DNA of 64,000 bases from contig JAZGGI010000008.1 of the NCBI GenBank assembly GCA_036480375.1, forward strand, positions 3,835 to 67,834. Reading direction: 5' to 3'. Both the position numbers and the translations under genes were made by a program. A model generated the notes under the pieces. That model was given only the letters and a program-made list of their open reading frames with translations, searched no databases and had not been told where the DNA came from. Source of the DNA: Candidatus Zixiibacteriota bacterium. GTDB lineage: Bacteria > Zixibacteria > MSB-5A5 > GN15 > JAAZOE01. Below, piece after piece: positions 1 through 64,000 of the stretch; the first letter of the stretch is position 1, and each line of letters opens with the position of its first letter.

Positions 1-1
1 A

Positions 2-523
2 ATGCGCGTGGAGTCTGGTGCACTGACAGGTACTCTAAACCGGTTTGAAACGAAGTGGTCTGAACTCGCGCCGGATTATCCGATCGACTATATTATCTTG
101 CAAGAGGATATTGAGACTCGTTACAATGGCGAAGGGCAACTGGCGCATATGACCACCTATTTTTCGCTTCTTGCTATCACTGTAGCATGCCTGGGACTGC
201 TCAGTATTACCGCATTTTCAGTCGAACGCCGTGGTAGAGAAATCGCTGTTCGCAAGGTATTGGGAGCCACCGTTTTCAGTATCCTCGAACTGCTCTATAA
301 AGAATTGCTGGTCCTTGTATTGGCGGGAATCACAGTTGCCATTCCGCTTTCCTACTTTGTAATCAACCGCTGGCTGTCAAGTTTTGCCTACCAGGCGACC
401 TTTGGTTGGGAGTTTTTTGTCATATCAGTGGTCATCACTATCGTTATAACAGGACTCACGGTCAGTATTCAGACCGCTCGCGCGGCCCTGGCCAATCCGG
501 TGGATTCTTTAAGATGCGAGTAA
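2..523 (+). CDS. ABC-transporter permease, FtsX/MacB type, C-terminal fragment (5' end outside the window)
   Basis: The ORF is open to the window edge. It has hydrophobic TM segments and the family-typical tail ...QTARAALANPVDSLRCE. Confidence 0.7.
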   Translation: MRVESGALTGTLNRFETKWSELAPDYPIDYIILQEDIETRYNGEGQLAHMTTYFSLLAITVACLGLLSITAFSVERRGREIAVRKVLGATVFSILELLYKELLVLVLAGITVAIPLSYFVINRWLSSFAYQATFGWEFFVISVVITIVITGLTVSIQTARAALANPVDSLRCE

Positions 524-753
524 CCGATCTAATGTGTAACTTATGTAACAGTCATACAGGGTAAATCATTTCCAATTTTGTTGCAATTATCGTAAAGTTA
601 CTCTATTATTAAATGCGAATGCGGGAACCCACCGTCCCCGTTTCACGCGGACAATGGGCCACCGGACTAAATAAAATTGACAACCAAACGTTCACCTGTA
701 TCTTATTTGAAGCAAGCTATATTCTGAGATTTGTCTTAACGTCGGAGAAAAAT

Positions 754-1188
754 ATGTTAAAATATTGCGAGGGCATCAGGAATATCTCAGAAGATGATAT
801 TCTCAGGCTGTATAATTCGGTCAATTGGACCACCTATACAAAAGAACCGGAAAATCTTATCAAGGCCGTAACAAATTCTACCTACGTAGTTATCTGCACT
901 GAGAATGATAAGCTTATCGGCCTGGCGCGCTGTCTGTCTGACGACAGCGCTATCCACTACCTCCAGGATATTCTTGTTGATCCGGATTTCCAGCATCGGG
1001 GGATTGGCCGTGAACTTCTTAATCGATGTTTGAAGAGATTCGAACATGTCAGGTCGCATGTTCTTCTCACCGATGATGATGAAAAACAAAAACTCTTTTA
1101 TGAATCCGTCGGCTATACCAGTATAAAATCACTGAAAAAATCAGTTTTAAATTGTTATGTAAAAATGCCGGGAATGAATTTGGAGTGA
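754..1188 (+). CDS. GNAT-family N-acetyltransferase
   Basis: It has the acetyl-CoA pocket motif FQHRGIGRELL (Q/RxxGxG) and the typical ~145-aa size. I moved the start from 613 to ATG 754 (MLKYCEG...) because the 47 upstream codons look like non-coding read-through. Confidence 0.7.
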   Translation: MLKYCEGIRNISEDDILRLYNSVNWTTYTKEPENLIKAVTNSTYVVICTENDKLIGLARCLSDDSAIHYLQDILVDPDFQHRGIGRELLNRCLKRFEHVRSHVLLTDDDEKQKLFYESVGYTSIKSLKKSVLNCYVKMPGMNLE

Positions 1189-1269
1189 ATGGTTAGGAAT
1201 TACCTCGCAACAAGGTTGTGGTACCAATGCAGTGTATATATAAATCAAATAATAAAAAAATGTGGAATT

Positions 1270-2115
1270 TTAGTTTGCCAGAGTATCTGAAAGTATTAGA
1301 ACCTCTTTGCCCTTGCGAGATTTATAGGTATTATAAAACAAAGAATAATTTCTTAGTTTTCTGTTCGCGTAAAGCTCTCTTATTATACGATTATTGTCGT
1401 AAGTAAGAACCCAGTTGGAATCAGAATGTTCATTCAGCAAACTCGCGAGAAGTTCATGATCCGTATGTCTGTAATGATTAAGATACAAACAAGAACCTTT
1501 TTCATAATATGGCGGATCTAAATATATAAGAACATCTTTCTTGTCCAAGTAATCCTTTATTAATTGAATACCATCCTTTTGGGATATTTCAATCCTGTTA
1601 CGATATTCAGAAAGCTGTTCAATTCTTTTTGCCAAGTTATCCTTATTAAATCTGGCATCAATTTTCCATTTACCTTTTTGATCTATACCGCCAATGACCC
1701 CACCATCTATAATCCCTGAAACATTTGTTCGGTTTAGAAAGAATACTGCAAATCCCAAATCAAATCGTTTAGAGCGGCGATTTTGATATATCAGTCTTTG
1801 ATTTTTCCATTCTCTAATAGTAATTGGAGTAGAGTATATTTTCTTTATAAATTGACGCGTATCACAAATCGCAGATTTCCAAAAAGAATAAATGGCCTTA
1901 TCTAAATCATTTATTATTACGCTATCGACTTTTTCTAAATACAGTAAAGCTAAGGCTGCCCCAGCACCACCTGCGTACGGTTCTATATATGTAGTAGCTG
2001 ATTGAAATTTATTTTTTATCAATTTATCAAAGAATGGAAACAAAAACGTTTTTCCGCCAGGATATCGCAACGGGCTATAATGGTACTTATGATTTCTCTT
2101 ATTTGGTATTTTCAT
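1270..2115 (-). CDS. DNA N6-adenine methyltransferase, D12 class (Dam family)
   Basis: It has N-terminal LRYPGGK, the SAM motif EPYAGGAGAAL (FxGxG type) and the catalytic DPPY (YLDPPYYEKG), in the Dam-family order. Confidence 0.85.
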   Translation of the reverse strand: MKIPNKRNHKYHYSPLRYPGGKTFLFPFFDKLIKNKFQSATTYIEPYAGGAGAALALLYLEKVDSVIINDLDKAIYSFWKSAICDTRQFIKKIYSTPITIREWKNQRLIYQNRRSKRFDLGFAVFFLNRTNVSGIIDGGVIGGIDQKGKWKIDARFNKDNLAKRIEQLSEYRNRIEISQKDGIQLIKDYLDKKDVLIYLDPPYYEKGSCLYLNHYRHTDHELLASLLNEHSDSNWVLTYDNNRIIRELYANRKLRNYSLFYNTYKSRKGKEVLILSDTLAN

Positions 2116-2125
2116 AAAAGCTCCG

Positions 2126-3505
2126 CTACTTCGGGTTTAATATATATCTAAAAAGACTTTCCATAGAATCCCATGCCATTTCGACATCCTTATCAACTGC
2201 AAAAACACTAGGATTATGATTGGTAGCATTGAGAAACTGCGCCGAATACGATGTCATTGTATTATTGCTAATTATCCTCTGGGTGACTTGAGACAATTCC
2301 CTTTTCCTTATTTTGTCCATCTCTTTCTTGAACTCTTTTAGAACATCATCAAGAGAAACAAATTTTCCTCTTCTGGGAGGTGTTATAGTAACGCCCCTTT
2401 GAAGGAAGTATGCCTTTAATGCGCATTCAAGAAAGCTCCTTAAAAGATCATGAGCCGCATTTGGAAATTTGTGAAAATCAATGCTCTGCAACTCTATTAA
2501 CATTCTTCGGACTCCTGGAGCTTTTAATGTAAAAACTATATCTTTTGGAGCAAGCTTTTTTCTTCGCTTTATATTTGGTGGAATTTTTTCCTCGAAATCC
2601 TTACTCGATATTATTCTTGCTCCCTTGGATTGTTTTGGAATGCAAGATTTCGGTAAGGTGGAGAGATATTCACTTCTATTTTTTTCATTATTTAGTGCGC
2701 GAGAGTCTACAACTTTATCAACGACATCTTGAATAATTCTTTTGAATCCTTTTTCAAACTCAAGTTTAGCTATTCTAATTTTAACATCGCCATCTTTAGT
2801 GAATTCGAAGCCCAAGAAATTTCTTACATTTTTGTCTTCATACAATCTTTCCATGGTTGAAGCCGGAAACGATCTCTCATTGTGCACCTTTTTTGCCGTT
2901 TGTTCATTATCATAAGTGATAGATTTTGCTATTTTGTGGAAATTGATCAGTTTTAAGAATTTATCAATATCTACACCGGGATATTCTGTTCGCAATTCCT
3001 GGACGGTTTTGCCTCTTTTTAATTCCGCTTTATAGAAATATGCCTGTCTTAGTGGTCGCCACGGGCGTCTTGTATTTTGTGTATGTTTACTGGCAAGGAA
3101 GTGTCTTACCGATTCACGGTCAGGTGCTAAAATTACAGCAATACTTTTTGGAAATCGTCCTGCGCCTTTAATTAGTTTCTTTACATTTATTTCCTTCGTG
3201 GGTACAATCGCAGGTCGGGCAAGAACTTTGAGAGCCGCGACCCTTCTATTACCATCTATTACGGTGTACTTCTTACCTTCTTTGATAACCACAGGAACTT
3301 CATCGGGAAAAAACCCATTTATGGCCATACTCTCCAAAATTTGCATGGCATTTTCGTTTAAAAAGAGGTCATTAATCAGTGCGGCTTGGGATGATTTAAC
3401 CTCAATCTGTAATCTAATATTTTCAGGATCAAGAAACAATTCAGTGGTCCTCACTTTTTTTCTAGGCCATGATTCATAGTTTGGCTTTACCGATTTTGTT
3501 TTCAT
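2126..3505 (-). CDS. ParB/Srx-fold N-terminal domain protein; the C-terminal ~250 aa are of unknown function
   Basis: YTVIDGNRRVAALKVL matches the ParB box (GxRR). The gene is on the same strand as the methyltransferase and 10 nt upstream of it. I recognise no nuclease or HTH motif in the C-terminal half. Confidence 0.6.
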   Translation of the reverse strand: MKTKSVKPNYESWPRKKVRTTELFLDPENIRLQIEVKSSQAALINDLFLNENAMQILESMAINGFFPDEVPVVIKEGKKYTVIDGNRRVAALKVLARPAIVPTKEINVKKLIKGAGRFPKSIAVILAPDRESVRHFLASKHTQNTRRPWRPLRQAYFYKAELKRGKTVQELRTEYPGVDIDKFLKLINFHKIAKSITYDNEQTAKKVHNERSFPASTMERLYEDKNVRNFLGFEFTKDGDVKIRIAKLEFEKGFKRIIQDVVDKVVDSRALNNEKNRSEYLSTLPKSCIPKQSKGARIISSKDFEEKIPPNIKRRKKLAPKDIVFTLKAPGVRRMLIELQSIDFHKFPNAAHDLLRSFLECALKAYFLQRGVTITPPRRGKFVSLDDVLKEFKKEMDKIRKRELSQVTQRIISNNTMTSYSAQFLNATNHNPSVFAVDKDVEMAWDSMESLFRYILNPK

Positions 3506-3790
3506 ATTTAGTCCTTGATTTAGCTATCGTTATTTATCTATTTTTCAAAATTCTCAAATAATCAGAAAACGAAATTAACCGATGGGCGGGTGCTCCACTG
3601 CCTAAATAGTATAATTATTTTCATTCACTCAATTGCCCAAATTATGGATTCCCGTAAACGCATTTAATTATAGCATAATTATATGATAATGGCAATCACT
3701 TTATCGTTTTTCACAATTTTTACAAAATTTGCCATTAATTACTAACATCTCCCATTTTGTATGAAGAAAGGGAACACACCCCATCCCGCT

Positions 3791-3942
3791 GGGCTTGTTG
3801 AAAAAGTCTTGAAATGATCTTCAGCCTAAGGAATGGGGAAACATTTCGAATCGTAAGTTCTTGATACACAGCAGATCACAATTTTGTTTTCACAAAATCA
3901 AGATCTGCCGCAACTCTTGGCAGTGGTTTTTCAACACGCCCC
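3791..3942 (+). repeat. Copy A of a ~151-nt element bounded by 15-nt terminal inverted repeats (MITE-like element or structured RNA)
   Basis: The ends are GGGCTTGTTGAAAAA ... TTTTTCAACACGCCC. Internal hairpins are ATTTTGT/ACAAAAT (3881-3898) and CTGCCG/TGGCAG (3905-3923). It aligns without gaps to the reverse complement of 32005-32155 with 115/151 matches by hand count. Confidence 0.65.
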
Positions 3943-3969
3943 GCTTTGCGGGAAACCCCTCTCAAGACA

Positions 3970-3997
3970 GGCAAAAGCCTGGCCGGCAAAAGCTTGG
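3970..3997 (+). repeat. Tandem direct repeat GGCAAAAGCCTGG-CC-GGCAAAAGCTTGG in non-coding DNA
   Basis: It was read directly from the sequence: two 13-mers with 12/13 identity spaced by 2 nt. Confidence 0.5.
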
Positions 3998-4100
3998 TAG
4001 GGGAACAGGCGACGCCTGTTTTCAGGGCTCCTCGCAAGCGACTCCTGCAGGAAAAATATGAATGCTTTAGTAATCACCACCGATTTGATATGACCCAAAA

Positions 4101-4127
4101 CGTTAATCTGAGGAAACAAACCCATTT
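4101..4127 (+). repeat. 27-bp exact repeat, copy 1 (CGTTAATCTGAGGAAACAAACCCATTT)
   Basis: Its exact reverse complement occurs at 53524-53550. Identity stops at both ends. Confidence 0.9.
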
Positions 4128-4264
4128 GGGGAAGATGAAAATCCTCGCAATACGAAAAAGGACAAAACGAACCCAATTCTCCGCAATCCAAGACAAAACA
4201 GTAAATTACAAGGAATTTTCAAAAAATATTATGTGGATAACTTCTGCAAAAGCAGAATCAGTGA

Positions 4265-4302
4265 CCACAACAAAGCCCCGGTCGATTGCTCAACCGGGGC
4301 TT
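4265..4302 (-). terminator. Probable intrinsic terminator of the E1 dehydrogenase gene
   Basis: A 9-bp stem AGCCCCGGT/ACCGGGGCT with a 10-nt loop is followed on the minus strand by TTTGTTGTGG. It lies about 25 nt after the stop. Confidence 0.5.
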
Positions 4303-4326
4303 ATGGGTGCAGGAGATAGTATGCGG

Positions 4327-6624
4327 TCATTTATAACTCATGACTTCCTTAACGGCCGCCATGACTTTCTTATTATTGGGCAAACAAATATCATCGCCGT
4401 CAACTCCGTAAGCAACTCGCGAATCGATAGCGGTCACCAGTTTGACAGGCGCTTCAAGATAATTTATCGCGCTGCCCTGCGTAATAACACTCGAAATCGT
4501 CGCCGCCACCCCGCCGTGCCAGCGGTCTTCACTGATGACAACGACTCGCCCGCATTCCTCGGCAGATTTAATTATTGTTTCTTTATCCAAAGGACGCAGC
4601 GTCCGCAGATCGACAACCCGCACGCCGGTTCTTTCTTCCTTGAGAATCTCGGCTACCCGGCGAGCCAGATGAACCGTCGTACCATAGGTGATAATTGCGA
4701 CGTCTTTATGCTCGGGATAATAAACTTTGGCCTGCCCGAACGGGATCATTTCATCAAGTGGCGGATATTCGGTTTCGACCGGCACGCCTTCCCAATCGCG
4801 GCGGTTATACAGCGCTACCGATTCGCAGAAAAGAACCGGGTCGTTGCAGGCGTAGGCGGTGCGCAAAAGCCCGGCGGCATCATAAGCGTTCGACGGCACA
4901 ACAACATGAATCCCCGGCATATTGATAAAGGTACCGATATTGGCTTCGCTATGCCAGAACGCGCCCGCGCCCTGCTTATACCCGCCGTAGGAAACACGAA
5001 TCACCATCTGCGCCGTCCATTGACAATTGGAACGCTGATAGAGAGTGCAAATCCGATCTTTAAGAATTTGATACCCGGGCGATACATAATCGAGAAACTG
5101 AATTTCCGGAATCGGCCGACGGCCCTGAAAAGTATGCCCGATAGCGCGTCCGAGGATACCGGCTTCATCAAGAGGCGTATTGAAACTACGGCTCTGACCG
5201 AATTCACGCTGCAGGTTTTTGGAAAGGAGGAACACCCCGCCTTTGCCTTTGAGATTTTTCATCTTCTCGGGATGATTCAATATCTCGCCCGAAAAATCGC
5301 CGACATCCTCGCCAAAAACCAAAGCGTCTTTGGAATGAGCCAGAATTTCCATCAGGGAATAATTAATCGCCGAGCGCATCGTCATCGGCCCCAAATTTTC
5401 CGGGAGATCCGGTTTGGGGAAATATTTTTTCTTATGATACTCGGCGAATTTTTTCTTTCGGTCAATCTTAGCGGCCTTTAAAATTTCCGTCCAGGTTTTT
5501 TGAGCTTTTTCGAAAGTATAATCGTAAACTTTGGTTTCCACGTCCTCCAACCGTTTCGGTTGATAATCTTTGACCGCTTTTTCGGACTCCTCCATTACTA
5601 TTTTTTCAATCTCATCCCACATCTGGCCAATCTGTTTGGGAGTAATCGCGCCGTCTTTGATAAATGTCAAACCGGTTTTCAATGTGCAATCATTCTCGAT
5701 ATGCCATTTCTGCAAATCGGGATCCATGTAGAACGACTGGTCATCCGAACCGGAATGCGACTCCTCACGAGTAACTTTGACATTCATCAATACCGGCCCG
5801 GCCCCGCTGCGAGCGTAATCTATCGCCTGGCATACATTCTTGATCGATTCCTTTATATTAGTTCCGTCGAAGCGAAAGATTTTAAGACCAAAACGCTGAA
5901 ATCCCTCGAATGGTGTAGTTGGATCGCCTTCGGGGAATTGTTCTTCGACCGAAACCGAGATGGCCCAGCCGCAATTGTAAATTGCGTAAACATTGGGTGA
6001 TTTATCGAAGACCGAATAAAACACAGCCCGCGCAAATTCCGGCGAGGAGGTGCTTCCTTCACCGATGGAACAATATACGACAGCATCTTTGGGATAACGC
6101 CCGCCGGGAAACACTGCCTGTTTTGAAATAGGCGCCGGATGAATAATCGCTCCGCCCAGTCCGGCTGCCTCGAGAGCATGCGATCCCGTTGGCGATGCCT
6201 GAGGCAGAATTTCTTTGTCGAGATAAGCCGAATGGGATGGCTGAAGCATACCTCCCACCGCCTGACCGCGACGATCGCCAATCGCCTCCAGCATTTTTTC
6301 ATGAACCGATACGCCGCGATGCATATCAAAACCTTTATTGCGATAATACCCGCTAAAAGGATCATTAGGCCGAAGAATTTGCGCCGCGACAATATCAATC
6401 ATTTCCTTGCCGCCGCAACCGATTACAAACCTGCAATGGCCCTTTCGCAAAAGCAGCTTTTCTTCCATCTCGATGCGCCGAGCCAGAAGCATTGAGTAGA
6501 ACATTTTTCGCAGTTCGCTGACTTTCAGGCCGCCGTAAGCCGGCAATGCCTGTCCCGCTTTTTTGGCCGCACCTTTCCTGCCTTTATAATTCTTTAGTTT
6601 TTCCGCGAGAGCTTTTATATGCAC
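4327..6624 (-). CDS. Thiamine-diphosphate 2-oxoacid dehydrogenase E1 component, fused alpha+beta subunits
   Basis: The N-terminal half has an E1-alpha-like ThDP motif (IGEGSTS, about 26 residues, then NCGWAIS). The C-terminal half is E1-beta/transketolase-like (NTPLDEAGILGRAIG, IPEIQFLDYV). Confidence 0.8.
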   Translation of the reverse strand: MHIKALAEKLKNYKGRKGAAKKAGQALPAYGGLKVSELRKMFYSMLLARRIEMEEKLLLRKGHCRFVIGCGGKEMIDIVAAQILRPNDPFSGYYRNKGFDMHRGVSVHEKMLEAIGDRRGQAVGGMLQPSHSAYLDKEILPQASPTGSHALEAAGLGGAIIHPAPISKQAVFPGGRYPKDAVVYCSIGEGSTSSPEFARAVFYSVFDKSPNVYAIYNCGWAISVSVEEQFPEGDPTTPFEGFQRFGLKIFRFDGTNIKESIKNVCQAIDYARSGAGPVLMNVKVTREESHSGSDDQSFYMDPDLQKWHIENDCTLKTGLTFIKDGAITPKQIGQMWDEIEKIVMEESEKAVKDYQPKRLEDVETKVYDYTFEKAQKTWTEILKAAKIDRKKKFAEYHKKKYFPKPDLPENLGPMTMRSAINYSLMEILAHSKDALVFGEDVGDFSGEILNHPEKMKNLKGKGGVFLLSKNLQREFGQSRSFNTPLDEAGILGRAIGHTFQGRRPIPEIQFLDYVSPGYQILKDRICTLYQRSNCQWTAQMVIRVSYGGYKQGAGAFWHSEANIGTFINMPGIHVVVPSNAYDAAGLLRTAYACNDPVLFCESVALYNRRDWEGVPVETEYPPLDEMIPFGQAKVYYPEHKDVAIITYGTTVHLARRVAEILKEERTGVRVVDLRTLRPLDKETIIKSAEECGRVVVISEDRWHGGVAATISSVITQGSAINYLEAPVKLVTAIDSRVAYGVDGDDICLPNNKKVMAAVKEVMSYK

Positions 6625-6845
6625 AACTGCCTCCCCAAAAAATTTGATGATAGATTTTTGTATGAGACACCCGTAAATACTTCAATTTCATAACCGCTAT
6701 CAACTACTTTTTCCTACACCAAAATTGATTGCTCAATTTACCATTGAATCAAATACGCATATTATTATCCATAATTGGAGAAATTCTTGATTTGCCGCAC
6801 TCTTATGTACGATAACAGGATAGTCGCCTATGGACATAAAGGCGA

Positions 6846-6875
6846 TTGACAAATTTCTCTTTATATTTATATTAT
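6846..6875 (+). promoter_or_regulatory. Candidate sigma70-type promoter of the 6924 gene
   Basis: TTGACA (6846-6851), an 18-nt spacer, then TATTAT (6870-6875), about 48 nt upstream of the ATG. Confidence 0.3.
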
Positions 6876-6923
6876 GACAAAGACGATATAGAAACGAGCA
6901 CTTTTCCCTTAACCGGGGGACAA

Positions 6924-8480
6924 ATGAATCGGAAAATATCAAAAGTAATAGTCTTTATTTGCTGGGGCATTATATATTTTTTTCTGTCCGGTTGCGGCGG
7001 TAAACTGGCAGGGCCGGAAAATGATAAAGCTCAATTTGATATTAAAATTGAATACATGCGCGATGCATATTTGGGTCATTACAGACAAGCCTCTATAGAA
7101 TTCGCCGGCGATTTTTCGCAAATAACCGCTCTCGATTTAAGAATTACTTATGACCCGGCTTATGTAGATTTTGTCGAAGGATACGCTGGCGGTCTTCTCA
7201 TTGACAATAAATGGGAATATTTTACATATAGCTATATCCCACCGGTAGATTCCGGTGACATAAAAACCCCGCCTTTGCTGCATCTTTATGCATTCAACAA
7301 TATTAGCTTTGATCCTGTGCCCTTACAAGGTCAGACCGATGATTCAACATCGATTGCCGTTTTGACATTTATTACAAAAAATAATCATGATAATGACTGT
7401 TCGTTTTCGTCTATTAGATTTTACTGGGAAGACTGCTATGACAATCTACTATTCACCGATTTCCCCGACAGCGCGATTTGCGCCACAGCCGTCTATGATA
7501 CCGGTCAACTTGTCTGGTCTGGCAATGTGGATGAATTCGGAATTGGCATTATTCCATCCTTATGCGCCGAAGATTCGCAGGTGGTCTTTTCACCGACCGC
7601 CAATTTCATAAATGGTGGGTTTGGAATTATCTGTGATTCATTGATTAATGATCACCCTTGGTACGATCTGTATACTATCGCCACTGCGGTTATGATGACT
7701 AATTATTTCATATCGGGACCTGCGGCATTTGGAAGTCAAGCAGATTATTGGACAGAAAATACTGACTTTAATGCCAATGGTACACCTCTTGAAGTTGGAG
7801 ACTTAGTCTATCTTGTAAGGGTTATTGTGGGCGATGCCCTTCCATATTTGACTATTCCAGATTTGGGACCGGTTGAGATTATACATTTTATCGATGGAGA
7901 AAACAATTCAATTTATTACGAATCCCCTTATGATCTCGGGGCAATGTTGCTGGAATTCGACGTAACGAGCGATTTGTTCGAACCGATCCTGATTGATAAC
8001 GCCGCAGATATGGACATCGTTTACCACAACGATTCAGGGCAATTTAGAATACTGGTTTTCAATATAGGAACTGAAAAAATCGAAGAGGGCAATGGCGGTA
8101 TTTTAGGCTTTCAATCAGCAGGTGAAGTCAATTTGAACTATGCCGAGATTTCCCATTATCACGGCGAAAATGTTCCGGTTGAAATCAACGATGAACCGGT
8201 TGTCTTCGAATTAATGCAAAATTACCCTAATCCGTTTAGCTCATCGACCGCAATACAAATCGCTCTGGCCTTTGAATCCGATTGGGCTATTGAAATATTC
8301 AATATATATGGCGAAACGATTCGAAAATTTAACGGTCATTCCGCGCCGGGTATGATTGAAATTATATGGGACGGCAAAGACGATCACGGTAATGATGTCC
8401 CCGGCGGTGTCTATTTCTACCGTGCCACTGTCTGTGACCAGATAATAACTAAAAAGATGATGCTCCTGAGAGATCTATAA
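6924..8480 (+). CDS. Surface lipoprotein with a cohesin-like N-terminal module, one dockerin-like segment and a T9SS-type C-terminal sorting domain
   Basis: The start was moved to ATG 6924 (MNRKISKVIVFICWGIIYFFLSGC, lipobox LSGC). ITALDLRITYDPAYVDFVEG is cohesin-like. DFNANGTPLEVGDLVYLVRVIVG is a dockerin-like EF-hand. The C-terminus is LMQNYPNPFSSSTAIQIAL...GGVYFYR. Confidence 0.7.
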   Translation: MNRKISKVIVFICWGIIYFFLSGCGGKLAGPENDKAQFDIKIEYMRDAYLGHYRQASIEFAGDFSQITALDLRITYDPAYVDFVEGYAGGLLIDNKWEYFTYSYIPPVDSGDIKTPPLLHLYAFNNISFDPVPLQGQTDDSTSIAVLTFITKNNHDNDCSFSSIRFYWEDCYDNLLFTDFPDSAICATAVYDTGQLVWSGNVDEFGIGIIPSLCAEDSQVVFSPTANFINGGFGIICDSLINDHPWYDLYTIATAVMMTNYFISGPAAFGSQADYWTENTDFNANGTPLEVGDLVYLVRVIVGDALPYLTIPDLGPVEIIHFIDGENNSIYYESPYDLGAMLLEFDVTSDLFEPILIDNAADMDIVYHNDSGQFRILVFNIGTEKIEEGNGGILGFQSAGEVNLNYAEISHYHGENVPVEINDEPVVFELMQNYPNPFSSSTAIQIALAFESDWAIEIFNIYGETIRKFNGHSAPGMIEIIWDGKDDHGNDVPGGVYFYRATVCDQIITKKMMLLRDL

Positions 8481-8549
8481 AAATAAAGGCAAGAGCGTAA
8501 TTCCTGGCTTTAATACATATTCCAAAATCTCAATTTACTCAATTGAAAA

Positions 8550-9206
8550 TTAATGTCCTCCCTCCATCCGTCGATTGTGCCCATCGCCCATGCGGTCGCG
8601 CTGCTGCTCCATCCGCTGGCGGCGTTCGTCTTTAATCTTTTGATATTCCTTTATCTGTTCTGAAGATAAAACCGCTTCGACATTTTTATCGGTATCCTCA
8701 CTTATACCTTGCATGGCCTGGAGCATTTCGCGGCGATCCCGATTGCCGCTTCTCATTTCATCCATAAGAATCTGACGATCGTTATTTGCGGTTTCAAGAA
8801 TTTTTGCGATTTTTTCCTGCTGATCTTCGGTCAATTTCAATCGTTCGATGAGAGTTTTCAATTGATCATCACTCGACCAGTCTCTGACAAATTCCATTTT
8901 TTTCAACTTCTTTTTCTGACGATCATCGAGAATAAAACCGATCCGTTTATGGACTTTATCATACCATTCCTGGCGGCTATCACGATCACCTCGTCTATGT
9001 TCGGATCTTTCGGCCCGGGCTTCCTGGCGCTTATTAAATTCCTCAATCAGTATCGGATGAATCTGATCCTTCTGACTGGAACTGAGTCTTAATTCTTTAT
9101 CGAGAATTTCGATATGCCGGTCGGCCCACTCCTCGGCCGCGTCAGCGAAAACCAGGCCGGCCATTAAAAAGACTATAATGATCACAAAACCAAAAGTAAA
9201 TTTCAC
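8550..9206 (-). CDS. Periplasmic LTXXQ-repeat protein (Spy/CpxP-like)
   Basis: It has a signal peptide, charged helical repeats and three LTXXQ-type motifs (LSSSQ, LTEDQ, LSSEQ). Confidence 0.5.
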   Translation of the reverse strand: MKFTFGFVIIIVFLMAGLVFADAAEEWADRHIEILDKELRLSSSQKDQIHPILIEEFNKRQEARAERSEHRRGDRDSRQEWYDKVHKRIGFILDDRQKKKLKKMEFVRDWSSDDQLKTLIERLKLTEDQQEKIAKILETANNDRQILMDEMRSGNRDRREMLQAMQGISEDTDKNVEAVLSSEQIKEYQKIKDERRQRMEQQRDRMGDGHNRRMEGGH

Positions 9207-9325
9207 ATTCTCCTCCGCAATGATTTAATTTTCATCAATATATTAGACATAAAAACGAGAGTAAAGTCTAAATATTTTTTGGATTATTTGTAACACAAAA
9301 AAATAGCTATCCAAGAATGATTACA

Positions 9326-9373
9326 CAAAAAAAGGGCTAAGGCGCTGAGCTGTGGGACCAGGCACAGCGCCTT
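9326..9373 (-). terminator. Intrinsic terminator downstream of the btuB-propeller operon
   Basis: The minus strand reads AAGGCGCTG...CAGCGCCTT (9-bp stem) followed by AGCCCTTTTTTTG. Confidence 0.6.
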
Positions 9374-9613
9374 ATCTGGGAGGGATATTAAAGGTTGTCC
9401 AATAACGCATAAGTGGAATAAATCCACAACAACCTGTACTCATATAACACACAAATTAAAAAATATGCAACAATTATTATCCCGAATTAGCAATTTATTT
9501 CATAATACTCAGATATTTCAGAAATTCCAGATTCGCAAATTGGCCAATTATATCATTTTTTAAACAATTTGAGAATTCTCATTAATTTGTATAAATGACT
9601 ATTATACAACAGA

Positions 9614-10834
9614 TTAATATGTTATACCAGACCCTATTCTGGGGGCAGGACCGTCTCGAAAGATAAAATTCACCAAATATACTGCATCACCTATGTTGAC
9701 GTATTTATCCATGTTTACATTGGCTCGCCAACCGGGCCAGGAGGGTGCCGGGCCATTCTTAAACACATGATTTATCAGATAAACGGCGTCTCCGACATCC
9801 ACTCCCCAATCTCCATTGGCGTCTCCCGGCTGATAATTAAAATCGATATGCACCGGGCCGTCGCCGACATTATAGGTATTTATAATTTGTCCCTCAGAAT
9901 TTATTCGGAATATCCGGTCCCCAAAAGTGCAGGCAAATGAGGTCGTATCCTGAAAAGCTACGATTCCCATCGAACCGGAATCAACATAAATCGGATTATT
10001 CGCGTCATGATAAATTTCAAAAGTTTCGCAATTATAGGAATAAACTTCGCCATCGTCGGTCCATCCTCCGGCTGAAATATAGGCAATATTATCGGCTCCG
10101 ACGGCAAGCAGACTCGGGTCCCCGCCCAGCTCTTTAGAATCGATGATGCTATTGGAAGCGGGATCAATACGATATACCGCTCCGCGATTCATCCAGTAAT
10201 CTCCGGTACAAATGCAGTGTATAATTCCCTGCATATCGACTGCCAGGAACTGAGGGTTGGTTCCGGTCAGGATTTCATAATCATTCATAACAGTATCGGC
10301 GAGGCAGTCATAGACAACTACTCTTCCCTGACCCCAGGTGTATGTATCAAAATCGTATCCGGTAACGGCGATATAGGCGCGATCGTTATAGATAATTATT
10401 CCCTCGGGTGATTGACCCACTTCGACGGTTATTACTATTTCACCGGTAGTGACATCGACTTTGGCGACGCTGTTGTTGACCATTAAGGTGACATAAAGAT
10501 ATTGATCGTCAAAAAATGCCATCCAAAACGGATTGCTGTATTCGGGCAGCTCAATCCATCCAACGGTCGTTTCATTATTTAGATTTATTATTTGAATCTC
10601 AGACGTCCCGGATAAGACTACATAAGCCAGAGTGTCTCGGATAATTATTTGATTGGGAAAACTATAAATATCGGTTCCAATCGCGATTATGTTGTTTGTA
10701 ACCTGTCCGGTATTCAAATCAATTTTTGAAAGTGTTTCGCCCGAGGTATTGACAACGTAAGCCGTTGGATCGGCGGCAAATATAATAGAAGCATAAAATA
10801 GCCCCAAAAATAAAAAACATCCAATGCGTATCAT
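9614..10834 (-). CDS. Secreted YVTN-type beta-propeller protein with two C-terminal dockerin-like repeats
   Basis: It has a signal peptide and repeated ~40-aa units (AYVVNTSGETLSKIDLNTGQV, LYVTLMVNNSVAKVDVTTGEI, AYIAVTG...). The C-terminus is GDANGDWGVDVGDAVYLINHVF...VNMDKYVNIGDAVYLVNFIF. Its ATG overlaps the stop of the upstream receptor gene (ATGA). Confidence 0.75.
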   Translation of the reverse strand: MIRIGCFLFLGLFYASIIFAADPTAYVVNTSGETLSKIDLNTGQVTNNIIAIGTDIYSFPNQIIIRDTLAYVVLSGTSEIQIINLNNETTVGWIELPEYSNPFWMAFFDDQYLYVTLMVNNSVAKVDVTTGEIVITVEVGQSPEGIIIYNDRAYIAVTGYDFDTYTWGQGRVVVYDCLADTVMNDYEILTGTNPQFLAVDMQGIIHCICTGDYWMNRGAVYRIDPASNSIIDSKELGGDPSLLAVGADNIAYISAGGWTDDGEVYSYNCETFEIYHDANNPIYVDSGSMGIVAFQDTTSFACTFGDRIFRINSEGQIINTYNVGDGPVHIDFNYQPGDANGDWGVDVGDAVYLINHVFKNGPAPSWPGWRANVNMDKYVNIGDAVYLVNFIFRDGPAPRIGSGITY

Positions 10835-13203
10835 GGTTTTTCTCCTTTTGTAAGTTTGGTTGGTGATTTATCGGGAAACCGGTAGGTCAGAGATAAATCA
10901 ATACTCCAGTCTCTCCCCGGCATCGGGAATTGACCGATGAGAGTATAATTTTCATCCCTGAGATTTTTGATCCGGTAAACGGTTTCTATCCGGATATTTG
11001 AGTAATTTAATTTAAGCGCAATATAACAATCGTCAATTCGATAGGCGTCATACCATTTGGTATTGGCATCAAGTGAATATCTTTTATCGACCAGGCGAAT
11101 CGAATATTGTCCCACCGCTTTCCAAACCGTTAATTTTGTTTGAATCGTCGTTGTATATCGAGGTCGATAAGTTAAATCCATATTATGATTGCTGCTGCTT
11201 GCGGTTTTGTTTTTAGGAACCAGGACGGTATTTTGATAAGAAATTTCCAGGCGTTTGGAAAAAAGTCCCAGTCGAATAAAATCTTCATGCCCGGTAATGC
11301 GGGCCGCATCAAGGTTCACCGGCTTCCAGGCAAACCCCGGAGAAGTTAGACGCCAGACGATTATATCCTTAATGTGATTATGGAAATATGTAATTCCGGC
11401 TGATAGATCAATTTTACCCTCATATTCAATTTCAAATCCAGCTTCACTCTGTTCGGATCTCTCCGGCCTTAATAATGGATTTCCGACAGCCCATGCGTCA
11501 CTCTTCCAGAAAAGCGCGACCAAGGCAGGCAATTGAAACGACGTCCCATAATTGCCGCGCAGAGTCATACGAATCTTTTTGCCGGTTGAAATAGCAAGAC
11601 CAATTTTCTTTGATAAAATATTTAATGAAGATAAGTGATTCTCGCCGGTTTGGCTGACATGATTTTCATTAGATGTGCGATTGTAATCATGACGCAGGCC
11701 GCCATTGAATGTCACCGACATGCCGGGATCAGAAATCTCGAATTTTTTCCGAAGGCTGACAAAAACAGCGCCATTGCTTCGAACCGTTTTGCCCATTGAT
11801 TGGGTGGGGCGGAATAGATCTTTATGGTCAACTCTATCCTGGCGCAGAGCAATCCCCCATTGGAGATCGCCTAAATTTGGAGATAAGTATGTATCAAGAG
11901 CGTCAAAAGAAATTTTATCGGTAAAGGATTGATTTTCAGTTCGCTTAAATGGGTTTGCCGATTTGATATTATTATAGTGCTGCTCAAACCGCGACGCATT
12001 CAAGGTTAATTTGATATTGTGAAGGGGAGTTGGAAGATAATCATAAGCGGCGCTACCCAATATCCGTTTATCTTCTTTATATGCATGATCATCGGGCTGA
12101 GTCACGGGACCGGGCAGGCCGTATTTAGATGAAAAAAACTGACCGGTATATGTCAAAAATGATTTCGGAGAGCTATCATACTTTCCCGAAATAAAATAAT
12201 TATCTCTAACAGTATAGGCATTCCGTCGAATCCCAGACTCGACCACTCCGACCGGCAAGGTCACATATTTATAATGAAAATCGCCGTTTGTCCGGTAATG
12301 GTTGTAGCTGAATACATTGATTATCGCTGAATTAGGGATTATATCGGTGCCGGTAACGTCAGTCGTTTCCGTCTTCCATTTGCCCAAACCGCGATTGAAA
12401 AACAACTCCGCCGGATTCTTGAAACTTCTGGACAGAGTAATTATATTTACGGCTCCCCCCATCGCTCCGGGTCCAAACCTCGCTGACGAACTCCCTCGAT
12501 ATATTTCCACGCGCTCGATTATTTCAAGGGGTATTGAGTTCAGATCGGCAACGCCGTCTCCCGCGTTATTTAAGGGGTGGCCATTCAGCATAACCAGGAC
12601 ATGGCGCGATTCGCATCCTCTTATACTAACGGTTTTCTTACCGCCGGTTCCCGATTCCAGGACTGCCACTCCATTAGCGTTGTCAAGAATATCACCAAGA
12701 TCCTCCGCCTTAGATTCAATTATACTTTTTCGATTGATAATTTCAACATCTGCTGAGCTTTGCGATGATTTTGTTGATGAAACGATGGTCGAGTTTTTTA
12801 AATTATATATTTTCCTTTCAAGATAAATATTCAATTTACGGGACATATCGGGGATAATTTCAATACTTAATTGCTCAGAAGGAATATACCCTTCCGCGAT
12901 GACAGTTACCGAAACGAATCCGACCGGAAGATGTTCAAAATGAAAATATCCGGTGTTATCCGTCCGGGCTACATAATTAGAGTTAGAAATATTTACCGAA
13001 GCGCCGCTTACCGGGGAGCCGTCGGCCTTATCAAAAACCCGCCCCGATAGCGTTACCGTCGATTGTGCGAGGGCTTGACCGCCAATCGAAATTAGAATAG
13101 CCAGAAGTATAAGAATTTTATGGCAGGCAAGGGTTCGCGGCGTGACGGGACTTAAGCAACAAAAAATCCCGACAACGCCTCTTGTCAGTCGGGAAAGCTC
13201 CAA
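10831..13203 (-). CDS. btuB: TonB-dependent outer-membrane receptor with an N-terminal CarboxypepD_reg-like domain; likely a cobalamin/corrinoid receptor
   Basis: It has a plug domain (VSIRGCESRHVLVMLNGHPLNN, IERVEIYRGSSSARFGPGAMGGAVNIIT) and a beta-barrel ending LSLTYRF plus a 14-aa tail. A cobalamin riboswitch lies directly upstream. The TTG start sits behind GAGGGAGGGAG. Confidence 0.8.
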   Translation of the reverse strand: MELSRLTRGVVGIFCCLSPVTPRTLACHKILILLAILISIGGQALAQSTVTLSGRVFDKADGSPVSGASVNISNSNYVARTDNTGYFHFEHLPVGFVSVTVIAEGYIPSEQLSIEIIPDMSRKLNIYLERKIYNLKNSTIVSSTKSSQSSADVEIINRKSIIESKAEDLGDILDNANGVAVLESGTGGKKTVSIRGCESRHVLVMLNGHPLNNAGDGVADLNSIPLEIIERVEIYRGSSSARFGPGAMGGAVNIITLSRSFKNPAELFFNRGLGKWKTETTDVTGTDIIPNSAIINVFSYNHYRTNGDFHYKYVTLPVGVVESGIRRNAYTVRDNYFISGKYDSSPKSFLTYTGQFFSSKYGLPGPVTQPDDHAYKEDKRILGSAAYDYLPTPLHNIKLTLNASRFEQHYNNIKSANPFKRTENQSFTDKISFDALDTYLSPNLGDLQWGIALRQDRVDHKDLFRPTQSMGKTVRSNGAVFVSLRKKFEISDPGMSVTFNGGLRHDYNRTSNENHVSQTGENHLSSLNILSKKIGLAISTGKKIRMTLRGNYGTSFQLPALVALFWKSDAWAVGNPLLRPERSEQSEAGFEIEYEGKIDLSAGITYFHNHIKDIIVWRLTSPGFAWKPVNLDAARITGHEDFIRLGLFSKRLEISYQNTVLVPKNKTASSSNHNMDLTYRPRYTTTIQTKLTVWKAVGQYSIRLVDKRYSLDANTKWYDAYRIDDCYIALKLNYSNIRIETVYRIKNLRDENYTLIGQFPMPGRDWSIDLSLTYRFPDKSPTKLTKGEKP

Positions 13204-13231
13204 CGCTCCCTCCCTCGAGGGCTGTCGAATT

Positions 13232-13400
13232 AATAGTCCTGAGTTCGGCAGGTCTCCTGGCTTGCGGCATCAAGCCTATCAGGCTCCCTTCCCCCCGAAT
13301 TTGATATCCGGGAGTGGGATATGAACCTTTCGTAGCCGCTTACAGTAGCGGGGCTGCGACGGATTTTCACCGTCTTCCCTATTATCCGCGACGCGGACCG
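13232..13400 (-). promoter_or_regulatory. Cobalamin (B12) riboswitch
   Basis: The minus strand reads AATAGGGAAGACGGTGAAAATCCGTCGCAGCCCCGCTACTGTAAGCGG ... GCCGCAAGCCAGGAGACCTGCCGAAC. That covers the conserved core and the B12 box (AGCCAGGAGACCTGCC). It ends about 30 nt before the receptor start. Confidence 0.85.
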
Positions 13401-13454
13401 AAATCGTTTACTTTGTCAGTATATGGCTTGAATTAAATTATGTCAATAAAAAAA

Positions 13455-13490
13455 TAAAAAATAAAAAACCCCGCCAAAAAGCGGGGTTTG
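13455..13490 (-). terminator. Intrinsic terminator after the 13517 lipoprotein gene (end of the ccm transcription unit)
   Basis: A perfect 8-bp stem AACCCCGC/GCGGGGTT with a 6-nt loop is followed on the minus strand by TTTTTTATTTTTT. Confidence 0.7.
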
Positions 13491-13516
13491 AAAATTTATC
13501 ATACGACTAAAAGAAT

Positions 13517-14821
13517 TTACTCATCCTTAAGTATAATCTGATAATGCGGGAAGACTTCAACCGCCGGTATCGTCAGATTAAATACCAGACCGTCAACCGT
13601 ACTCATGTTTCCATTGGCGTCAATAAAGTACATTGTCGTCGCTTTACTGACTTCCGATTCGGTATTATTGACCGTCACCATACCATTTTCAAAAATAAGC
13701 TGTTTGGTAGTATCCGGGAACGTGAAATGCACGGTGGTATCGAATTCCGTCCAATCATAAGTACGGTAAAACCGCCTTTTCGATTGTGCCACAGTAGGAT
13801 CACAATTAATATATACCTGGAACGTATCTATTGTTATATACGGGAGGAAATCGGGATTGATGCTGACAACCGTAATTTCAACAAAGAAATCGTTTATGGT
13901 AGTATCAATATCTAAAGGATCAGTAGAAATCGTATCCAGAATAGTATCCATCGCCAGTTCGCATAACCCGGCTGAATCTACGGGCAGATAGAATGAATCG
14001 ACAATTCCCCAGAAACCCCAAAGCAAAGTATCATAATAAGTGGTGTCTGGAGCCAGAGGAAGCTGGGCCAGGGGATCCATTATGTGCGTGGATATGGTTG
14101 TATCGATGGTTGTATCGATAACTAAAGGATCAGGAGAAATGGTATCCAGAATTACTATATAAAAAAACCATTCCGCATAATAAACTTCCTGCTCATAAAT
14201 CGAATCGGGAGGTACTAATAGGGAATCCGGGTGAAAGATACCTATCGAATCATACTTGAATATTGGAGTCCTTGAGGGATCAAAAGTTTTGGAAGTAAAT
14301 GCTGTATCGGCCGAAACTACGTCCCAGGCTGAATCAATGGTCATGGCGTAATCAATACGGAATGAATCAATCCAGGTGAATGTATCCGGTCTTGTAAAGC
14401 TGAAAGTATAAGCTTGTTGCGGATTGAAACCAAAGACAACAGATGTTGTGTCAATAATGATTGAATCAACCGAAATCACAGTGGTATCAATCGGGGTGAC
14501 AGTAGTGTCAATAATGATTGAATCAACCGAAATCACAGCGGTATCAATTGAGGTGATATAGGTTCCTGAACCCAGGGTACCGATAAATCCATTGGTGTCG
14601 GTATAAACCGATTCAAGCCAGCCGATATCCGGCTCGACGGTCAAAAGTACGGAATCGACGCCGAACATTTGATAATCATTGTCGATCTTCAAGTGAAACA
14701 CCGGATAGGTATTATGATGTTTCGGAATTGGATTTACGGTATTGTCATCATTTTCGAACCAACTGCATCCTGTTATCAGCAATAATAATATTGCCGTCAG
14801 GAACGAAATCAATATTCTCAT
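13517..14821 (-). CDS. Lipoprotein of unknown function, Thr/Asp/Ile-rich with internal repeats
   Basis: The start was moved to ATG 14821 (MRILISFLTAILLLLITGC, lipobox ITGC) behind GGGAGGAAC. Repeats are ISVDSIIIDTT... x2 and ILDTIS(P/T)DPL(V/D)IDTTI x2. Confidence 0.6.
   Translation of the reverse strand: MRILISFLTAILLLLITGCSWFENDDNTVNPIPKHHNTYPVFHLKIDNDYQMFGVDSVLLTVEPDIGWLESVYTDTNGFIGTLGSGTYITSIDTAVISVDSIIIDTTVTPIDTTVISVDSIIIDTTSVVFGFNPQQAYTFSFTRPDTFTWIDSFRIDYAMTIDSAWDVVSADTAFTSKTFDPSRTPIFKYDSIGIFHPDSLLVPPDSIYEQEVYYAEWFFYIVILDTISPDPLVIDTTIDTTISTHIMDPLAQLPLAPDTTYYDTLLWGFWGIVDSFYLPVDSAGLCELAMDTILDTISTDPLDIDTTINDFFVEITVVSINPDFLPYITIDTFQVYINCDPTVAQSKRRFYRTYDWTEFDTTVHFTFPDTTKQLIFENGMVTVNNTESEVSKATTMYFIDANGNMSTVDGLVFNLTIPAVEVFPHYQIILKDE
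14448..14548. repeat. In-frame 57-bp tandem duplication inside the lipoprotein gene
   Basis: The 44-nt core GTGTCAATAATGATTGAATCAACCGAAATCACAG(T/C)GGTATCAAT occurs at 14448 and 14505 with 1 mismatch. Confidence 0.85.
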
Positions 14822-14955
14822 TTGTTCCTCCCGAAAGTTTCGAAACGCAAGGCCATAATAATAATACTTTCGGCCCCGCCGGGCAAGGAAAATTATCCCT
14901 TTTTTATTACTCAGACGTCTTGAGCGGCTGGTTTGTGCAATTGGCACGAGGCAGG

Positions 14956-17145
14956 TCAAGCGATATTTTTTTGCTTCTCCCAGCGATTTCCAAATGACAG
15001 CAATCCTCCCAGTACAAGAAGGATAGTTCCCGCCCAAAGAATATTCATTGTTGGTTTTTTGGAGACCTCCAAAATCAGGCGATCTTCGGGATTTTTATCG
15101 GTTAAGCCCTCGACGGAAATGCGAACGGCACCCTGATCAGCATAGATTTGCTCCAATCGAACCCGATGATTTTCAAGACCTTCCCTGAGGGGAACGTCGA
15201 TATACTCCATCCCTCCGGCGGGTCTGTAAATTATCGCAGGAGTTATGATTCCCATTTGCCCCAAAGTATCGGTCACCTCAATTTCGGCACCGAATTTCAT
15301 CTCCCCGCCTTCGGCGTGAGCGTCAGTTGCAAAGCCTTTAAATGCGAAAGAGTATGAACCAAGAGGTATGGCATGAGACTGTTCTAATATTATCCCGTTT
15401 TGAGCCGACAAGTCCTGGATTTGCTCAGGAGCGAAATAAATATCATATAATAAATGACGCGAAATATAAGGCTTTTTCATTAAGCCCTGAGATCGCTCAG
15501 ACCAATATAATTTTGGCCGTGCCTCATAAATTTCCCCGCTGTCGGACACCTTAAGAAGAATTTCGTTTTGAGGATTTTCCAAATGAGAGGTCAGTCCCTG
15601 ATATTCAATCTCAAGATTAAATACCGATCCGGTTTCATTACGATTAATAACAATTTTTTCTCCCAAAGCATAAGCCGACGATCCCAGGATGCCCAAAAGC
15701 ATAAGGGCGAATCCAAAATGACTCAACTGAGCTCCCGCGGATTTGATTTTACCTGGCAACAATTTAATCAAAGCAATCAGATTGGAGATGACCGCCACCG
15801 ACACCGTAAAAATATATAATAGATTGGTAAATTCTTTAACTCCCCGGAAATAACATACCAAACTAATAACCAGCGCGACTACAATCGAGATAATACTCTT
15901 TTTCAACAAATCCTTGAGATTTCCGCCATTCCAAGCCATAGCCGGAGCCAATCCCAGAAAGATCCCCATCAGGATTGCGAGGGGAAACGTGATTTTCGTA
16001 TAGACCGTCGTATCCACCGCGCCGGCTTCACCAAAAACGCTCGTAATCAGCGGCCAGGATGTCCCGGAAAGAACTAACAATGCGATTAAAATTAATACCC
16101 AAACGGAAAACAAAAGAGCAAACTGCTTTGAGGTCATTGACAGATTGACGGCCGGGCCCTTGACCCGCTTAAATCTTATCACGAAATAAAACAAGGCCAG
16201 AAGGATCGAACCCGACATGAAACTAATAAGTAAATTATTAACTCCCAAGTCTACGAAACTATGGACCGAGAAATCCGCCAGCACTCCCGAGCGAGTCAAA
16301 AACGTGCCATACACTACTAACAGAAAAATTAATATGGCCATGAACAGATTTGTCTTTGGAAGAGAACCGCTTCTTCTTTCAATTAATAATCCATGAACCA
16401 ATGCCAGCGAAATCATCCAGGGGATAAAAGAGGAATTTTCTACCGGGTCCCAAGCCCAGTAACCGCCCCAACCCAGAGTCTTATAAGCCCAAAAGCCGCC
16501 CATAATATTTCCGGCAGCCAGGGTCACGGCAACGACCGTAACCGGGACGAAAACAATCGTGAGCCAATTCTTATAATCATTTTTAATCAGAGCCGCCAGC
16601 GCGATTGCATACGGAACTGCCGCGGCCGCATATCCGATAAATATTACCGGCGGATGAATAACCATCCAGGGGTCAATCAGCAAAGGATTTAATCCGGCTC
16701 CTTCGGGCTGCGCCACGGGTAACTTTTCAAAGGGCGATAATATCAACAGCATAACGCAGAAAAAGAAATTTATCAGACCGTAAACAAACATCGCATGATT
16801 GGTATATTCGCGGCCCCGATAGATTAGATAAAACCCGAAAAAGGCCAGAAGCGCCAGCCATAATAAATAAGTGCCCTGCTGACCGGCCCAGAATGCGGAA
16901 ATTAAATAAAATAGCGGCAGGTCTGACGATGAATAATCATAAACATATTTGTATGAATAATCACCGGAAATGAAATAATAAAACAAAAGGGCGCACGCCA
17001 TTAATACCAGCGCGGTAAAATATTTATAACTTAGACGGCCCAACTCGGCGAATTTCGCCTTGCCTCGCAATACCATAAAATAACTGAAGGTGCAGGTCAG
17101 GCACGCGGCCGTGGTGAGTACTATTAGAAAGTTGCCTAAATTCAC
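14956..17145 (-). CDS. ccmF: Cytochrome c-type biogenesis protein CcmF (heme lyase component)
   Basis: It is polytopic and carries the WWD-type motif WGGYWAWDPVENSSFIPW plus a long C-terminal periplasmic domain. It sits in an operon with ccmE, ccmD, ccmC, ccmB and ccmA. Confidence 0.9.
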   Translation of the reverse strand: MNLGNFLIVLTTAACLTCTFSYFMVLRGKAKFAELGRLSYKYFTALVLMACALLFYYFISGDYSYKYVYDYSSSDLPLFYLISAFWAGQQGTYLLWLALLAFFGFYLIYRGREYTNHAMFVYGLINFFFCVMLLILSPFEKLPVAQPEGAGLNPLLIDPWMVIHPPVIFIGYAAAAVPYAIALAALIKNDYKNWLTIVFVPVTVVAVTLAAGNIMGGFWAYKTLGWGGYWAWDPVENSSFIPWMISLALVHGLLIERRSGSLPKTNLFMAILIFLLVVYGTFLTRSGVLADFSVHSFVDLGVNNLLISFMSGSILLALFYFVIRFKRVKGPAVNLSMTSKQFALLFSVWVLILIALLVLSGTSWPLITSVFGEAGAVDTTVYTKITFPLAILMGIFLGLAPAMAWNGGNLKDLLKKSIISIVVALVISLVCYFRGVKEFTNLLYIFTVSVAVISNLIALIKLLPGKIKSAGAQLSHFGFALMLLGILGSSAYALGEKIVINRNETGSVFNLEIEYQGLTSHLENPQNEILLKVSDSGEIYEARPKLYWSERSQGLMKKPYISRHLLYDIYFAPEQIQDLSAQNGIILEQSHAIPLGSYSFAFKGFATDAHAEGGEMKFGAEIEVTDTLGQMGIITPAIIYRPAGGMEYIDVPLREGLENHRVRLEQIYADQGAVRISVEGLTDKNPEDRLILEVSKKPTMNILWAGTILLVLGGLLSFGNRWEKQKNIA

Positions 17146-17148
17146 GTC

Positions 17149-17535
17149 TTAAGCCTCTTGATCCAACCCCTGATATTTCGAGGGACATTTAACGAGCAAT
17201 TGATCGGCCACAAAAACCCCGTTATCGTAGCGTCCTTTGGCGACCACCGATGTAGCCTGTTCAAAATTCCCCGGAACCACGCCGCCATAAATTACTTTGA
17301 GCCTAAAATCGGATTCAGGATTTTCAAGGTCGGTTATTACAAATTCCAGGCGAGACTCTTCGGCATTGTAATTGACTGCGTCAAAATCGATTTTACCCAT
17401 AACCTGAACCGTCCCCTGCGTTGTTGATACTTTGGTCAGGGGTACATATGTGACAGTGGTTGAAACGAAGGAATATAATCCCCAGGTGACAAAGACGGCA
17501 ATTATCAGCAAACCGGCAATATATTTAGTTTTCAC
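17149..17535 (-). CDS. ccmE: Heme chaperone CcmE, CxxxY variant
   Basis: It has a single N-terminal TM, an OB-fold-sized body and the C-terminal motif LLVKCPSKYQG, where canonical CcmE has HxxxY. The start is GTG. Confidence 0.85.
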   Translation of the reverse strand: MKTKYIAGLLIIAVFVTWGLYSFVSTTVTYVPLTKVSTTQGTVQVMGKIDFDAVNYNAEESRLEFVITDLENPESDFRLKVIYGGVVPGNFEQATSVVAKGRYDNGVFVADQLLVKCPSKYQGLDQEA

Positions 17536-17537
17536 TT

Positions 17538-17642
17538 CTAATCCTCAAGCTTCTTAACTTTTCTATCTAACATCAGTAGATATACGAACAAGGCTACCCA
17601 AATGAGAAGGGTAACGGCCATGACCATGTAATTGGAAGTCAT
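17538..17642 (-). CDS. ccmD: CcmD-like small membrane protein (34 aa, absent from the ORF track)
   Basis: My translation is MTSNYMVMAVTLLIWVALFVYLLMLDRKVKKLED, one TM helix followed by a basic tail. Its ATG overlaps the ccmC stop (ATGA), and its stop lies 2 nt before the ccmE GTG. Confidence 0.6.
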   Translation of the reverse strand: MTSNYMVMAVTLLIWVALFVYLLMLDRKVKKLED

Positions 17643-18304
17643 TTCATTAACTCCTCATAAACTTTGCGTTCTTTAACAAAAATCTTAATCGTTAATTTAT
17701 ACATCCAGGCAAAGACCATCGTGAACGCGATAAGAGCCGGGAAAAACACCGATGTGGTCGTTCCCGACATTGTAATTTTTCCCGATTCGTCAACTATCGA
17801 ATCAGAGGGATGCAAAGACGGCATTACGCGAGGGATGACAAATACCAGAAAAGGAACCGCCAAAAACGCGAAAATGGCATAAACGGCCGCCAGACGCCCC
17901 CGTTTTTCGGGATCATCAACCGCCGAACGCAGGGCGAAATATGCTCCATAAATCAGAAGCAGTATAAAAATAGATGTCTCCCGGGGATCCCAATTCCAAA
18001 ACGACTGCCAGGTTACTTTTGCGAATATTGAACCCGTTATTGTCGCCAGCAAACAGAATAATAAACCCAGACCGGCCGCCGCGCGCGAACGATCGTCGTC
18101 AATTATATTCCCGTTCTTGAGATACCTGATTGACATAATCATTGAAATCAAAAAGGCCAATACGGCCACCCAGGCCTGGGGCACATGAAAGTAAAATATG
18201 CGGCTCGCGGCTCCGATCGATTGCTGAGGCGCAGGAAATACAAAGGCCGCGATTATGACCCATGTCATTAAGGCAAACAATATAATTTTCAACCAACCGG
18301 ACAT
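17639..18304 (-). CDS. ccmC: Heme exporter protein CcmC
   Basis: It is a six-TM protein with the WWD motif variant SFWNWDPRETS. Confidence 0.9.
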   Translation of the reverse strand: MSGWLKIILFALMTWVIIAAFVFPAPQQSIGAASRIFYFHVPQAWVAVLAFLISMIMSIRYLKNGNIIDDDRSRAAAGLGLLFCLLATITGSIFAKVTWQSFWNWDPRETSIFILLLIYGAYFALRSAVDDPEKRGRLAAVYAIFAFLAVPFLVFVIPRVMPSLHPSDSIVDESGKITMSGTTTSVFFPALIAFTMVFAWMYKLTIKIFVKERKVYEELMK

Positions 18305-18386
18305 TATTTATCCTCAATCCATAACTGGCCAATATAAATAAATTTTGAATTAAAACAAACGAATACGCGATAAGTTCCAATTTGTC

Positions 18387-19094
18387 TTAATCGTTCCATA
18401 CAAATTCAAAAAGCATTAAACTGGCCGTAATCATTACCACCGAATAGGCGAAAAGCAATTGAATTTCCGGCGAAGCAGCTGCGAAACCCGCGCCGGGCGA
18501 CAACGCCTTTTTGGTACCTTCAATAGCGCCGATCAATAATGGCAAGAGAATCGGAAATGATAATACGGCAAATAAAGCCCCCTTGACACCAGCTTTGGCG
18601 ATAAGGGCGGCGATCAATGTAGTCGTCCCTACCAAGGCAATTCCGCCCAGAAACAAAATTACCAAAAAGAGCTGGAAATTTTGGACATTGACGTCCGTCA
18701 TGATGATAAACATCGGAGTAATAATTACTTCCAGAATTATTAACAGAAAGAAATTGAAAACCAGTTTTCCCAGATAGACCGCGGTGGAATCGGCCGTTAG
18801 TTTTAATATGGTTGAAGTTTTGGCTTCTTCTTCTCTGATAAATACCTGAGCCAGCCCTGACATCGCCGCAAAGAAAATAATAATCCAAAAAAGCGAGGCA
18901 TATACGGCAGGTTCCAGATTCATTTGTCCCACGGAAAATGAGACAACTGTCAATGTCGTAATGCCGAAAAGCAAAATTGCGTTTAATGCGTAACGGGTTC
19001 TAAACTCGCACCGGATATCCTTACGAAGGATCGCGACCGACTTAGCTATTAAGCTGGTAGAGTTTTTCGGCAATCCCATACTCCTCTTTTTCAT
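18387..19094 (-). CDS. ccmB: Heme exporter permease CcmB
   Basis: It is a polytopic protein of ~230 aa next to ccmA. The start is uncertain (ATG 19094 or ATG 19079), and either overlaps the ccmA 3' end by 38-53 nt. Confidence 0.8.
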   Translation of the reverse strand: MKKRSMGLPKNSTSLIAKSVAILRKDIRCEFRTRYALNAILLFGITTLTVVSFSVGQMNLEPAVYASLFWIIIFFAAMSGLAQVFIREEEAKTSTILKLTADSTAVYLGKLVFNFFLLIILEVIITPMFIIMTDVNVQNFQLFLVILFLGGIALVGTTTLIAALIAKAGVKGALFAVLSFPILLPLLIGAIEGTKKALSPGAGFAAASPEIQLLFAYSVVMITASLMLFEFVWND

Positions 19095-19659
19095 TAGTCG
19101 CGATTATCAATATCCCGTTTTCCTTCTGCCTTTCAATAACTTTTGAAACCAGATTTTTGCCATCGTCATCAAGATTAGAAGTTGGCTCATCAAGCAGCAA
19201 AAAAGCAGGCTTATTTAACAACGCCACGGCGTATTTAAGCCTCTGCTTCATTCCCGATGAATAGGCGCCGTATTTATCTTTGCCTCTCCCTTTTAATCCA
19301 ATCTCTTTAAGAGTTGTTTTTATTTCCTCCGAAGTGATTGATACGCCTCTCATGGTAGCGAAAAACCTGAGATTCTCTTCGGCCGTCAATGGATCATAGA
19401 GCGTCATTTCCGGGCCGACATATGACAGGATTTGACGGGTGGTGGAACGATTTAACCTTCCGCTTGAATCGTAATATATAACTTCTCCTCGGGTTGGAGA
19501 CGCCAGCCCGGCCAGAAGGCGCAACAGGGTCGTTTTCCCTGAACCGTTGCGGCCGGTTATAGCCAGTGACTGGCCGCTTTGAAGCTCGAATGATACGTCT
19601 CTGAGAACCTTCCGAAACCCAAAATTCTTGAATAACTTTTTAACTTCCAACCTGTACAT
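19042..19659 (-). CDS. ccmA: Heme exporter ATP-binding protein CcmA
   Basis: It has Walker A GRNGSGKTT, the signature YSSGMKQRL and Walker B LLLDEP. Confidence 0.85.
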   Translation of the reverse strand: MYRLEVKKLFKNFGFRKVLRDVSFELQSGQSLAITGRNGSGKTTLLRLLAGLASPTRGEVIYYDSSGRLNRSTTRQILSYVGPEMTLYDPLTAEENLRFFATMRGVSITSEEIKTTLKEIGLKGRGKDKYGAYSSGMKQRLKYAVALLNKPAFLLLDEPTSNLDDDGKNLVSKVIERQKENGILIIATNEKEEYGIAEKLYQLNS

Positions 19660-19802
19660 TTTTGCTCATCCAAATAAAATCATTCAAGGATAATCAAATT
19701 TCGCACTCTTAATCAAGGAAAATAATTATTCCTACCCCAGGTCATACCTGCAGTTATCAATTATTTCGACTTGACAAATCGGATTTTTCATCAAAATTAC
19801 GT

Positions 19803-22112
19803 ATGTATAAAAAAACCCGGAGTATCGATTTGAAAACGCGATTAAGCCTTGGAATACTTTATACTTTTGCATTTTGGGTACTAATTTTGAGCGGCGTCGC
19901 TCAATCAGATATCATTCTGGTTCCGGCCCAACGAACGACAATTCAAATAGGAATCAACGCCGCTTCCGAAGGTGACACTGTTTTGGTCGCGCCCGGGATA
20001 TACTCCGGCCCGGGAAATTCCAGATTAGATTTCCTTGGAAAACGAATCCTGGTAACTTCTGAAGGCGGTTCAGAGCTAACAACTATCTTGACGACCGGAG
20101 AATCTCGCTCAGTCACATTTGATAGCGGGGAAGATTCCCTGTCCATATTAGACGGATTTACAGTATCTGGCGGATATGAAATCAACTTCGATTGGTCTCA
20201 GCCGTTTCGAGGTGGGATACTATGTATCGATACCTCTCCCCTAATTCGAAACTGCATCATCCGAGATTGTTATGCTGAAGAAGGCGGAGGGCTGTTTTTA
20301 TCGGGCGGCGCGCCCCGCATCGAGAACTGTCTTATAGAAAATAATAAGGCGTCTCATCGCGGGGGAGCCATAATGGCTTTGTGCGAGCGGTTGACGATAG
20401 TCAATTCCACTATTACTAAAAACCGTGTCAAAACGACTGAACAGGGGCGGCTGGCATCAGGAGGAGGTATAAAAAACCTTGGGAATTTGTTCCTGAAAAA
20501 CTGCAATATATCGGGCAACAGAGTCACACATGATTCCGGCCTCCCTTCTATGGATGATTTCGCGCTGGCTCAGGGGGGCGGAATATATAGTTTATTGGGT
20601 CGTGTCGAAATTGACAGTTGTATTATAGCCCGCAATTCGGCGGGCACAGGAGCAGGGTTAGTATGCGGCCTGGCTGACGCTACAATCTCATTTACCAAAA
20701 TATTTAACAACACATCTTCGGTTTATGCCGGGATAGCATTTATAAGCGGTTTCCAAAATCCGCTTGATGTACGAAATTCCACATTTGCCTGCAATTATTC
20801 CGCCCGTGATCTTTGCGACGGCATAGCGATACTAAGCTCGCCCTCATTTGTAAAGGCTGAGAAAACAACTGAAAAAAATTTCGAATTGGGAAATTATTCC
20901 GCAGGTGGAATCGTAAAGAATAATCTATTCGCCTTCAATTCATCTACTCCTGTTTATAACGACGATGCCGCATACACTCTTGATATTTCATTTAATAATA
21001 TCTGGCATACTGTCTCGGGGCCCGACTACGGAGGAGTCTTTACCGATTTAACCGGCATTGATGGAAACATCTCTTACGATCCAATGTTTTGCTCAGTATC
21101 CGATAGCGGGCTTGATATTGACGCCTATTCCCCTTGCGCCGACGGTGGAGAGTTGGGCGAAGCGATTGGGGCCGGTCAGGTTCTTTGCGATTTGTATGCT
21201 GCGGGTCCGCAAAGAATATCGGTTAAGTTAAATGAGGATACTCCCGCCGGAAATCAGGCTATTTTGGATAATACGCTAAATCAACTCCGCCCCTGGGATT
21301 CGCTTCACATTGCGTCAGATAATTCGACCGTATTAATCGAAAATTTATCAATTGATTTCCCTATATATGTTTTCGGCGGCGGTAAGTACCGAGACAGCTC
21401 GTTTGTTTTATCCAAAGATTTTTCGCTCCAGAACCGCCCGACCGTTACAATCAGCGATTTCGCGATATTGCGAAATGTATGGATTGACGGGTATCACGGT
21501 GACGGATTATTGCTCGGCTATAACGCAATTAACTTCTCAAACTCTCCGACTATAATAGATTCATCATATCTAACCGCGTTTGAATCTGATGCCGCACTGG
21601 CCATATTTGAAGCGTCTCCGCTAATAAGAAATTGCGAAATAACCAACGGCATATCCGCTATCGGTAACGGTGATGTTATCGCGTCTAATAATTTCTGGGA
21701 ATGTCCTGACATAATTTGCATTGATAGCCTTTTGCAATATGATAGTCTGTTTTATACCGGTACGATTTTTGTCGAACCATTCCTGACTCAAAGCCCGACT
21801 TCGGCCGAAGATTTAGTAAATAATAATTTACCACATAAAATAGTCCTCTCACAAAACTATCCCAATCCGTTCAACGCTTCCACTAAAATAGAGTTTACGA
21901 TTCATCGGGCCGGACATGTCGAGTTATTTATATTTGATATTCTCGGCCGCCGCGTCGCGAATATTATATATAAACACCTACCCGCCGGTTCACATCAGGT
22001 AATCTGGAGCGGCAAAAACGATTCCGGCAATGATTCCCCGTCGGGGATATACATTTACCGCCTTAAGTTAAATAACCAAACAGAAATCAAGAAATTGATA
22101 CTATTGAAATAA
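19803..22112 (+). CDS. Secreted right-handed parallel beta-helix (PbH1) repeat protein with a T9SS-type C-terminal sorting domain
   Basis: It has a signal peptide and repeated NCxIxxNxAxxGGGI units (NCIIRDCYAEEGGGLF, NCLIENNKASHRGGAI, NCNISGNRV...). The C-terminus is LSQNYPNPFNASTKIEFTI...GIYIYRL. Confidence 0.75.
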   Translation: MYKKTRSIDLKTRLSLGILYTFAFWVLILSGVAQSDIILVPAQRTTIQIGINAASEGDTVLVAPGIYSGPGNSRLDFLGKRILVTSEGGSELTTILTTGESRSVTFDSGEDSLSILDGFTVSGGYEINFDWSQPFRGGILCIDTSPLIRNCIIRDCYAEEGGGLFLSGGAPRIENCLIENNKASHRGGAIMALCERLTIVNSTITKNRVKTTEQGRLASGGGIKNLGNLFLKNCNISGNRVTHDSGLPSMDDFALAQGGGIYSLLGRVEIDSCIIARNSAGTGAGLVCGLADATISFTKIFNNTSSVYAGIAFISGFQNPLDVRNSTFACNYSARDLCDGIAILSSPSFVKAEKTTEKNFELGNYSAGGIVKNNLFAFNSSTPVYNDDAAYTLDISFNNIWHTVSGPDYGGVFTDLTGIDGNISYDPMFCSVSDSGLDIDAYSPCADGGELGEAIGAGQVLCDLYAAGPQRISVKLNEDTPAGNQAILDNTLNQLRPWDSLHIASDNSTVLIENLSIDFPIYVFGGGKYRDSSFVLSKDFSLQNRPTVTISDFAILRNVWIDGYHGDGLLLGYNAINFSNSPTIIDSSYLTAFESDAALAIFEASPLIRNCEITNGISAIGNGDVIASNNFWECPDIICIDSLLQYDSLFYTGTIFVEPFLTQSPTSAEDLVNNNLPHKIVLSQNYPNPFNASTKIEFTIHRAGHVELFIFDILGRRVANIIYKHLPAGSHQVIWSGKNDSGNDSPSGIYIYRLKLNNQTEIKKLILLK

Positions 22113-22118
22113 AAAAAA

Positions 22119-22148
22119 GCCCCTTCTCGTCAGAGAAAGGGCCTTTTT
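22119..22148. terminator. Bidirectional intrinsic terminator between convergent genes
   Basis: The stem is GCCCCTTCTC/GAGAAAGGGC (9 of 10 pairs). It is flanked by A8 on the left and T5 on the right. Confidence 0.7.
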
Positions 22149-22169
22149 CATATCATTTAACTCAATTCA

Positions 22170-23270
22170 TTAATCATGCGATTTTGCCAGAGGCGGATGT
22201 TCAATCGATGGAACTCCTTCGGGATCGCCGGTAGTCATGTAATTGATCGATGACTGCAACAGGGCTGCCGCATAGCGAGTGTTGTGAATACCGTGCGACT
22301 TATCTTCATGGACGAAAGCCCAGTTGAAAATAGCGCCGACTGAATCTGCATCGGGAACGACCAAATCATCAGTAGGCTCCCAGGCATCATCTTCGGCAAT
22401 GTACTCAAGAAGTCCGGCTGCGATTAAGAGAGTCTCCAGTTCCTCCATCAAGTCGTCGATTTCTGTCTGGACACCCTCGGTGTCGTCGCCGTCGCCATCG
22501 AAGTCAAAATCCGTCACCCGATCGAAATCATCGATTTCCGTATAGGTGGCATGACAGCCATCGACGTTACAAGCGTCAGTGTTCTCATCCTCTTCAGTTT
22601 CCATCCAGAAAGTGTGGCCACCCATTACATAATCGACGCTGTTATCGAAATGGCATGTGACGCAGCCTTCGGCCACGCCGGTGGAATGCCAGGAGTCGTC
22701 GTCGTAATCGTAACCATCGTATTCATAGGCGTTCTCGCCAATCAGCATGTCGGACTGGTTGCTGTGATGCGGCCCGAAGTGGCCGCTCAACTCCACGCTG
22801 TCGACGACGTACGTTTCAATGTCGCGGCGCCCATGGTGGCATGCAACGCAAAGATTCGATCGCCCCCGGTTGTAGGTGGCGCCGTTGCCCAGTGTGACCG
22901 CCGCGGTTGTTCTGAGCGCGAAATCACCGTCGTTGTGAGGATCGTGGCAGGTGAAACAGCCTACGGACGTGAAATGATCGGCGGTTACATCGGCGCCGGT
23001 TACGCTGGCTATAAACCCTTCATTGGTGTGACAGGGTCGGCAGGATCCGCTGCTTCTCATAGCATTGCCAGACGCATGCGCTGAGTTCTCCCACTGCCTA
23101 GTGGCCAGAATAACCTCCGTACCGAGATCGTCGGCGCCGTCATGACAATCGAAGCAATTGTTCGGGCCGTTGTCAGCCACTTCAACGGTGCCAACTATCT
23201 CCCGTTCACAAGAGACAAAGACCATCAACACAAAAATAATGATCGCTGTCAGAATAACATTGTCCTTCAT
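22170..23270 (-). CDS. Multiheme c-type cytochrome lipoprotein (5 CXXCH + 1 CX4CH) with an acidic heme-free C-terminal half
   Basis: The start was moved to ATG 23270 (MKDNVILTAIIIFVLMVFVSC, lipobox FVSC) behind GGAGGG. Motifs are CFDCH, CRPCH, CFTCH, CVACH, CVTCH and CNVDGCH. Confidence 0.8.
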   Translation of the reverse strand: MKDNVILTAIIIFVLMVFVSCEREIVGTVEVADNGPNNCFDCHDGADDLGTEVILATRQWENSAHASGNAMRSSGSCRPCHTNEGFIASVTGADVTADHFTSVGCFTCHDPHNDGDFALRTTAAVTLGNGATYNRGRSNLCVACHHGRRDIETYVVDSVELSGHFGPHHSNQSDMLIGENAYEYDGYDYDDDSWHSTGVAEGCVTCHFDNSVDYVMGGHTFWMETEEDENTDACNVDGCHATYTEIDDFDRVTDFDFDGDGDDTEGVQTEIDDLMEELETLLIAAGLLEYIAEDDAWEPTDDLVVPDADSVGAIFNWAFVHEDKSHGIHNTRYAAALLQSSINYMTTGDPEGVPSIEHPPLAKSHD

Positions 23271-23323
23271 TTTTCCCTCCTTGTGGAGTTTTATTTTTTT
23301 AATTTCATTTTCTTCAACTACCT

Positions 23324-24895
23324 TCAAAACTTGTATGAATATGACACTTCGATAATGTTTGCCGTGTAATATTCGGCATATGGCCTGGACATATCGGCCA
23401 GATTATCAAAATTATCGATGGTATAAGTAATCTCTAATTTGTGGGCGTGGGTCACGGAATAAAGAGTCTTAAAATAAATTCGCGAGCTTTCAATATCTAC
23501 ATCCTGTCGACTACGGACATACCGGCCGCCAGCGCCTAATTGAAATTCATGGCATCGCGGGCTCAAGTAATTTCCAGTTAAAATATTATCGCTGAATTCG
23601 AATAAACCGCCCGAATTATCATATTCGCCTTTTAAATAAGAATATTGATAATCCAGTTCACCAAATCTGGAATTATTCAAATAACCCGTCAGACTCCATT
23701 TCCCATAACTCGATTCGCTCCCAATTTCGTTATTCTCTATTTTTCTATTTTCCCTTATTAAGCGGACATTGCCATATTCCCGCGGTAAGTCATATTTGAG
23801 CGATACGCGGTATCGGGAATAATCCCGGTCGCCGGTTAATGTTTGACCCTCATTGACAGCTTTATTTTCAGAGCCATAATTAGCTCGTGTGGTTAATTGT
23901 GCCGTTATTTTAGCCCATGTTGACAAATAATAACCGTTAGAAGATAACTCGTCCGGGACCATATCATTTCCTTTATGGCGATATCCGAGAGTAATTCCCG
24001 CCCTTCGTGGCCATACTTTGCTGATAAATAATCCTTGAGTTATATTATCCGTCGCGGCCAGATCGCCGGTGCGCCGAGCTCGATCCCAGATAAAATTGTA
24101 CTTCAGACTATATCCGGAACCATAATTATACTTCATCCCGCCCCAGGCTGTATTAGCGGAAAGAGTATCAAATCGCCTCTTCACTTTACTCGTGTAATGC
24201 TGAAAGCCGCCGTTGAGTATAACTTTTTGATAAAACGGCAATCGGATTACTGCGTTGATTCTGGTTCGAGTTGAATTACGATCATTGGCCATATCAATGC
24301 CGTCGTCGAATGAAGTTGACCGATAATCCGCCTGAACATTATAGAACGAATGCGTAAAACGAAGTCCGGAGTTAAAATATTTTTGGCTATAATCGACCTT
24401 ATTCGTTAGAATAGTTGGACCGTCGTTATACAGATTCGTCGCAGAGCCTTTTTTCCCGACCGAACCAATCCCTCCATATAATCGAATCATGCGATGAGGC
24501 TGCAGCCATGCATTACCGCCGAATGTTTCTCTTTCGGTATTAGCTGAGCTGGAAGAATTATAAATCCTTCGATATTGATTATAATTCAGATTAATTCCAT
24601 AGTATCTTGCCCTCGTGACTCCCAATGAGAGATTCCGATTTTTTAGAGTGATATTTTTGAAATTAGCATTCACACAAGTGCCATTATCGAAACGATAATT
24701 ATACTTCTCAAGAGATATCTGGAATCCCTGATACATATTAAAATTGGGTTGATAGACGCTCGGACTTCCTTCTTCAGACAAATCCAAAAATCCGATTTTA
24801 ACCATTCCGGTCTGCCGATCGGCCATCGCAACTCCGGCCGATATCAGGAGAACAGCCGCGACTATCCCGATTATTCTATAATTTTTATTAAACAA
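23324..24895 (-). CDS. Outer-membrane beta-barrel protein, candidate MtrB/PioB-like porin partner of the decaheme cytochrome
   Basis: It has a signal peptide (...ISAGVAMA), an alternating beta-strand pattern rich in Y/G/N/R and the C-terminus VSYSYKF. I prefer TTG 24895, 5-6 nt after AGGAGGGAGGAG and 15 nt after the upstream stop. The ORF-track ATG at 24934 is the alternative. Confidence 0.65.
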   Translation of the reverse strand: MFNKNYRIIGIVAAVLLISAGVAMADRQTGMVKIGFLDLSEEGSPSVYQPNFNMYQGFQISLEKYNYRFDNGTCVNANFKNITLKNRNLSLGVTRARYYGINLNYNQYRRIYNSSSSANTERETFGGNAWLQPHRMIRLYGGIGSVGKKGSATNLYNDGPTILTNKVDYSQKYFNSGLRFTHSFYNVQADYRSTSFDDGIDMANDRNSTRTRINAVIRLPFYQKVILNGGFQHYTSKVKRRFDTLSANTAWGGMKYNYGSGYSLKYNFIWDRARRTGDLAATDNITQGLFISKVWPRRAGITLGYRHKGNDMVPDELSSNGYYLSTWAKITAQLTTRANYGSENKAVNEGQTLTGDRDYSRYRVSLKYDLPREYGNVRLIRENRKIENNEIGSESSYGKWSLTGYLNNSRFGELDYQYSYLKGEYDNSGGLFEFSDNILTGNYLSPRCHEFQLGAGGRYVRSRQDVDIESSRIYFKTLYSVTHAHKLEITYTIDNFDNLADMSRPYAEYYTANIIEVSYSYKF

Positions 24896-24909
24896 GACTC
24901 TCCTCCCTC

Positions 24910-25815
24910 CTAATTTCGCCGGTGGCAATAACATGCTTCAGGGTTTCCTGTTAGTTTAAGCCCCAAGTCCTGGTCGAGTAGAAAACGGTTTCTGAAATCG
25001 AAAGAACCATGAACCTGGCTATGGCAATCAATACATTCAAGCGAGGCATAAGCTCCATCGTGCGCCGTAGCGGAATGCCCGACTCCTTCGCTATGGCATT
25101 GCCGACACAAACCATTACCCGGTTGCGTCAGCAACCTATCATTGGGACTGCCGTGCGGTGAATGGCACGAAATACATCCTGATCCTTCGGTCGAAAAAGT
25201 ACTCGTGGCTTCATGCTCGGCTATGAAGGGTCCACTTTGTTCGGGATGACAGGAAACACAATTTACTCCTGTTCCATGGCCAAAATCCGGTGATGCCTTG
25301 CCGATAAAATCATGACATCCGGTGCAGGTAGCTCCTCCGAATCCGAGAGGATGGTTTGATCTTTGGATAAACTCATTAGCAGTTTGTTTGTGACATTTTT
25401 CACAAATCAAGACATCACTTTGATTAATTGCGTCATTATCACTTGAATGAATCGCATGACAAGAAACACAGGATAAGTCAAGTTCTGCAAAAGATATCAT
25501 TCCCGAAGCGTTTTCATTGAGATGTGGATTATGGCACTCCGTGCAAATTACCCCCATCTTATGTACTCCTGAGGAAGCGAGACACAATATATTGTCTATC
25601 GTTGGATCGTCAACATGCGCATCGCCGTCACCATGACAACTTGTACAGCCGATTGTAGTCGAACCGGCTCGAACCTTTAATTTTAATGCATGGGGACTTT
25701 CGACCAGTGTTTTGTCGTACCCATCATGACAATCCAAACAGGTTTCACTCGTGACTTGACCCAGTCCCGCTTGATATCCCAATAATAGAAATATTAAGAT
25801 TAGCCGTGATTTCAT
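24910..25815 (-). CDS. Periplasmic decaheme c-type cytochrome (MtrA/DmsE/MtoA/PioA-like class)
   Basis: Ten CXXCH motifs occur in ~300 aa: CLDCH, CTSCH, CTECH, CVSCH, CEKCH, CTGCH, CVSCH, CISCH, CRQCH, CIDCH. It has a signal peptide, MKSRLILIFLLLGYQAGLG. The preferred start is ATG 25815, with 25830 possible. Confidence 0.85.
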   Translation of the reverse strand: MKSRLILIFLLLGYQAGLGQVTSETCLDCHDGYDKTLVESPHALKLKVRAGSTTIGCTSCHGDGDAHVDDPTIDNILCLASSGVHKMGVICTECHNPHLNENASGMISFAELDLSCVSCHAIHSSDNDAINQSDVLICEKCHKQTANEFIQRSNHPLGFGGATCTGCHDFIGKASPDFGHGTGVNCVSCHPEQSGPFIAEHEATSTFSTEGSGCISCHSPHGSPNDRLLTQPGNGLCRQCHSEGVGHSATAHDGAYASLECIDCHSQVHGSFDFRNRFLLDQDLGLKLTGNPEACYCHRRN

Positions 25816-25874
25816 ATTTTTTCCACCCATTGGCTATTTTTACAAATAATAAAAATTGTCCTCAAATCTTGAAT

Positions 25875-25904
25875 AACATACCATTTTTGTCGTCATTTTG
25901 TCAA
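25875..25904 (-). promoter_or_regulatory. Candidate promoter of the cytochrome/porin operon
   Basis: The minus strand reads TTGACA, an 18-nt spacer, then TATGTT, about 60 nt upstream of the ATG. Confidence 0.3.
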
Positions 25905-26055
25905 GATAAAATTCACCTTTTTACCGAAAAATATAATATTTTTCGCTCTACAATTAACTTATCTCTATGTGATTTATAGTATTAAATTATTTATTCAAAT
26001 CCGGTATATTTCAAAGAACAATGAAATAATCCAAGAACAGGCCGGCAATTAATAA

Positions 26056-26343
26056 TCAAATCAAAGCGGCTACAGCGGCGGTACGGTCACGCCGAAACCG
26101 TTTCAAAATATCGTCAACCGGACATTCTTCACAGTTGAGATTGACATGAGTTGTAATTATAGACGATAGATTATCATCAAAAAGCGAGGCATGCTTTCCA
26201 GAGTACTGTTTCTTAGCCAAAAGATTAGCCCCCCGAAGTACATCACAGTCCTCACAATTTGGGACTTTGCGCACCTCTGCCAGCATCGCCGCAATTTCCT
26301 TTGCCGCCGGCATTCTCCTGAACGAAAACATTGACACTCCCAT
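26056..26343 (-). CDS. Small hypothetical protein with two CxxC pairs
   Basis: This 95-aa ORF contains CEDC and CEEC 44 residues apart, a possible zinc ribbon. I recognise no family. Confidence 0.35.
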   Translation of the reverse strand: MGVSMFSFRRMPAAKEIAAMLAEVRKVPNCEDCDVLRGANLLAKKQYSGKHASLFDDNLSSIITTHVNLNCEECPVDDILKRFRRDRTAAVAALI

Positions 26344-26449
26344 TCCCTGGATGATACACTCTCCAATTATTAAACGAAAGTTTTTAGAGAACAGGCAACA
26401 ATAAAATTCGTGAACACTTGGTTTTTTAACAGAGGACTAAGTGGGTCTT

Positions 26450-27142
26450 CTATTCAACTATATCGCCCAAGCGCGACCACCGCACTCTCTGGAAAAAATG
26501 CAACATATTATAAAAAACAGATTTTGGAATCGAGGTTAAATCGGCCAAGGTCACCTCGGGAGCGTCTTCATCCGGCGTCCATGACCAGTGAATCAGCATG
26601 GCCTGCCCCTGAATTAATTCAAGGTTCACCGGCCCCCAGAATCTTGAATCAGAGCTATTATCGCGATTGTCACCCATACAGAAAATATGATTTTTCCTGA
26701 CTACTACTTTGGGGAAATTATCACGCGGATTTGCCCCGGGAGGTATTATTCTGGAGCCGGTAAATTTCGAGAATTCGGGATCGGGAAATCGGACCCCGTC
26801 AATATACAACACTTTGTCAATTACTTCTACGACTTGCCCTTCGGTAGCTACGCATCGTTTGATATAATTCGTTTTCCGATCGACCGGATATCGAAAAACA
26901 ACCACGTCGCCCGGTTCGGGATTTCTGAAGGAGGGTAATCGCCAATTCGTTAACGGAATCTGGGCGCCGTATATAAATTTGTTAGCCAGGAAAAAATCGC
27001 CGATGAGCATCGTATCTTCCATCGATGATGAAGGAATTTTGTAGGCTTCCACGACTGAAGTTTTAATAATGAAAGCCAATATCAGGGCAATAATCAATGA
27101 CTTGGCGTATTCATAAGTTCCGGAAGATACTTTCTTCGACAA
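26450..27142 (-). CDS. lepB: Signal peptidase I
   Basis: It has an N-terminal TM, the catalytic Ser box PSSSMEDTML, the Lys box YIKRCVA and GDNRDNSSDSRFWG. Confidence 0.9.
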   Translation of the reverse strand: MSKKVSSGTYEYAKSLIIALILAFIIKTSVVEAYKIPSSSMEDTMLIGDFFLANKFIYGAQIPLTNWRLPSFRNPEPGDVVVFRYPVDRKTNYIKRCVATEGQVVEVIDKVLYIDGVRFPDPEFSKFTGSRIIPPGANPRDNFPKVVVRKNHIFCMGDNRDNSSDSRFWGPVNLELIQGQAMLIHWSWTPDEDAPEVTLADLTSIPKSVFYNMLHFFQRVRWSRLGDIVE

Positions 27143-27224
27143 ATCGCCTCCATACAGTTTTTGAAATGTTCAGAACGCAAATATATATAACACCATTTAA
27201 AAGACAAAGTGAATTTTTCCTGAT

Positions 27225-27956
27225 TTAGTCTACCGTCTGGACAAATCGATCCCAGCGAATCCTCCCCAAAAATCGAGAAGTATTATCCCAGATCGATCTC
27301 GGGATAGTTGTCAAATCCGTCATGTCAATCTGAGTAGCGTCTTTATCCTCAGCAATCGACCATTGAATTATAAAGACATATCCCTCGATTAAATCAAGAG
27401 ACACCGGCCCCCAGAATCGGGAATCATTGCTTTTATCACGGTTATCGCCCATCGCGAAGATGGTTCCTTTAGGTACCCGATAAGGCCCGAAGTTATCACG
27501 ACGCGGTACAAATTGAGCGGGATATTTTCCATCCAAATATTTCGAGAATTCAGGATCCGGGAATATTTCACCGTCAACATAAAGAACTTTATCCTTCACC
27601 GCAACGATTTGACCCTCAACAGCAATGCATCGCTTGACATAATCGGTTTTGCGGTCGCCGGGATACTTGAAAGTAATAATATCTCCGGGCTGGGGCGGCC
27701 TGACCGCCGGAAATCGCCAGTCGGTAAAGGGCACTTTCGCACCGTATAAAAATTTATTGGAAATTATCAAATCACCGATAAGGAGAGTATCTTCCATCGA
27801 TGATGAAGGCACTTTATAAGCTTCAGCTATCGAGGTCTTAATTATAAACGCGGCTATAACCGCGAATAATATTGCCTTGGCATAATCAAACGATTGAGTA
27901 ACGGCAGTCTTTTTTCTTTTATTTTCTTTCTTCTTCTTTTTTTTCTTTGGCATCAA
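27225..27956 (-). CDS. lepB: Signal peptidase I, tandem paralog with a polylysine N-terminus
   Basis: It has PSSSMEDTLL, YVKRCIA and GDNRDKSNDSRFWG. The N-terminus is MMPKKKKKKKENKRKK. Confidence 0.9.
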   Translation of the reverse strand: MMPKKKKKKKENKRKKTAVTQSFDYAKAILFAVIAAFIIKTSIAEAYKVPSSSMEDTLLIGDLIISNKFLYGAKVPFTDWRFPAVRPPQPGDIITFKYPGDRKTDYVKRCIAVEGQIVAVKDKVLYVDGEIFPDPEFSKYLDGKYPAQFVPRRDNFGPYRVPKGTIFAMGDNRDKSNDSRFWGPVSLDLIEGYVFIIQWSIAEDKDATQIDMTDLTTIPRSIWDNTSRFLGRIRWDRFVQTVD

Positions 27957-27970
27957 TATTTAATCTCGTC

Positions 27971-29035
27971 TTACCCGGTAATTACGCGAACGATATCATT
28001 GTAGGTCACCATAATTATCACAACCAGTAAAAATACCAGTCCAATCTGCTGAGCAATAGCCCGTTGGTTTAAAGACAGCGGCTTCCCTTTAAGTTTCTCG
28101 ATAAGGAGAAATATCAGATGCCCGCCATCTAAAACCGGAATCGGCAGGATATTTAGGATGGCCAAATTTACCGATAATAAGGCCATAAACGCCAAAAGAT
28201 CAATAAGGCCCCTTTTTGCCATAGCCCCCGCCGCCTGCGCAATGAAAACCGGCCCGCCAATCATTTTTGGAGAAATCTGAGCCGTCACCAAGTCATAGAC
28301 AAATTTATAAACGTTCTTTGTAAAGTACCACGTCATTGCTAAACCACGATGCCCAGATTCAAAAAATCCAAGATCAACGATGGTTGTCTGCTGGCCCACT
28401 CCCATCATCCCGATAGGAACTTTTTCACCCTTTTCATTATAGACTTCTTCAGAATAAGTAGTTAGTCCGACCGACATTTCGATGTCATCACGAATCCAGA
28501 TGACGGTAATAGGTTCTTCGACATGAGTGGAGATAATTCGGGCCATGCTCTCAAAAGTTGTGATGGGCGAATCATTGATTCGGACTATCATATCTCCCGG
28601 TACGATTCCCGCCCCTTCGGCAGGACTGCCTTCTGCGACCACTCCTATTACGGCTTGATCGGTGCTTGCGACTTCTTCGCCGTTAACAAAAAATATTCCC
28701 CAGAGTATCAGAAAGGCGATGACAAAATTCATAATCGGCCCGGCCGCGACGACGATAGCCCGTGCCCCTACCGATTTTGACATAAATTCATAAGCCGCTC
28801 CGGTCGACTCCTCGCCCGGTAATTCACCGGCCATTTTTACAAAGCCACCCAGAGGCACAAGACCGATTGAATATTCTGTCTCACCGACTTTTTTCTTAAT
28901 TATGGCTGGCGGAAATCCGAGCGAAAATTTCTCAACTTTGATTCCAGCCCGTTTGGCCGCGATAAAATGACCTAATTCATGGAAGAAGATTAAAACACCG
29001 AGTACAAATACCGTTGCAAGAATGGTTATTAGCAT
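27971..29035 (-). CDS. rseP: Site-2 (RIP) zinc metalloprotease RseP
   Basis: It has HELGHF near the N-terminus, one PDZ-like region and C-terminal NLLPIPVLDGGH. Confidence 0.9.
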   Translation of the reverse strand: MLITILATVFVLGVLIFFHELGHFIAAKRAGIKVEKFSLGFPPAIIKKKVGETEYSIGLVPLGGFVKMAGELPGEESTGAAYEFMSKSVGARAIVVAAGPIMNFVIAFLILWGIFFVNGEEVASTDQAVIGVVAEGSPAEGAGIVPGDMIVRINDSPITTFESMARIISTHVEEPITVIWIRDDIEMSVGLTTYSEEVYNEKGEKVPIGMMGVGQQTTIVDLGFFESGHRGLAMTWYFTKNVYKFVYDLVTAQISPKMIGGPVFIAQAAGAMAKRGLIDLLAFMALLSVNLAILNILPIPVLDGGHLIFLLIEKLKGKPLSLNQRAIAQQIGLVFLLVVIIMVTYNDIVRVITG

Positions 29036-30195
29036 GTCATTTTCCTGACTATTTCTTCTGCTCTATTTCTGGTTTCCCTGTCAATATTCAATATATCGTC
29101 AAGGTTTGGCTTATTAACCACGTTATGTTCAACTAAAATTCTCTCAATAAGTTCCGTAATTTGAACAAATCCAATCCTTCCGTCAAGAAAATAAGCAACC
29201 GCCTTTTCGTTGGCGGCATTAAGAACGGCCGGAGCCGTCCCCCCCGCCTCAGCCACGTTTCGTGCCAATCGAAGAGCCGGAAATTTTTCTTCATCGGGCT
29301 CATAAAATTCGAGCCGCCCTGCTTCGGTTAAACTCAATCGCCCGTTATCGGACTCGACCCGGTCGGGCCAGAATAAGGCGTAGGCGATGGGGAGCTTCAT
29401 ATCCGGATTTGAGAGCTGGGCAATAATCGAACTATCGTCATATTCCACCAGAGAATGGACTATCGATTGAGGGTGAATGACAATCTCAATTTGATCGGTT
29501 GGCATAGTGAACAGCCAGACCGCTTCGATAAGCTCCAGCCCTTTATTCATCATCGTGGCCGAATCAATAGTAATCTTGGGACCCATCTTCCAGGTTGGGT
29601 GTGCCAGAGCCTCATCTATAGTAATAGCTTTGAACGATTCTTTGTCCCGAGTCCTGAACGGCCCCCCCGATGCGGTCAGGATTATCTTTCTTATTTCGGA
29701 TAATTTTCCGGCATTCATACATTGCCAGATGGCCGAATGCTCCGAATCGACCGGCATGATTTTGCCCCCGGATTTAATCACTTCATCTTCAAAAAGAGGT
29801 CCCCCGACGACTAACGATTCCTTATTGGCCAGAGCCAGATTTTTGCCCGCCTTAATCGTCTCCAGAGAAGCCAGCAATCCGGCGGCGCCGACTAAGGCAT
29901 TCAGGACAATATCATTTTCCGCGAGCGATGCCAGTTTTTGCAATCCATCCGGCCCGTATATTATCTCTATATCCTTTCCCGGCAATTCATTTTTGAGTAT
30001 ATCCGCTTCTTTTTCGGAATAAACTGAAACGAATTTTGGATTAAATTTTCTTATTTGTTTTTTTAATAGGTCTAAATTTCTCCCGGCTGCCAAGGCTACG
30101 ATATTAAAACTACCGGGATTGTCGGTAATGACATCCAGAGTCGAACGGCCGATCGACCCTGTTGAACCGAGTATGCTAATATTTTTCATTTTCAT
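29029..30195 (-). CDS. dxr: 1-deoxy-D-xylulose-5-phosphate reductoisomerase
   Basis: It has ILGSTGSIGRSTLDV (NADPH site), LANKESLV and DSEHSAIWQC. Confidence 0.95.
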   Translation of the reverse strand: MKMKNISILGSTGSIGRSTLDVITDNPGSFNIVALAAGRNLDLLKKQIRKFNPKFVSVYSEKEADILKNELPGKDIEIIYGPDGLQKLASLAENDIVLNALVGAAGLLASLETIKAGKNLALANKESLVVGGPLFEDEVIKSGGKIMPVDSEHSAIWQCMNAGKLSEIRKIILTASGGPFRTRDKESFKAITIDEALAHPTWKMGPKITIDSATMMNKGLELIEAVWLFTMPTDQIEIVIHPQSIVHSLVEYDDSSIIAQLSNPDMKLPIAYALFWPDRVESDNGRLSLTEAGRLEFYEPDEEKFPALRLARNVAEAGGTAPAVLNAANEKAVAYFLDGRIGFVQITELIERILVEHNVVNKPNLDDILNIDRETRNRAEEIVRKMTC

Positions 30196-30270
30196 TTCTC
30201 AGTCTAAACTACGAATAATACGCCGGTCAGTTGCGTATCGATTATTCGATTGTTATATCCCCTTCGATCT

Positions 30271-30840
30271 TTATGGGAACCGGTTCCCTTCTTCCCAAAT
30301 TTTCAATAAATGCACGGCTTCAATCGGTTTATCGTTTTCATCGGTGGCCAATCGTCCAATTTTTTTCACGACATCCATGCCTTCAACGGTACGGCCGAAA
30401 ATTGTATATTGTCCGTCTAAATCCGGGCGGCGTGAAAGACAAATAAAAAACTGACACGAAGCCGAATTGGGATCAAGTCCTCGCGCCATCGACAGCGTCC
30501 CCGGATTATGTGGCAAATTGGAAAATTCAGCGGGGATTACATAACCGGCATGACCGGATATATCGTTAGTCGGGGAACCGGATTGAATCATGAAATTTTT
30601 AACCACGCGATGCCATTGCAATCCGGTATAAAAACCCTTATTCGCCAGATCCAAAAAATTAGCCACATGATTGGGAGCCACATCCGGCCATAATTCAAGA
30701 ACTATTTTTCCCTTATCCGTCTCAATACACACCCGGGGGTATTCGTTTTTACCAGCAGATTCCTCCTGCGGCTCATCTTTGTCGCCACCGCAATTAGCCA
30801 GCACAATAATTAACAGTATAAAAAAACCAAATCGACGCAT
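30271..30840 (-). CDS. Cyclophilin-type peptidyl-prolyl cis-trans isomerase, lipoprotein
   Basis: It has the lipobox LANC plus FHRVVKNFMIQSG-like (WHRVVKNFMIQSG), SMARG and QFFI. Confidence 0.9.
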   Translation of the reverse strand: MRRFGFFILLIIVLANCGGDKDEPQEESAGKNEYPRVCIETDKGKIVLELWPDVAPNHVANFLDLANKGFYTGLQWHRVVKNFMIQSGSPTNDISGHAGYVIPAEFSNLPHNPGTLSMARGLDPNSASCQFFICLSRRPDLDGQYTIFGRTVEGMDVVKKIGRLATDENDKPIEAVHLLKIWEEGNRFP

Positions 30841-30921
30841 TCGGGCCTATCTCCATCTAAATTTATGAAGCGAATATAGACCCGCGACTGGTTTAAGTCA
30901 AATAATTGTCTGGATTGCTGA

Positions 30922-31797
30922 TCAATCAGGATAATAATTCAATATTCTTGACTTTATTATTTCAATTCCGGTCGTATCCGCGGCATCGGCATATCCGACG
31001 ACCACATCGCCATAATATGGAACTGTACAAAGTCGATGATATCCTGCCGGTAAACATTTAATTTCTAAATCCGGAAATGACGGCAGGGGCGGCAATATAA
31101 ATACTCTGAGCGTGTTGTCAACGAAATTGTAATCCTTAACCATCTCGCGAGCGGCAATATAATAATTTGGTGGGCTCACGGTTCCTTCATAGATGAGGAT
31201 CATCATTAAACCAGCCAGGGGATAATCGGAATCATAATAAATATCAATATTGTTATTGAGGTGATGTACTTCTAAAGTAAATTCCTTTGTGTCGGCTCCC
31301 AATAATGAATCGACTTTGATATCGCCATGACATAAGAACGAATCCGCCTCCATAATGATTCGATACATGCCTGCGATTTCCCTGCCACCTACTATCTGAG
31401 TATGATCCCATACCGTCCAGTAACTGCCCGGGGGTTTTTCTTCATTTAATAAATCGGCAATGATCTGCTGCGTGAAATCAATTACGTAAATGTGAGTAAT
31501 GGACGTTTCCGGAATGTCAAAATGAATCATTGCCTGCTGGTAACTGGGATTAGGAAAAACCGGATATAACGCGAAAGTCTGAGGCACGGAATCATTCGGG
31601 TACGGGTACTGATAACACCAGTCATTGGGATCAATCGAGCGAAAACTATCATCTCTTTGTACTTCAGTTATACCCGAAATTGTTATGGTGTCGATTGCAA
31701 CCTCAGGTGTAACGGGTTTTGGACTATCGTCTGAACAACGAATAAAAACCATAAGAGACAAGGATAGCAATACTGCCAACACTTTACGCCGCAACAT
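30922..31797 (-). CDS. Hypothetical lipoprotein with an internal T9SS-tail/FlgD-Ig-like module
   Basis: The start is at ATG 31797 (MLRRKVLAVLLSLSLMVFIRC). LYPVFPNPSYQQAMIHFDI...GMYRIIM resembles the sorting-domain motif but is followed by ~130 further residues. Confidence 0.55.
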   Translation of the reverse strand: MLRRKVLAVLLSLSLMVFIRCSDDSPKPVTPEVAIDTITISGITEVQRDDSFRSIDPNDWCYQYPYPNDSVPQTFALYPVFPNPSYQQAMIHFDIPETSITHIYVIDFTQQIIADLLNEEKPPGSYWTVWDHTQIVGGREIAGMYRIIMEADSFLCHGDIKVDSLLGADTKEFTLEVHHLNNNIDIYYDSDYPLAGLMMILIYEGTVSPPNYYIAAREMVKDYNFVDNTLRVFILPPLPSFPDLEIKCLPAGYHRLCTVPYYGDVVVGYADAADTTGIEIIKSRILNYYPD

Positions 31798-31934
31798 ATA
31801 AACCTCCAAATATGACTGCCAATAAACTGGCCAGCCCGAATTAGTTTAATAATTATAAAATCACTTTATCAATTTAGAGTAAACCAATTATGTCCTTTGC
31901 CACCTTGATTAAATGCCACAGCGTAGTTACACTT

Positions 31935-31962
31935 ATTATACTAATTACTGGAGAAATGTCAA
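31935..31962 (-). promoter_or_regulatory. Consensus sigma70-type promoter for the 31797 lipoprotein gene
   Basis: The minus strand reads TTGACA, a 16-nt spacer, then TATAAT. Both hexamers are perfect. Confidence 0.5.
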
Positions 31963-32004
31963 TGAATATTAACTCGCGTGCCCGCTTATAAAATCCACCA
32001 GAAA

Positions 32005-32155
32005 GGGCTTGTTGAAAAACCGCCGCCGAGAGTTACGGCGGGTCTTGATTTTGTAAAAACAAAATTGTAACCTGCCGTAGACCAAAAACTTATAAATCGA
32101 AACGAATCTCTATTATTGGTGCTGAAGTTCACTTTTGAGCTTATTCAACAAGCCC
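32005..32155 (-). repeat. Copy B of the ~151-nt inverted-repeat-bounded element (inverted relative to copy A)
   Basis: The ends are GGGCTTGTTGAAAAA ... TTATTCAACAAGCCC. The internal hairpin is CCGCCG/CGGCGG (32023-32041). There are 115/151 ungapped matches to copy A. It lies 50 nt after the ompA-like stop. Confidence 0.65.
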
Positions 32156-32205
32156 GAAAAGGTGGGCTTTTAGTATAAAATTAAACTGACGATAAAGTCA
32201 AGAAT

Positions 32206-32871
32206 TTAGCCATCAACTTTATCCTTAGCTACGCCTTTGAGTTTGTCATTAGCGAATATGGCGATATCCACCCGCCGATTCGCCTGACGGCCGGAAGAAA
32301 TGGCATTATCCGCAACCGGCTGATCTTCACCGTATCCCATAATTCGGAAACGCGTGGCGATAACCTGCTTGGTAGTCAATAAATTCGCGACTGATTGCGC
32401 CCGGCGCAATGAAAGGTCCAGATTGTGCTCGGCCGGTCCGGTCGAATCGGTATGCCCCTCGATTAAAACTTCGGTATCTTCATATTTAATTAAAATTCCG
32501 GCCAGTTTTTCCAAATTTACTTTGGCTTCGCGCCTAAGCCCGGAAGAGTTGACATCAAAGAGAATTCCGGAATCGAAAGTAATCTTAATTCCCTCGCCGA
32601 TCCGTTCAATCGTTGCTCCTTCGAGGTCGCGCTCAATTTCTTCCGCCTGCTTATCCATATAATTGCCGATGTAGGCTCCGGCCGCTCCGCCGATAGCCGC
32701 GCCGAGAATGGCACCCACGGCGGTATTACCGGCTTTATCGCCGATAACCGCTCCGGCCGCGGCTCCGGCCCCGGCACCGATTAAGGCGCCCTGATATTTC
32801 TTCTTAAGTCCGCAACCCCAAATGCTTGTTAATAGAATGGCGCATAGGGTTAATATTAGAAAACGTCTCAT
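32206..32871 (-). CDS. OmpA/MotB-family peptidoglycan-binding lipoprotein with a glycine-zipper N-terminal region
   Basis: It has the lipobox IWGC, GAGAGAAAGAVIGDKAGN... and the OmpA-like domain IEGHTDSTGPAEHNLDLSLRRAQSV...NRRVDI. Confidence 0.85.
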   Translation of the reverse strand: MRRFLILTLCAILLTSIWGCGLKKKYQGALIGAGAGAAAGAVIGDKAGNTAVGAILGAAIGGAAGAYIGNYMDKQAEEIERDLEGATIERIGEGIKITFDSGILFDVNSSGLRREAKVNLEKLAGILIKYEDTEVLIEGHTDSTGPAEHNLDLSLRRAQSVANLLTTKQVIATRFRIMGYGEDQPVADNAISSGRQANRRVDIAIFANDKLKGVAKDKVDG

Positions 32872-32986
32872 CGAATATCCTCCTTACTGTGAAGAGTACT
32901 ATTTAATAGACGCTGCAAGATTAATTAATGTTGGTGTTATTAGCAGCCCTCAAAACAAAATACAAAAATTCAATTATCCGAAAATA

Positions 32987-33544
32987 TCAAACGGACATGA
33001 TGTCCTTTTCCTTGGCCTCGACCAGTTCGTCGATTTCCTTGATAAATTTATCGGTTGCCTTCTGAATATTATCGATACCGTCATGCATTTGATCTTCGGA
33101 TACTTTTTTATTTTTTTCGGCTTTTTTTAGTTTATCATTGGCGTCGCGGCGAATATTTCTAATCGCGACCCGACCATCCTCAGCCATCTTTTTGCAAAGC
33201 TTGACTAATTCGCCCCGCCTCTCCTCTGACAGCGGAGGAATCGGAATCCTTATCAAATTGCTTTCAGCCTGGGGATTCAATCCCAATTCAGCGGTTTGGA
33301 TCGCCTTAACTACATCCTTGATAATACTTTTATCCCACGGCTGAACCAACAAGCTTTTCGGATCGGGCACTGATATTGAACCCAATTGATTTAGAGGCGT
33401 CATCTGTCCGTAGGCCTCTACCTTGACGCTATCAAGCAGCGCCGGAGTCGCTTTCCCGGAACGTATGCCGGACAGATCGCCTTTGACCGCCTCGATAGTT
33501 TTTTTCATGCGGCTTTCCGCATCGGTTTGAATTTCGTTCAGCAT
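32987..33544 (-). CDS. frr: Ribosome recycling factor
   Basis: It is 185 aa with RSGKATPALLD, IPIPPLSEERR and RNIRRDAND. Confidence 0.95.
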   Translation of the reverse strand: MLNEIQTDAESRMKKTIEAVKGDLSGIRSGKATPALLDSVKVEAYGQMTPLNQLGSISVPDPKSLLVQPWDKSIIKDVVKAIQTAELGLNPQAESNLIRIPIPPLSEERRGELVKLCKKMAEDGRVAIRNIRRDANDKLKKAEKNKKVSEDQMHDGIDNIQKATDKFIKEIDELVEAKEKDIMSV

Positions 33545-33559
33545 AATTAAGACTCCCAG

Positions 33560-34276
33560 TTATTGAACCAAAGTTCCGATTTTGTCACCCATCCCGGCTT
33601 TATAGAGATTGCCCTCTTCAGTCATGTTAAAGACCAGAATTGGAATATTATTTTCACGGCATAATGCGATAGCCGTCGCGTCCATGACTTTCAAATGCCG
33701 AGTCAAAACATCATCGTAAGATATACCAGTATATAATTCCGCCGAATCATCCTTCTCCGGATCGCCGCTGTAAACGCCGTCCACGCGTGTACCTTTCATG
33801 ACGACTTCAGCATTGAGTTCTGCGGCTCGCTGTGCCGCGGCGGTATCGGTCGTGAAATATGGATTTCCCGTTCCGGCTGCGAGAATGACAATTCGGCCTT
33901 TTTCAAGATGACTGATTGCCTTATTGCGAATATAAAATTCCGCGACCGTATCCATTCTCAGGGCCGACATGACCCGCGCCGATATGCCGATCTGATTCAA
34001 CCCGTCTTTAAGAGCCATGGCATTCAGAACAGTCGCCATCATCCCCATAAAATCGGCGGTAACTCGATCCATTCCATTTTGTGATGCTTTAAGGCCGCGG
34101 AAGATATTACCGGCTCCAATGACGATTCCAATTTGGATTTTGGCCTGTGAAAGTTCTTTGAATTCCAGACAAATTTTCCGGACGGTCCCCGGATCAATAC
34201 CATAGAGACCTTTACCCATCAGGCTTTCCCCCGATAGTTTCAAAATAATTCGCTTATAATGGGGATCGTCCCCCAT
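33560..34276 (-). CDS. pyrH: UMP kinase
   Basis: It has ILKLSGESL, VIGAGNIFRG and TTDTAAAQRA. Confidence 0.95.
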   Translation of the reverse strand: MGDDPHYKRIILKLSGESLMGKGLYGIDPGTVRKICLEFKELSQAKIQIGIVIGAGNIFRGLKASQNGMDRVTADFMGMMATVLNAMALKDGLNQIGISARVMSALRMDTVAEFYIRNKAISHLEKGRIVILAAGTGNPYFTTDTAAAQRAAELNAEVVMKGTRVDGVYSGDPEKDDSAELYTGISYDDVLTRHLKVMDATAIALCRENNIPILVFNMTEEGNLYKAGMGDKIGTLVQ

Positions 34277-34279
34277 CTA

Positions 34280-34876
34280 TTATTCTCCCAGGCGAAATCT
34301 TACGAAACGACGAATCTGAATATTCTCGCCTAATTTCGCAATCGCATCCGTAACCAGATCCGAAACGGTTTTATCGTTATCTTTTACGAAAGCCTGCTCC
34401 AACAAACAAGCTTCCGAATAGAATTTTTCCATTTTTCCTTCGATAATCTTGTCGATAATCTTCTCGGGTTTGCCCTCCCGCTCAGCTTGACCGCGATAGA
34501 CTTCCTTTTCGGTATCGATCAATTCCGAAGTAACCTCTTCACGGCTGATGACTTTGGGATCGGCCGCCGCAACTTGCATGGCGACATCTTTGGCAAATGC
34601 CTTAAAATCATCGGTGCGGGCGACAAAATCGGTTTCACAATTAATCTCGACTAATACTCCCAGTTTGTCACCGGGATGAATATAAGAACAAATCAGACCT
34701 TCGCTGGTAGCTCGACCTGATTTTTTGCTGGCTGAAGCAATCCCCCTTTCGCGTAGATTCTTGATAGCCTTCTCCTGATCTCCATCGCTATCGGTCAGCG
34801 CTTTTTTGCAATCCATCATACCCGCGCCGGTTTTATCACGCAGTTCCTTTACCATTTTCGCTGTAATTTCGGCCAT
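34280..34876 (-). CDS. tsf: Translation elongation factor Ts (short form)
   Basis: It begins MAEITAKMVKELRDKTGAGMMDCKKAL and has ETDFVAR. Confidence 0.95.
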   Translation of the reverse strand: MAEITAKMVKELRDKTGAGMMDCKKALTDSDGDQEKAIKNLRERGIASASKKSGRATSEGLICSYIHPGDKLGVLVEINCETDFVARTDDFKAFAKDVAMQVAAADPKVISREEVTSELIDTEKEVYRGQAEREGKPEKIIDKIIEGKMEKFYSEACLLEQAFVKDNDKTVSDLVTDAIAKLGENIQIRRFVRFRLGE

Positions 34877-34891
34877 TTCGTAGTTTCTCCC

Positions 34892-35710
34892 CTATTTATT
34901 CTCAGCTGCGTCTTCATCGGTGGTTGGCACAGCGTTCTTACTTTCTGTTTTCACTTCGGGTTCTTGCGGGACTTCCTTTACTTCCGGCTCAATAGAAAAA
35001 TCGCCAGCAGTCATTTCCTCGGTCGTCGTTCCCTGCTTGACCGCCAAAATATAATCAGCAAGTTCATTGGTAATTACACGAATTGATTTGATGGCATCGT
35101 CATTGGCAGCGATAGGAAAGTCAATTAATTCAGGATCAGCGTTGGTATCGACTATCGCTACAATCGGAATATTCAACTTGGCAGCCTCGGCAACCGCGAT
35201 TTTTTCTTTTTTGGAATCGATGACATAGACCAAACCAGGAAGAGCATTCATTTCACGGATACCGCCTAAAACCCGATCCAGACGATTTTGCTCGCGCTCC
35301 AGACGGCTGGTTTCCTTTTTAGTAAATTTCTCAAAAGTGCCGTCTTCTTTCATCTTTTCGATTTCTTTAAGGCGTTTAATGCCGCCACGTATAGTATTGA
35401 AATTAGTCAGCATTCCACCCAGCCAGCGGTCGGTAATATAAAACGCACCCGCTCTTTCGGCGGATTCGCGGATAACATTTTGAGCCTGCTTTTTGGTTCC
35501 CACAAACAAAATCGGCCGGCCGCTGGAGACCACTTCATTAATTTTGCGTTTGGCTTCGTCAATGGCCGTAAGAGTTTTTTTCAGGTCAATAATATAAATG
35601 CCGTTTCGGGCGGCAAATATAAACGGCTTCATCTTGGGATTCCAGCGTCGGGTCTGATGCCCAAAATGGACGCCGGCTTCGAGTAAACGCTTGATACGTG
35701 AATCAATCAT
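34892..35710 (-). CDS. rpsB: 30S ribosomal protein S2
   Basis: It has LLEAGVHFGHQTRRWNPKM. The start was moved to ATG 35710 (MIDSRIKRL...), and the C-terminal tail is acidic. Confidence 0.95.
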   Translation of the reverse strand: MIDSRIKRLLEAGVHFGHQTRRWNPKMKPFIFAARNGIYIIDLKKTLTAIDEAKRKINEVVSSGRPILFVGTKKQAQNVIRESAERAGAFYITDRWLGGMLTNFNTIRGGIKRLKEIEKMKEDGTFEKFTKKETSRLEREQNRLDRVLGGIREMNALPGLVYVIDSKKEKIAVAEAAKLNIPIVAIVDTNADPELIDFPIAANDDAIKSIRVITNELADYILAVKQGTTTEEMTAGDFSIEPEVKEVPQEPEVKTESKNAVPTTDEDAAENK

Positions 35711-35812
35711 TGATAGGCCTTTCCGGTTTTTACGACCACTTCCTTCATCCTGCATCGGGCCGCGAGATACGGACCCCCGATAAAGTCCGGAAGTGTGGTT
35801 ATTTTTAATTTA

Positions 35813-36226
35813 TTAACGCTTGGAGAACTGGAAGCGCTTCCGCGCCTTCGGTTGTCCATATTTCTTTCTTTCGACCTTTCGGGCGTCAACGGTTAAAAAA
35901 CCACCCTTTTTCAATTCGTTCCGCAGCGACGGATCATAAATTATTAAAGCCCGGGCAACCGCTAACCTTATCGCTCCCGCCTGACCGGTCAAACCACCGC
36001 CTTTAACGCTGGCGGTAATATCAAACTTTCCGCTCATTTCCACTTTTTCAAGAGGTTCCATAATATGTTTAATGAGTGAATCGCGGCAAAGATAGGCTTT
36101 CTTCTCGCGGCCATTAATCAAAATCTGGCCTTTACCGGGCTTGATATCGACGCGGCAAACCGATTCCTTTCTGCGGCCTGTGCCTGCAAATACGTCCGGG
36201 GTCTTATTATCAGCAGCCTGTTCCAT
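35813..36226 (-). CDS. rpsI: 30S ribosomal protein S9
   Basis: It has GTGRRKES, GGGLTGQAGAIRLAVARAL and the C-terminus KARKRFQFSKR. Confidence 0.95.
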   Translation of the reverse strand: MEQAADNKTPDVFAGTGRRKESVCRVDIKPGKGQILINGREKKAYLCRDSLIKHIMEPLEKVEMSGKFDITASVKGGGLTGQAGAIRLAVARALIIYDPSLRNELKKGGFLTVDARKVERKKYGQPKARKRFQFSKR

Positions 36227-36241
36227 ATTCTAATTCCACTT

Positions 36242-36673
36242 TCAGTCTAATTTCAGGGCTTGAGGTTTTTGTGCCCGGTGAGGATGAAAATCATCGGCAT
36301 AAACATGAAGCTTTTTGAATACTTTTCGTCCCAGGCGATTATGCGGAATCATACCCTTAATCGCGTTTTCAATGACTTTTTCCGGATGCTTTTCGATCAT
36401 CTGACCATAAGTACGAGTCCGTAATCCTCCCGGGTAACCGGAATGACGATAATACTTCTTGGATTCGGCTTTGCGTCCGGTAACGGTCACATGGCGGGCG
36501 TTAATGACGATAACATTATCTCCACAATCGAGATGCGGTGAAAAATACGGCTTGTTCTTGCCGCGTAAAATATCAGCGATTTTTACAGCGGCCCGACCCA
36601 ACACAGCTCCCTTGAGGTCGGCCACATACCATTTTCGATCAATGTCGGTCGCCTTGGGTATAAATGTTTTCAT
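36242..36673 (-). CDS. rplM: 50S ribosomal protein L13
   Basis: It has DRKWYVADLKGAVLGR and YYRHSGYPGG. The start is at ATG 36673 (MKTFIPK...). Confidence 0.95.
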   Translation of the reverse strand: MKTFIPKATDIDRKWYVADLKGAVLGRAAVKIADILRGKNKPYFSPHLDCGDNVIVINARHVTVTGRKAESKKYYRHSGYPGGLRTRTYGQMIEKHPEKVIENAIKGMIPHNRLGRKVFKKLHVYADDFHPHRAQKPQALKLD

Positions 36674-36716
36674 TTCCAACTCCAAAATATAAATCCGCTA
36701 AATAACAGAGCCTGAA

Positions 36717-36744
36717 AATATAAGCCAAAATATCCTACTGTCAA
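36717..36744 (-). promoter_or_regulatory. Candidate promoter of rplM-rpsI
   Basis: The minus strand reads TTGACA, a 16-nt spacer, then TATATT, about 45 nt upstream of the rplM ATG. Confidence 0.4.
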
Positions 36745-36841
36745 GTCCTTAATTATAAAAAATTCCCGCCTTGATCCTGTCCCCGTTCTTATCGGTTGAT
36801 TTACGCAACCGGTTTAGTCACAACAAATTCAGAATCAAATA

Positions 36842-36869
36842 AAAACCCCGCTTCAAAGCGGGGTTTTTC
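36842..36869. terminator. Intrinsic terminator after pepA (bidirectional shape)
   Basis: A perfect 8-bp stem AACCCCGC/GCGGGGTT with a 6-nt loop is flanked by A and T runs on both sides. Confidence 0.7.
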
Positions 36870-36880
36870 TTAGATATTTC

Positions 36881-38362
36881 TCAACTAACTTTTTTCCAAC
36901 GCATCAGTAATTCCAAAAGCAATCTTACGCCAAACCCCGTCGCTCCTTTGGGAATATAAGGCAATCCCTTCGGCTCCAGATCGACGTAAGCGATATCAAT
37001 ATGCGCCCATGGCCTGTCCTTTACGAATTTCTTCAGAAACGCCGCGGCCTTCAAAGTGCCGGCGTCAGCCCCGCCGGAATTTTTTAAATCCGCGATATCC
37101 GATTTCATGGCGTCTTCGAAATCTTTCCAGATCGGAAGATCCCAGACTCTCTCCCCGGTCGCGAATGACGCCGCATGAATATTGTCAATTAGCTTTTTGT
37201 TATTTCCCGCGAATACCGCCCCGGTATAGCCCAGAATATATTTTGTTCCGCCGGTTAACGTCGCGATATCAATAATCGCCTGCGGATCGAATATCTCCGC
37301 ATAATCCAATGCGTCTGCCAAAATCATCCGACCCTCTGCGTCGGTGCTGATTATTTCAATGGAATGACCCGCCCGCGAAATAACAACATCGCCGGGACGG
37401 CTGGCTTTGCCCGACGGCATATTTTCCACCAACGGCATCAGAGCGATCAAATTAATTTTGGCGTTTAACCGGGCGGCGGCGGTAATCACATTTAGAACCA
37501 CCGCCGATCCCGTCATATCATTTTTCATATCAACCATACCCGCCGGTGTTTTCAACGACAATCCGCCCGAATCAAATGTCACGCCTTTGCCGATTATCAC
37601 AACCGGCTTCCCTTTGGGCTTGCCATTATACTCGAGAATTACAAAACGGGGCGGATTGTCCGAACCCTTGCTAACCGATAATAGCGCCCCCATTTTTTCT
37701 TTCTTGATTTCCGATGGACTTAAGATTTTGCATTTGAACTTATATTTCTTCGCCAGCCGAGCCGCCTCTTTGGCGTAGGCCTCGGGATATAGATTATTGC
37801 CCGGTATATTAACCAAATCACGGCAATGTGTCACCGCTTCAGAGATTATCTCCCCTCGCGCCAAACCGACTTCAGCTTGACGAAGTTTACCCCGCTGAGG
37901 AATAACAACCGACATCGATTTGATTATCTCTTTTTTATCCGTCTTATAATTCTCGTAATGATAACTCCCGAGCACAAATCCCTCGACAATTGCCGATGTA
38001 ATGGGGTTGGTATCGGGACCATCATAATAAAACGAAACGCCCTCTATCTTATGTGATCGCGCCATCTTTCCGACAATCCCGGCCGCCTTACGATAAGAAT
38101 CAAATGTTATCGATTTCTTCTCACCCAATCCGGCCAAAATAAACCGCCCCGCCATCGTTTCGGTGACCTGATGGATCATTACAGATTTCGCTTCAGATCC
38201 ATCAAATTCGCCGGATGCGAACATCTCACCGACCGTGCCGCCTGTAAGAATATCGATTTTTTCAATTACATCGCCTTTGGGGATATCATTTTTATAGCAG
38301 AATATCGCAACCGCCTTATCGGCAATGTCAAATACGTCAGATACATGACTGGAAAGTTTCAT
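36881..38362 (-). CDS. pepA: Leucyl aminopeptidase (M17)
   Basis: It has GKGVTFDSGGLSLK, MKNDMTGSA, STDAEGRMILADAL and DIATLTG. Confidence 0.9.
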   Translation of the reverse strand: MKLSSHVSDVFDIADKAVAIFCYKNDIPKGDVIEKIDILTGGTVGEMFASGEFDGSEAKSVMIHQVTETMAGRFILAGLGEKKSITFDSYRKAAGIVGKMARSHKIEGVSFYYDGPDTNPITSAIVEGFVLGSYHYENYKTDKKEIIKSMSVVIPQRGKLRQAEVGLARGEIISEAVTHCRDLVNIPGNNLYPEAYAKEAARLAKKYKFKCKILSPSEIKKEKMGALLSVSKGSDNPPRFVILEYNGKPKGKPVVIIGKGVTFDSGGLSLKTPAGMVDMKNDMTGSAVVLNVITAAARLNAKINLIALMPLVENMPSGKASRPGDVVISRAGHSIEIISTDAEGRMILADALDYAEIFDPQAIIDIATLTGGTKYILGYTGAVFAGNNKKLIDNIHAASFATGERVWDLPIWKDFEDAMKSDIADLKNSGGADAGTLKAAAFLKKFVKDRPWAHIDIAYVDLEPKGLPYIPKGATGFGVRLLLELLMRWKKVS

Positions 38363-38500
38363 AATTTACCTCAGAGCTTATTTTTTAAATTTCGAATTAC
38401 TCAAAATGTACAAAATTAATAAGGCTCGACCAACAAATTTCATCAACAATACATACTATGAAATGATTATAATCTATTTAGCGTTTGGATATAGTAATCT

Positions 38501-39697
38501 TTAAAAATCGGTGTTTAAATAGCTCTCGTAATTGGTCTCAATTTCCGCCAGATTATCGCCCCCGAACTTATCGAGAAACGCATCGGCGAGTACCATCGCG
38601 ACCATAGCCTCGCCGACAATCGCCGCGGCCGGGACGACACAAATATCGGATCGCTCAACAATCGCTTCTCTGGCTTCTTTGCAAATAATATCTACCGTAT
38701 CAAGCGGTCGCATCAGGGTCGATATCGGCTTGCATGCTCCTCGAACAATGAGCTCGCTTCCATTAGTCAATCCCCCCTCAATTCCTCCAGCCCGATTTGT
38801 CTTTCTATAAAAACCTTTCGATTTTGGATGCTTGTCCGGAGAATCATAATATATGATGTCATGTACTTTCGAGCCGAATCTCCCTGCGTTGGAAAATCCC
38901 TTGCCGATCTCCACTCCTTTGACCGATTGAATTGACATTATCGTTGCCGCTAATTGACTGTCTATTTTTTGATACCACTGGGCATTGTTACCCAAACCGG
39001 TCGGAAGACCGCATACTCTCACCTCAAATACTCCACCCAGAGTATCACGATTTTTCATTGCCTGCTTAATCACAGCGATCATTTTTTTCTCGGCGACGGT
39101 ATCGACGCATCTCACCGGTGAGGCGTCCGACCAGCCGGATATTAAATCAAAATCAATCTTTTTGCCGCTTATTTTTGCCTTACCAATCGAAATAACATGG
39201 GACGCGATATTAATGTCAAAATATTCAAGCAACTGTCGGGCGATCGCGCCGCAAGCCACCCGCGCCGCGGTTTCCCTCGCCGAGGCCCGCTCAAGAACAT
39301 TTCTGAGATCATGCTGATTGTATTTAATCGCCCCGGCCAAATCAATATGCCCCGGACGCGGAGCGGTCACATCATATGCCCGCTTCTTTTGCATTGGCGA
39401 AAGATTTCGGCCGATTGATCTCATTGGATCCATTATTTTTTTCCAATTCGACCAATCCTTATTCGATATCTCGAGAGTGATGGGCGATCCCAGCGTTTTC
39501 CCATGTCGTAAACCGCTAAGAATATTTACCTTGTCTTTTTCAATTTTCATCCGGCCGCCCCGACCATAGCCTTGCTGTCGGCGGCCTAATTGCTCATTAA
39601 TCTTTTTTAATGATATCGGTATACCGGCCGGAAACGATTCGACCAATCCTATTATCCCCCGGCCATGGGATTCACCGGCTGTTAAATAACGGGGCAT
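38501..39697 (-). CDS. aroC: Chorismate synthase
   Basis: It begins MPRYLTAGESHGRG and has RRQQGYGRGGRMKIE and SARETAARVA. Confidence 0.95.
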   Translation of the reverse strand: MPRYLTAGESHGRGIIGLVESFPAGIPISLKKINEQLGRRQQGYGRGGRMKIEKDKVNILSGLRHGKTLGSPITLEISNKDWSNWKKIMDPMRSIGRNLSPMQKKRAYDVTAPRPGHIDLAGAIKYNQHDLRNVLERASARETAARVACGAIARQLLEYFDINIASHVISIGKAKISGKKIDFDLISGWSDASPVRCVDTVAEKKMIAVIKQAMKNRDTLGGVFEVRVCGLPTGLGNNAQWYQKIDSQLAATIMSIQSVKGVEIGKGFSNAGRFGSKVHDIIYYDSPDKHPKSKGFYRKTNRAGGIEGGLTNGSELIVRGACKPISTLMRPLDTVDIICKEAREAIVERSDICVVPAAAIVGEAMVAMVLADAFLDKFGGDNLAEIETNYESYLNTDF

Positions 39698-39752
39698 TTG
39701 TCCTCCTGATTATACCCCCAAAATATATTGGTATTATGAGAAAAGGGCAATA

Positions 39753-41081
39753 TTATTTATCGGGTTGCGCTTCCTGAACGGGTAAAAGAACCTCGCCGCT
39801 GTTTTCAAGCTCTTTCAGACGAGACTGAACCCGGTCATCAATACAAATCGCGTTGGACTCCGAATACTTCTCAATTTCTTCAAGATTTGTCAAATCTCGA
39901 AGCTCAAGAATCACGGCCATAATCTTTTTTAATGATTTCTCGACGACTTCAAGGATGTTGTCGAGACGATCATCCTTGTCAATTATTCTCTCTCGGTCTC
40001 TGAGCATCTTCAATAACTGCGCCCGACCGGAGATAGCCATCGCAGCATTGTTAATATAATGAGACAATGTCGCGATAGCGACATTTTTGGTCTCCATGAC
40101 CGCCGCCCGTCGCTCCTCTATCAGGATGCGTTGTGATAAATCCTGTCTCTCGCGGAATAAATGCTCAATGGTAATAAACGAGTTAAACAATTCTCGATTG
40201 GCCCGGGCCAACAGCTCGCTGGGATCGCCGATATCGATTCCAAAACTATCCGCAATGGTGATAATTTCATTGGGTAAATTTCTCGTGACTGTCTCAATAT
40301 CATTGTGATTTATATTTAATAGGTTAATCAATTGGCCTATTGATGCCATCCGCTTTTCAATCTTGATAGGTGTATCATCGCTTGAATAAGGATGCAGTAA
40401 ATCCGCCAGTTGTATAATCTGCATAGTCTGGTTTTCCGCGATATTCGGAGCCGAATTATGATGACCACCGATAGTATCTTTCAGTATTGCCGGAAAACCC
40501 CACTTTTCAGCCAGCATCTGTCCGATTGCAGCATGATCGATTCCCAGAATTTTTTGCTCAGCCTCAAAACGTGATGGAAATTCAGAGAGTCTTTCCTCAA
40601 CCTGCATATAATCTTGTGGAAAATGACGGATAAAGAATAGCTGTCCGATATCATGCAATAAACCGGCGATAAATAATTCCTCCGATTGATTGTGTCCCAG
40701 AAAATCAGCCAGGTTTTTACTTACCAAGGCAACTCCGATAAAATGAGTAAACATTCCCTTTATATCGAGATTATAATCCGATTCAAGTTTCTGTACCTGG
40801 AATACCGAAGCCGACAATACCAGGCACTTTATCTGGGTCGCCCCGAGCATCATTACCGCCTGATGCAGCGTTGATATTTCCGAGCGATGGCCATAAAAAG
40901 AAGAATTGGCCATCTTCAATATCCGACTGGTCAAACCGGGATCATTCATAACCACTTTAATCAAATCTTCAATGGAATAATCATCCGAACCTACCAACGT
41001 GAGCATCTGGGACAGACTTTGCGGCATTGAAAGAAGAGAATCATCTCGTTGAATCTTGTCAATATATTTTAATTCGTTCAT
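39753..41081 (-). CDS. HDOD-domain signalling protein with a C-terminal DHp-like (H-box) helix and no ATPase domain
   Basis: The HDOD region has LLHDIGQLFF and HHN. The C-terminal TLSHYINNAAMAISGRAQLL aligns by eye with the HisKA H-box pattern (xAHEIxNPLxxIxGxxxLL). Only ~90 aa follow it. Confidence 0.75.
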   Translation of the reverse strand: MNELKYIDKIQRDDSLLSMPQSLSQMLTLVGSDDYSIEDLIKVVMNDPGLTSRILKMANSSFYGHRSEISTLHQAVMMLGATQIKCLVLSASVFQVQKLESDYNLDIKGMFTHFIGVALVSKNLADFLGHNQSEELFIAGLLHDIGQLFFIRHFPQDYMQVEERLSEFPSRFEAEQKILGIDHAAIGQMLAEKWGFPAILKDTIGGHHNSAPNIAENQTMQIIQLADLLHPYSSDDTPIKIEKRMASIGQLINLLNINHNDIETVTRNLPNEIITIADSFGIDIGDPSELLARANRELFNSFITIEHLFRERQDLSQRILIEERRAAVMETKNVAIATLSHYINNAAMAISGRAQLLKMLRDRERIIDKDDRLDNILEVVEKSLKKIMAVILELRDLTNLEEIEKYSESNAICIDDRVQSRLKELENSGEVLLPVQEAQPDK

Positions 41082-41158
41082 CCTGTAATTCCTTTAAATG
41101 TTCGCCCCTCACTTCTATTGTCGGCAAACGAAAAAAGATATTTATTGCGGGATTATTT

Positions 41159-44110
41159 TTAGTAGGAATTATGCTTTTGGCGGGCTTGACTGATGACTTC
41201 GGTAAGTTGTTCGATTTTAAACGGCTTAGCCAGCGTAAAATCAACACCGGCCCGACTGGTCTGCTCTTCAGTAAGGTTTAAGCCCCAGCCCGTCATCATT
41301 ACAACCGGAGTCGAAGGGGAGTGCTTTTTAACTTCCCGGGCTACATCCCAGCCCGATATATCCCCCATTACCAGATCGACCATGACGATATCATATTTAT
41401 TGCTGCGGATAAGGATCATCCCTTCCGCAGGAGATTTTACTGCCGTCAGGCGAAACCCCAGCGATTGACAAATTCCGGATAATAAATCCAGGATCATTTG
41501 CTGATCATCGACAGCAAGAATAGTCAGAGCATTGCTGTCACTTGAAGACGTCGAAATTATCTCACTCGAATCAACTCGATTCGGAAACTTAAATGAAACA
41601 TAAGTAGGCTGGCGGCCGAATCGATCAAAGGAGACCTGAGCGTTAAGATTTATAAATTTGCCGATCATTTCAGCGGAAATAAATTCTTTGGGCAATACAT
41701 CCGGTTCGCCATAATCATAATCAGAAGGTTTAAAATCTCTAGTATATTCCCTCGACCCACGAATAATATTAAAATAAAAGGCGTCATCAGCGGTTACCGA
41801 TTTAAGTAAGACCTGTTCCCCGTCCCCGATGAAATTGACGAATTGCTTCAATATGCTTTCAATTAATGAAATCAGGTTATCGTTGCCAATGGCGAATCTC
41901 GCCGCCTTGTCAATATCTTTCTCAAGTACCAGGGTACGATTATCATCGAACATATATAGATTCGCCGTAATGTGCCGAGGACTTAGATATTCATCAATCG
42001 CCAAAGTTAAATCATCGGCTTGCCCATCAGGGGCATTCTGCTTGTCGATTATAGATTTTTGCAGCCTTTTGATCGATTCTGCGGCCGATTCGGAGGCTTT
42101 CAATATTTCACCGGCCGTGTAGCGTGTCGGCCCGTGAATATCGGCCTTACGTGACAACAATTGGGCCCGACCGGTAATCGTCGCCAGGTAATTATTTATT
42201 CTATTTAAGACGGCGCTGTCGCCGGCTTTGATGGAACCATTCTGGCTCATGAAAATCTGATTATCCATTTCCGTCGTGGTTAGTTTTATTGATAGCAATT
42301 GAGCCGATAATAACAGGAGTCCTTTTTCCTTGCGCACAGATAACGATGACTGATTAAAATCAAAAATAGATACTATTGCGGTAACCGCGTCCATTACCAC
42401 GACCGGAATATTTATCTGAAATTTCGGAACGCCCCTCTCCCCGCAGAGCTTAATCAAAAAATCTTTATTAACCGGCTCCAATTCACCCCAGGCAATTTCG
42501 ATATCGTTAGCGGAATTGTATTCAAGAATATCGCCTGTCGCTGCCGCCTTACCCACCGGGCCTTCACCGGGGATAAAAGCCAATTCCCTCATTTCTTCGC
42601 TATAGCCGGCCTGAACCCGATACCCTCGACCGTTATCGGCAACAAATACCATGGCTGCCGCCGATTTGGGCAGGAACCGAACAATTTCCTTCAAGAATCT
42701 ATTGTAAATCTTATCCAATCCCGAATCATTTTTAATTTCGAGAATATTGATAAGGGATGTGACCGCCGTCTGACTCAAACTATCGGCGTTTTTTAACTCA
42801 ACAATATTTAATGCGATTGAAATAATGCTTATCGAAGTCTCGATCTCCTGAAGTAATGATTCATTTACCGATAGGCTGCCTCCCGAATAGTCGATCAACA
42901 GGGCATACTCGCCCCCTTTCCAGAGACTAAACGGGCAAAGCAATGTACTCCGATTTATAAAAACCGAACCATCGGGATTTCTGGCCTCCTGATTAAGGAT
43001 TATCATCTGACCGCGCCTGATAGATTCGATAACCGCGATCAGATACGATTCACTTTGCTCGGGTTTGTATGCCGATACCTGATGACTCGCCAGATTTTCA
43101 ATTTTACCTTTTGATAGCATTACTACCCGACAGGCCAGAAGATTAAATCTTTCCACCAAAAACCTACAGATATCGGAAGGTTGTTTTTGATAGTTTCCGG
43201 ATTTTGCCAGATGGTTCACATTGGCGAAAGTCTGAGAAAGCAACTCTCGTGTTGCTTCAAGTCGTCCTTTATGTTTCTGATTTTCTCGAATAAGCCGGTT
43301 TGATTCGATTTCCCGGGCGATGATTTCGGCCGCCGCGGTTAACAGCAAACGCTTCGATTTTTCAAAAAATCCGGCCCGGTTTGACAAAACCAACATGGTC
43401 CCCAGCGACTGATCCCGGGCACTCATAGGAATCGCCGCCGCCGAAAAGGTCAGTTTCCGACCCGCCAGGATCAATCTGCGGCTTGATGAGTCTGAAGTCA
43501 CCAAATCATCAGAGATGAAAGATCGTTGCTCAGATGCCGCGCGAGAAATTATATCCTGCCCCAGAGGAAATCGCTCCAGATTATGCATTTCCTCTTTGCT
43601 CAAACCGATTTGAGCCGCCAAATACATTTCCCCGCGAGCACGATTAATCAGAAAAACAGCGCCCTTTTTGACAACCAGATAACTCGCTATTTCTTTTAGG
43701 ACGAGAGCGAACTGTTCCATCATGGAGTATGGCTGCGAGGCAATATGTCTTATATTATCCAGAAGTAAATACCTGTCAACTTGACCGGTAGATTCTTTAC
43801 GGAAGATGTCAAGATGAATCGGAAAGGCATTGACGGTGGTAAGTACCAGAAAAAAGCCCAAAAGGAAAAGGGCTATCAGAGATATTTGCAGGATCGGATA
43901 TACAACCGGAATAAACCATTGAGAATAACCGGGCCAGTTTATAAGGATCGCCAGAAGAGACGTCATCATCCAGATTATCAGTCCGCTGAAGAACCGTGCT
44001 TTATTTGGAAAACTCTCCCTGTCAATACGGGATGATTTCATAGAGCTGAAAATCAGGGCAAAAAGAGTCAGTGCGAAAAACAGGATTGAGCCGATTATTT
44101 CAAAAGTCAT
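41159..44110 (-). CDS. Membrane-anchored multi-GAF protein with a degenerate kinase core and a C-terminal receiver domain
   Basis: It has N-terminal TM helices and several GAF-like blocks. The DHp-like helix VLNRINNYLATITGRAQLL has Asn where the phospho-His is expected. The receiver is ILAVDDQQMILDLL...DIVMVDLVMGDISG...TLAKPF. The start was moved to ATG 44110, which makes an ATGA overlap with the miaB stop. Confidence 0.75.
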   Translation of the reverse strand: MTFEIIGSILFFALTLFALIFSSMKSSRIDRESFPNKARFFSGLIIWMMTSLLAILINWPGYSQWFIPVVYPILQISLIALFLLGFFLVLTTVNAFPIHLDIFRKESTGQVDRYLLLDNIRHIASQPYSMMEQFALVLKEIASYLVVKKGAVFLINRARGEMYLAAQIGLSKEEMHNLERFPLGQDIISRAASEQRSFISDDLVTSDSSSRRLILAGRKLTFSAAAIPMSARDQSLGTMLVLSNRAGFFEKSKRLLLTAAAEIIAREIESNRLIRENQKHKGRLEATRELLSQTFANVNHLAKSGNYQKQPSDICRFLVERFNLLACRVVMLSKGKIENLASHQVSAYKPEQSESYLIAVIESIRRGQMIILNQEARNPDGSVFINRSTLLCPFSLWKGGEYALLIDYSGGSLSVNESLLQEIETSISIISIALNIVELKNADSLSQTAVTSLINILEIKNDSGLDKIYNRFLKEIVRFLPKSAAAMVFVADNGRGYRVQAGYSEEMRELAFIPGEGPVGKAAATGDILEYNSANDIEIAWGELEPVNKDFLIKLCGERGVPKFQINIPVVVMDAVTAIVSIFDFNQSSLSVRKEKGLLLLSAQLLSIKLTTTEMDNQIFMSQNGSIKAGDSAVLNRINNYLATITGRAQLLSRKADIHGPTRYTAGEILKASESAAESIKRLQKSIIDKQNAPDGQADDLTLAIDEYLSPRHITANLYMFDDNRTLVLEKDIDKAARFAIGNDNLISLIESILKQFVNFIGDGEQVLLKSVTADDAFYFNIIRGSREYTRDFKPSDYDYGEPDVLPKEFISAEMIGKFINLNAQVSFDRFGRQPTYVSFKFPNRVDSSEIISTSSSDSNALTILAVDDQQMILDLLSGICQSLGFRLTAVKSPAEGMILIRSNKYDIVMVDLVMGDISGWDVAREVKKHSPSTPVVMMTGWGLNLTEEQTSRAGVDFTLAKPFKIEQLTEVISQARQKHNSY

Positions 44111-45408
44111 GCCGCCAACTCCCCATGCAACGTCCAACTGTCGGCCCGATTAATACGGGAATTAACAACTTTCCCCAGCAAATCTTCCGGGCTTTTCAAC
44201 AATATCGTTTTATTCCCTTCGGTCTTACCCTTCCACACCGAAGCATCGCGGCGGCTTGTCCCGTCAATCAAAACCGAACTAATCCGACCGATTTCTTTTT
44301 GATTGACTTGATAGGAAATTTCTTTTTGTAACTCAATCAACTCTTGTAATCGTCTCAACTTCACTTCTTCGGGAACATCGTTTTTCAGGTTCTTGGCAGC
44401 CCAGGTCCCATCGCGAACCGAATACCTGAACATAAACGCCGCGTCAAAACGAATGTCGCGCACCGCCTCAAGTGTCATCCCAAATTCATCTTCAGTCTCG
44501 GTTGGAAATCCGACTATTAAATCGGTCGTTATCGCGATATTGGGACGGGCCTGTCGCAATTGGTGAATTAAACTCAGATAACGGGTGTAATCATATTTGC
44601 GAAACATCATCTCAAGAATTCTATCCGACCCGCTCTGAAGAGGCAAATGAAAATGACCCATAAGCTTCGGTTCGCTCGAGAACAGGTCAATTAAATCATC
44701 CGAGAGGTCTTTGGGATGCGAAGTAATAAAACGGATTCGATTGATATCAGTTTCGGCAACTACCTTCTTCAACAATCCCGGAAACTTCAAGTGTGCCGAA
44801 TTATATGAATTAACGTTCTGTCCCACCAGCGTGATTTCCACAATACCTCTGCCATATAAATCGTTAATATCATCAATAATCGCGCCCGGCTCCCGGTGAC
44901 GTTCCGGGCCTCTCAAGTAGGGAACAATGCAGTAGGCGCAGTAATTATCACATCCGCGTGATATCGTAACATGGGCTGAATATGAGTTGTCAGGCGCCGG
45001 AGAAAATTCTGCCCAGTCCAAATTTTTAGTCATGCGGGTATCGACTACAGGTTCTATCGATTCTTTATTCAGTAGTCGGGGCAAATCAAATAAGCGTTCC
45101 GTCCCCAGGATAAAATCTATCTTGGGAATACGTTCAAGAATTTTCTCGCCCATTCTCTGAGCCATACATCCAACGGCGCATATACGGCTATCGCCAGTTT
45201 TCTTGATTCGCGCCAGTTCCGTCAATCGCCCCAGAGCTCGTTCTTCAGCCTTCTCCCTGACCGAGCAGGTATTAATAATAATCACGCCCGCTTCCTCGGG
45301 ATTAGAAACCGAAACGAATCCGGCATCATCCATCGCCGCTGATAAAATTCCCGAATCGGCGAGGTTCATCTGACATCCATAGCTATGTAAGTAGTAAGTC
45401 TTCTGCAT
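44107..45408 (-). CDS. miaB: tRNA-i6A37 methylthiotransferase MiaB (radical SAM)
   Basis: It has the N-terminal SYGCQMN, the radical-SAM CDNYCAYC and a C-terminal TRAM-like domain. Confidence 0.9.
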   Translation of the reverse strand: MQKTYYLHSYGCQMNLADSGILSAAMDDAGFVSVSNPEEAGVIIINTCSVREKAEERALGRLTELARIKKTGDSRICAVGCMAQRMGEKILERIPKIDFILGTERLFDLPRLLNKESIEPVVDTRMTKNLDWAEFSPAPDNSYSAHVTISRGCDNYCAYCIVPYLRGPERHREPGAIIDDINDLYGRGIVEITLVGQNVNSYNSAHLKFPGLLKKVVAETDINRIRFITSHPKDLSDDLIDLFSSEPKLMGHFHLPLQSGSDRILEMMFRKYDYTRYLSLIHQLRQARPNIAITTDLIVGFPTETEDEFGMTLEAVRDIRFDAAFMFRYSVRDGTWAAKNLKNDVPEEVKLRRLQELIELQKEISYQVNQKEIGRISSVLIDGTSRRDASVWKGKTEGNKTILLKSPEDLLGKVVNSRINRADSWTLHGELAA

Positions 45409-45578
45409 TTTTCAGCCCGGACAAGGTGAAGTATCGGCTGTTATCTACGCTGTATATTCTGCAATATATCTACGAAATTCGGCCAAAGTCAACAAATAAC
45501 CCGAGAACAGAGCATTAAAATACCCCGGTGGAATCCATCCGGGCCATATCTTTTCGGGGTGTTTCTTATCTATGATAT

Positions 45579-47807
45579 CTACTCTACACATCCCAATTGA
45601 GGAGCCAGACCGTCTCTAAAGACATGATTTATCAGGTAAACCGCGTCACCTATATTAATGGCGCAATCGGCGTTGGTATCCGCCCAATTTGGCTTTGCGG
45701 GAGGCGGCCCTGATTTGAATACAAGATTAATCAGAAATACGGCATCGCCGACATTTACGTCTCCATCATCATTGGCGTCGCCCGGTCGGTCGAGAATGGC
45801 ATCCGTAACTATAATTGTAAACTCCGTTGTGTCCTGCAACTCGGAATTATAAGCATCTACGGCATATATGCTGAAATCATATTCACCCATTTCTATCGGA
45901 AATCCGGAAATTATTCCCGTTTCAGGATCAAACTCAAGGCCCGGAGGTAGACTACCGGATAATATTTCAGAGGTATAAGCGTCATTAACGCTTAAAATAG
46001 AAATCGTATCCTCATAGTTGCCGTTTATTGAAGCTTCCGATAAAGAATCGGCAAATACGCGAATGCCCCAGAATTCCTGGGTAACCTCACGCAATATCCA
46101 TTTTTTAGGATCGAGTTCAATTGAATTCACAGCTTCATCGGTATGAAAATAAAAAACCTGTTCCCGTCGATTATTAAATACAGTTATAGTATCAGTTGCT
46201 TCTGTCCTTTCCAGATGAACATCAATCGGCATGGAGAATACCAAAGGATCGGTTTCCTGAGTTTGCTCGACATACAAATAATGAATATACCCCCCTTCAG
46301 GGTCAGAGCGAGAATAAGGGGCAATAGTATATTCCGGAAAATAAATTCCATAAATCCATTGCTCGAAGAAATAATCCAGATCGATACCGCAGGTTGTTTC
46401 GACTACCGCTTGAAAATCCTCGGTTGAGGCAGAGCCCCATTTATATTGCTGGCGATAATTATTCAGCGATTGGAAAAACAATTCTTCACCGACAATATGA
46501 CGGAGCATATGTAACACCCACGCGCCCTTATCATAAACAATCCGGCCAAAAATACTCCAGATATTAACCGTATCCTGAATATAAATACTGCCGCTTCCTT
46601 TGAATTCCATATAATCCATATAAGTATGGTAGTATTCTTTCCCGTAAACGACTTCATGGTATAATGCTTCCGAATACGAAGCGAACCCCTCATTTATCCA
46701 GATATGGTGCCAATCACTACAGGTAATCTCGTCTCCCCACCACTGATGAGCCAACTCATGTGTAATGATATTGTCAGAATAAGCCCATTGTGAGGCCTGA
46801 GTAGAAGTATTAGTCTGATGTTCCATCGCTCCGCCCCAGTCAAAATGAGAGCAACCATATTTTTCATTTCGATAAGGATATTCTCCGAAAAAATCCTCGA
46901 ATATCGCCAGCGCGTTGGGCATAATCGCGAAATATAGTTTTGAGTCTTCAACATGATCGTCAAAAACATAATAATGCAACGGCACCACTCCGACCCCATA
47001 ATCATACTCATCGTACCAGACCGAATATGGATGCATCGCCAGCGATACCAGGTACGGCACAATCGGATACCGTTCTTTCCAATAAGCAGTGTGAGTTCCA
47101 TCCCCGTTATCTACATCCGATACCATAAGACCATTTGAGGAAATAACAAGTGATGTATCAGCCGTAATAATAATATCGGCCGAATCGGCCTTGTCAGTTG
47201 TGATATCATTGCAGGGCCACCAGTCACGAGAACCAAAAGGTTGAGACAATGTTGTTATAAGAGGTAATCCAAATCTTTCTGTAAATTGAAATCCCTGCAA
47301 TCCTCCCATCTGCAACGGCTCACCATGATAGACAACCGTAAATTTGAATTCTTCGTCAAAGAAATAATCTCTTTCGAGATATACCGTCAGCAAATCTTCA
47401 TTATGCGTGAATTCCAGATTTCCGGAATTATTAAATATTGAATCAACGTCCATGTTATAGCGCAAATCGACAACAATACTATCCAAAGAACCGGCTTGAA
47501 TTCTACCATGAATACCCACAACACCATCAATCGACTGAATATCATAATAAATTGTTATATCGATGCTGTAAAACGTAATATCATACTCCTGCCAGTTGGA
47601 TAAAGCCATCAAGGCCCGATCTTTTTCAACCTGCTTGACCTTTAATAGGTGCGGCCTTAATTCGTTCTCCCAAAGCCACTTATGTGTTTCTGCCGGAGTG
47701 TAATCATTGGGTGATTTCTCGGAATTGCCTGGAATTTCACTTTCTTGCGACCAAACTCCTGCCCCCAGGAATCCTGAAATCAAAATAAGCACTAACAATC
47801 TCTTCAC
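45579..47807 (-). CDS. Secreted M1-family zinc aminopeptidase with an Ig-like module and two C-terminal dockerin-like repeats
   Basis: It has WGGAMEHQ (GAMEN-like), HELAHQWWG...WINEGFASY, LPPGLEFDPETGIISG and GDANDDGDVNVGDAVFLINLVF...NADCAINIGDAVYLINHVF. The GTG start sits behind GGAGAA. Confidence 0.9.
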   Translation of the reverse strand: MKRLLVLILISGFLGAGVWSQESEIPGNSEKSPNDYTPAETHKWLWENELRPHLLKVKQVEKDRALMALSNWQEYDITFYSIDITIYYDIQSIDGVVGIHGRIQAGSLDSIVVDLRYNMDVDSIFNNSGNLEFTHNEDLLTVYLERDYFFDEEFKFTVVYHGEPLQMGGLQGFQFTERFGLPLITTLSQPFGSRDWWPCNDITTDKADSADIIITADTSLVISSNGLMVSDVDNGDGTHTAYWKERYPIVPYLVSLAMHPYSVWYDEYDYGVGVVPLHYYVFDDHVEDSKLYFAIMPNALAIFEDFFGEYPYRNEKYGCSHFDWGGAMEHQTNTSTQASQWAYSDNIITHELAHQWWGDEITCSDWHHIWINEGFASYSEALYHEVVYGKEYYHTYMDYMEFKGSGSIYIQDTVNIWSIFGRIVYDKGAWVLHMLRHIVGEELFFQSLNNYRQQYKWGSASTEDFQAVVETTCGIDLDYFFEQWIYGIYFPEYTIAPYSRSDPEGGYIHYLYVEQTQETDPLVFSMPIDVHLERTEATDTITVFNNRREQVFYFHTDEAVNSIELDPKKWILREVTQEFWGIRVFADSLSEASINGNYEDTISILSVNDAYTSEILSGSLPPGLEFDPETGIISGFPIEMGEYDFSIYAVDAYNSELQDTTEFTIIVTDAILDRPGDANDDGDVNVGDAVFLINLVFKSGPPPAKPNWADTNADCAINIGDAVYLINHVFRDGLAPQLGCVE

Positions 47808-47888
47808 TATCTTCTCCGGGATAATTTAATCCAACAACCTATTCAAATAAGTACGATACCTATAAGGCGGTGAGGAGTATCCTGCCAC

Positions 47889-47916
47889 AATATACTCTCA
47901 ATTTTACAATCGTCAA
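47889..47916 (-). promoter_or_regulatory. Candidate promoter of the M1 aminopeptidase gene
   Basis: The minus strand reads TTGACG, a 16-nt spacer, then TATATT. Confidence 0.35.
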
Positions 47917-47986
47917 GAGCCAATATATTCTGAAGAGCAACGACTTTTTTTTTATCAAAGGAATTACGCTGCAGTCACGCATAATT

Positions 47987-49204
47987 TTATTTGGCTTTCC
48001 TCAATTCAATAATCGGCGCTTCAGCCGGACAGCCCAATCGAAAAGGAAACCAATGTCCCACTCCGGAAGATGTATATAACTTTCTATTTCCTTTTTCGTA
48101 CAAACCCCAAAGGTAGGTGTTTTCTGAAATCAATTCAAACGCCGATTGGCCATAAATACCTAACTGTCCGCCGTGAGTATGCCCCGCCAACGTTAAATTA
48201 ATGCCGAATTTCTCAGCCAGGTTAAACCCTTTGGGACGGTGACTGAGAAGTAGCTTAAAAGCGCCGTCGGGCGCGTTTTTAACCGCGCTGGTAATAGTGG
48301 CCTGCAAAAACCCGCTAATATCGCCCCGCATAAACATCGGGTCATCCGCCCCCGCCAAATAAATAATTGCGTTTCCAACCGGAATCGAAATACCATTATC
48401 CTTCAATAGTAAAACATTACTCTTATCAAAGGCCCGCCTTACATGCGTGATTCCGCGAAAATACTCATGATTGCCAAGGCAGGCATATACTCCATATGGA
48501 GTTTTTAACTGCCCGAGAATATCCAAAACACTCTTATATAATTCAATTCTATCTGACAGATCACCGGTGGCGACAATCATATCCGGAGAAAATTTGCTGG
48601 CCGCCTCTATTACCTCTTCGACATCTTCCAGATGACGGTAATATCCGATATGAATGTCGGAAATTTGTAGAATTTTGAATCCGTCCAAACCATCAGCCAA
48701 ATCATCAAAAAATATCGATTTCTTATAGACATCAATATCGGTGAATGAACCGCCCACGCCAGAAACACCGGCGCCCAAAGCCACCGTTGGAGCGATTACC
48801 GCAGCATAATTCAAAAACTTCCTTCGTGAGATTTGCTTCTGATTTATTTCTAATGTCTTATCAACCGCCGGCTCGGCTCGTTTCTTTTGACGCCGTTCCC
48901 AGATATCATGGATAAAATTGATTATTCCCGAAACCGGCAAAGACAATAGTAAGGCCGATATCAATACCAGTGATAGGGCGCTCAATGCCGCCGCGATAAA
49001 CATTAACGGCTTGATGAAAAAATATATCCCCAGCATCCAGATGCCGATAAAGACCACCCCCAGAATCGGAAGCGTATATGAAAAAATCCTGACGAATCGA
49101 TACTGCCACCACCGGCGGTTGAACACTTTGAAAAAGATAATTTCCAACCCGGATAATATCATCAGCATGATAACGGCGGCGATTGCGGGGAATAATTCTG
49201 CCAT
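47987..49204 (-). CDS. Membrane-anchored metallophosphoesterase (calcineurin-like)
   Basis: It has N-terminal TM helices followed by ISDIHIG, TGDLSD, GNHEY and GHTHGG. Confidence 0.8.
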   Translation of the reverse strand: MAELFPAIAAVIMLMILSGLEIIFFKVFNRRWWQYRFVRIFSYTLPILGVVFIGIWMLGIYFFIKPLMFIAAALSALSLVLISALLLSLPVSGIINFIHDIWERRQKKRAEPAVDKTLEINQKQISRRKFLNYAAVIAPTVALGAGVSGVGGSFTDIDVYKKSIFFDDLADGLDGFKILQISDIHIGYYRHLEDVEEVIEAASKFSPDMIVATGDLSDRIELYKSVLDILGQLKTPYGVYACLGNHEYFRGITHVRRAFDKSNVLLLKDNGISIPVGNAIIYLAGADDPMFMRGDISGFLQATITSAVKNAPDGAFKLLLSHRPKGFNLAEKFGINLTLAGHTHGGQLGIYGQSAFELISENTYLWGLYEKGNRKLYTSSGVGHWFPFRLGCPAEAPIIELRKAK

Positions 49205-49336
49205 AATTCTACAAGTTACACTTTCTCATATTTTGTTCAATGAATTATACGCAGAAAAATGATACTTAGGCGGTTGAAATTGAAATTAAACCGGAATAAA
49301 CCCGAACCTTATTTTTGGCCGCCAATCCAGGCCGCT

Positions 49337-49906
49337 TTATTTAAGCTCGTGCTCCGGTTTTTCCTGTTTAACCCAACGCAGATTATCCGGATCATATACA
49401 TAAAAATCCTGATTGGTATCGAAGCAGGTAATGTCTTTGATGCGCGCCGTTTTTGAATCCACATTCACAAACGCGTTTTCGGTCAATTCATTAGGCGCTT
49501 CCACTTCTCTGATAAAACTGCCCACCGTGCCGGGCATTTCCTTAAAACACCGTTTGAGATTCGAATACTCCATTCCGCTGGCGGCAATATGCGTCTGGCG
49601 CGCGTATATTTTCTTGTCGGATGTGACGCATAATGAGCAATTACAAACATTGTCATTGATCCGATAAAATTCTACCAGCAAATCAATAAATTGATCAATG
49701 GTATCGCTCAGGTACTTTAGATGTGTCGATGGAATCGTTAGAATTATCCCAATCGGCCGTCCCCCCGGCATTGGTCGTTTGCCGATTTTCTTGATACGGA
49801 CCGGCAATCCCGCAATCTGCGAATCCTGCAATTTGTTTTCGAAATCATCCGGAAGCGAACCGACGCCGTTTAGTATTTGAATTGTAACATATTCAGAAGA
49901 ATGCAT
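49337..49906 (-). CDS. Hypothetical protein
   Basis: This 189-aa ORF is on the same strand as its neighbours. I recognise no motif. Confidence 0.45.
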   Translation of the reverse strand: MHSSEYVTIQILNGVGSLPDDFENKLQDSQIAGLPVRIKKIGKRPMPGGRPIGIILTIPSTHLKYLSDTIDQFIDLLVEFYRINDNVCNCSLCVTSDKKIYARQTHIAASGMEYSNLKRCFKEMPGTVGSFIREVEAPNELTENAFVNVDSKTARIKDITCFDTNQDFYVYDPDNLRWVKQEKPEHELK

Positions 49907-50075
49907 ATTCCCCCTGCCTTTTTTCCTGGTACCTGTGCCTAATCAGTCTATCGACAGATAGCCTTTCAACTTAATCGACACGTAGAAAGAAAAGAACATT
50001 AAAGGCGAGGTCATTCATCACCAGTTTAATCTTCCGGATTGAGTTCTGAGCGATAGCGAATAACCCAACAAATAC

Positions 50076-50723
50076 CTAATCCTTCATCTTCTCGATGTCC
50101 TCATTGGTGCCAATCACAAGCAATAAATCATTTTCAGTGATCAAGTAATCGCCTCCGGGAATATGATCAAACGTCCCCGCTTCCAGATCGCGCACGGCAA
50201 TGATCTGAACGTTATACCTCGCGCGAACATCCAATTCGCGAAGCGTTTTGCCGATAAAATTTTTGGGAGGCTTCAGTTCGACAACAAAATAATCGCCCGT
50301 CAAAGGCAGGAAATCCAGAAGATTTGACTGCGCCATCGAATTGGCCAGCCGGAACGCCATCTGCTTTTCGGGAATAATCGCTTCTGATGCTCCGACTTTG
50401 GTTAATATCCGGGCATGATCGTCGGAGTTGGCCTTGACAATTATCCGTTTGGCTTTGAGTTCCTTTAAATGCAGAGTGATAAGTATCGAGGCATGCGAAT
50501 CCTGTCCGGTGGAAACGACAAAACAATCAAATTTCTCGACTTCGATTTTCTCCAGAAACGCCCGCCGAGTAGCATCGGCGACGATCGCCACCATATCATC
50601 CTGAATCGACTGGACCGCCGTTTCATCGGAATCTATCGCCGTCACCTGGCATTTTAATTTTTTTAATTCCTGCGCTACCGTCGCGCCGAAATTTCCCAAT
50701 CCTATTACGGCAAACTCTTTCAT
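50076..50723 (-). CDS. trkA: K+ transport system NAD-binding subunit (TrkA/KtrA type)
   Basis: It has the Rossmann motif VIGLGNFG and a C-terminal RCK_C-like region. It lies 6 nt downstream of trkH. Confidence 0.85.
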   Translation of the reverse strand: MKEFAVIGLGNFGATVAQELKKLKCQVTAIDSDETAVQSIQDDMVAIVADATRRAFLEKIEVEKFDCFVVSTGQDSHASILITLHLKELKAKRIIVKANSDDHARILTKVGASEAIIPEKQMAFRLANSMAQSNLLDFLPLTGDYFVVELKPPKNFIGKTLRELDVRARYNVQIIAVRDLEAGTFDHIPGGDYLITENDLLLVIGTNEDIEKMKD

Positions 50724-50729
50724 ACTTTC

Positions 50730-52070
50730 CTATCCTATCATTACCGATTCGCCGGCATAAACAATCTCACCCGGCTCAGCCGGACGAGCCAATGAAAACG
50801 CCAGTGTCAATAGCCCCACCCGGCCGATAAACATCAAGACTATGATTATCAATTTCCCCGTTACGGTCGCATGTCCGGTGATACCCAGAGATAACCCGAC
50901 CGTCCCGAAAGCCGAAACAACTTCAAATAAATTATCGACAAACCATCCCTGACTCAACTGATGCGGTTGCGGCCTCTGCTCCGCCAGCATCAAAAGCGCG
51001 AACATGACAACTATTATCAGACTCGCCAACAGAGTTGCCGTCAAAGCCCGCCTGATTGAATCATTATCAATCGACCGTTTAAACACCGGTATCGATTTGC
51101 GTCCTCTGAATCTGTTATATACCAAAAGTAAAATCACCGCCCCCGTTGTTGTTTTGATACCTCCCCCGGTAGAGCCGGGACACGCTCCGATAAACATCAA
51201 AATCAGCGTAACAAGCAAGCCCACTTCAGTCAAATTCACCTGGGGTATGGCATTAAATCCGGCCGTCCGGCACGTCACCGCTTGAAAAAAAGCGTTAGAC
51301 AGACTATCAATAAAAGACATATCTCCAAAGCTGTTATTATATTCAATCGCAAAAAAAATAATAGTGCCGGCGCCAAGCAATATCGCCGTCACACTCAAAC
51401 ATAATTTGGCGTGTAATGATAACATACTTCTAAATCTAAATAATCGCGAAAAAATCTCTCCAATAACAATGAAACCAAGTCCACCAATGATTATAAGTAA
51501 TGAAAAAACTCCGAGTATATACAGATTCCCGTTATACGATTCGAGACTATTGGGGAAAGTCGAAAATCCGGCGTTGCAGAATGCCGAGACGGAATGAAAT
51601 ATTGAGTAAAAAACCGCCACATCCGATGGAAATTCCTGGCTGAACTGAGCATATAATGCCACCGCCCCTAAACCTTCAATCGCAATCGTCGTTAATATTA
51701 TTGCCGCCAGAATCGTCCCGGTTCGAGTCCAGTTGCCGAAATTCTCGAATATCCCTATCCGATCATAAAACGATACTCGCGCCCCCATCATCATCAGAAG
51801 CGACGTCGCGAATGTCATTATCCCCAGTCCGCCGAGTTGAATTAAAACCAAAATCACGATCTGACCGAAAAAAGAAAAATCAGAACCGGTATCGAGCACC
51901 GTCAATCCGGTAACGCATACCGCCGATGTCGATGTAAAAAAAGCATCTATGAGACCAATCGAATCCCCTGCCGAACTGATCGGCAGATACAAAAATATCG
52001 TCCCGACAACTATCGTCGCCGCGAAATAAATTATAACTTTCCGCCCCGGACGGGCCCCAATAAGTTCCAT
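50730..52070 (-). CDS. trkH: K+ transporter membrane subunit (TrkH/KtrB type)
   Basis: It is polytopic with repeated selectivity-filter-like segments (TGLT, NAGFS, RTAGFN, TVGLS). Confidence 0.85.
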   Translation of the reverse strand: MELIGARPGRKVIIYFAATIVVGTIFLYLPISSAGDSIGLIDAFFTSTSAVCVTGLTVLDTGSDFSFFGQIVILVLIQLGGLGIMTFATSLLMMMGARVSFYDRIGIFENFGNWTRTGTILAAIILTTIAIEGLGAVALYAQFSQEFPSDVAVFYSIFHSVSAFCNAGFSTFPNSLESYNGNLYILGVFSLLIIIGGLGFIVIGEIFSRLFRFRSMLSLHAKLCLSVTAILLGAGTIIFFAIEYNNSFGDMSFIDSLSNAFFQAVTCRTAGFNAIPQVNLTEVGLLVTLILMFIGACPGSTGGGIKTTTGAVILLLVYNRFRGRKSIPVFKRSIDNDSIRRALTATLLASLIIVVMFALLMLAEQRPQPHQLSQGWFVDNLFEVVSAFGTVGLSLGITGHATVTGKLIIIVLMFIGRVGLLTLAFSLARPAEPGEIVYAGESVMIG

Positions 52071-52220
52071 TAAAACTCTCTAAGCTGACTTATTTAAATT
52101 GCCAATTCAATAGATTAGAACTTTATCACATCGATTGTCAATTAGATTATTTATATCTGGTTCGCCTCAATGCGCAAATTCAGCTTGAGTTATTCTCAAT
52201 CGAATCATCGAGATTAATAT

Positions 52221-52249
52221 TTGACAATTATTTAAATACATGATATTCT
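52221..52249 (+). promoter_or_regulatory. Candidate promoter placed for a leaderless hydrolase mRNA
   Basis: TTGACA, a 17-nt spacer, then TATTCT. The -10 hexamer ends 6 nt before the ATG at 52256, and there is no SD. Confidence 0.3.
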
Positions 52250-52255
52250 GGTAAA

Positions 52256-53047
52256 ATGAAAAACTATAGATTATATGGAAAACCGCCTTTTGAAGTCGCG
52301 GTTATTCATGGCGGCCCCGGTGCACCAGGTGAGATGGCTCCGGTGGCGCGTGAATTGGCATCCACTCGCGGAGTCATGGAACCGTTTCAAACAGCCACAT
52401 CGATTCAGGATCAGATAGATGAATTAAAAACTGTTTTGGAAAACAAAGGCGATCTTCCGGTTACCTTAATAGGTTTTTCGTGGGGTGCATGGCTCAGTTA
52501 TATATTTGCCGCCCATAATCCAATCATTGTAAAAAAACTGATTCTCGTCGGTAGCGGTCCTTTTGAACAAAAATACGCCGAAGGACTTATGGATACCAGA
52601 CTCAATCGCCTGGGTAAGGAAGACAAAATCAGGGTAAAATCCATATTAAAGATTCTAAATAATCCGGAAAGTGAAAACAAAAATGAGTCATTTACTCTGC
52701 TCGGAGAATTGCTATCCAGGGCCGATACCTATAATCCGATTGATGATTATTTCAACGAATCCGAAATAATTGAATGTCAATCGGAGATATTTCAACGCGT
52801 TTGGAATGAAGCCGTGGAGCTGAGAAGTAGTGGAACACTTTTAGAAATTGGAAAACACATCAAATGTCCGATTGTCGCAATCCACGGCGACTATGATCCT
52901 CATCCGGCTGAAGGCGTCGAAAAACTCTTATCGCCAATCATCAATAACTTTCGATTCATTCTTCTTAAAAACTGTGGCCATAAGCCCTGGATTGAACAGG
53001 AAGCAAAAAGTAAATTCTTTGACATCCTATATGAAGAACTATCTTAG
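52256..53047 (+). CDS. Alpha/beta-fold hydrolase
   Basis: It has HGGPG near the N-terminus, the nucleophile elbow GFSWGA and a C-terminal GHKPW. Confidence 0.75.
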   Translation: MKNYRLYGKPPFEVAVIHGGPGAPGEMAPVARELASTRGVMEPFQTATSIQDQIDELKTVLENKGDLPVTLIGFSWGAWLSYIFAAHNPIIVKKLILVGSGPFEQKYAEGLMDTRLNRLGKEDKIRVKSILKILNNPESENKNESFTLLGELLSRADTYNPIDDYFNESEIIECQSEIFQRVWNEAVELRSSGTLLEIGKHIKCPIVAIHGDYDPHPAEGVEKLLSPIINNFRFILLKNCGHKPWIEQEAKSKFFDILYEELS

Positions 53048-53115
53048 TAGAAGTAGGTCGGATTCCGAATGAGCATAGTCCGTAGGGTGGCATCCCCGTG
53101 ATTTCGCCAGCCAAC

Positions 53116-53469
53116 CTACGCAAACATCGGCTGAGCTTCATCTTTGAATAATATCACTAATGCATAAATCCCCAACGCCGTCCCCAAGGGCGGATCAAAA
53201 ATATGCAAAACCGACAAAACAATCACCAGAATTCGCGCCCAGCTTTTCCGGTACAACAATCCCCATCCACCGATTATACTTGGGATGCCGGTTATCACTC
53301 CCAGCATTAGCATAAACGAACCGATAAACGTCAGAATCCCCTGTGCTTCATAATCACCGGCTACAACCCCGATCCCGGCCATGAATACGAATATTGAGAA
53401 ACAGATTAAAAATGACATCGCTCCGAATACGATATATAAAACCCCAATAACTTTGATATGCTTTTCCAT
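53116..53469 (-). CDS. Small membrane protein (about 4 TM), function unknown
   Basis: It is 117 aa and strongly hydrophobic, with GGAGG upstream of the ATG. Confidence 0.5.
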   Translation of the reverse strand: MEKHIKVIGVLYIVFGAMSFLICFSIFVFMAGIGVVAGDYEAQGILTFIGSFMLMLGVITGIPSIIGGWGLLYRKSWARILVIVLSVLHIFDPPLGTALGIYALVILFKDEAQPMFA

Positions 53470-53523
53470 AAGTCAGCCTCCTTGTTTTATCTTTACGAAA
53501 ATATCATGCGATTGGATACAAAA

Positions 53524-53550
53524 AAATGGGTTTGTTTCCTCAGATTAACG
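53524..53550 (-). repeat. 27-bp exact repeat, copy 2 (reverse complement of 4101-4127)
   Basis: It reads AAATGGGTTTGTTTCCTCAGATTAACG. It lies 101 nt upstream of the integrase ATG and 55 nt upstream of the divergent membrane-protein gene. Confidence 0.9.
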
Positions 53551-53596
53551 CGTATTATTTTTCTAACAATATCTTCTCTTGTGATACAATAAGTTA

Positions 53597-53625
53597 TTGA
53601 CATTTTATTCTCCGTTATTTATATT
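53597..53625 (+). promoter_or_regulatory. Candidate promoter of the integrase gene
   Basis: TTGACA, a 17-nt spacer, then TATATT, about 27 nt before the ATG. AAGGAG is the SD at 53641-53646. Confidence 0.4.
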
Positions 53626-53651
53626 TTCTAACATATTTCTAAGGAGTGTGC

Positions 53652-54782
53652 ATGGCTAGTATCCATTTTAAGAAGAGAAAAGACGGTAGCAAAACTTATT
53701 ATGTGGTGGTTTGCAGGCCAGGTGGCCATAAGTGGATTAAGGGAGGATCGCTCAAAGATGCCAAAATCTTGAAAAAAGAGATTGAATCTTTGGAAAAATC
53801 TGAAAGGATTGAGAAGTTGGGACTTGTAAGCGAGAGGAAGCGCATTGATGCTTTCTTTCAGGAATATGCGGATTATGTGCGCTTGAGAACTGCACCCAGT
53901 ACTGTTAGGCGGTATCTTACGGTGGAAAATACTTTTATCATTTTTCTGAAGATGTTTCACCCTAATATCAGGCTTCTCGTGCAGATTACGCCTGAGATTA
54001 TTGAATCATATCAAGTACAACGATTAAGGTCTATTGAATTGAAAAGTTCAGCGGATGGAGATAAACCTGGGGTTCATAGAAAAAAGCGCTTACCCCTTCC
54101 TCAAACAGTAAACACCGAAGTCATAGTGTTGGGTTCAGCATTTATTTGGGCTCATAGCCGAGAACTAATTCCTACAGTACCAACCAAAAAAGTAAAACCG
54201 CTTCGAGCTAAGCTAAAAAGAAAAGTTAGACTTCTCGATTCAAAAGAATGCAAACATTTTTTGAGAACTGCACGGCTAATGGCCAGAGATAATAATCGGC
54301 TCAAAGTATTTTATTTGATTTTCAAATTCTTACTCAATACAGGTCTGCGATCAGGAGAATTATGCAATTTAACCTGGGATGATGTTAATCTTGAAACCGG
54401 CTTGATAAAAATTCAGCCAAAAGAAGGCTGGACACCAAAAACATATTCCAGAGAGTTTTTTCTAAATGAACATTCAATTAAAATCCTAAAACGAATCGGT
54501 CAATCAGAAGGACTGATATTCAGAACCAAAACTGGAAAACAACTCGATACCGATGATATACGACGAGCATTAATAAAAATAGGCAAAGAAGCGGATTTTA
54601 ATGACCTAACCAAAGTTCATGACCTCAGACATACATTCAATTCATTGATGCAGATGAACGGGGTTGATCCAGCCACAATGAGCAAAATACTTGGCCATAG
54701 GGACATTAAAACAACCATGATCTATACACATCAGACCACCGACCATTTAAAGAAGAGTATTGAGAAGATTGGGATAAAGTGA
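53652..54782 (+). CDS. Tyrosine recombinase / phage-type integrase
   Basis: It has the catalytic-domain motifs LLNTGLRSGE, HDLRHTF and LGHRDIKTTMIYTH. The start was moved to ATG 53652 behind AAGGAG. Confidence 0.9.
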   Translation: MASIHFKKRKDGSKTYYVVVCRPGGHKWIKGGSLKDAKILKKEIESLEKSERIEKLGLVSERKRIDAFFQEYADYVRLRTAPSTVRRYLTVENTFIIFLKMFHPNIRLLVQITPEIIESYQVQRLRSIELKSSADGDKPGVHRKKRLPLPQTVNTEVIVLGSAFIWAHSRELIPTVPTKKVKPLRAKLKRKVRLLDSKECKHFLRTARLMARDNNRLKVFYLIFKFLLNTGLRSGELCNLTWDDVNLETGLIKIQPKEGWTPKTYSREFFLNEHSIKILKRIGQSEGLIFRTKTGKQLDTDDIRRALIKIGKEADFNDLTKVHDLRHTFNSLMQMNGVDPATMSKILGHRDIKTTMIYTHQTTDHLKKSIEKIGIK

Positions 54783-54811
54783 TTAGTATTTAAAACTATT
54801 TCTTGGGATAA

Positions 54812-55426
54812 TCAAAGCAATAATCCGTTTATATAATAATCCAAAATGGCATCACCAACCCAATAGGTAATTATTGAGGAAAATACCAGGAAGGAGCCAA
54901 ATGGGATAGTTCTTATTTTTTTTCCAACTACAAGCATTTTCGCCACAGAAACATATAGAAGACCTAATATTGCGCCAATAAATAGCGTGATGAATATCCC
55001 CTGCCATCCAACAAAGAGTCCCAGCACTGCCGCCAGTTTTATATCACCTCCGCCCATAGCGGGTTTTCGAAATACTATTGATCCAATCCATTCAATTCCC
55101 AGAAATAAAACAAATCCGAATATTCCACCCAGAATTGAATCAAAGAAACTCGGCTGATGTGGAATAATCGCCAGAAATATCCCTAATATTGAATAAATAA
55201 CCAACAAATTATTTGGAATGATTTGAAATTTAAAGTCAGCAATACATACAATTCCGAATAAAATTGAAAGAAGTAGAACTCCCAATCCATTTTCAGATGA
55301 AATGCCACCAAAATAAATCAGCAAAGCCGGGATAATCCATAATAAGTCCAGAAAAACGAAAGCAGGTCTAAATGGAAGTTTGTGTTCAGATTGTCTTAAG
55401 ATAATTGCACTGAGATAATAAATCAT
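54812..55426 (-). CDS. Prepilin peptidase (A24 family), short form without the N-terminal Cys-rich methyltransferase region
   Basis: It has the first Asp box IADFKFQIIPN and the second Asp box MGGGDIKLAAVLG. It is 204 aa. Confidence 0.8.
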   Translation of the reverse strand: MIYYLSAIILRQSEHKLPFRPAFVFLDLLWIIPALLIYFGGISSENGLGVLLLSILFGIVCIADFKFQIIPNNLLVIYSILGIFLAIIPHQPSFFDSILGGIFGFVLFLGIEWIGSIVFRKPAMGGGDIKLAAVLGLFVGWQGIFITLFIGAILGLLYVSVAKMLVVGKKIRTIPFGSFLVFSSIITYWVGDAILDYYINGLLL

Positions 55427-55436
55427 TCTGAAAAGC

Positions 55437-56633
55437 CTACATTGTATTCATTAAATCAAAAAGCGGTAAGTACATGGCAACCAGAATAAAGGCGATGAAG
55501 ATACCAAGGAATACTATGATTAGCGGTTCAAAAAGGGTTGTGAGGGTCCCGATATCGTGATCGATTTCAGATTCGTAAAAATCAGCAGCCCTTTCGAGCA
55601 TTTTTCCCAGTTGCCCGGTTTTTTCACCGGCGGCTGACATGCGAATAAGAGTTTTGGAAAATATTTGATATTCACCAATGGCTTCGGTAAAAGATTTTCC
55701 CTGAGATAATGATTGCCCCAGTGATGATATCGTATTTTGAATATAAGCGTTTCCAGTTGTACGAATGGCCACATCAACAGAAAACAGAGTCGGTACGCCA
55801 GATTGCAATAGTGTTCCGAGTGTCCGGGCAAACCGAGCATTGATTATTTTGGTCAGGATTCGTTTGATTAGAGGAATTTTTAATTGCAGCATACTCAGGA
55901 AGTATTTTACACGATTATTAAAAAACGAAACAGTAATGAACGTTAATATCAGAATAAATCCAAAGCCAACAACTGCTATATTATCCCTAAGCCATTCACT
56001 GATAGATACAACATTTTGAGTCAGCTTTGGAAGTTCCGAACCGAAGTTTTCATACATCGAGGAAAATATCGGAATGATATATATAACCAGAACAAAGACA
56101 ACCAGAATTGTTACAGCAATTACAAGTAACGGATACGCGAGAGCCGAACGGATTTTCTTACTGGTTTCTTCAGAACGTTCGCGGTAAGTGGCAATACGAT
56201 CCAGCGATTTATCGAGAGTGCCCGAAATCTCTCCAGCCTCAATCATGGAAGTAAATAAGGTATCGAAAAATATGGGAAACTGCCGGAATGAGTCGGCAAT
56301 TGATTTACCCGATTCAACTGATGAGGCAATATCGTCAAGCATAGTTCCCAATGATTTGTCAGTTACTTGCTCTCTGACAGAGCGAATGGCTTCATTGAAG
56401 GTAATTCCTGATGATACCAGGGCCGAGAGTTGCCTAGTAATGCGAGTAATATCGTTTTTGCGAAGTTGCTTTGTAAGCCATTGAGAGATTGTACTTTTGG
56501 CGGTTCGGTGGCTTGATAGAAAAATCCCTTTGCTCAAAAGAGCTTTTTCCAGTTCACCGATATCTGAGGAGCGAAAAACCCCTTCCACCGGTTCACCGTT
56601 TACCTTTTTTCCTGTGTATAAGTATTTAGTCAT
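55437..56633 (-). CDS. Type II secretion / type IV pilus platform protein (GspF/PilC family)
   Basis: It shows the two-fold repeat architecture with three TM segments. The start at ATG 56633 (MTKYLYTGKKVNGEPVEG...) matches the usual family N-terminus, and the longer ORF-track start is unlikely. Confidence 0.85.
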   Translation of the reverse strand: MTKYLYTGKKVNGEPVEGVFRSSDIGELEKALLSKGIFLSSHRTAKSTISQWLTKQLRKNDITRITRQLSALVSSGITFNEAIRSVREQVTDKSLGTMLDDIASSVESGKSIADSFRQFPIFFDTLFTSMIEAGEISGTLDKSLDRIATYRERSEETSKKIRSALAYPLLVIAVTILVVFVLVIYIIPIFSSMYENFGSELPKLTQNVVSISEWLRDNIAVVGFGFILILTFITVSFFNNRVKYFLSMLQLKIPLIKRILTKIINARFARTLGTLLQSGVPTLFSVDVAIRTTGNAYIQNTISSLGQSLSQGKSFTEAIGEYQIFSKTLIRMSAAGEKTGQLGKMLERAADFYESEIDHDIGTLTTLFEPLIIVFLGIFIAFILVAMYLPLFDLMNTM

Positions 56634-56642
56634 ATAGTTAGC

Positions 56643-56671
56643 TTGACCGTCTATAATATTTATATTATACA
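56643..56671 (+). promoter_or_regulatory. Candidate promoter of the ATPase-secretin operon in the 52-bp divergent spacer
   Basis: TTGACC, a 17-nt spacer, then TATACA. The SD AAGGGG lies 3 nt before ATG 56686. Confidence 0.3.
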
Positions 56672-56685
56672 TATAAAAGGGGCTA

Positions 56686-58134
56686 ATGAAAAGATGCTTT
56701 TTTGAGGTTACCATGTCAGACTTGCCTGTCGGTTGGGACCGGTCATTTTGTGAAAAATACAAAATCTACCCGCGTTTAGGTCAACACGAGGTGAACGGCC
56801 TGTATCTGTCCTTGGATTCGGATTTATCAGTCGTGAGCTTTTTGAAATTCCGTGAGAAAAAAGACCTGGCGTTAATATATCTACAACAACAAGAATTTGC
56901 TAAGCGGGCGAGTGAGCTTTTTGGGTCTGAAATTAATAAGAAAAATCATAAAAGTTTTTCCCCGAGTGAGATTGGTCAGGATAAATCAATCATCAGACTA
57001 TTAGATGAAATAATTGGTAAGGGGATATCGGTCGGAGCATCAGATATACATTTTGAGCCGTTTGAAAAAAACATGGATTGCCGTTATCGCATTGATGGCG
57101 TGCTCCGTAAGGATCGGAATATCTCCGGCGAATCGGTTTCTGAAGTAATCGCTCGGATTAAGATTATGTCAGGATTGGATATTTCTGAAAAACGGCGCCC
57201 TCAGGATGGCCGAATCAGATTCAAAGCAGAAAACAGGACAGTAGATATTCGGGTATCGATTCTACCGACTGATTTTGGTGAGAAGGCAGTTCTTCGAATC
57301 CTTGATAAGGAGACACTGCGGCTTGATCTGAATCTTTTGGGATTAAGCAACTTGCAGCATGAACTTTTGGAAGGAAAGATTAAGCTTCCCAATGGCATGA
57401 TACTTGTGACCGGGCCAACCGGGTCGGGAAAAACAACCACCTTGTATGCGGTTCTAAATCGTCTGCGTAGTCCGAACGTGAATATCACAACTATTGAAGA
57501 CCCGATAGAATATAATCTTGAAGGGATAAATCAGACGCAGATAAAGCCGGAAATTGATGTAACCTTTGCCAATGCTCTGCGAGCGATATTGCGCCAGGAT
57601 CCGGATATTATAATGGTTGGTGAGATTCGCGATAAGGAAACTCTGGATCAGGCCATTCGGGCGTCACTGACCGGTCATTTGTTGCTATCAACCCTTCATA
57701 CCAATGATGCCATTGCGACAATAACTCGTATGATTGATCTGGGCGCAGAGAGCTATCTTCTGGGCTCGACTTTGAAATTGATAATCGCCCAGCGCTTGGT
57801 ACAAACAATATGCGATCATTGCAAACAACCGGATTCGTCCCCGGAACAAAGAGCCGCGGCATTAAAATTAGGAATTGATTCATCGGCTGAGCTATTTTCG
57901 GGAGCCGGTTGTACATTCTGTGGGAATACCGGTTATGTTGGCCGCAAAGCAATTTATGAGATGCTTCCGATTGATGAATCACTTGGAAATTTGATATCAA
58001 AGGGATGTACCGAAGCTGACATACGTCAATATACACAGGAACATGGCTATAAACGTCTTAAGCATGCAGGAATTGATTTAATAAAGGCCGGGGTAACTAC
58101 ACCAATTGAGGTTTTCAAAGCCGTGGCAATATAA
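56686..58134 (+). CDS. Type II secretion / type IV pilus assembly ATPase (GspE/PilB family)
   Basis: It has Walker A GPTGSGKTTT, Walker B DPDIIMVGEIRD, the His box LTGHLLLSTLHTND and the tetracysteine CDHC...CTFC. Confidence 0.9.
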   Translation: MKRCFFEVTMSDLPVGWDRSFCEKYKIYPRLGQHEVNGLYLSLDSDLSVVSFLKFREKKDLALIYLQQQEFAKRASELFGSEINKKNHKSFSPSEIGQDKSIIRLLDEIIGKGISVGASDIHFEPFEKNMDCRYRIDGVLRKDRNISGESVSEVIARIKIMSGLDISEKRRPQDGRIRFKAENRTVDIRVSILPTDFGEKAVLRILDKETLRLDLNLLGLSNLQHELLEGKIKLPNGMILVTGPTGSGKTTTLYAVLNRLRSPNVNITTIEDPIEYNLEGINQTQIKPEIDVTFANALRAILRQDPDIIMVGEIRDKETLDQAIRASLTGHLLLSTLHTNDAIATITRMIDLGAESYLLGSTLKLIIAQRLVQTICDHCKQPDSSPEQRAAALKLGIDSSAELFSGAGCTFCGNTGYVGRKAIYEMLPIDESLGNLISKGCTEADIRQYTQEHGYKRLKHAGIDLIKAGVTTPIEVFKAVAI

Positions 58135-58146
58135 GCGGGGAGGAAT

Positions 58147-60066
58147 ATGATACTTCGAAAAATTATACTAACTTCATTTATCGTTTGTTTTGCGTATTCT
58201 TTTAGCTTTTCGCAAGATGTTATAGATGATTCGCCAGATAATGTCAATACCAGTGTAGTCGATACTCTGGAATCAATGAATCTTCATACAATTATCGATA
58301 CTACGATAATGATTCCGCAACTGGAGTTTGTCGAAAATAATCTGGATGATGCCCTGAAAGCATTGGTGAGAGCTTATGAACTATCAGTTTTTATTGATAC
58401 TTCTGTCGCCGGGACGATCACATTGCGGCTTGATAATGTATCTCTCAATGACGCTTTATTGTTTATCATCAAGGAATATGCTCTGGCCTGGGAAAAAACC
58501 GGGGAGATAATTAAAATTTATAAACCGTTTCAACCTCCGCCGCCACCCGCTCCATTGGAAATTGTCATAGATAATGGTTTGTTAAACTGCAATTTGAAGA
58601 ATACTCCATTGCAAAAAGTAATTGACGAATTGATTGATCTGGCCGGAGTCAATATTATAATCGAGTCGGGAACTTCAGGAATTATCTCGGGTAGATTGCA
58701 GGGAGTTATGGTTGATAAGGCTCTCAATGTTTTGATGACTTCCAATGGTTTTACTATCCGGTCAGCAGACGGGATATATTATATCGGGGTAATGAGAACA
58801 TCCGGTGAAGGAGGACACAGGGCATCGAGATTTTCGATTCATTGTGATAATAATCTGGTTACTGTCAATGTCACGAATGCTCCTTTGGGTGATATCCTGT
58901 CGGCCATTGCCGATAATTGCGGAACCAGCTTTTTCATGCGAGGCACGATTGAAGGCAGCGTCAACGCCAGTTTTTCTGATTTGCCTTTGGATGACGCCCT
59001 TGTTTCTCTACTGCGAAATACTCAATACACTTATAAGAAGGACAATGATTTATATTTCATCGGGGCAAAAAATTCACAGGATATGTTTGTAACCAAATTG
59101 ATTCTGCTAAAGCATTTAGTAGCCAATACAATTGAACCGTTGATTCCAACATCACTGACAAGCCAGGTTTCGCTTAAAGTTATCGTGGAGCATAATGGTC
59201 TGATTGTTGTCGGCCCCAAAACTGTCATAGACGATATTCGGCTGTTTCTTGAAGAAGTTGATATTCCTCCAGCGATGGTACTATTTGATGTATTGGTGGT
59301 GGATTATTCGACAACCGATATATTTCAATTTGATCTTTTGATGAATAATACCGGAACGAGCGGTAATATTCCCACTCAGAATTATTATCCCAATATCGAT
59401 ATGAGCGGTACGGGAAAAACTCTGCAGGATGATTTAGATTGGGTAGGAAATCAAATTGGAGTATCCAAAATCGGCCCATTGTCAGATGACTTTTTTGCCC
59501 GCTTACAAATAATGCAACAGGAAGGCAAAGCCAATATCAGGTCACGACCGAAGATATCTTCGTTATGCGGTCATTCGGCATCGATAAATGTCGGTACGAC
59601 TCAATATTATCTGCTCGAAACAAAAATAGTTCACCCCTCCGCTCAATCTGATGTATCGACTCAAACTTCGCAAAGATTTGAAAAAATTGAAGCCAATATG
59701 AGTATTGAGGTAACGCCGTTTGTTAATGAAACAGGCGAGCTGATAGTCGAGATTAAACCGGAATTTTCGACTCCGGCTGCCGCCTTTGATTCTGAAATTC
59801 CCCCGACTATAAATCATCGCATTCTGCATTCGACAGTCAGACTCAGAAACGGAGAGACAATTATCCTTGGCGGTTTGGTCCAGGAAAGCGAGAACAAGAC
59901 GATAAAGAAATTTCCAATCCTGGGGTCATTACCTTTTATCGGGCCGTTATTCCAGAGTACCCATAAAACAACTAATCAGTCTGAATTGATGATTTATATC
60001 ACACCGCATGTTTATTATGGCAATGAACAGAACATTGATTTGGAAAGCTTGATTGATAGAAAGTAG
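58147..60066 (+). CDS. Secretin (GspD/PilQ family) with three tandem STN-like N-terminal modules
   Basis: The C-terminal secretin domain has ILGGLVQESENKTIKKFPILGSLPFIGPLF...LMIYITPHV. Three ~75-aa N-terminal repeats each end in ...DDAL/DKAL...Y(Y/F)IG. Confidence 0.85.
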   Translation: MILRKIILTSFIVCFAYSFSFSQDVIDDSPDNVNTSVVDTLESMNLHTIIDTTIMIPQLEFVENNLDDALKALVRAYELSVFIDTSVAGTITLRLDNVSLNDALLFIIKEYALAWEKTGEIIKIYKPFQPPPPPAPLEIVIDNGLLNCNLKNTPLQKVIDELIDLAGVNIIIESGTSGIISGRLQGVMVDKALNVLMTSNGFTIRSADGIYYIGVMRTSGEGGHRASRFSIHCDNNLVTVNVTNAPLGDILSAIADNCGTSFFMRGTIEGSVNASFSDLPLDDALVSLLRNTQYTYKKDNDLYFIGAKNSQDMFVTKLILLKHLVANTIEPLIPTSLTSQVSLKVIVEHNGLIVVGPKTVIDDIRLFLEEVDIPPAMVLFDVLVVDYSTTDIFQFDLLMNNTGTSGNIPTQNYYPNIDMSGTGKTLQDDLDWVGNQIGVSKIGPLSDDFFARLQIMQQEGKANIRSRPKISSLCGHSASINVGTTQYYLLETKIVHPSAQSDVSTQTSQRFEKIEANMSIEVTPFVNETGELIVEIKPEFSTPAAAFDSEIPPTINHRILHSTVRLRNGETIILGGLVQESENKTIKKFPILGSLPFIGPLFQSTHKTTNQSELMIYITPHVYYGNEQNIDLESLIDRK

Positions 60067-61303
60067 AGTTGTGTCAACTGCAATCAAATATTTGGGTTCA
60101 ATCTTAAAAGATTGTTTGCCTATCAGGCGGGCTCAATATTGTTTGATAATTGGTCCTGAATATTTCAGCTTTTTGCGAATAAATTCCAGAAAAGAAACAG
60201 ATATATATCTACAAAACAAGGTCGACGAACATTTTGATCAGGCTTTGGATCAATTTCTGAAGGACGTTAAAAATGGTAAACATTATTTTGGTCAGGATGT
60301 TGTCCTTTTAATTACCGAACCGGTAGCTTTCACACTTATAAGATCGCATGAAAATACTAACCTTGAGGATTTCAGAGAAGAGTGTAGAAAGCTTATTCCC
60401 GAGACTACTCAACAGGAATTTAGATTAATTAATATTGCCGGTAAGGGATATTATACTGTTTTCAGGATCGATGAAGAATATGTAAAATCATCACTCAAAA
60501 TCATTGATAAACATGATATCTTAATCAATCAGGTGATGCCATTATCTGGATTAATCATTAATGAATTTCAAAACTCTAATAATCTAAAACTTCAGAATTG
60601 TGAGTTTAAGCTAGGGATTTATCGTTGCGCATTTGGATTTGATCCGAATAAGCCATTCTATTTGGAATCAATCAAAGATAACAATCTGTTACAATCTTTA
60701 TGTCCGGAAGTTGAGACTGAAATTAAATCAGTATTCAATAATCCACTGCCACCTGTCGTGAAGAATGCATTTGCTCTTACCAATCTCATCCCCAAATCTG
60801 TACAATATCTGTTAATCGGCACTGGCAGTAGTCGTCTTATGACCTCAATTGTTGCGGTCTTACTAATATGTTTTACGATTCTTGCCGGTGTCTTTGCGGT
60901 TTTGAAAAATAATGCCGAGGATTCATACAATCAATATCAGAACAGCCTTGCCGAAATTAGTTCTGTTGAAAGCCAAATTCACAAAGTCGAACGAGAATTG
61001 GAATCGTACGATCAAGGAGTATTATTACATGCGAACTTTAGCGCTCATTTGTCAACATTTTGCCAGAGGATACCATCAGGTCTTCAGGCAATAGAGTTAA
61101 AAGCTGAAAGGAAAGATAGGGGCGAGATAACCGTTACTGCACACGGGAAAACACGCAGGGAGACATCGGTTTTCAGGTATCGGGATTATGTTTATGCAAA
61201 TTCCGGTAATCGACCGGTCGAAATCAGCAGTATCAGCAGGCTCAACTCACCCTATAACATGCCGGATAGTATTTGGTATCGTTTTACTATTACGATGAAT
61301 TAA
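60053..61303 (+). CDS. GspL-like / fused PilM-PilN-like assembly protein (architecture-level call)
   Basis: It has a ~260-aa cytoplasmic part, one TM (LMTSIVAVLLICFTILAGVFAVL) and a ~130-aa periplasmic coiled-coil part. The start is uncertain (TTG 60053 or GTG 60071). Confidence 0.4.
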   Translation: MIESRVVSTAIKYLGSILKDCLPIRRAQYCLIIGPEYFSFLRINSRKETDIYLQNKVDEHFDQALDQFLKDVKNGKHYFGQDVVLLITEPVAFTLIRSHENTNLEDFREECRKLIPETTQQEFRLINIAGKGYYTVFRIDEEYVKSSLKIIDKHDILINQVMPLSGLIINEFQNSNNLKLQNCEFKLGIYRCAFGFDPNKPFYLESIKDNNLLQSLCPEVETEIKSVFNNPLPPVVKNAFALTNLIPKSVQYLLIGTGSSRLMTSIVAVLLICFTILAGVFAVLKNNAEDSYNQYQNSLAEISSVESQIHKVERELESYDQGVLLHANFSAHLSTFCQRIPSGLQAIELKAERKDRGEITVTAHGKTRRETSVFRYRDYVYANSGNRPVEISSISRLNSPYNMPDSIWYRFTITMN

Positions 61304-61304
61304 G

Positions 61305-61796
61305 ATGAAAGTATTCAAATACAGACATCAAATTAGGATAATTGGACTTGCCATATTGATGGTATTGGTCGGTTATGCTTTAATTCTTCAACTAACTGGT
61401 TCGATCTTACTGGATTATGATATTGTATCTTCGGTTTCCGGAATATCAGATAATCCCGACGAAATCGTGCGGCGAATAGAAAACCTGAAACAAAGATTAA
61501 ATGATAAAAAGGAATTACTGGAAGTAACTCAGTCAAGGAAGAAATTTTCACAAGGGACTTTTCGAGAACTGGCCCAGTGGTTTAAGAGTAGTCTGGTCCA
61601 CATGGAAACAAGTAATTCAGCTGCAGATAATCATACTCGCTACACTGTGACATATTCCGGGAAGATTACGAATTTGTTAAATCTGTTGAATCGATTTGAA
61701 AATGGATATTTGATCAATATAGAAAAAGTGGTTCTGCACCCAGATAACAGTGACGGTAGTCAAGTTCGTATGACAATGGTGTTATCGACGCTATGA
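61305..61796 (+). CDS. GspM/PilO-like bitopic assembly protein (architecture-level call)
   Basis: It has an N-terminal TM (IIGLAILMVLVGYALILQL), a coiled coil and a small C-terminal domain. It is tightly packed in the operon. Confidence 0.4.
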   Translation: MKVFKYRHQIRIIGLAILMVLVGYALILQLTGSILLDYDIVSSVSGISDNPDEIVRRIENLKQRLNDKKELLEVTQSRKKFSQGTFRELAQWFKSSLVHMETSNSAADNHTRYTVTYSGKITNLLNLLNRFENGYLINIEKVVLHPDNSDGSQVRMTMVLSTL

Positions 61797-62272
61797 AATC
61801 AAAACGAATGAAGCAAATTGTTTTTGGAGTGCTGTTGATTGTCGCAGCCTATATTTGGTCTGATGTTTTTTATTTGTTCACTGGCTCGGAATATGATGCT
61901 GATAGGCAGATTAATCGGCAGAGTAATTTAGGAAGTGTGTCACAAACCTTGGAACCAATTGAATTTGCATCCCCAAAAGTAAATCCTTTCGCGATTAGGA
62001 CAACTTCATCAGTTCCAACAACACAAAAAAAGAACGAGACTCGCTCTCATAAACCTCCACCTGCTTCAACAAAACTGAGCGAATTATATACTTTGATTGG
62101 GGCAGTAAATCGACCTCCATATTCACAAATTGTTCTTCGTGATCGACAAGGAAAAAGCACTGTTATGGGTTTGGGCGATAGTCTTAGTACATGGCAAATT
62201 ACGATTATCGTTGCCGATTTTGCAGAATTTAGAAGCGGCAAATTTGTAGATACTTTGTTTTTGGTAGATTAA
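61793..62272 (+). CDS. GspC/PilP-like bitopic protein (architecture-level call)
   Basis: It has an N-terminal TM, a Pro/Thr-rich linker and a C-terminal beta-rich segment, YTLIGAVNRPPYSQIVLRDRQGKSTVMGLGDSL. It overlaps the previous gene by 4 nt. Confidence 0.4.
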   Translation: MKSKRMKQIVFGVLLIVAAYIWSDVFYLFTGSEYDADRQINRQSNLGSVSQTLEPIEFASPKVNPFAIRTTSSVPTTQKKNETRSHKPPPASTKLSELYTLIGAVNRPPYSQIVLRDRQGKSTVMGLGDSLSTWQITIIVADFAEFRSGKFVDTLFLVD

Positions 62273-62273
62273 T

Positions 62274-63644
62274 ATGATTAATCTGAAAAATCAAAAAGGC
62301 TCGGTTTTGGTTACGGCACTGGTTTCAGTTGCGGTTCTTCTCATTTTGTTTTTATCGGCATTCAGTTATGGGATCGGTCGTTACAGCGTCCATGTTAAAA
62401 ACCAGCATAAGATTCGGGCTCAATATTTGGCTGAATCCGGGATTAACCGCGCAATTCATCTGCTGGAGAATAATACAACCAAGATTGAAGAATTACATAA
62501 AGATTCGCTTCATGTTATAGTAGAAGATATTGGTAGCTTTACCGTTACCTGTCGGCCTTATGGCGGGTATCAACTTTTTAGCTCAATGGGGAAATCCGGA
62601 AGCCAGCAATCCAAGCTAACTGCAATTATCGGTATAGGTAACTCGCATTATACACAATATGCTATAACTTTGACCGATGAAAACTATCCGCTGACAGCAA
62701 CCGGCCACACAAAAATAACCGGTGATATTTTGACAGGAAATGTTCATTTAACCACAGGCCAAATAGACGGACGGGGAATTTATGATAAACAATTTCATGT
62801 CGGAAGGCATTTGATTGACCCTGTCGCATCGAAACTTAAATTATCAACCAGGTATCTACTGGATTACAAAGAATACGTTTTTCAAGAATTAAAAGATGAT
62901 GCACACCGTGTGACGACTTCACTACTACTAAATGCGGGCGACGAAGATTTCCTGAAAGAGAATCCTGTAGTTTATATAGAGGGTAATCTTGAGATTAATG
63001 GGTTGAAATTTAGCGCCAAAGATGAAACCGTTACAATCATGGTCAATGGTATGGCAGAAATCCGAGGCAATAGTCGATTGGAGGGCTTTATAGAGATATT
63101 GGCTGGGAAATGTATCCTAATAAATGATAGTTCAGTTATTTCAGGTGGTGTCTGTTACGGTGAAGATAGCCTTGTATTAAGCGATGATGTTTGGTTTTCA
63201 GGTCAGGCTATTACTGAAACTAATCTAATCGTCCGCGATAAGACATATATCAATTATCCTTCTCTGCTTTTATCTCTGGGGGATATTGAAAGAAATCAAA
63301 TCGACCATGCCGTAACTCTAAGTACAAGATATCCTATTTCAGCCTTGTGCATACTTATCTCAGAAGATACGCTGATAAATTACCCGCATGAGAATATCTA
63401 CGTTGATACAGGTTCTTCAGTCAGAGGTATCTTATGTTCATCTGATTATATTGATCTCAGAGGAAAAGTAATTGGGAGTGTGATGACAAGGAATTTCTGG
63501 TATGCCCAGCCACCGACAACATTTATCAATTGGCTTCGCGATATCAACATTAATCATGCAGAATTAGATTACAATCCGGTAATGCCGTTTGTTATTGACT
63601 CAATTTCAAATTATGGAATACTTGCAATGGATTACAGAAAATGA
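62274..63644 (+). CDS. Large GspK/PilX-like minor-pseudopilin-like protein with a beta-helix-like body
   Basis: The N-terminus NQKGSVLVTALVSVAVLLILF resembles the GspK/PilX class (no Glu+5). The remaining ~400 aa contain repeated short beta-turn units. Confidence 0.4.
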   Translation: MINLKNQKGSVLVTALVSVAVLLILFLSAFSYGIGRYSVHVKNQHKIRAQYLAESGINRAIHLLENNTTKIEELHKDSLHVIVEDIGSFTVTCRPYGGYQLFSSMGKSGSQQSKLTAIIGIGNSHYTQYAITLTDENYPLTATGHTKITGDILTGNVHLTTGQIDGRGIYDKQFHVGRHLIDPVASKLKLSTRYLLDYKEYVFQELKDDAHRVTTSLLLNAGDEDFLKENPVVYIEGNLEINGLKFSAKDETVTIMVNGMAEIRGNSRLEGFIEILAGKCILINDSSVISGGVCYGEDSLVLSDDVWFSGQAITETNLIVRDKTYINYPSLLLSLGDIERNQIDHAVTLSTRYPISALCILISEDTLINYPHENIYVDTGSSVRGILCSSDYIDLRGKVIGSVMTRNFWYAQPPTTFINWLRDININHAELDYNPVMPFVIDSISNYGILAMDYRK

Positions 63645-64000
63645 CTACTAATATCATTAAAAATCAGGATGGTGTGACAATAATTGAAGTCCTTGTCGGG
63701 GCGGTTGTTTTTATGATTGGTTTTTCGATATTGGTTTTTATGCTTAACCAAATGATTTCAAATTATTCGGTAAATGATTTGACCTCGGCTACTCGACTGG
63801 CAAGTAAATCGATGGAAATGACAATCACATATCAGGATACGATTTCTTACGACTCCACAATTAATGTTTCGAATATTGATTTTGGAGTTAAAAAAACAGT
63901 TCAAATTGATAATGATCTGGCAAAGATTTATATCAATGTTGCCAGGAGTTCAACCAAAAAGGAATTGTGCAGTCTTTATGGCGAGTTCATTTTTCGACAA
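63641..64000 (+). CDS. Prepilin-type (pseudo)pilin, 3' end outside the window (absent from the ORF track)
   Basis: My translation is MTTNIIKNQDG|VTIIEVLVGAVVFMIGFSILVF..., a class III signal with Gly-1 and Glu+5. Its ATG overlaps the previous stop (ATGA), and the frame is open to the window end. Confidence 0.7.
   Translation, partial: MTTNIIKNQDGVTIIEVLVGAVVFMIGFSILVFMLNQMISNYSVNDLTSATRLASKSMEMTITYQDTISYDSTINVSNIDFGVKKTVQIDNDLAKIYINVARSSTKKELCSLYGEFIFRQ

Follow-up and report, generated by a model that had tools for sequence, protein, structure and literature searches.

The low-GC islet at positions 1189-3790 of the window (the whole 64-kb stretch of DNA analysed here) carries a two-gene, minus-strand operon, gene A followed by gene B, and by their sequence profiles both proteins belong to the A and B families of the anti-phage system PD-λ-5. 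The islet is probably a horizontally acquired copy of this two-gene system in a Zixibacteria genome, and we infer that it works by a restriction-modification (RM)-like mechanism. The cassette is genuine, but as another example of an already known system it is unremarkable.

PD-λ-5 was validated by Vassallo et al. 2022 (Nat Microbiol) as a two-gene system in E. coli, where it was annotated as 'ParB/HEPN, methyltransferase' (PMC9519451). Expressed under its own promoter from a low-copy plasmid, the E. coli system protected against 9 of 10 phages, and it was active against λvir and T7, which have unmodified bases, as well as against T-even phages (PMC9519451). This member is the only one for which phage resistance has been demonstrated (PMC9519451), and it provides the family with the phage phenotype on which the initial annotation had made its idea of a defence module depend. 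Its cloning required a Δmrr host (Vassallo 2022), a need consistent with activity of the methylase. The literature searched offers no mechanism for PD-λ-5.

The locus and its assignment to PD-λ-5

The initial annotation had read the islet as a two-gene operon with a 10-nt spacer, coding for a 459-aa protein with a ParB box and a D12 methyltransferase with a DPPY motif, and these coordinates and motifs were confirmed (Table 1). An AAGGA sequence stands 7 nt ahead of the gene A ATG. The promoter-like site upstream of A is a consensus match; TGnTATAAT boxes like it are also found just upstream of A in three homologous cassettes (L005, L008 and L089). When a conserved operator was sought upstream of A in homologous cassettes, only these shared -10-like boxes were seen.

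Table 1. Features of the PD-λ-5 islet and of the two encoded proteins (window coordinates; residue numbers are those of the protein named)
Feature	Position	Strand	Remarks
Low-GC islet with cassette	1189..3790	.	34.9% G+C
Gene A	2126..3505	-	459 aa, PD-λ-5_A-type; ParB N-terminal domain, ParB-type HTH and HEPN-like C-terminal domain; from ORF and PADLOC
Gene B	1270..2115	-	281 aa, D12-class N6-adenine DNA methyltransferase, PD-λ-5_B
A-B spacer	2116..2125	-	10 nt, CGGAGCTTTT, GGAG ribosome-binding site; read directly from the sequence
Promoter-like site	3667..3695	-	TTGCCA-17-TATAAT with TG; ~160 nt upstream of A; 11 of 12 consensus matches (consensus scan)
ParB/Srx N-terminal (NTP-binding-type) domain, A residues ~12-160	3026..3472	-	Foldseek, conservation
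LDPxNxR invariant motif of A	3413-3433	-	
GNRR invariant motif of A, inside VIDGNRRVAALKVL (residues 82-95)	3221-3262	-	
KHT invariant motif of A	3080-3088	-	
Helical DNA-binding (HTH) region, A residues ~161-282	2660..3025	-	corresponds to ParB/Noc/KorB central domain; Foldseek
Linker with little secondary structure, A residues ~283-329	2519..2659	-	DSSP on AF2 model
HEPN-like all-helical domain, A residues ~330-459	2129..2518	-	domain model pLDDT 96.7, pTM 0.90
R356/E360 (LLRSFLE), A C-terminal domain	2426-2446	-	near-invariant; first core helix
L-N-x-x-x-H-N motif with invariant H430, A C-terminal domain	2213-2233	-	
EPYAGGAG SAM motif of B, residues 45-52	1960-1983	-	
DPPY catalytic motif of B, residues 200-203	1507-1518	-	

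In composition the islet is about the lowest in G+C of all 2602-nt windows in the 64 kb (mean 43.0%, sd 2.6%), with 0.16% of them lower. Gene B has 33.1% G+C, gene A 36.8% and the intergenic parts 31-32%; the neighbouring GNAT gene has 41.7%, the MacB end 48.7% and the E1 dehydrogenase gene 49.5%. The compositional island that had been claimed is therefore present as a lowest-GC stretch, but the earlier figure of 28-30% inside it was too low and that of 55% for one flank was also off, by 5-7 points. The cassette stands alone between housekeeping genes. An inverted repeat adjoins the islet at 3788-3805/3927-3944, as had been described, and the earlier statement that the pair comes without a recognisable integrase also held: neither an integrase nor a tRNA was found inside or adjoining the islet. 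A search for island boundaries and extra genes turned up no direct repeats, integrase genes, tRNAs or third conserved gene, and no Rfam family was detected in 1000-4500.

Compared with the closest genome, synteny is broken at the islet, which lies in segment 1-4271, a stretch that is not collinear with the most closely related Zixibacteria contig. A search for an empty site showed that in the closest Zixibacteria contigs synteny extends as far as window position 4272 and is then lost, with no clean insertion scar.

The family assignment comes from PADLOC profiles. For A, 24 of the 25 matches listed were PD-Lambda-5_A (best 4.3e-53), with PDLC04017 (residues 9-431) and PDLC04015 (residues 20-453) among those that match along the full length. 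B matched PD-Lambda-5_B (PDLC04018) at 4.8e-108, its residues 12-279 aligning with 4-273 of 291. The features that define PD-λ-5, namely an A profile, a B profile and adjacent, co-oriented A and B genes, were all found. Among the databases searched, A was recognised only by PADLOC and PHROGs, the latter through a weak match (1.4e-6) to PHROG 1033, 'ParB-like partition protein'; sequence searches of A against Pfam, NCBIfam and PDB gave nothing above threshold. The proposal that a ParB-fold protein occupies the place of the restriction enzyme in a non-canonical, restriction-like defence module is borne out by these matches, and the module was already known.

A Kosakonia plasmid protein served as proxy for the ECOR7 prototype (RCQ13837.1 / RCQ13838.1) in the comparison of A. 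It scores 7e-174 on PD-Lambda-5_A, its neighbour scores 5e-123 on PD-Lambda-5_B, and A aligned with it end to end at 23% identity (E 3e-21). The ECOR7 prototype itself was sought with the Kosakonia cassette DNA in complete E. coli genomes, where the only match was a related methylase in an ICE, beside an 'ATP-dependent nuclease'. With the Kosakonia protein as query, a protein search gave many enterobacterial homologues and no identifiable ECOR7 entry. The present cassette shares with the PD-λ-5 of Vassallo et al. 2022 a ParB/HEPN gene followed by a D12 adenine methylase in a compact, mobile unit. It differs in its carrier, which is a Zixibacteria MAG and not a prophage of E. coli, in the length of A, which is ~40 residues shorter than the ~500 aa of the prototype, and in sequence, A having only ~23% identity to enterobacterial members.

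Domain structure of proteins A and B

Judged from its sequence, B is a D12 m6A methyltransferase in which the SAM and DPPY motifs are both intact. It matches Pfam PF02086 (MethyltransfD12) at 9.6e-21 over residues 18-254, its nearest solved structure is 7m6b (8.8e-19), and the PADLOC Type II MTase model PDLC03358 also matches it (1.7e-83). Its score against TIGR00571, the orthodox Dam (GATC) family, is 60.2 bits, under the cutoff of 114.85.

The AlphaFold (AF2) model of A has a pLDDT of 93.4. In this model residues 1-280 look like those of a CTP-gated clamp, with the whole ParB N-terminal domain followed by the HTH. Foldseek matched the N-terminal domain to the ParB-CDP and ParB-CTPγS structures 6sdk, 7bnr and 7bnk with E of 3.5e-5 to 1e-4, and the alignments cover the whole of the truncated ParB/Noc/KorB chains (N-terminal and DNA-binding domains) over 262-279 columns with TM (target) of 0.56-0.62. 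A profile search with A also matched H. pylori ParB (4umk). The limits of the HTH domain are approximate and were taken from the secondary structure of the model. Pfam ParB_N fell below threshold for A and matched only 2 of its 59 relatives. Across the A family (59 homologues) N29, R31, G85, N86, R87, R88, H141 and W149 are invariant, as are R220 in the HTH region and H430 in the C-terminal domain. The Box III Glu-Asn (ENxxR) of CTPases is not recognisable in A; the equivalent helix, in a by-eye alignment, carries an invariant (K/R)-H-T and W149. NTP specificity of the ParB fold is not predictable from sequence or AF3 (PMC12704722).

Residues 330-459 of A are modelled as a HEPN-like helical bundle, an assignment that we regard as weak. 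With residues 321-459 as query, the top Foldseek matches in PDB were almost all HEPN proteins (4nqf, 1wol, 1o3u, HepT, Csm6 and sacsin), and these matches are weak (E 0.7-7, TM 0.5-0.57). No HEPN family was found by a Pfam scan of 31 C-terminal domains at E<=10, and a profile search of the A domain against PDB gave no HEPN protein. For PD-λ-5, the HHpred analysis of Vassallo et al. gave DUF4145 at only 35.6% probability. The canonical Rx4-6H is absent from A: the family motif is Φ-N/D-x-x-x-H-N, in which the Arg position is L, M or F, and N431 is near-invariant. The HEPN-like domain may have no catalytic activity, or its substrate may be DNA. The initial annotation had found nothing to match the C-terminal ~250 aa; in the model the region comprises the ParB-type HTH and the HEPN-like domain, so that a candidate nuclease is present where none had been recognised. 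A plain HTH as the C-terminal fold, which would have counted against that annotation, is not what the model predicts, since the far C-terminus appears as a HEPN-like bundle instead.

Distribution and related systems

A and B form a conserved unit that recurs in different phyla as well as on phages and plasmids. Of 80 genome loci drawn from many phyla, ~75 have a D12 methylase gene immediately after A, and most of the others are contig ends. Marinobacter phage AS1 and a conjugative plasmid carry the pair too. The PD-λ-5 family counts ~2,800 cluster representatives at 50% identity and ranges over many phyla, including CPR (Patescibacteria) and at least one archaeal MAG. Close homologues (57-74% identity) are found in unrelated phyla, where they sit in lone islets, defence islands, prophages or conjugative elements. 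Their neighbours include type I, II and III RM genes, Mrr, TIR, patatin and PLD genes, integrases, IS elements, and prophage and conjugation genes. These neighbourhoods, with their defence islands, RM genes and mobile elements, are not limited to partition or replication, the setting that had been named as fatal to the defence reading. Three of the 10 close homologues, the present copy included, lie among housekeeping genes and not in defence islands. At locus L090, an IS has taken out B and, with it, the end of A that bears the His.

Several known systems share parts of this architecture. GmrSD, BrxU and SspE, like A, join an N-terminal ParB/Srx nucleotide-binding sensor (DGxxR-type motif) to a C-terminal nuclease-type effector in one defence polypeptide. 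Their effector is HNH/DUF1524, whereas that of A is HEPN-like and is accompanied by a ParB-type HTH; they target modified or phosphorothioate-sensed DNA, whereas the A system has a cognate methylase; and Pfam GmrSD_N matches only 3 of 59 A members, weakly. CTP-gated ParB clamps (ParB/Spo0J, Noc and KorB) are the best structural matches to A, over ~270 columns of N-terminal domain plus HTH, and two of their motifs, the Box I-like PxNxR and the Box II GxRR, do not vary within the A family. Unlike these clamps, A comes without ParA or parS, has a HEPN-like bundle in place of the dimerisation domain, and has the invariant His-Thr and Trp with Box III unrecognisable. Computational predictions by Anantharaman et al. 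2013 described ParB-HEPN fusions and 'HEPN + ParB nuclease + DNA methylase' operons (Saro_3948; MAE_28990 family). By architecture these can be likened to A/B, with the same domain combination and RM association, but they mostly keep Rx4-6H where the A family has only the His. Type II RM systems with a D12 (Dam-like) methylase also link an m6A methylase tightly to a DNA-binding effector in mobile, island-like units; here no PD-(D/E)xK, HNH, GIY-YIG or PLD endonuclease is present, and the 'R' subunit is a ParB-HTH-HEPN-like protein.

Proposed mechanism and alternative explanations

The most likely function of the pair is RM-like, with B marking self DNA and A sensing unmarked DNA and firing the HEPN-like effector. 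B would methylate adenines at target sites in host DNA and so provide the self mark, and A would bind DNA through its ParB-type HTH. The invariant GNRR pocket, putatively nucleotide-binding, may act as an NTP-dependent switch, by analogy with the ParB/DUF262 domains of GmrSD, BrxU and SspE. On unmethylated invader DNA, A would activate its C-terminal effector, which would cut nucleic acid, most plausibly RNA, as an abortive or growth-arrest component; DNA would be the alternative substrate. The HEPN-like domain appears to replace the canonical ParB dimerisation domain and probably supplies the dimer contact too. A precedes B in the operon, and no controller protein was seen. RM logic with this gene order leaves the protection of a new host at establishment unexplained.

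The mobility of the pair also suits a selfish addiction cassette, maintained mainly by post-segregational killing, in which loss of B would let A attack the demethylated host and phage defence would be a side effect. The two genes make up a compact unit under a predicted promoter of their own, they travel as cargo of plasmids, conjugative elements, prophages and integrase-flanked islets, and in L090 the C-terminus of A was lost together with B. Addiction is nevertheless compatible with defence rather than exclusive of it, and the E. coli homologue, carried at low copy number and under its native promoter, protected against nine of ten phages (PMC9519451); we consider addiction as the main function unlikely. 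A counter-defence or epigenetic cassette, in which B methylates element or host DNA against resident restriction and A is a regulator or loader of the methylase rather than an effector, seems to us quite improbable. ParB-fold proteins fused or adjacent to DNA methyltransferases are enriched in prophages, where an anti-defence role has been suggested (PMC12704722), and the pair is found in phage AS1 and close to other methylases. However, the validated phenotype of PD-λ-5 is protection of cells against phages, the pair is also located in chromosomal defence islands, and the His, Arg and Glu conserved in the C-terminal domain of A, in family members down to ~26% whole-protein identity, argue for a catalytic effector.

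Resemblance of the N-terminal 280 residues of A to segregation ParB, Noc and KorB, HTH included, together with the weak PHROG 1033 match, could be taken to mean that A is a partition remnant, a ParB homologue without ParA and parS beside an unrelated orphan Dam-like methylase. There is hardly any chance of this: A has no parA beside it, either here or at most of the homologous loci, the true ParA/ParB pair in L091 and L094 is separate from A, the ParB C-terminal dimerisation domain is replaced, and the linkage of A to a methylase is near-universal. The partition-ParB reading of A itself is effectively refuted by its TIGR00180 (parB) score of 17.3 bits against a cutoff of 58.45, the lack of an adjacent parA and the HEPN-like C-terminus. 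The partition or anti-restriction remnant that the initial annotation offered as its alternative finds no support. Its 'modification-dependent' variant of restriction is likewise unlikely because of the obligatory cognate methylase. For A to be a Type IV-like enzyme that attacks modified foreign DNA as GmrSD, BrxU and SspE do, with B unrelated or regulatory, is extremely improbable. In GmrSD-family Type IV enzymes the sensor-NTPase module is a ParB/DUF262 domain, and the few weak GmrSD_N matches in the A family are in keeping with such a role. But Type IV enzymes have no obligatory cognate methylase, whereas one is linked here in ~75 of 80 loci; A has no HNH/DUF1524 domain; and PD-λ-5 protects against phages with unmodified bases as well as T-even phages.

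Within the preferred RM-like reading, a more specific proposal is possible but rather doubtful. PD-λ-5A may be a nucleotide-gated ParB-type clamp used as an immune sensor, which would load through its HTH on DNA without the m6A of B and then close by means of its GNRR pocket, and whose HEPN-like domain would be both clamp-closing dimer interface and effector. If this were true, restriction-type self/non-self discrimination and an abortive RNase-type response would be combined in one 459-aa protein, and its HEPN site would be non-canonical, the motif Arg coming from another helix.

The structure model sharpens the annotation of A: its ParB N-terminal domain and HTH look complete, and its HEPN-like domain seems to have an unusual active-site motif. 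The invariant residues of A make a short list for mutagenesis. For the genome, the cassette is an ordinary feature, a further mobile example of a defence family already catalogued, found in the poorly studied phylum Zixibacteria. PD-λ-5 itself is shown to be a very large family, spread across phyla together with its methylase.

Gene layout and family assignment of the cassette

The low-G+C segment at 1189-3790 (the islet) holds a two-gene operon in which the gene for the ParB-box protein (A) comes first and that for the D12 adenine methyltransferase (B) second. The coordinates of these and the other features are listed in the table. The spacer of 10 nt (CGGAGCTTTT) includes a GGAG ribosome-binding site, and an AAGGA lies 7 nt 5' of the A ATG. 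The initial annotation described this pair and its spacer correctly, as it did the ParB box (VIDGNRRVAALKVL, residues 82-95 of A) and the D12 class of B, which matches Pfam MethyltransfD12 with 9.6e-21 and has its methylase motifs intact by sequence (EPYAGGAG at 45-52, DPPY at 200-203). No controller protein was seen for the cassette. The compositional island is real, being essentially the lowest in G+C of the same-length segments window-wide (mean 43.0 ± 2.6%), but it is milder than first reported (34.9% rather than 28-30%); the flanking genes have 41.7-49.5%. We found neither a tRNA nor an integrase, flanking direct repeat or Rfam family linked to the islet.

Features of the cassette, its surroundings and other parts of the window
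Feature	Position	Strand or orientation	Remarks
A	2126-3505	minus	459-aa ORF
B	1270-2115	minus	281-aa ORF
Predicted σ70-like promoter	3695-3667	minus	TTGCCA-17-TATAAT with TG; strong consensus match, 11/12
GNAT acetyltransferase gene	613-1188	convergent to cassette	one flank
2-oxoacid dehydrogenase E1 gene	4327-6624	minus	other flank
13-bp hairpin	4273-4285/4290-4302		downstream of E1 stop codon
18-nt inverted repeat	3788-3805/3927-3944		just outside islet; 16/18 complementary, 121 nt between arms
Third copy of repeat arm	32002-32019		weaker, 3 mismatches
Terminator-like hairpin	3905-3923	plus	within inverted-repeat loop
544-aa ORF	6846-8480	plus	end segment ...QNYPNPFSSSTAI...
Cobalamin riboswitch	13230-13417	minus	full length, 120 bits
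Low-G+C 1-kb bin	54001-55000		36.2%
Low-G+C 1-kb bin	60001-61000		34.9%
Low-G+C 1-kb bin	63001-64000		36.4%

Pfam, NCBIfam and PDB sequence searches did not recognise A. Among the matches listed, at least 24 different PADLOC PD-Lambda-5_A models fit it (best 4.3e-53, several end to end), and PD-Lambda-5_B matches B with 4.8e-108. PD-λ-5 was found through functional selection from E. coli isolates as a two-gene ECOR7 locus, listed as 'ParB/HEPN, methyltransferase'; it affected the plating of 9 of 10 phages, and its cloning required a Δmrr host (PMC9519451). HHpred support for HEPN in that system was weak (DUF4145 35.6%, HEPN_RiboL-PSP 8%; PMC9519451). A computational survey of 2013 had already listed ParB-HEPN fusions, as well as operons that combine a HEPN gene with those for a ParB nuclease and a DNA methylase (PMC3710099). 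As a proxy for the ECOR7 prototype proteins we used a pair from a Kosakonia conjugative plasmid, which scores 7e-174 and 5e-123 on the PD-Lambda-5_A and PD-Lambda-5_B models, respectively. Window A and Kosakonia A align from end to end (23% identity, E 3e-21) and have the key motifs in common. By sequence, the cassette belongs to the PD-λ-5 family and is a new Zixibacteria member of it, with a predicted function in defence. The proposal of a non-canonical restriction-like defence module was thus right, and the module is an already known one.

Domain anatomy of A

The AlphaFold2 model of A, built on a 59-sequence alignment, is confident (pLDDT 93.4, pTM 0.71). Foldseek against the PDB placed the N-terminal part, over about 270 columns, on ParB-CDP 6sdk (E 3.5e-5), ParB-CTPγS 7bnr, Noc and KorB, with TM-scores on target of 0.56-0.62, and these alignments span the ParB/Srx nucleotide-binding domain plus the central HTH DNA-binding domain. 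In the family, N29 and R31 (LDPxNxR, Box I-like), G85-N86-R87-R88 (Box II), H141, W149 and R220 do not vary; a Box III ENxxR was not recognisable. Because ParB-fold proteins bind CTP, ATP or GTP unpredictably (PMC12704722), no nucleotide was assigned to A.

Residues 321-459 modelled alone gave a six-helix bundle (pLDDT 96.7, pTM 0.90). HEPN proteins make up nearly all of its best PDB matches (4nqf, 1wol, 1o3u, HepT toxins, the HEPN domain of Csm6, sacsin), although these are weak (E 0.7-7, TM 0.5-0.57), and sequence profiles of the domain reach no HEPN family. Conservation in the A family falls on E338, R356 and E360 (LLRSFLE) and on Φ-N/D-x-x-x-H-N with an invariant H430. The Rx4-6H motif keeps its His and the polar residue that follows the Arg, with Leu, Met or Phe at the Arg position. 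A combines a predicted nucleotide pocket of ParB type with an HTH and with a putative, conserved active site at the C-terminus; from its modelled fold and its context, the C-terminal domain is probably HEPN-like with a non-canonical motif.

Distribution and genomic context

At E<=1e-3 a profile-free exhaustive search with A returned 2,785 cluster representatives (50% identity), of which 219 reached E<=1e-30. The alignment of 59 full-length homologues yielded 80 genome loci from Actinomycetota, Pseudomonadota, Bacteroidota, Planctomycetota, Acidobacteriota, CPR and one Thermoplasmata MAG. In about 75 of the 80 a B homologue lies immediately 3' of A, usually co-oriented and 0-100 nt away, and most of the others are contig ends or N-terminus-limited matches; the linkage is obligatory. 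The pair also occurs in Marinobacter phage AS1, adjoining a phage integrase, and on the Kosakonia plasmid.

Three related arrangements were seen. In one Actinomycetota subgroup of these loci (L044, L050, L052, L055-L058, L060-L063, L070) the methylase gene points towards A from 800-980 nt downstream, and A is matched at residues about 10-239 only, so its C-terminal half is different or much diverged. P2-like phages (L002 3965-7001, Escherichia phage vB_EcoM-12474III; at the equivalent site also in P2, Wphi and L-413C) carry a three-gene variant adjoining the portal gene: a 372-aa ParB-N protein matching only the N-terminal half of PD-Lambda-5_A (7.5e-23), a 330-aa protein without family and a convergent C5-cytosine methylase. 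In an E. coli ICE (L087 3930-6579, NZ_CP054282.1) a related D12 adenine methylase lies directly 3' of an annotated 'ATP-dependent nuclease', which suggests that the methylase type shared with PD-λ-5 is paired there with a different effector.

Ten neighbourhoods, the window and close homologues, were classified. The cassette stands alone among housekeeping genes (window, L088, L093), has an integrase on each side (L005), or lies beside an Mrr-type nuclease and type I RM (L089), within a conjugative element (L091), in a prophage adjoining an M/R.HinP1I/Vsr unit (L092), 3' of a type III-like RM with integrase and tail genes (L094) or between TIR, patatin and PLD genes (L095). In L090 (10001-12544) it lies among IS elements, BrnT also being in this island, and adjoins a DUF499/DUF1156/SNF2 system; here a 64%-identical A breaks off at roughly residue 419 and lacks the helix that bears the His, B is missing and a DDE transposase gene follows directly 3', presumably reflecting truncation by IS insertion. 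Taken together, these contexts are those of mobile defence cargo and not of a partition system, and true ParA/ParB genes, where nearby, are separate from A.

A hypothetical protein encoded in a candidate division Zixibacteria MAG (GCA_044344285.1, 139-kb contig) matches window A with 100% identity; the nearest relatives of A otherwise (57-74% identical) come from unrelated lineages, e.g. Patescibacteria and Firestonebacteria. The closest related contig (L096; E1 protein 92% identical, DNA 79% identical over 7.8 kb) is collinear from window position 11997 down to 4272, ending just past the hairpin 3' of the E1 stop codon. Window 1-4271, with the cassette, GNAT and MacB end, is non-syntenic, and none of these genes lies within 10 kb in that contig or in a second relative, which places the cassette at a synteny breakpoint. 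Low G+C, the synteny break and a distribution across phyla jointly point to horizontal acquisition; an insertion scar was not definable at the site.

About 10 kb from the cassette and some 9.6 kb past window position 1, the source contig encodes an 843-aa Mrr_cat-domain protein (L004 21004-21380), noteworthy because Mrr deletion was needed to clone PD-λ-5 in E. coli. Elsewhere, the three other low-G+C bins may be additional acquired segments. The whole window contains GTAC 86 times, where base composition predicts about 239; CATG is low too (167) and TCGA high (344), which may reflect restriction-site avoidance or dinucleotide bias. The 544-aa ORF has no family on record in the contig annotation; we take its QNYPNPFSSSTAI segment to resemble a type IX secretion C-terminal sorting domain.

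Alternative readings and a candidate mechanism

The initial annotation had offered a partition remnant as its alternative. This was rejected, since A scores 17 on TIGR00180 against a cutoff of 58, ParA is lacking and the C-terminus is replaced; Type IV modification-dependent restriction fell as well, given the cognate methylase and the lack of an HNH domain. A selfish addiction module is compatible with the data, and such a role does not preclude one in defence. Counter-defence or epigenetic function, by contrast, conflicts with the validated PD-λ-5 phenotype and with the conserved effector residues of A.

Our literature search found no paper giving a mechanism for PD-λ-5. By RM logic and analogy with GmrSD, BrxU and SspE (ParB/DUF262-effector enzymes), the defence cassette would work as follows. 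B would write an m6A self mark; A would read DNA via its HTH, with nucleotide binding as a switch, and unmarked DNA would turn on the HEPN-like effector. Since most HEPN domains are RNases acting as dimers, this one may both dimerise A, standing in for the ParB C-terminal dimerisation domain, and cause abortive-type arrest; DNA is a possible alternative cleavage target. The Δmrr-host requirement in E. coli fits an active PD-λ-5 methylase. The value of the cassette lies in the sharper domain model that it gives for A and in the mechanism of the PD-λ-5 family.

Follow-up and report, generated by a model that had tools for sequence, protein, structure and literature searches.

Three adjacent genes of a Zixibacteria MAG, here called A, B and C, probably form a single operon encoding an MtrAB-type porin-cytochrome conduit that carries electrons across the outer membrane, a reading to which a probability of about 0.72 is assigned. 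A first-pass annotation of the same DNA had proposed such a conduit, and the proposal is supported by A being an MtrA homologue, by the MtrB-like predicted fold of B and by the strict A-B-C synteny. The window, i.e. the whole 64-kb stretch of DNA that was analysed, contains the three genes as co-directional ORFs in the positions first annotated (Table 1); the B–C spacer of 53 nt was recovered as well, while the A–B spacer measures 14 nt and not 15 nt. Strong Shine-Dalgarno sites, together with these two spacers, indicate that the genes form an operon.

No ORF of the window other than A and C carries a CXXCH motif, and the triad is kept in more than 40 genomes, so the arrangement is far beyond chance. 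A lies directly upstream of B at all 40 loci compared and C directly downstream of it at 41 of 42, with conserved heme motifs; in none of the related genomes is the barrel replaced, as neighbour of the decaheme gene, by nrf or another reductase gene. The syntenic loci come from MAGs of Zixibacteria, GN15 and Eisenbacteria and from MAGs labelled Calditrichota; their flanks otherwise differ. No inner-membrane partner for the triad is encoded within the window, and the flanks in relatives include a NapC/NirT-like hexaheme cytochrome, cytochrome b with a Rieske protein, and cytochrome b561-multiheme fusions.

The T9SS-type sorting tails attributed to the host were found in a 769-aa neighbour with a Por_Secre_tail domain. 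The heme-attachment operon annotated nearby is a System I cytochrome c maturation operon, and it is indeed a variant form, as its CcmE has CPSKY where HxxxY is usual. A functional tie between this Cys-variant CcmE and the non-standard heme motifs described below is conjectural.

Table 1. Features of the triad and its surroundings (positions in the window)
Feature	Position	Strand	Description
Promoter-like site TTGACA-18-TATGTT, with TG	25875..25904	minus	In the AT-rich gap of 225 nt that precedes A; consensus match only
Gene A	25830..24910	minus	306 aa; periplasmic MtrA/DmsE-family multiheme cytochrome; ten CXXCH and a C-terminal CYCH
CYCH of A (residues 300-303)	24922..24933	minus	Putative eleventh, 'contracted' heme-binding site
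Gene B	24895..23324	minus	523 aa; compact outer-membrane beta-barrel, predicted to have 26 strands and an MtrB-like fold
Gene C	23270..22170	minus	366 aa; acidic lipoprotein hexaheme cytochrome, 5 CXXCH and CX4CH; distant NrfA/OcwA relative
CNVDGCH (CX4CH) of C	22551..22571	minus	Sixth heme site; C239 and H240 invariant, C234 at least 90% conserved
769-aa T9SS-tail protein	19803..22112	plus	Neighbouring gene
ccmA-B-C-E-F	14956..19659	minus	System I cytochrome c maturation operon (Pfam matches); context, outside the triad operon

The MtrA-like cytochrome and its C-terminal tail

A possesses an N-terminal signal peptide and CXXCH motifs at residues 31, 62, 96, 121, 143, 169, 191, 219, 242 and 266. 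It aligns with the DmsE-family model TIGR03508 from end to end (profile positions 2-254 of 258), scoring 152.2 bits against a cutoff of 192.2, and in a phmmer comparison with MtrA (PDB 6R2Q_A, E 1.5e-25) all ten heme motifs are collinear. Judged from these alignments, A is homologous to MtrA, and its earlier assignment to the MtrA/DmsE-type cytochromes identified a true relative.

The earlier count of exactly ten CXXCH motifs is literally correct, but A also closes in a conserved CYCH, which sits on a tail of about 28 residues past the MtrA-homologous core. The aligned region of MtrA stops 9 residues short of its C-terminus, and MtrA has no such tail. A C-terminal motif is present in all 43 locus orthologues of A (CX1CH in 19, CX2CH in 2 and CX4CH in 22) and in each of the 120 best database homologues, and it is also found in Eisenbacteria. 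The CX1CH spacing of A itself is shared by 99 of these 120 closest homologues; CX2CH, CX4CH or CX6CH occur as alternatives at the same position in orthologues, and Cys302 and His303 are invariant. This pattern of conservation suggests that the C-terminal CX1/2/4CH is probably an eleventh heme site, which would make A an undecaheme rather than a decaheme cytochrome, although the conserved non-motif histidines number only ten, which counts against an eleventh heme. In a tetraheme cytochrome of Kuenenia stuttgartiensis, a contracted CKCH site covalently binds heme, according to the citation of Ferousi et al. (2019) in PMC7096707. That site has the Cys-x-Cys-His spacing in common with the CYCH of A, but it belongs to another protein family and organism and occupies another motif position, and heme attachment at the motif of A is putative.

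The compact barrel

B starts with TTG, preceded by GGAGGGAGGAGAG, and an identical protein in NCBI (P0001) has been called with the same length. Its size, its terminal VSYSYKF and its beta-barrel nature agree with the earlier description, the template-free AF2 model (pLDDT 91.2) containing 26 strands and no plug domain. The barrel is unusually short, as had been remarked, with 523 aa compared with 649 residues in the MtrB chain, because none of its predicted strand-to-strand connections is longer than 13 residues.

When the model was compared with the PDB using Foldseek, the top match was MtrB (6r2q_B, E 3.5e-17, query TM 0.80), not a member of an unrelated porin family; the runners-up were 22-strand TonB-dependent receptors at about 0.5 (all others at most 0.55), and LptD ranked 37th with 0.45. 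The model also repeats two peculiarities of MtrB (PMC7198977), namely early strands that are short and a small helix in the loop joining strands 1 and 2. As predicted, the fold of B is MtrB-like.

Of the family-model matches anticipated by the first-pass annotation, that of A to the DmsE model was obtained below its cutoff, while B from the window matches no Pfam or NCBIfam model, including PF11854 and TIGR03509 (MtrB/PioB). Nine of 49 B homologues match PF11854 weakly, and the two examined in detail are collinear with it at 23.6 and 26.2 bits (Pfam gathering cutoff 23). A profile built from the 49 barrels found no MtrB chain among PDB sequences, and in the best 150 of its 173 matches in 1.84 billion proteins the full-length ones are all of 557 aa or less, so that the homology of B to MtrB rests mainly on the predicted fold.

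The lipoprotein cytochrome and alternative readings

C was annotated as a lipoprotein cytochrome with five CXXCH and one CX4CH, and accordingly contains a lipobox-like ...FVSC, whose Cys21 is invariant among homologues, CXXCH motifs at residues 39, 77, 105, 141 and 203, and CNVDGCH at residues 234-240. The spacer of the CX4CH site differs in length among homologues, and profile alignment pairs the site with CRQCH of NrfA. Mature C has a pI of 4.16, and the acidity ascribed to its C-terminal half is real (residues 241-366, pI 4.05) but is not confined to that half (residues 22-240, pI 4.4). The family combines six heme motifs with six conserved non-motif histidines, and all six hemes are probably bis-His. 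Against the PDB, the family profile retrieves NrfA (1oah, E 2.5e-6; 2j7a; 2vr0) and OcwA (6i5b, E 3.2e-4), the alignment covering four heme motifs and a C-terminal helical region with the conserved S-x-G-x-H-N. It starts at a later CXXCH, leaving no counterpart of the catalytic CXXCK heme of NrfA, and no CXXCK motif occurs in C. The AF2 model of C (pLDDT 86.8; helices 267-284, 308-322 and 328-347) yielded no Foldseek match in the PDB. The presumed outer partner is not a decaheme of the MtrC/OmcA type, as had been noted, but a six-heme protein distantly resembling NrfA and OcwA; one orthologue (L038) has grown to 703 aa and 13 CXXCH.

Lipoproteins of diderm bacteria face the periplasm by default, and in enterobacteria they are retained in the inner membrane when position +2 is acidic; both points count against a surface-exposed C. 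The periplasmic default equally favours a two-component conduit in the style of MtoAB and PioAB, in which A within B suffices to cross the outer membrane and C, periplasmic and membrane-tethered, carries electrons between complexes of the inner membrane and the end of A that faces the periplasm. The third gene product is periplasmic in mtoA-mtoB-mtoD and pioA-pioB-pioC, and the external contact could be the additional heme motif at the C-terminus of A; MtoD and PioC, however, are small and soluble, not lipoprotein multihemes. As far as is known, the characterised porin-cytochrome clusters all have their lipoprotein cytochrome on the outside (MtrC/OmcA, OmcB/C, ExtC/D), and the enlarged orthologue of C fits an outward wire better than a periplasmic adaptor. 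The analyses of Zixibacteria in PMC3903129 and PMC4411801 found no recognised extracellular cytochrome, in line with a periplasmic C, whereas OcwA, among characterised electron-transfer proteins the nearest relative of C, is a cell-surface protein (PMC6703420). On balance, a periplasmic C appears unlikely, though it deserves serious consideration.

C might instead be an enzyme, namely an NrfA/OcwA-type reductase or oxidase that converts a soluble external substrate (nitrite, hydroxylamine, sulfur oxyanions) rather than a mineral contact, in a DmsEF-like conduit. Its distant relation to NrfA, with weak PF02335 matches in many homologues, the in vitro reduction of nitrite and hydroxylamine by OcwA (PMC6703420), and the MtrAB-type cores that serve extracellular catalytic modules in DmsEF and MtrDEF (PMC7198977) are in favour of this, but it is improbable, as the catalytic heme and its CXXCK are missing, six histidines for six hemes leave no obvious open coordination site, and no locus has nitrogen- or sulfur-cycle genes alongside the triad. 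Least credible, with a very low probability, is a reading without a conduit, in which B serves diffusion or transport like any ordinary barrel and happens to share its transcript with two cytochromes that transfer electrons in the periplasm. B matches no curated MtrB/PioB model, and 26-strand barrels with other functions exist, such as LptD; yet MtrB leads the fold matches by a wide margin, the model has no plug, B is paired with an MtrA-family cytochrome at all 40 loci, and no member of its homologue set is reported to lack the cytochromes.

Relation to known conduits and the proposed electron route

Shewanella MtrCAB (6R2Q; Edwards et al. 2020, PMC7198977) shares with the triad the ten collinear hemes of MtrA, the 26-strand barrel with its structural peculiarities, and a lipoprotein multiheme cytochrome encoded in the same operon. 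It differs in gene order (C-A-B versus A-B-C), in the surface loops of about 45 Å on MtrB, in its ten-heme 'staggered cross' partner MtrC/OmcA, and in the tailless MtrA. The Fe(II)-oxidising/electron-uptake conduits MtoAB of Sideroxydans and PioAB of Rhodopseudomonas, compared by description, have a decaheme gene followed by a barrel gene and no MtrC-type gene, as does the triad, but their barrels are larger than B (24-32 predicted transmembrane segments, PMC5566968) and a hexaheme lipoprotein takes the place of their small third carrier. OcwA of Thermincola potens (6I5B), a cell-surface terminal reductase, and NrfA possess a C-terminal three-helix bundle (PMC6703420), which the three C-terminal helices of the C model recall. 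C has six hemes, compared with nine in OcwA and five in NrfA, and no evident open-coordination heme; it also differs in being a diderm lipoprotein that is coupled with a porin-cytochrome core.

The Geobacter Pcc (OmaB-OmbB-OmcB) and ExtABCD systems follow the same three-part logic of periplasmic multiheme, barrel and lipoprotein multiheme. ExtA-ExtB-ExtC/D even have the gene order of the triad, with small lipoprotein cytochromes of 5-6 hemes. They are not homologous to it at the level tested, A scoring 130 bits with the decaheme model of the GSU2203 family (cutoff 325), and the Foldseek matches of B included no Geobacter Pcc structure.

An mtrAB-type core is already known in Zixibacteria, homologues having been published since 2013. 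The 'mtrAB' genes of RBG-1 and later MAGs (Castelle 2013, PMC3903129; Baker 2015, PMC4411801; PMC9769843), in which a decaheme is likewise paired with a porin, almost certainly belong to the same gene family as the triad, and were earlier likened to MtoAB/PioAB (PMC3903129). RBG-1 also has PetAB (Rieske, cytochrome b) and further multihemes, which likewise lie beside the triad in some relatives. These three papers report MtrA/MtrB homology alone and note an absence of extracellular cytochromes, and in excerpts they describe no conserved third gene, compact 26-strand architecture or extra heme motif; the compact barrel, the extra heme motif and the conserved third partner thus appear, from such excerpts, to be undescribed.

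In the proposed conduit, A would be exported to the periplasm, where System I would attach ten, and probably eleven, c-hemes, and would then insert lengthwise into B, whose 26 strands would insulate the heme chain as MtrB does that of MtrA. Surface loops being almost absent from B, the C-terminal end of A, with heme 10 and the CX1/2/4CH tail, would lie at the outer mouth of the barrel. C would most likely dock there in place of MtrC, serving as the cell-surface contact to minerals, shuttles or other cells, and electrons would pass from, or to, inner-membrane quinol-linked cytochromes encoded elsewhere in the genome.

Layout of the operon and its occurrence in relatives

The window encodes a three-gene operon made up of an MtrA/DmsE-family cytochrome (A), a putative outer-membrane barrel (B) and an acidic lipoprotein cytochrome (C), and A and C are the only CXXCH-bearing ORFs in the entire 64 kb. 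The TTG start codon of B has a strong Shine-Dalgarno sequence just 5' of it, the start of C lies 53 nt beyond the stop codon of B, and the triad is preceded by a 225-nt AT-rich gap with a promoter-like site inside it. The ORFs, their order, the heme motifs and the barrel tail are as described in the first-pass annotation, which was off only in small details, the distance from the stop codon of A to the start of B being 14 nt. Mature C has a very acidic pI of 4.16, B a basic one of 9.35. B is 100% identical to a hypothetical protein from a MAG of candidate division Zixibacteria, and A and C also match proteins encoded in it.

Features of the triad, its surroundings and related loci (L-numbers are related loci in other genomes)
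Feature	Coordinates	Strand	Description
A	25830..24910	-	306 aa, signal peptide, ten CXXCH
B	24895..23324	-	523 aa, TTG start, C-terminus ...YSYKF
C	23270..22170	-	366 aa, lipoprotein Cys at position 21, five CXXCH + one CNVDGCH
CYCH motif of A	24922..24933	-	residues 300-303, on a tail of ~28 aa that follows the region homologous to MtrA and the DmsE model
DxDxDG-type acidic loop of C	22392..22460 (approx.)	-	residues 271-293 (DFDFDGDGDDTEG), resembles calcium-binding loops
ccmABCEF operon	14956..19659	-	
CcmE, within ccmABCEF	17149..17535	-	...LLVKCPSKYQG
Secreted protein	19803..22112	+	769 aa, T9SS C-terminal sorting domain (Por_Secre_tail/CHU_C), convergent with C
Two tandem paralogues	26450..27142, 27225..27956	-	signal-peptidase-I-like motifs (SSMEDT...GDNRDxSxDSRFWG), directly upstream of the operon
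ORFs without Pfam match	13517..15037, 9614..10834, 26056..26343	-	506, 406 and 95 aa
C orthologue behind the barrel	L038:5944-8055	+	703 aa, 13 CXXCH
Electron-transfer island	L016:943-6547	-	equivalents at L017, L021, L039, L047
Electron-transfer island	L016:10663-15042		
Second pair beside the triad	L021:202-2949	-	323-aa decaheme, then 583-590-aa protein
Second pair beside the triad	L045:2430-5162	+	323-aa decaheme, then 583-590-aa protein

The ccmABCEF operon, which had been pointed out as a variant heme-attachment operon 2.5 kb from the triad, indeed encodes a CcmE of the Cys type (CPSKY), where the cysteine takes the place of the heme-binding histidine in the canonical HxxxY. Desulfovibrio has this variant of System I, and CX4CH cytochromes are matured by it; a functional link between this operon and the CX1CH and CX4CH motifs of the triad would be plausible. 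No CcmH-like Pfam match was obtained among the ORFs tested adjoining the operon; the 506-aa ORF overlaps the 3' end of ccmF, while the 95-aa ORF lies just upstream of the promoter region of the triad. The tandem paralogues are followed by an RseP-like gene (HELGHF) and a Dxr-like gene, all assigned by eye from the translations. The T9SS-type sorting tail reported for this host is present on the 769-aa secreted protein, whose gene is not kept beside the triad in relatives and is thus ruled out as a member of the system.

A scan with a 12-sequence alignment of B as query, taking one genome per species, retrieved 47 loci, mostly labelled Zixibacteria and otherwise GN15, Calditrichota or (probably mislabelled) Ignavibacteria. 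An orthologue of A lies immediately upstream of the barrel gene in all 40 loci with room for it, so that the adjacency of decaheme and barrel proposed for the window recurs throughout, and an orthologue of C lies immediately downstream in 41 of 42; the same triad is found in an Eisenbacteria MAG. The flanks otherwise vary among related loci, and the triad therefore has the character of a self-contained cassette. Some relatives have it surrounded by genes likely to act in electron transfer at the inner membrane, an island encoding a 512-aa NapC/NirT-like hexaheme protein, cytochrome b with a Rieske protein, a 9-heme protein, fusions of cytochrome b561 with 8 or 19 c-hemes, a small tetraheme protein and a TetR regulator; none of these island genes occurs in the present window. 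A matching cluster is described for Zixibacteria RBG-1 (PMC3903129), and from this context the triad probably corresponds to that published locus. At two loci a second decaheme gene, coding for a protein without the C-terminal extra motif of A, is preceded by a TetR regulator and followed by a gene whose product has no Pfam match, and this pair may be another porin-cytochrome type.

The cytochrome A and the barrel B

A matches the model of DmsE-family decaheme cytochromes (TIGR03508) over profile positions 2-254 of 258 with 152.2 bits (E 1.7e-44), and its best PDB match is MtrA, from the Mtr complex of Shewanella baltica (6R2Q_A, E 1.5e-25), with the ten heme motifs in register. The family membership anticipated for A is thus upheld along the whole length of the model and by collinearity with MtrA, though the curated cutoff of 192.2 bits is not reached, and by its sequence A is a true, if divergent, relative of MtrA/DmsE. 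A homologue of the Geobacter Pcc/Ext cytochromes is ruled out, as the model of GSU2203-type decahemes (NF041028) scores 130.3 bits, far under its cutoff of 325.

Beyond the ten motifs, the C-terminal tail of A contains CYCH, and a motif of this kind is present in 43 of 43 locus orthologues (drawn from L001-L044, L048 and L049; CX1CH in 19, CX2CH in 2 and CX4CH in 22), in all of the 120 best database homologues (99 CX1CH, 18 CX4CH, 2 CX2CH and 1 CX6CH) and, as Cys-x(n)-Cys-His, in the Eisenbacteria copy, the second cysteine and the histidine being invariant. CYCH is probably an eleventh heme site of rare, "contracted" spacing, because the canonical CX2CH fills the same position in some orthologues and because a contracted CKCH in an anammox cytochrome provides a precedent, heme binding having been demonstrated for it according to a review citing that work (Ferousi 2019, cited in PMC7096707). 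No heme motif of the form CXCH or CX1CH turned up directly in the literature searched. A distal ligand for the putative eleventh heme is not obvious, since A offers only ten conserved non-motif histidines. A look-alike of Rieske box II is ruled out, as box I is absent and orthologues carry CX2CH or CX4CH at this position. In the Mtr complex the cell-exterior end of the barrel holds heme 10 of MtrA (PMC7198977); should A run through B the same way round, its tail would reach the outer mouth of the barrel.

B matches no Pfam or NCBIfam model at E values up to 1, including PF11854 (MtrB_PioB) and TIGR03509. Among 49 homologues of B, nine match PF11854 weakly (best 26.2 bits) and one matches TIGR03509 (E 0.007); two of the former, examined closely, are collinear with PF11854 at 23.6 and 26.2 bits, just over its gathering score of 23. 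A profile of B searched by sequence against all PDB chains found nothing at E values up to 10, MtrB included, and the link between B and MtrB thus rests on the predicted fold and the marginal Pfam matches of relatives. The template-free AlphaFold2 model of B, built from 49 homologues, has 26 strands (pLDDT 91.2), the number found in MtrB (PMC7198977), and its first Foldseek match in the PDB is MtrB itself (6r2q_B, E 3.5e-17, TMq 0.80), followed by 22-strand TonB-dependent receptors (TM ~0.5) and the 26-strand LptD (0.45). In this predicted fold the barrel thus agrees with MtrB in strand count, and no unrelated porin fits better; of the MtrB/PioB relationship proposed earlier, the 26-strand fold stands as a prediction, while the family HMMs remain unmatched by the window protein. 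The model also shares two idiosyncrasies of MtrB: its early strands are short, and the loop joining strands 1 and 2 contains a small helix.

At 523 aa, B is as unusually short as had been remarked, falling outside the canonical ~650-800 aa with long extracellular loops, and its shortness is explained by the model, where no strand-to-strand connection exceeds 13 residues; the surface loops of MtrB reach ~45 A (PMC7198977). When 1.84 billion representatives were searched exhaustively with the profile, 173 relatives in total were obtained, and among the best 150 of them the full-length matches are about 504-557 aa and none is an MtrB/PioB of canonical size, hence there are no bridge sequences to MtrB/PioB within these 150. 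From these lengths and the modelled fold, B is assigned to a clade of compact MtrB-like barrels that is small and has sharp limits.

The lipoprotein cytochrome C and the reading of the triad

C has no MtrC-family match in NCBIfam, and the MtrC domain model PF22113 covers one short stretch of it at 28.8 bits, under the cutoff of 30. Judged by its sequence, C is not MtrC-like, as its 366 aa contain six heme motifs and no ten-heme four-domain staggered cross, which bears out the first-pass annotation in that the presumed outer partner is a lipoprotein of other than MtrC/OmcA type. A profile of 59 homologues of C matches the nitrite reductase NrfA (1oah, E 2.5e-6; also 2j7a and 2vr0) and OcwA (6i5b, E 3.2e-4), both of the cytochrome c552 superfamily (PF02335), the similarities being weak overall. 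Heme motifs 1, 2, 5 and 6 of C pair with four CXXCH motifs that follow one another in NrfA, the match covers the C-terminal helical region, and two extra hemes are inserted between the second and third aligned motifs. The four NrfA motifs are those which we take to bind hemes 2-5, so that the catalytic CXXCK heme would lack a counterpart in C, and C contains no CXXCK. The AlphaFold model of C (pLDDT 86.8), a prediction like that of B, has three C-terminal helices; it gave no meaningful Foldseek match in the PDB, and regular secondary structure is scarce in multiheme cytochromes. OcwA, which serves a Gram-positive metal reducer as terminal reductase on the cell surface, has a C-terminal three-helix bundle in common with NrfA (PMC6703420).

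The spacer of the CX4CH motif of C differs among homologues. The acidic loop takes the form DFDxDGxxEGVQxE in most of them and is deleted in a subset (e.g. the database homologues P0145, P0149, P0167, P0174 and P0176). In a Calditrichota-labelled MAG the orthologue of C is an extended third component (L038; see table).

With A collinear with MtrA, B predicted to fold as MtrB and the genes adjacent, the triad is read as an MtrAB-type trans-outer-membrane conduit with a probability of about 0.7, the direction of electron flow not being fixed by sequence. That the triad is something other than a conduit is unlikely; the silence of the family models and of the PDB sequence search on B would suit such a view, and the fold match and conserved gene order tell against it. 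A Nrf nitrite-reductase operon is ruled out by the missing CXXCK, the absence of nrf neighbours and the constant presence of the barrel. A catalytic role for C, which its affinity to the reductases NrfA and OcwA might suggest, is likewise unlikely: six invariant or near-invariant non-motif histidines (H65, H112, H168, H195, H219 and H329) would suffice to make all six hemes bis-His, a pattern that points to electron transfer and away from catalysis.

The main rival retains the A-B conduit and locates C in the periplasm, and is less probable. To our knowledge, the lipoprotein cytochrome is external in every characterised porin-cytochrome cluster, and this analogy, together with the kinship to OcwA, itself distant, and the 13-heme orthologue at L038, tips the balance towards C as the outer-surface partner. 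With C so placed, a more specific reading is advanced tentatively, as possible rather than probable, for Zixibacteria, Eisenbacteria and allies: a distinct three-part conduit of an undecaheme MtrA-like wire, a near-loop-less 26-strand MtrB-like barrel and a surface hexaheme lipoprotein of NrfA/OcwA type. The last heme of the wire would be attached through the contracted or variable CX1/2/4CH on the tail of A, the surface lipoprotein would stand in the place of MtrC, and the tail, at the mouth of an almost loop-less barrel, would be well placed for contact with C or with substrate.

Known elements and implications

Uncultured and abundant, Zixibacteria belong to the communities of aquifers, sediments, deep mines and vents. 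Published work establishes mtrAB homologues in them (PMC3903129, PMC4411801, PMC9769843), many homologues of A already carry the JGI label "DmsE family decaheme", and the core of the system is therefore already known. In the literature searched there is no description of the third gene with its NrfA/OcwA affinity, of a compact barrel with 26 strands, or of the universal extra heme motif, mostly CX1CH.

As PF11854 and TIGR03509 miss the compact barrel or match it no more than marginally, surveys based on these markers may undercount such conduits, which a dedicated HMM built from the 173 relatives would remedy. For protein engineering, no MtrB-like scaffold seen here is smaller than the 523-aa near-loop-less 26-strand sheath, and the CX1CH, CX2CH and CX4CH variants occurring naturally at one homologous position lend themselves to tests of how System I handles non-standard heme sites.

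An iron-cycling role of Zixibacteria has been argued from the fact that mtrAB is present while extracellular cytochromes are absent (PMC3903129, PMC4411801). If C is an outer-surface cytochrome, the case favouring Fe(II) oxidation over Fe(III) reduction weakens, since it rested on that absence. If the three-part reading is true, the published inference that Zixibacteria have no extracellular cytochromes would be overturned, and a "Gram-negative" Mtr core would be joined to the kind of terminal cytochrome used by Gram-positive metal reducers.
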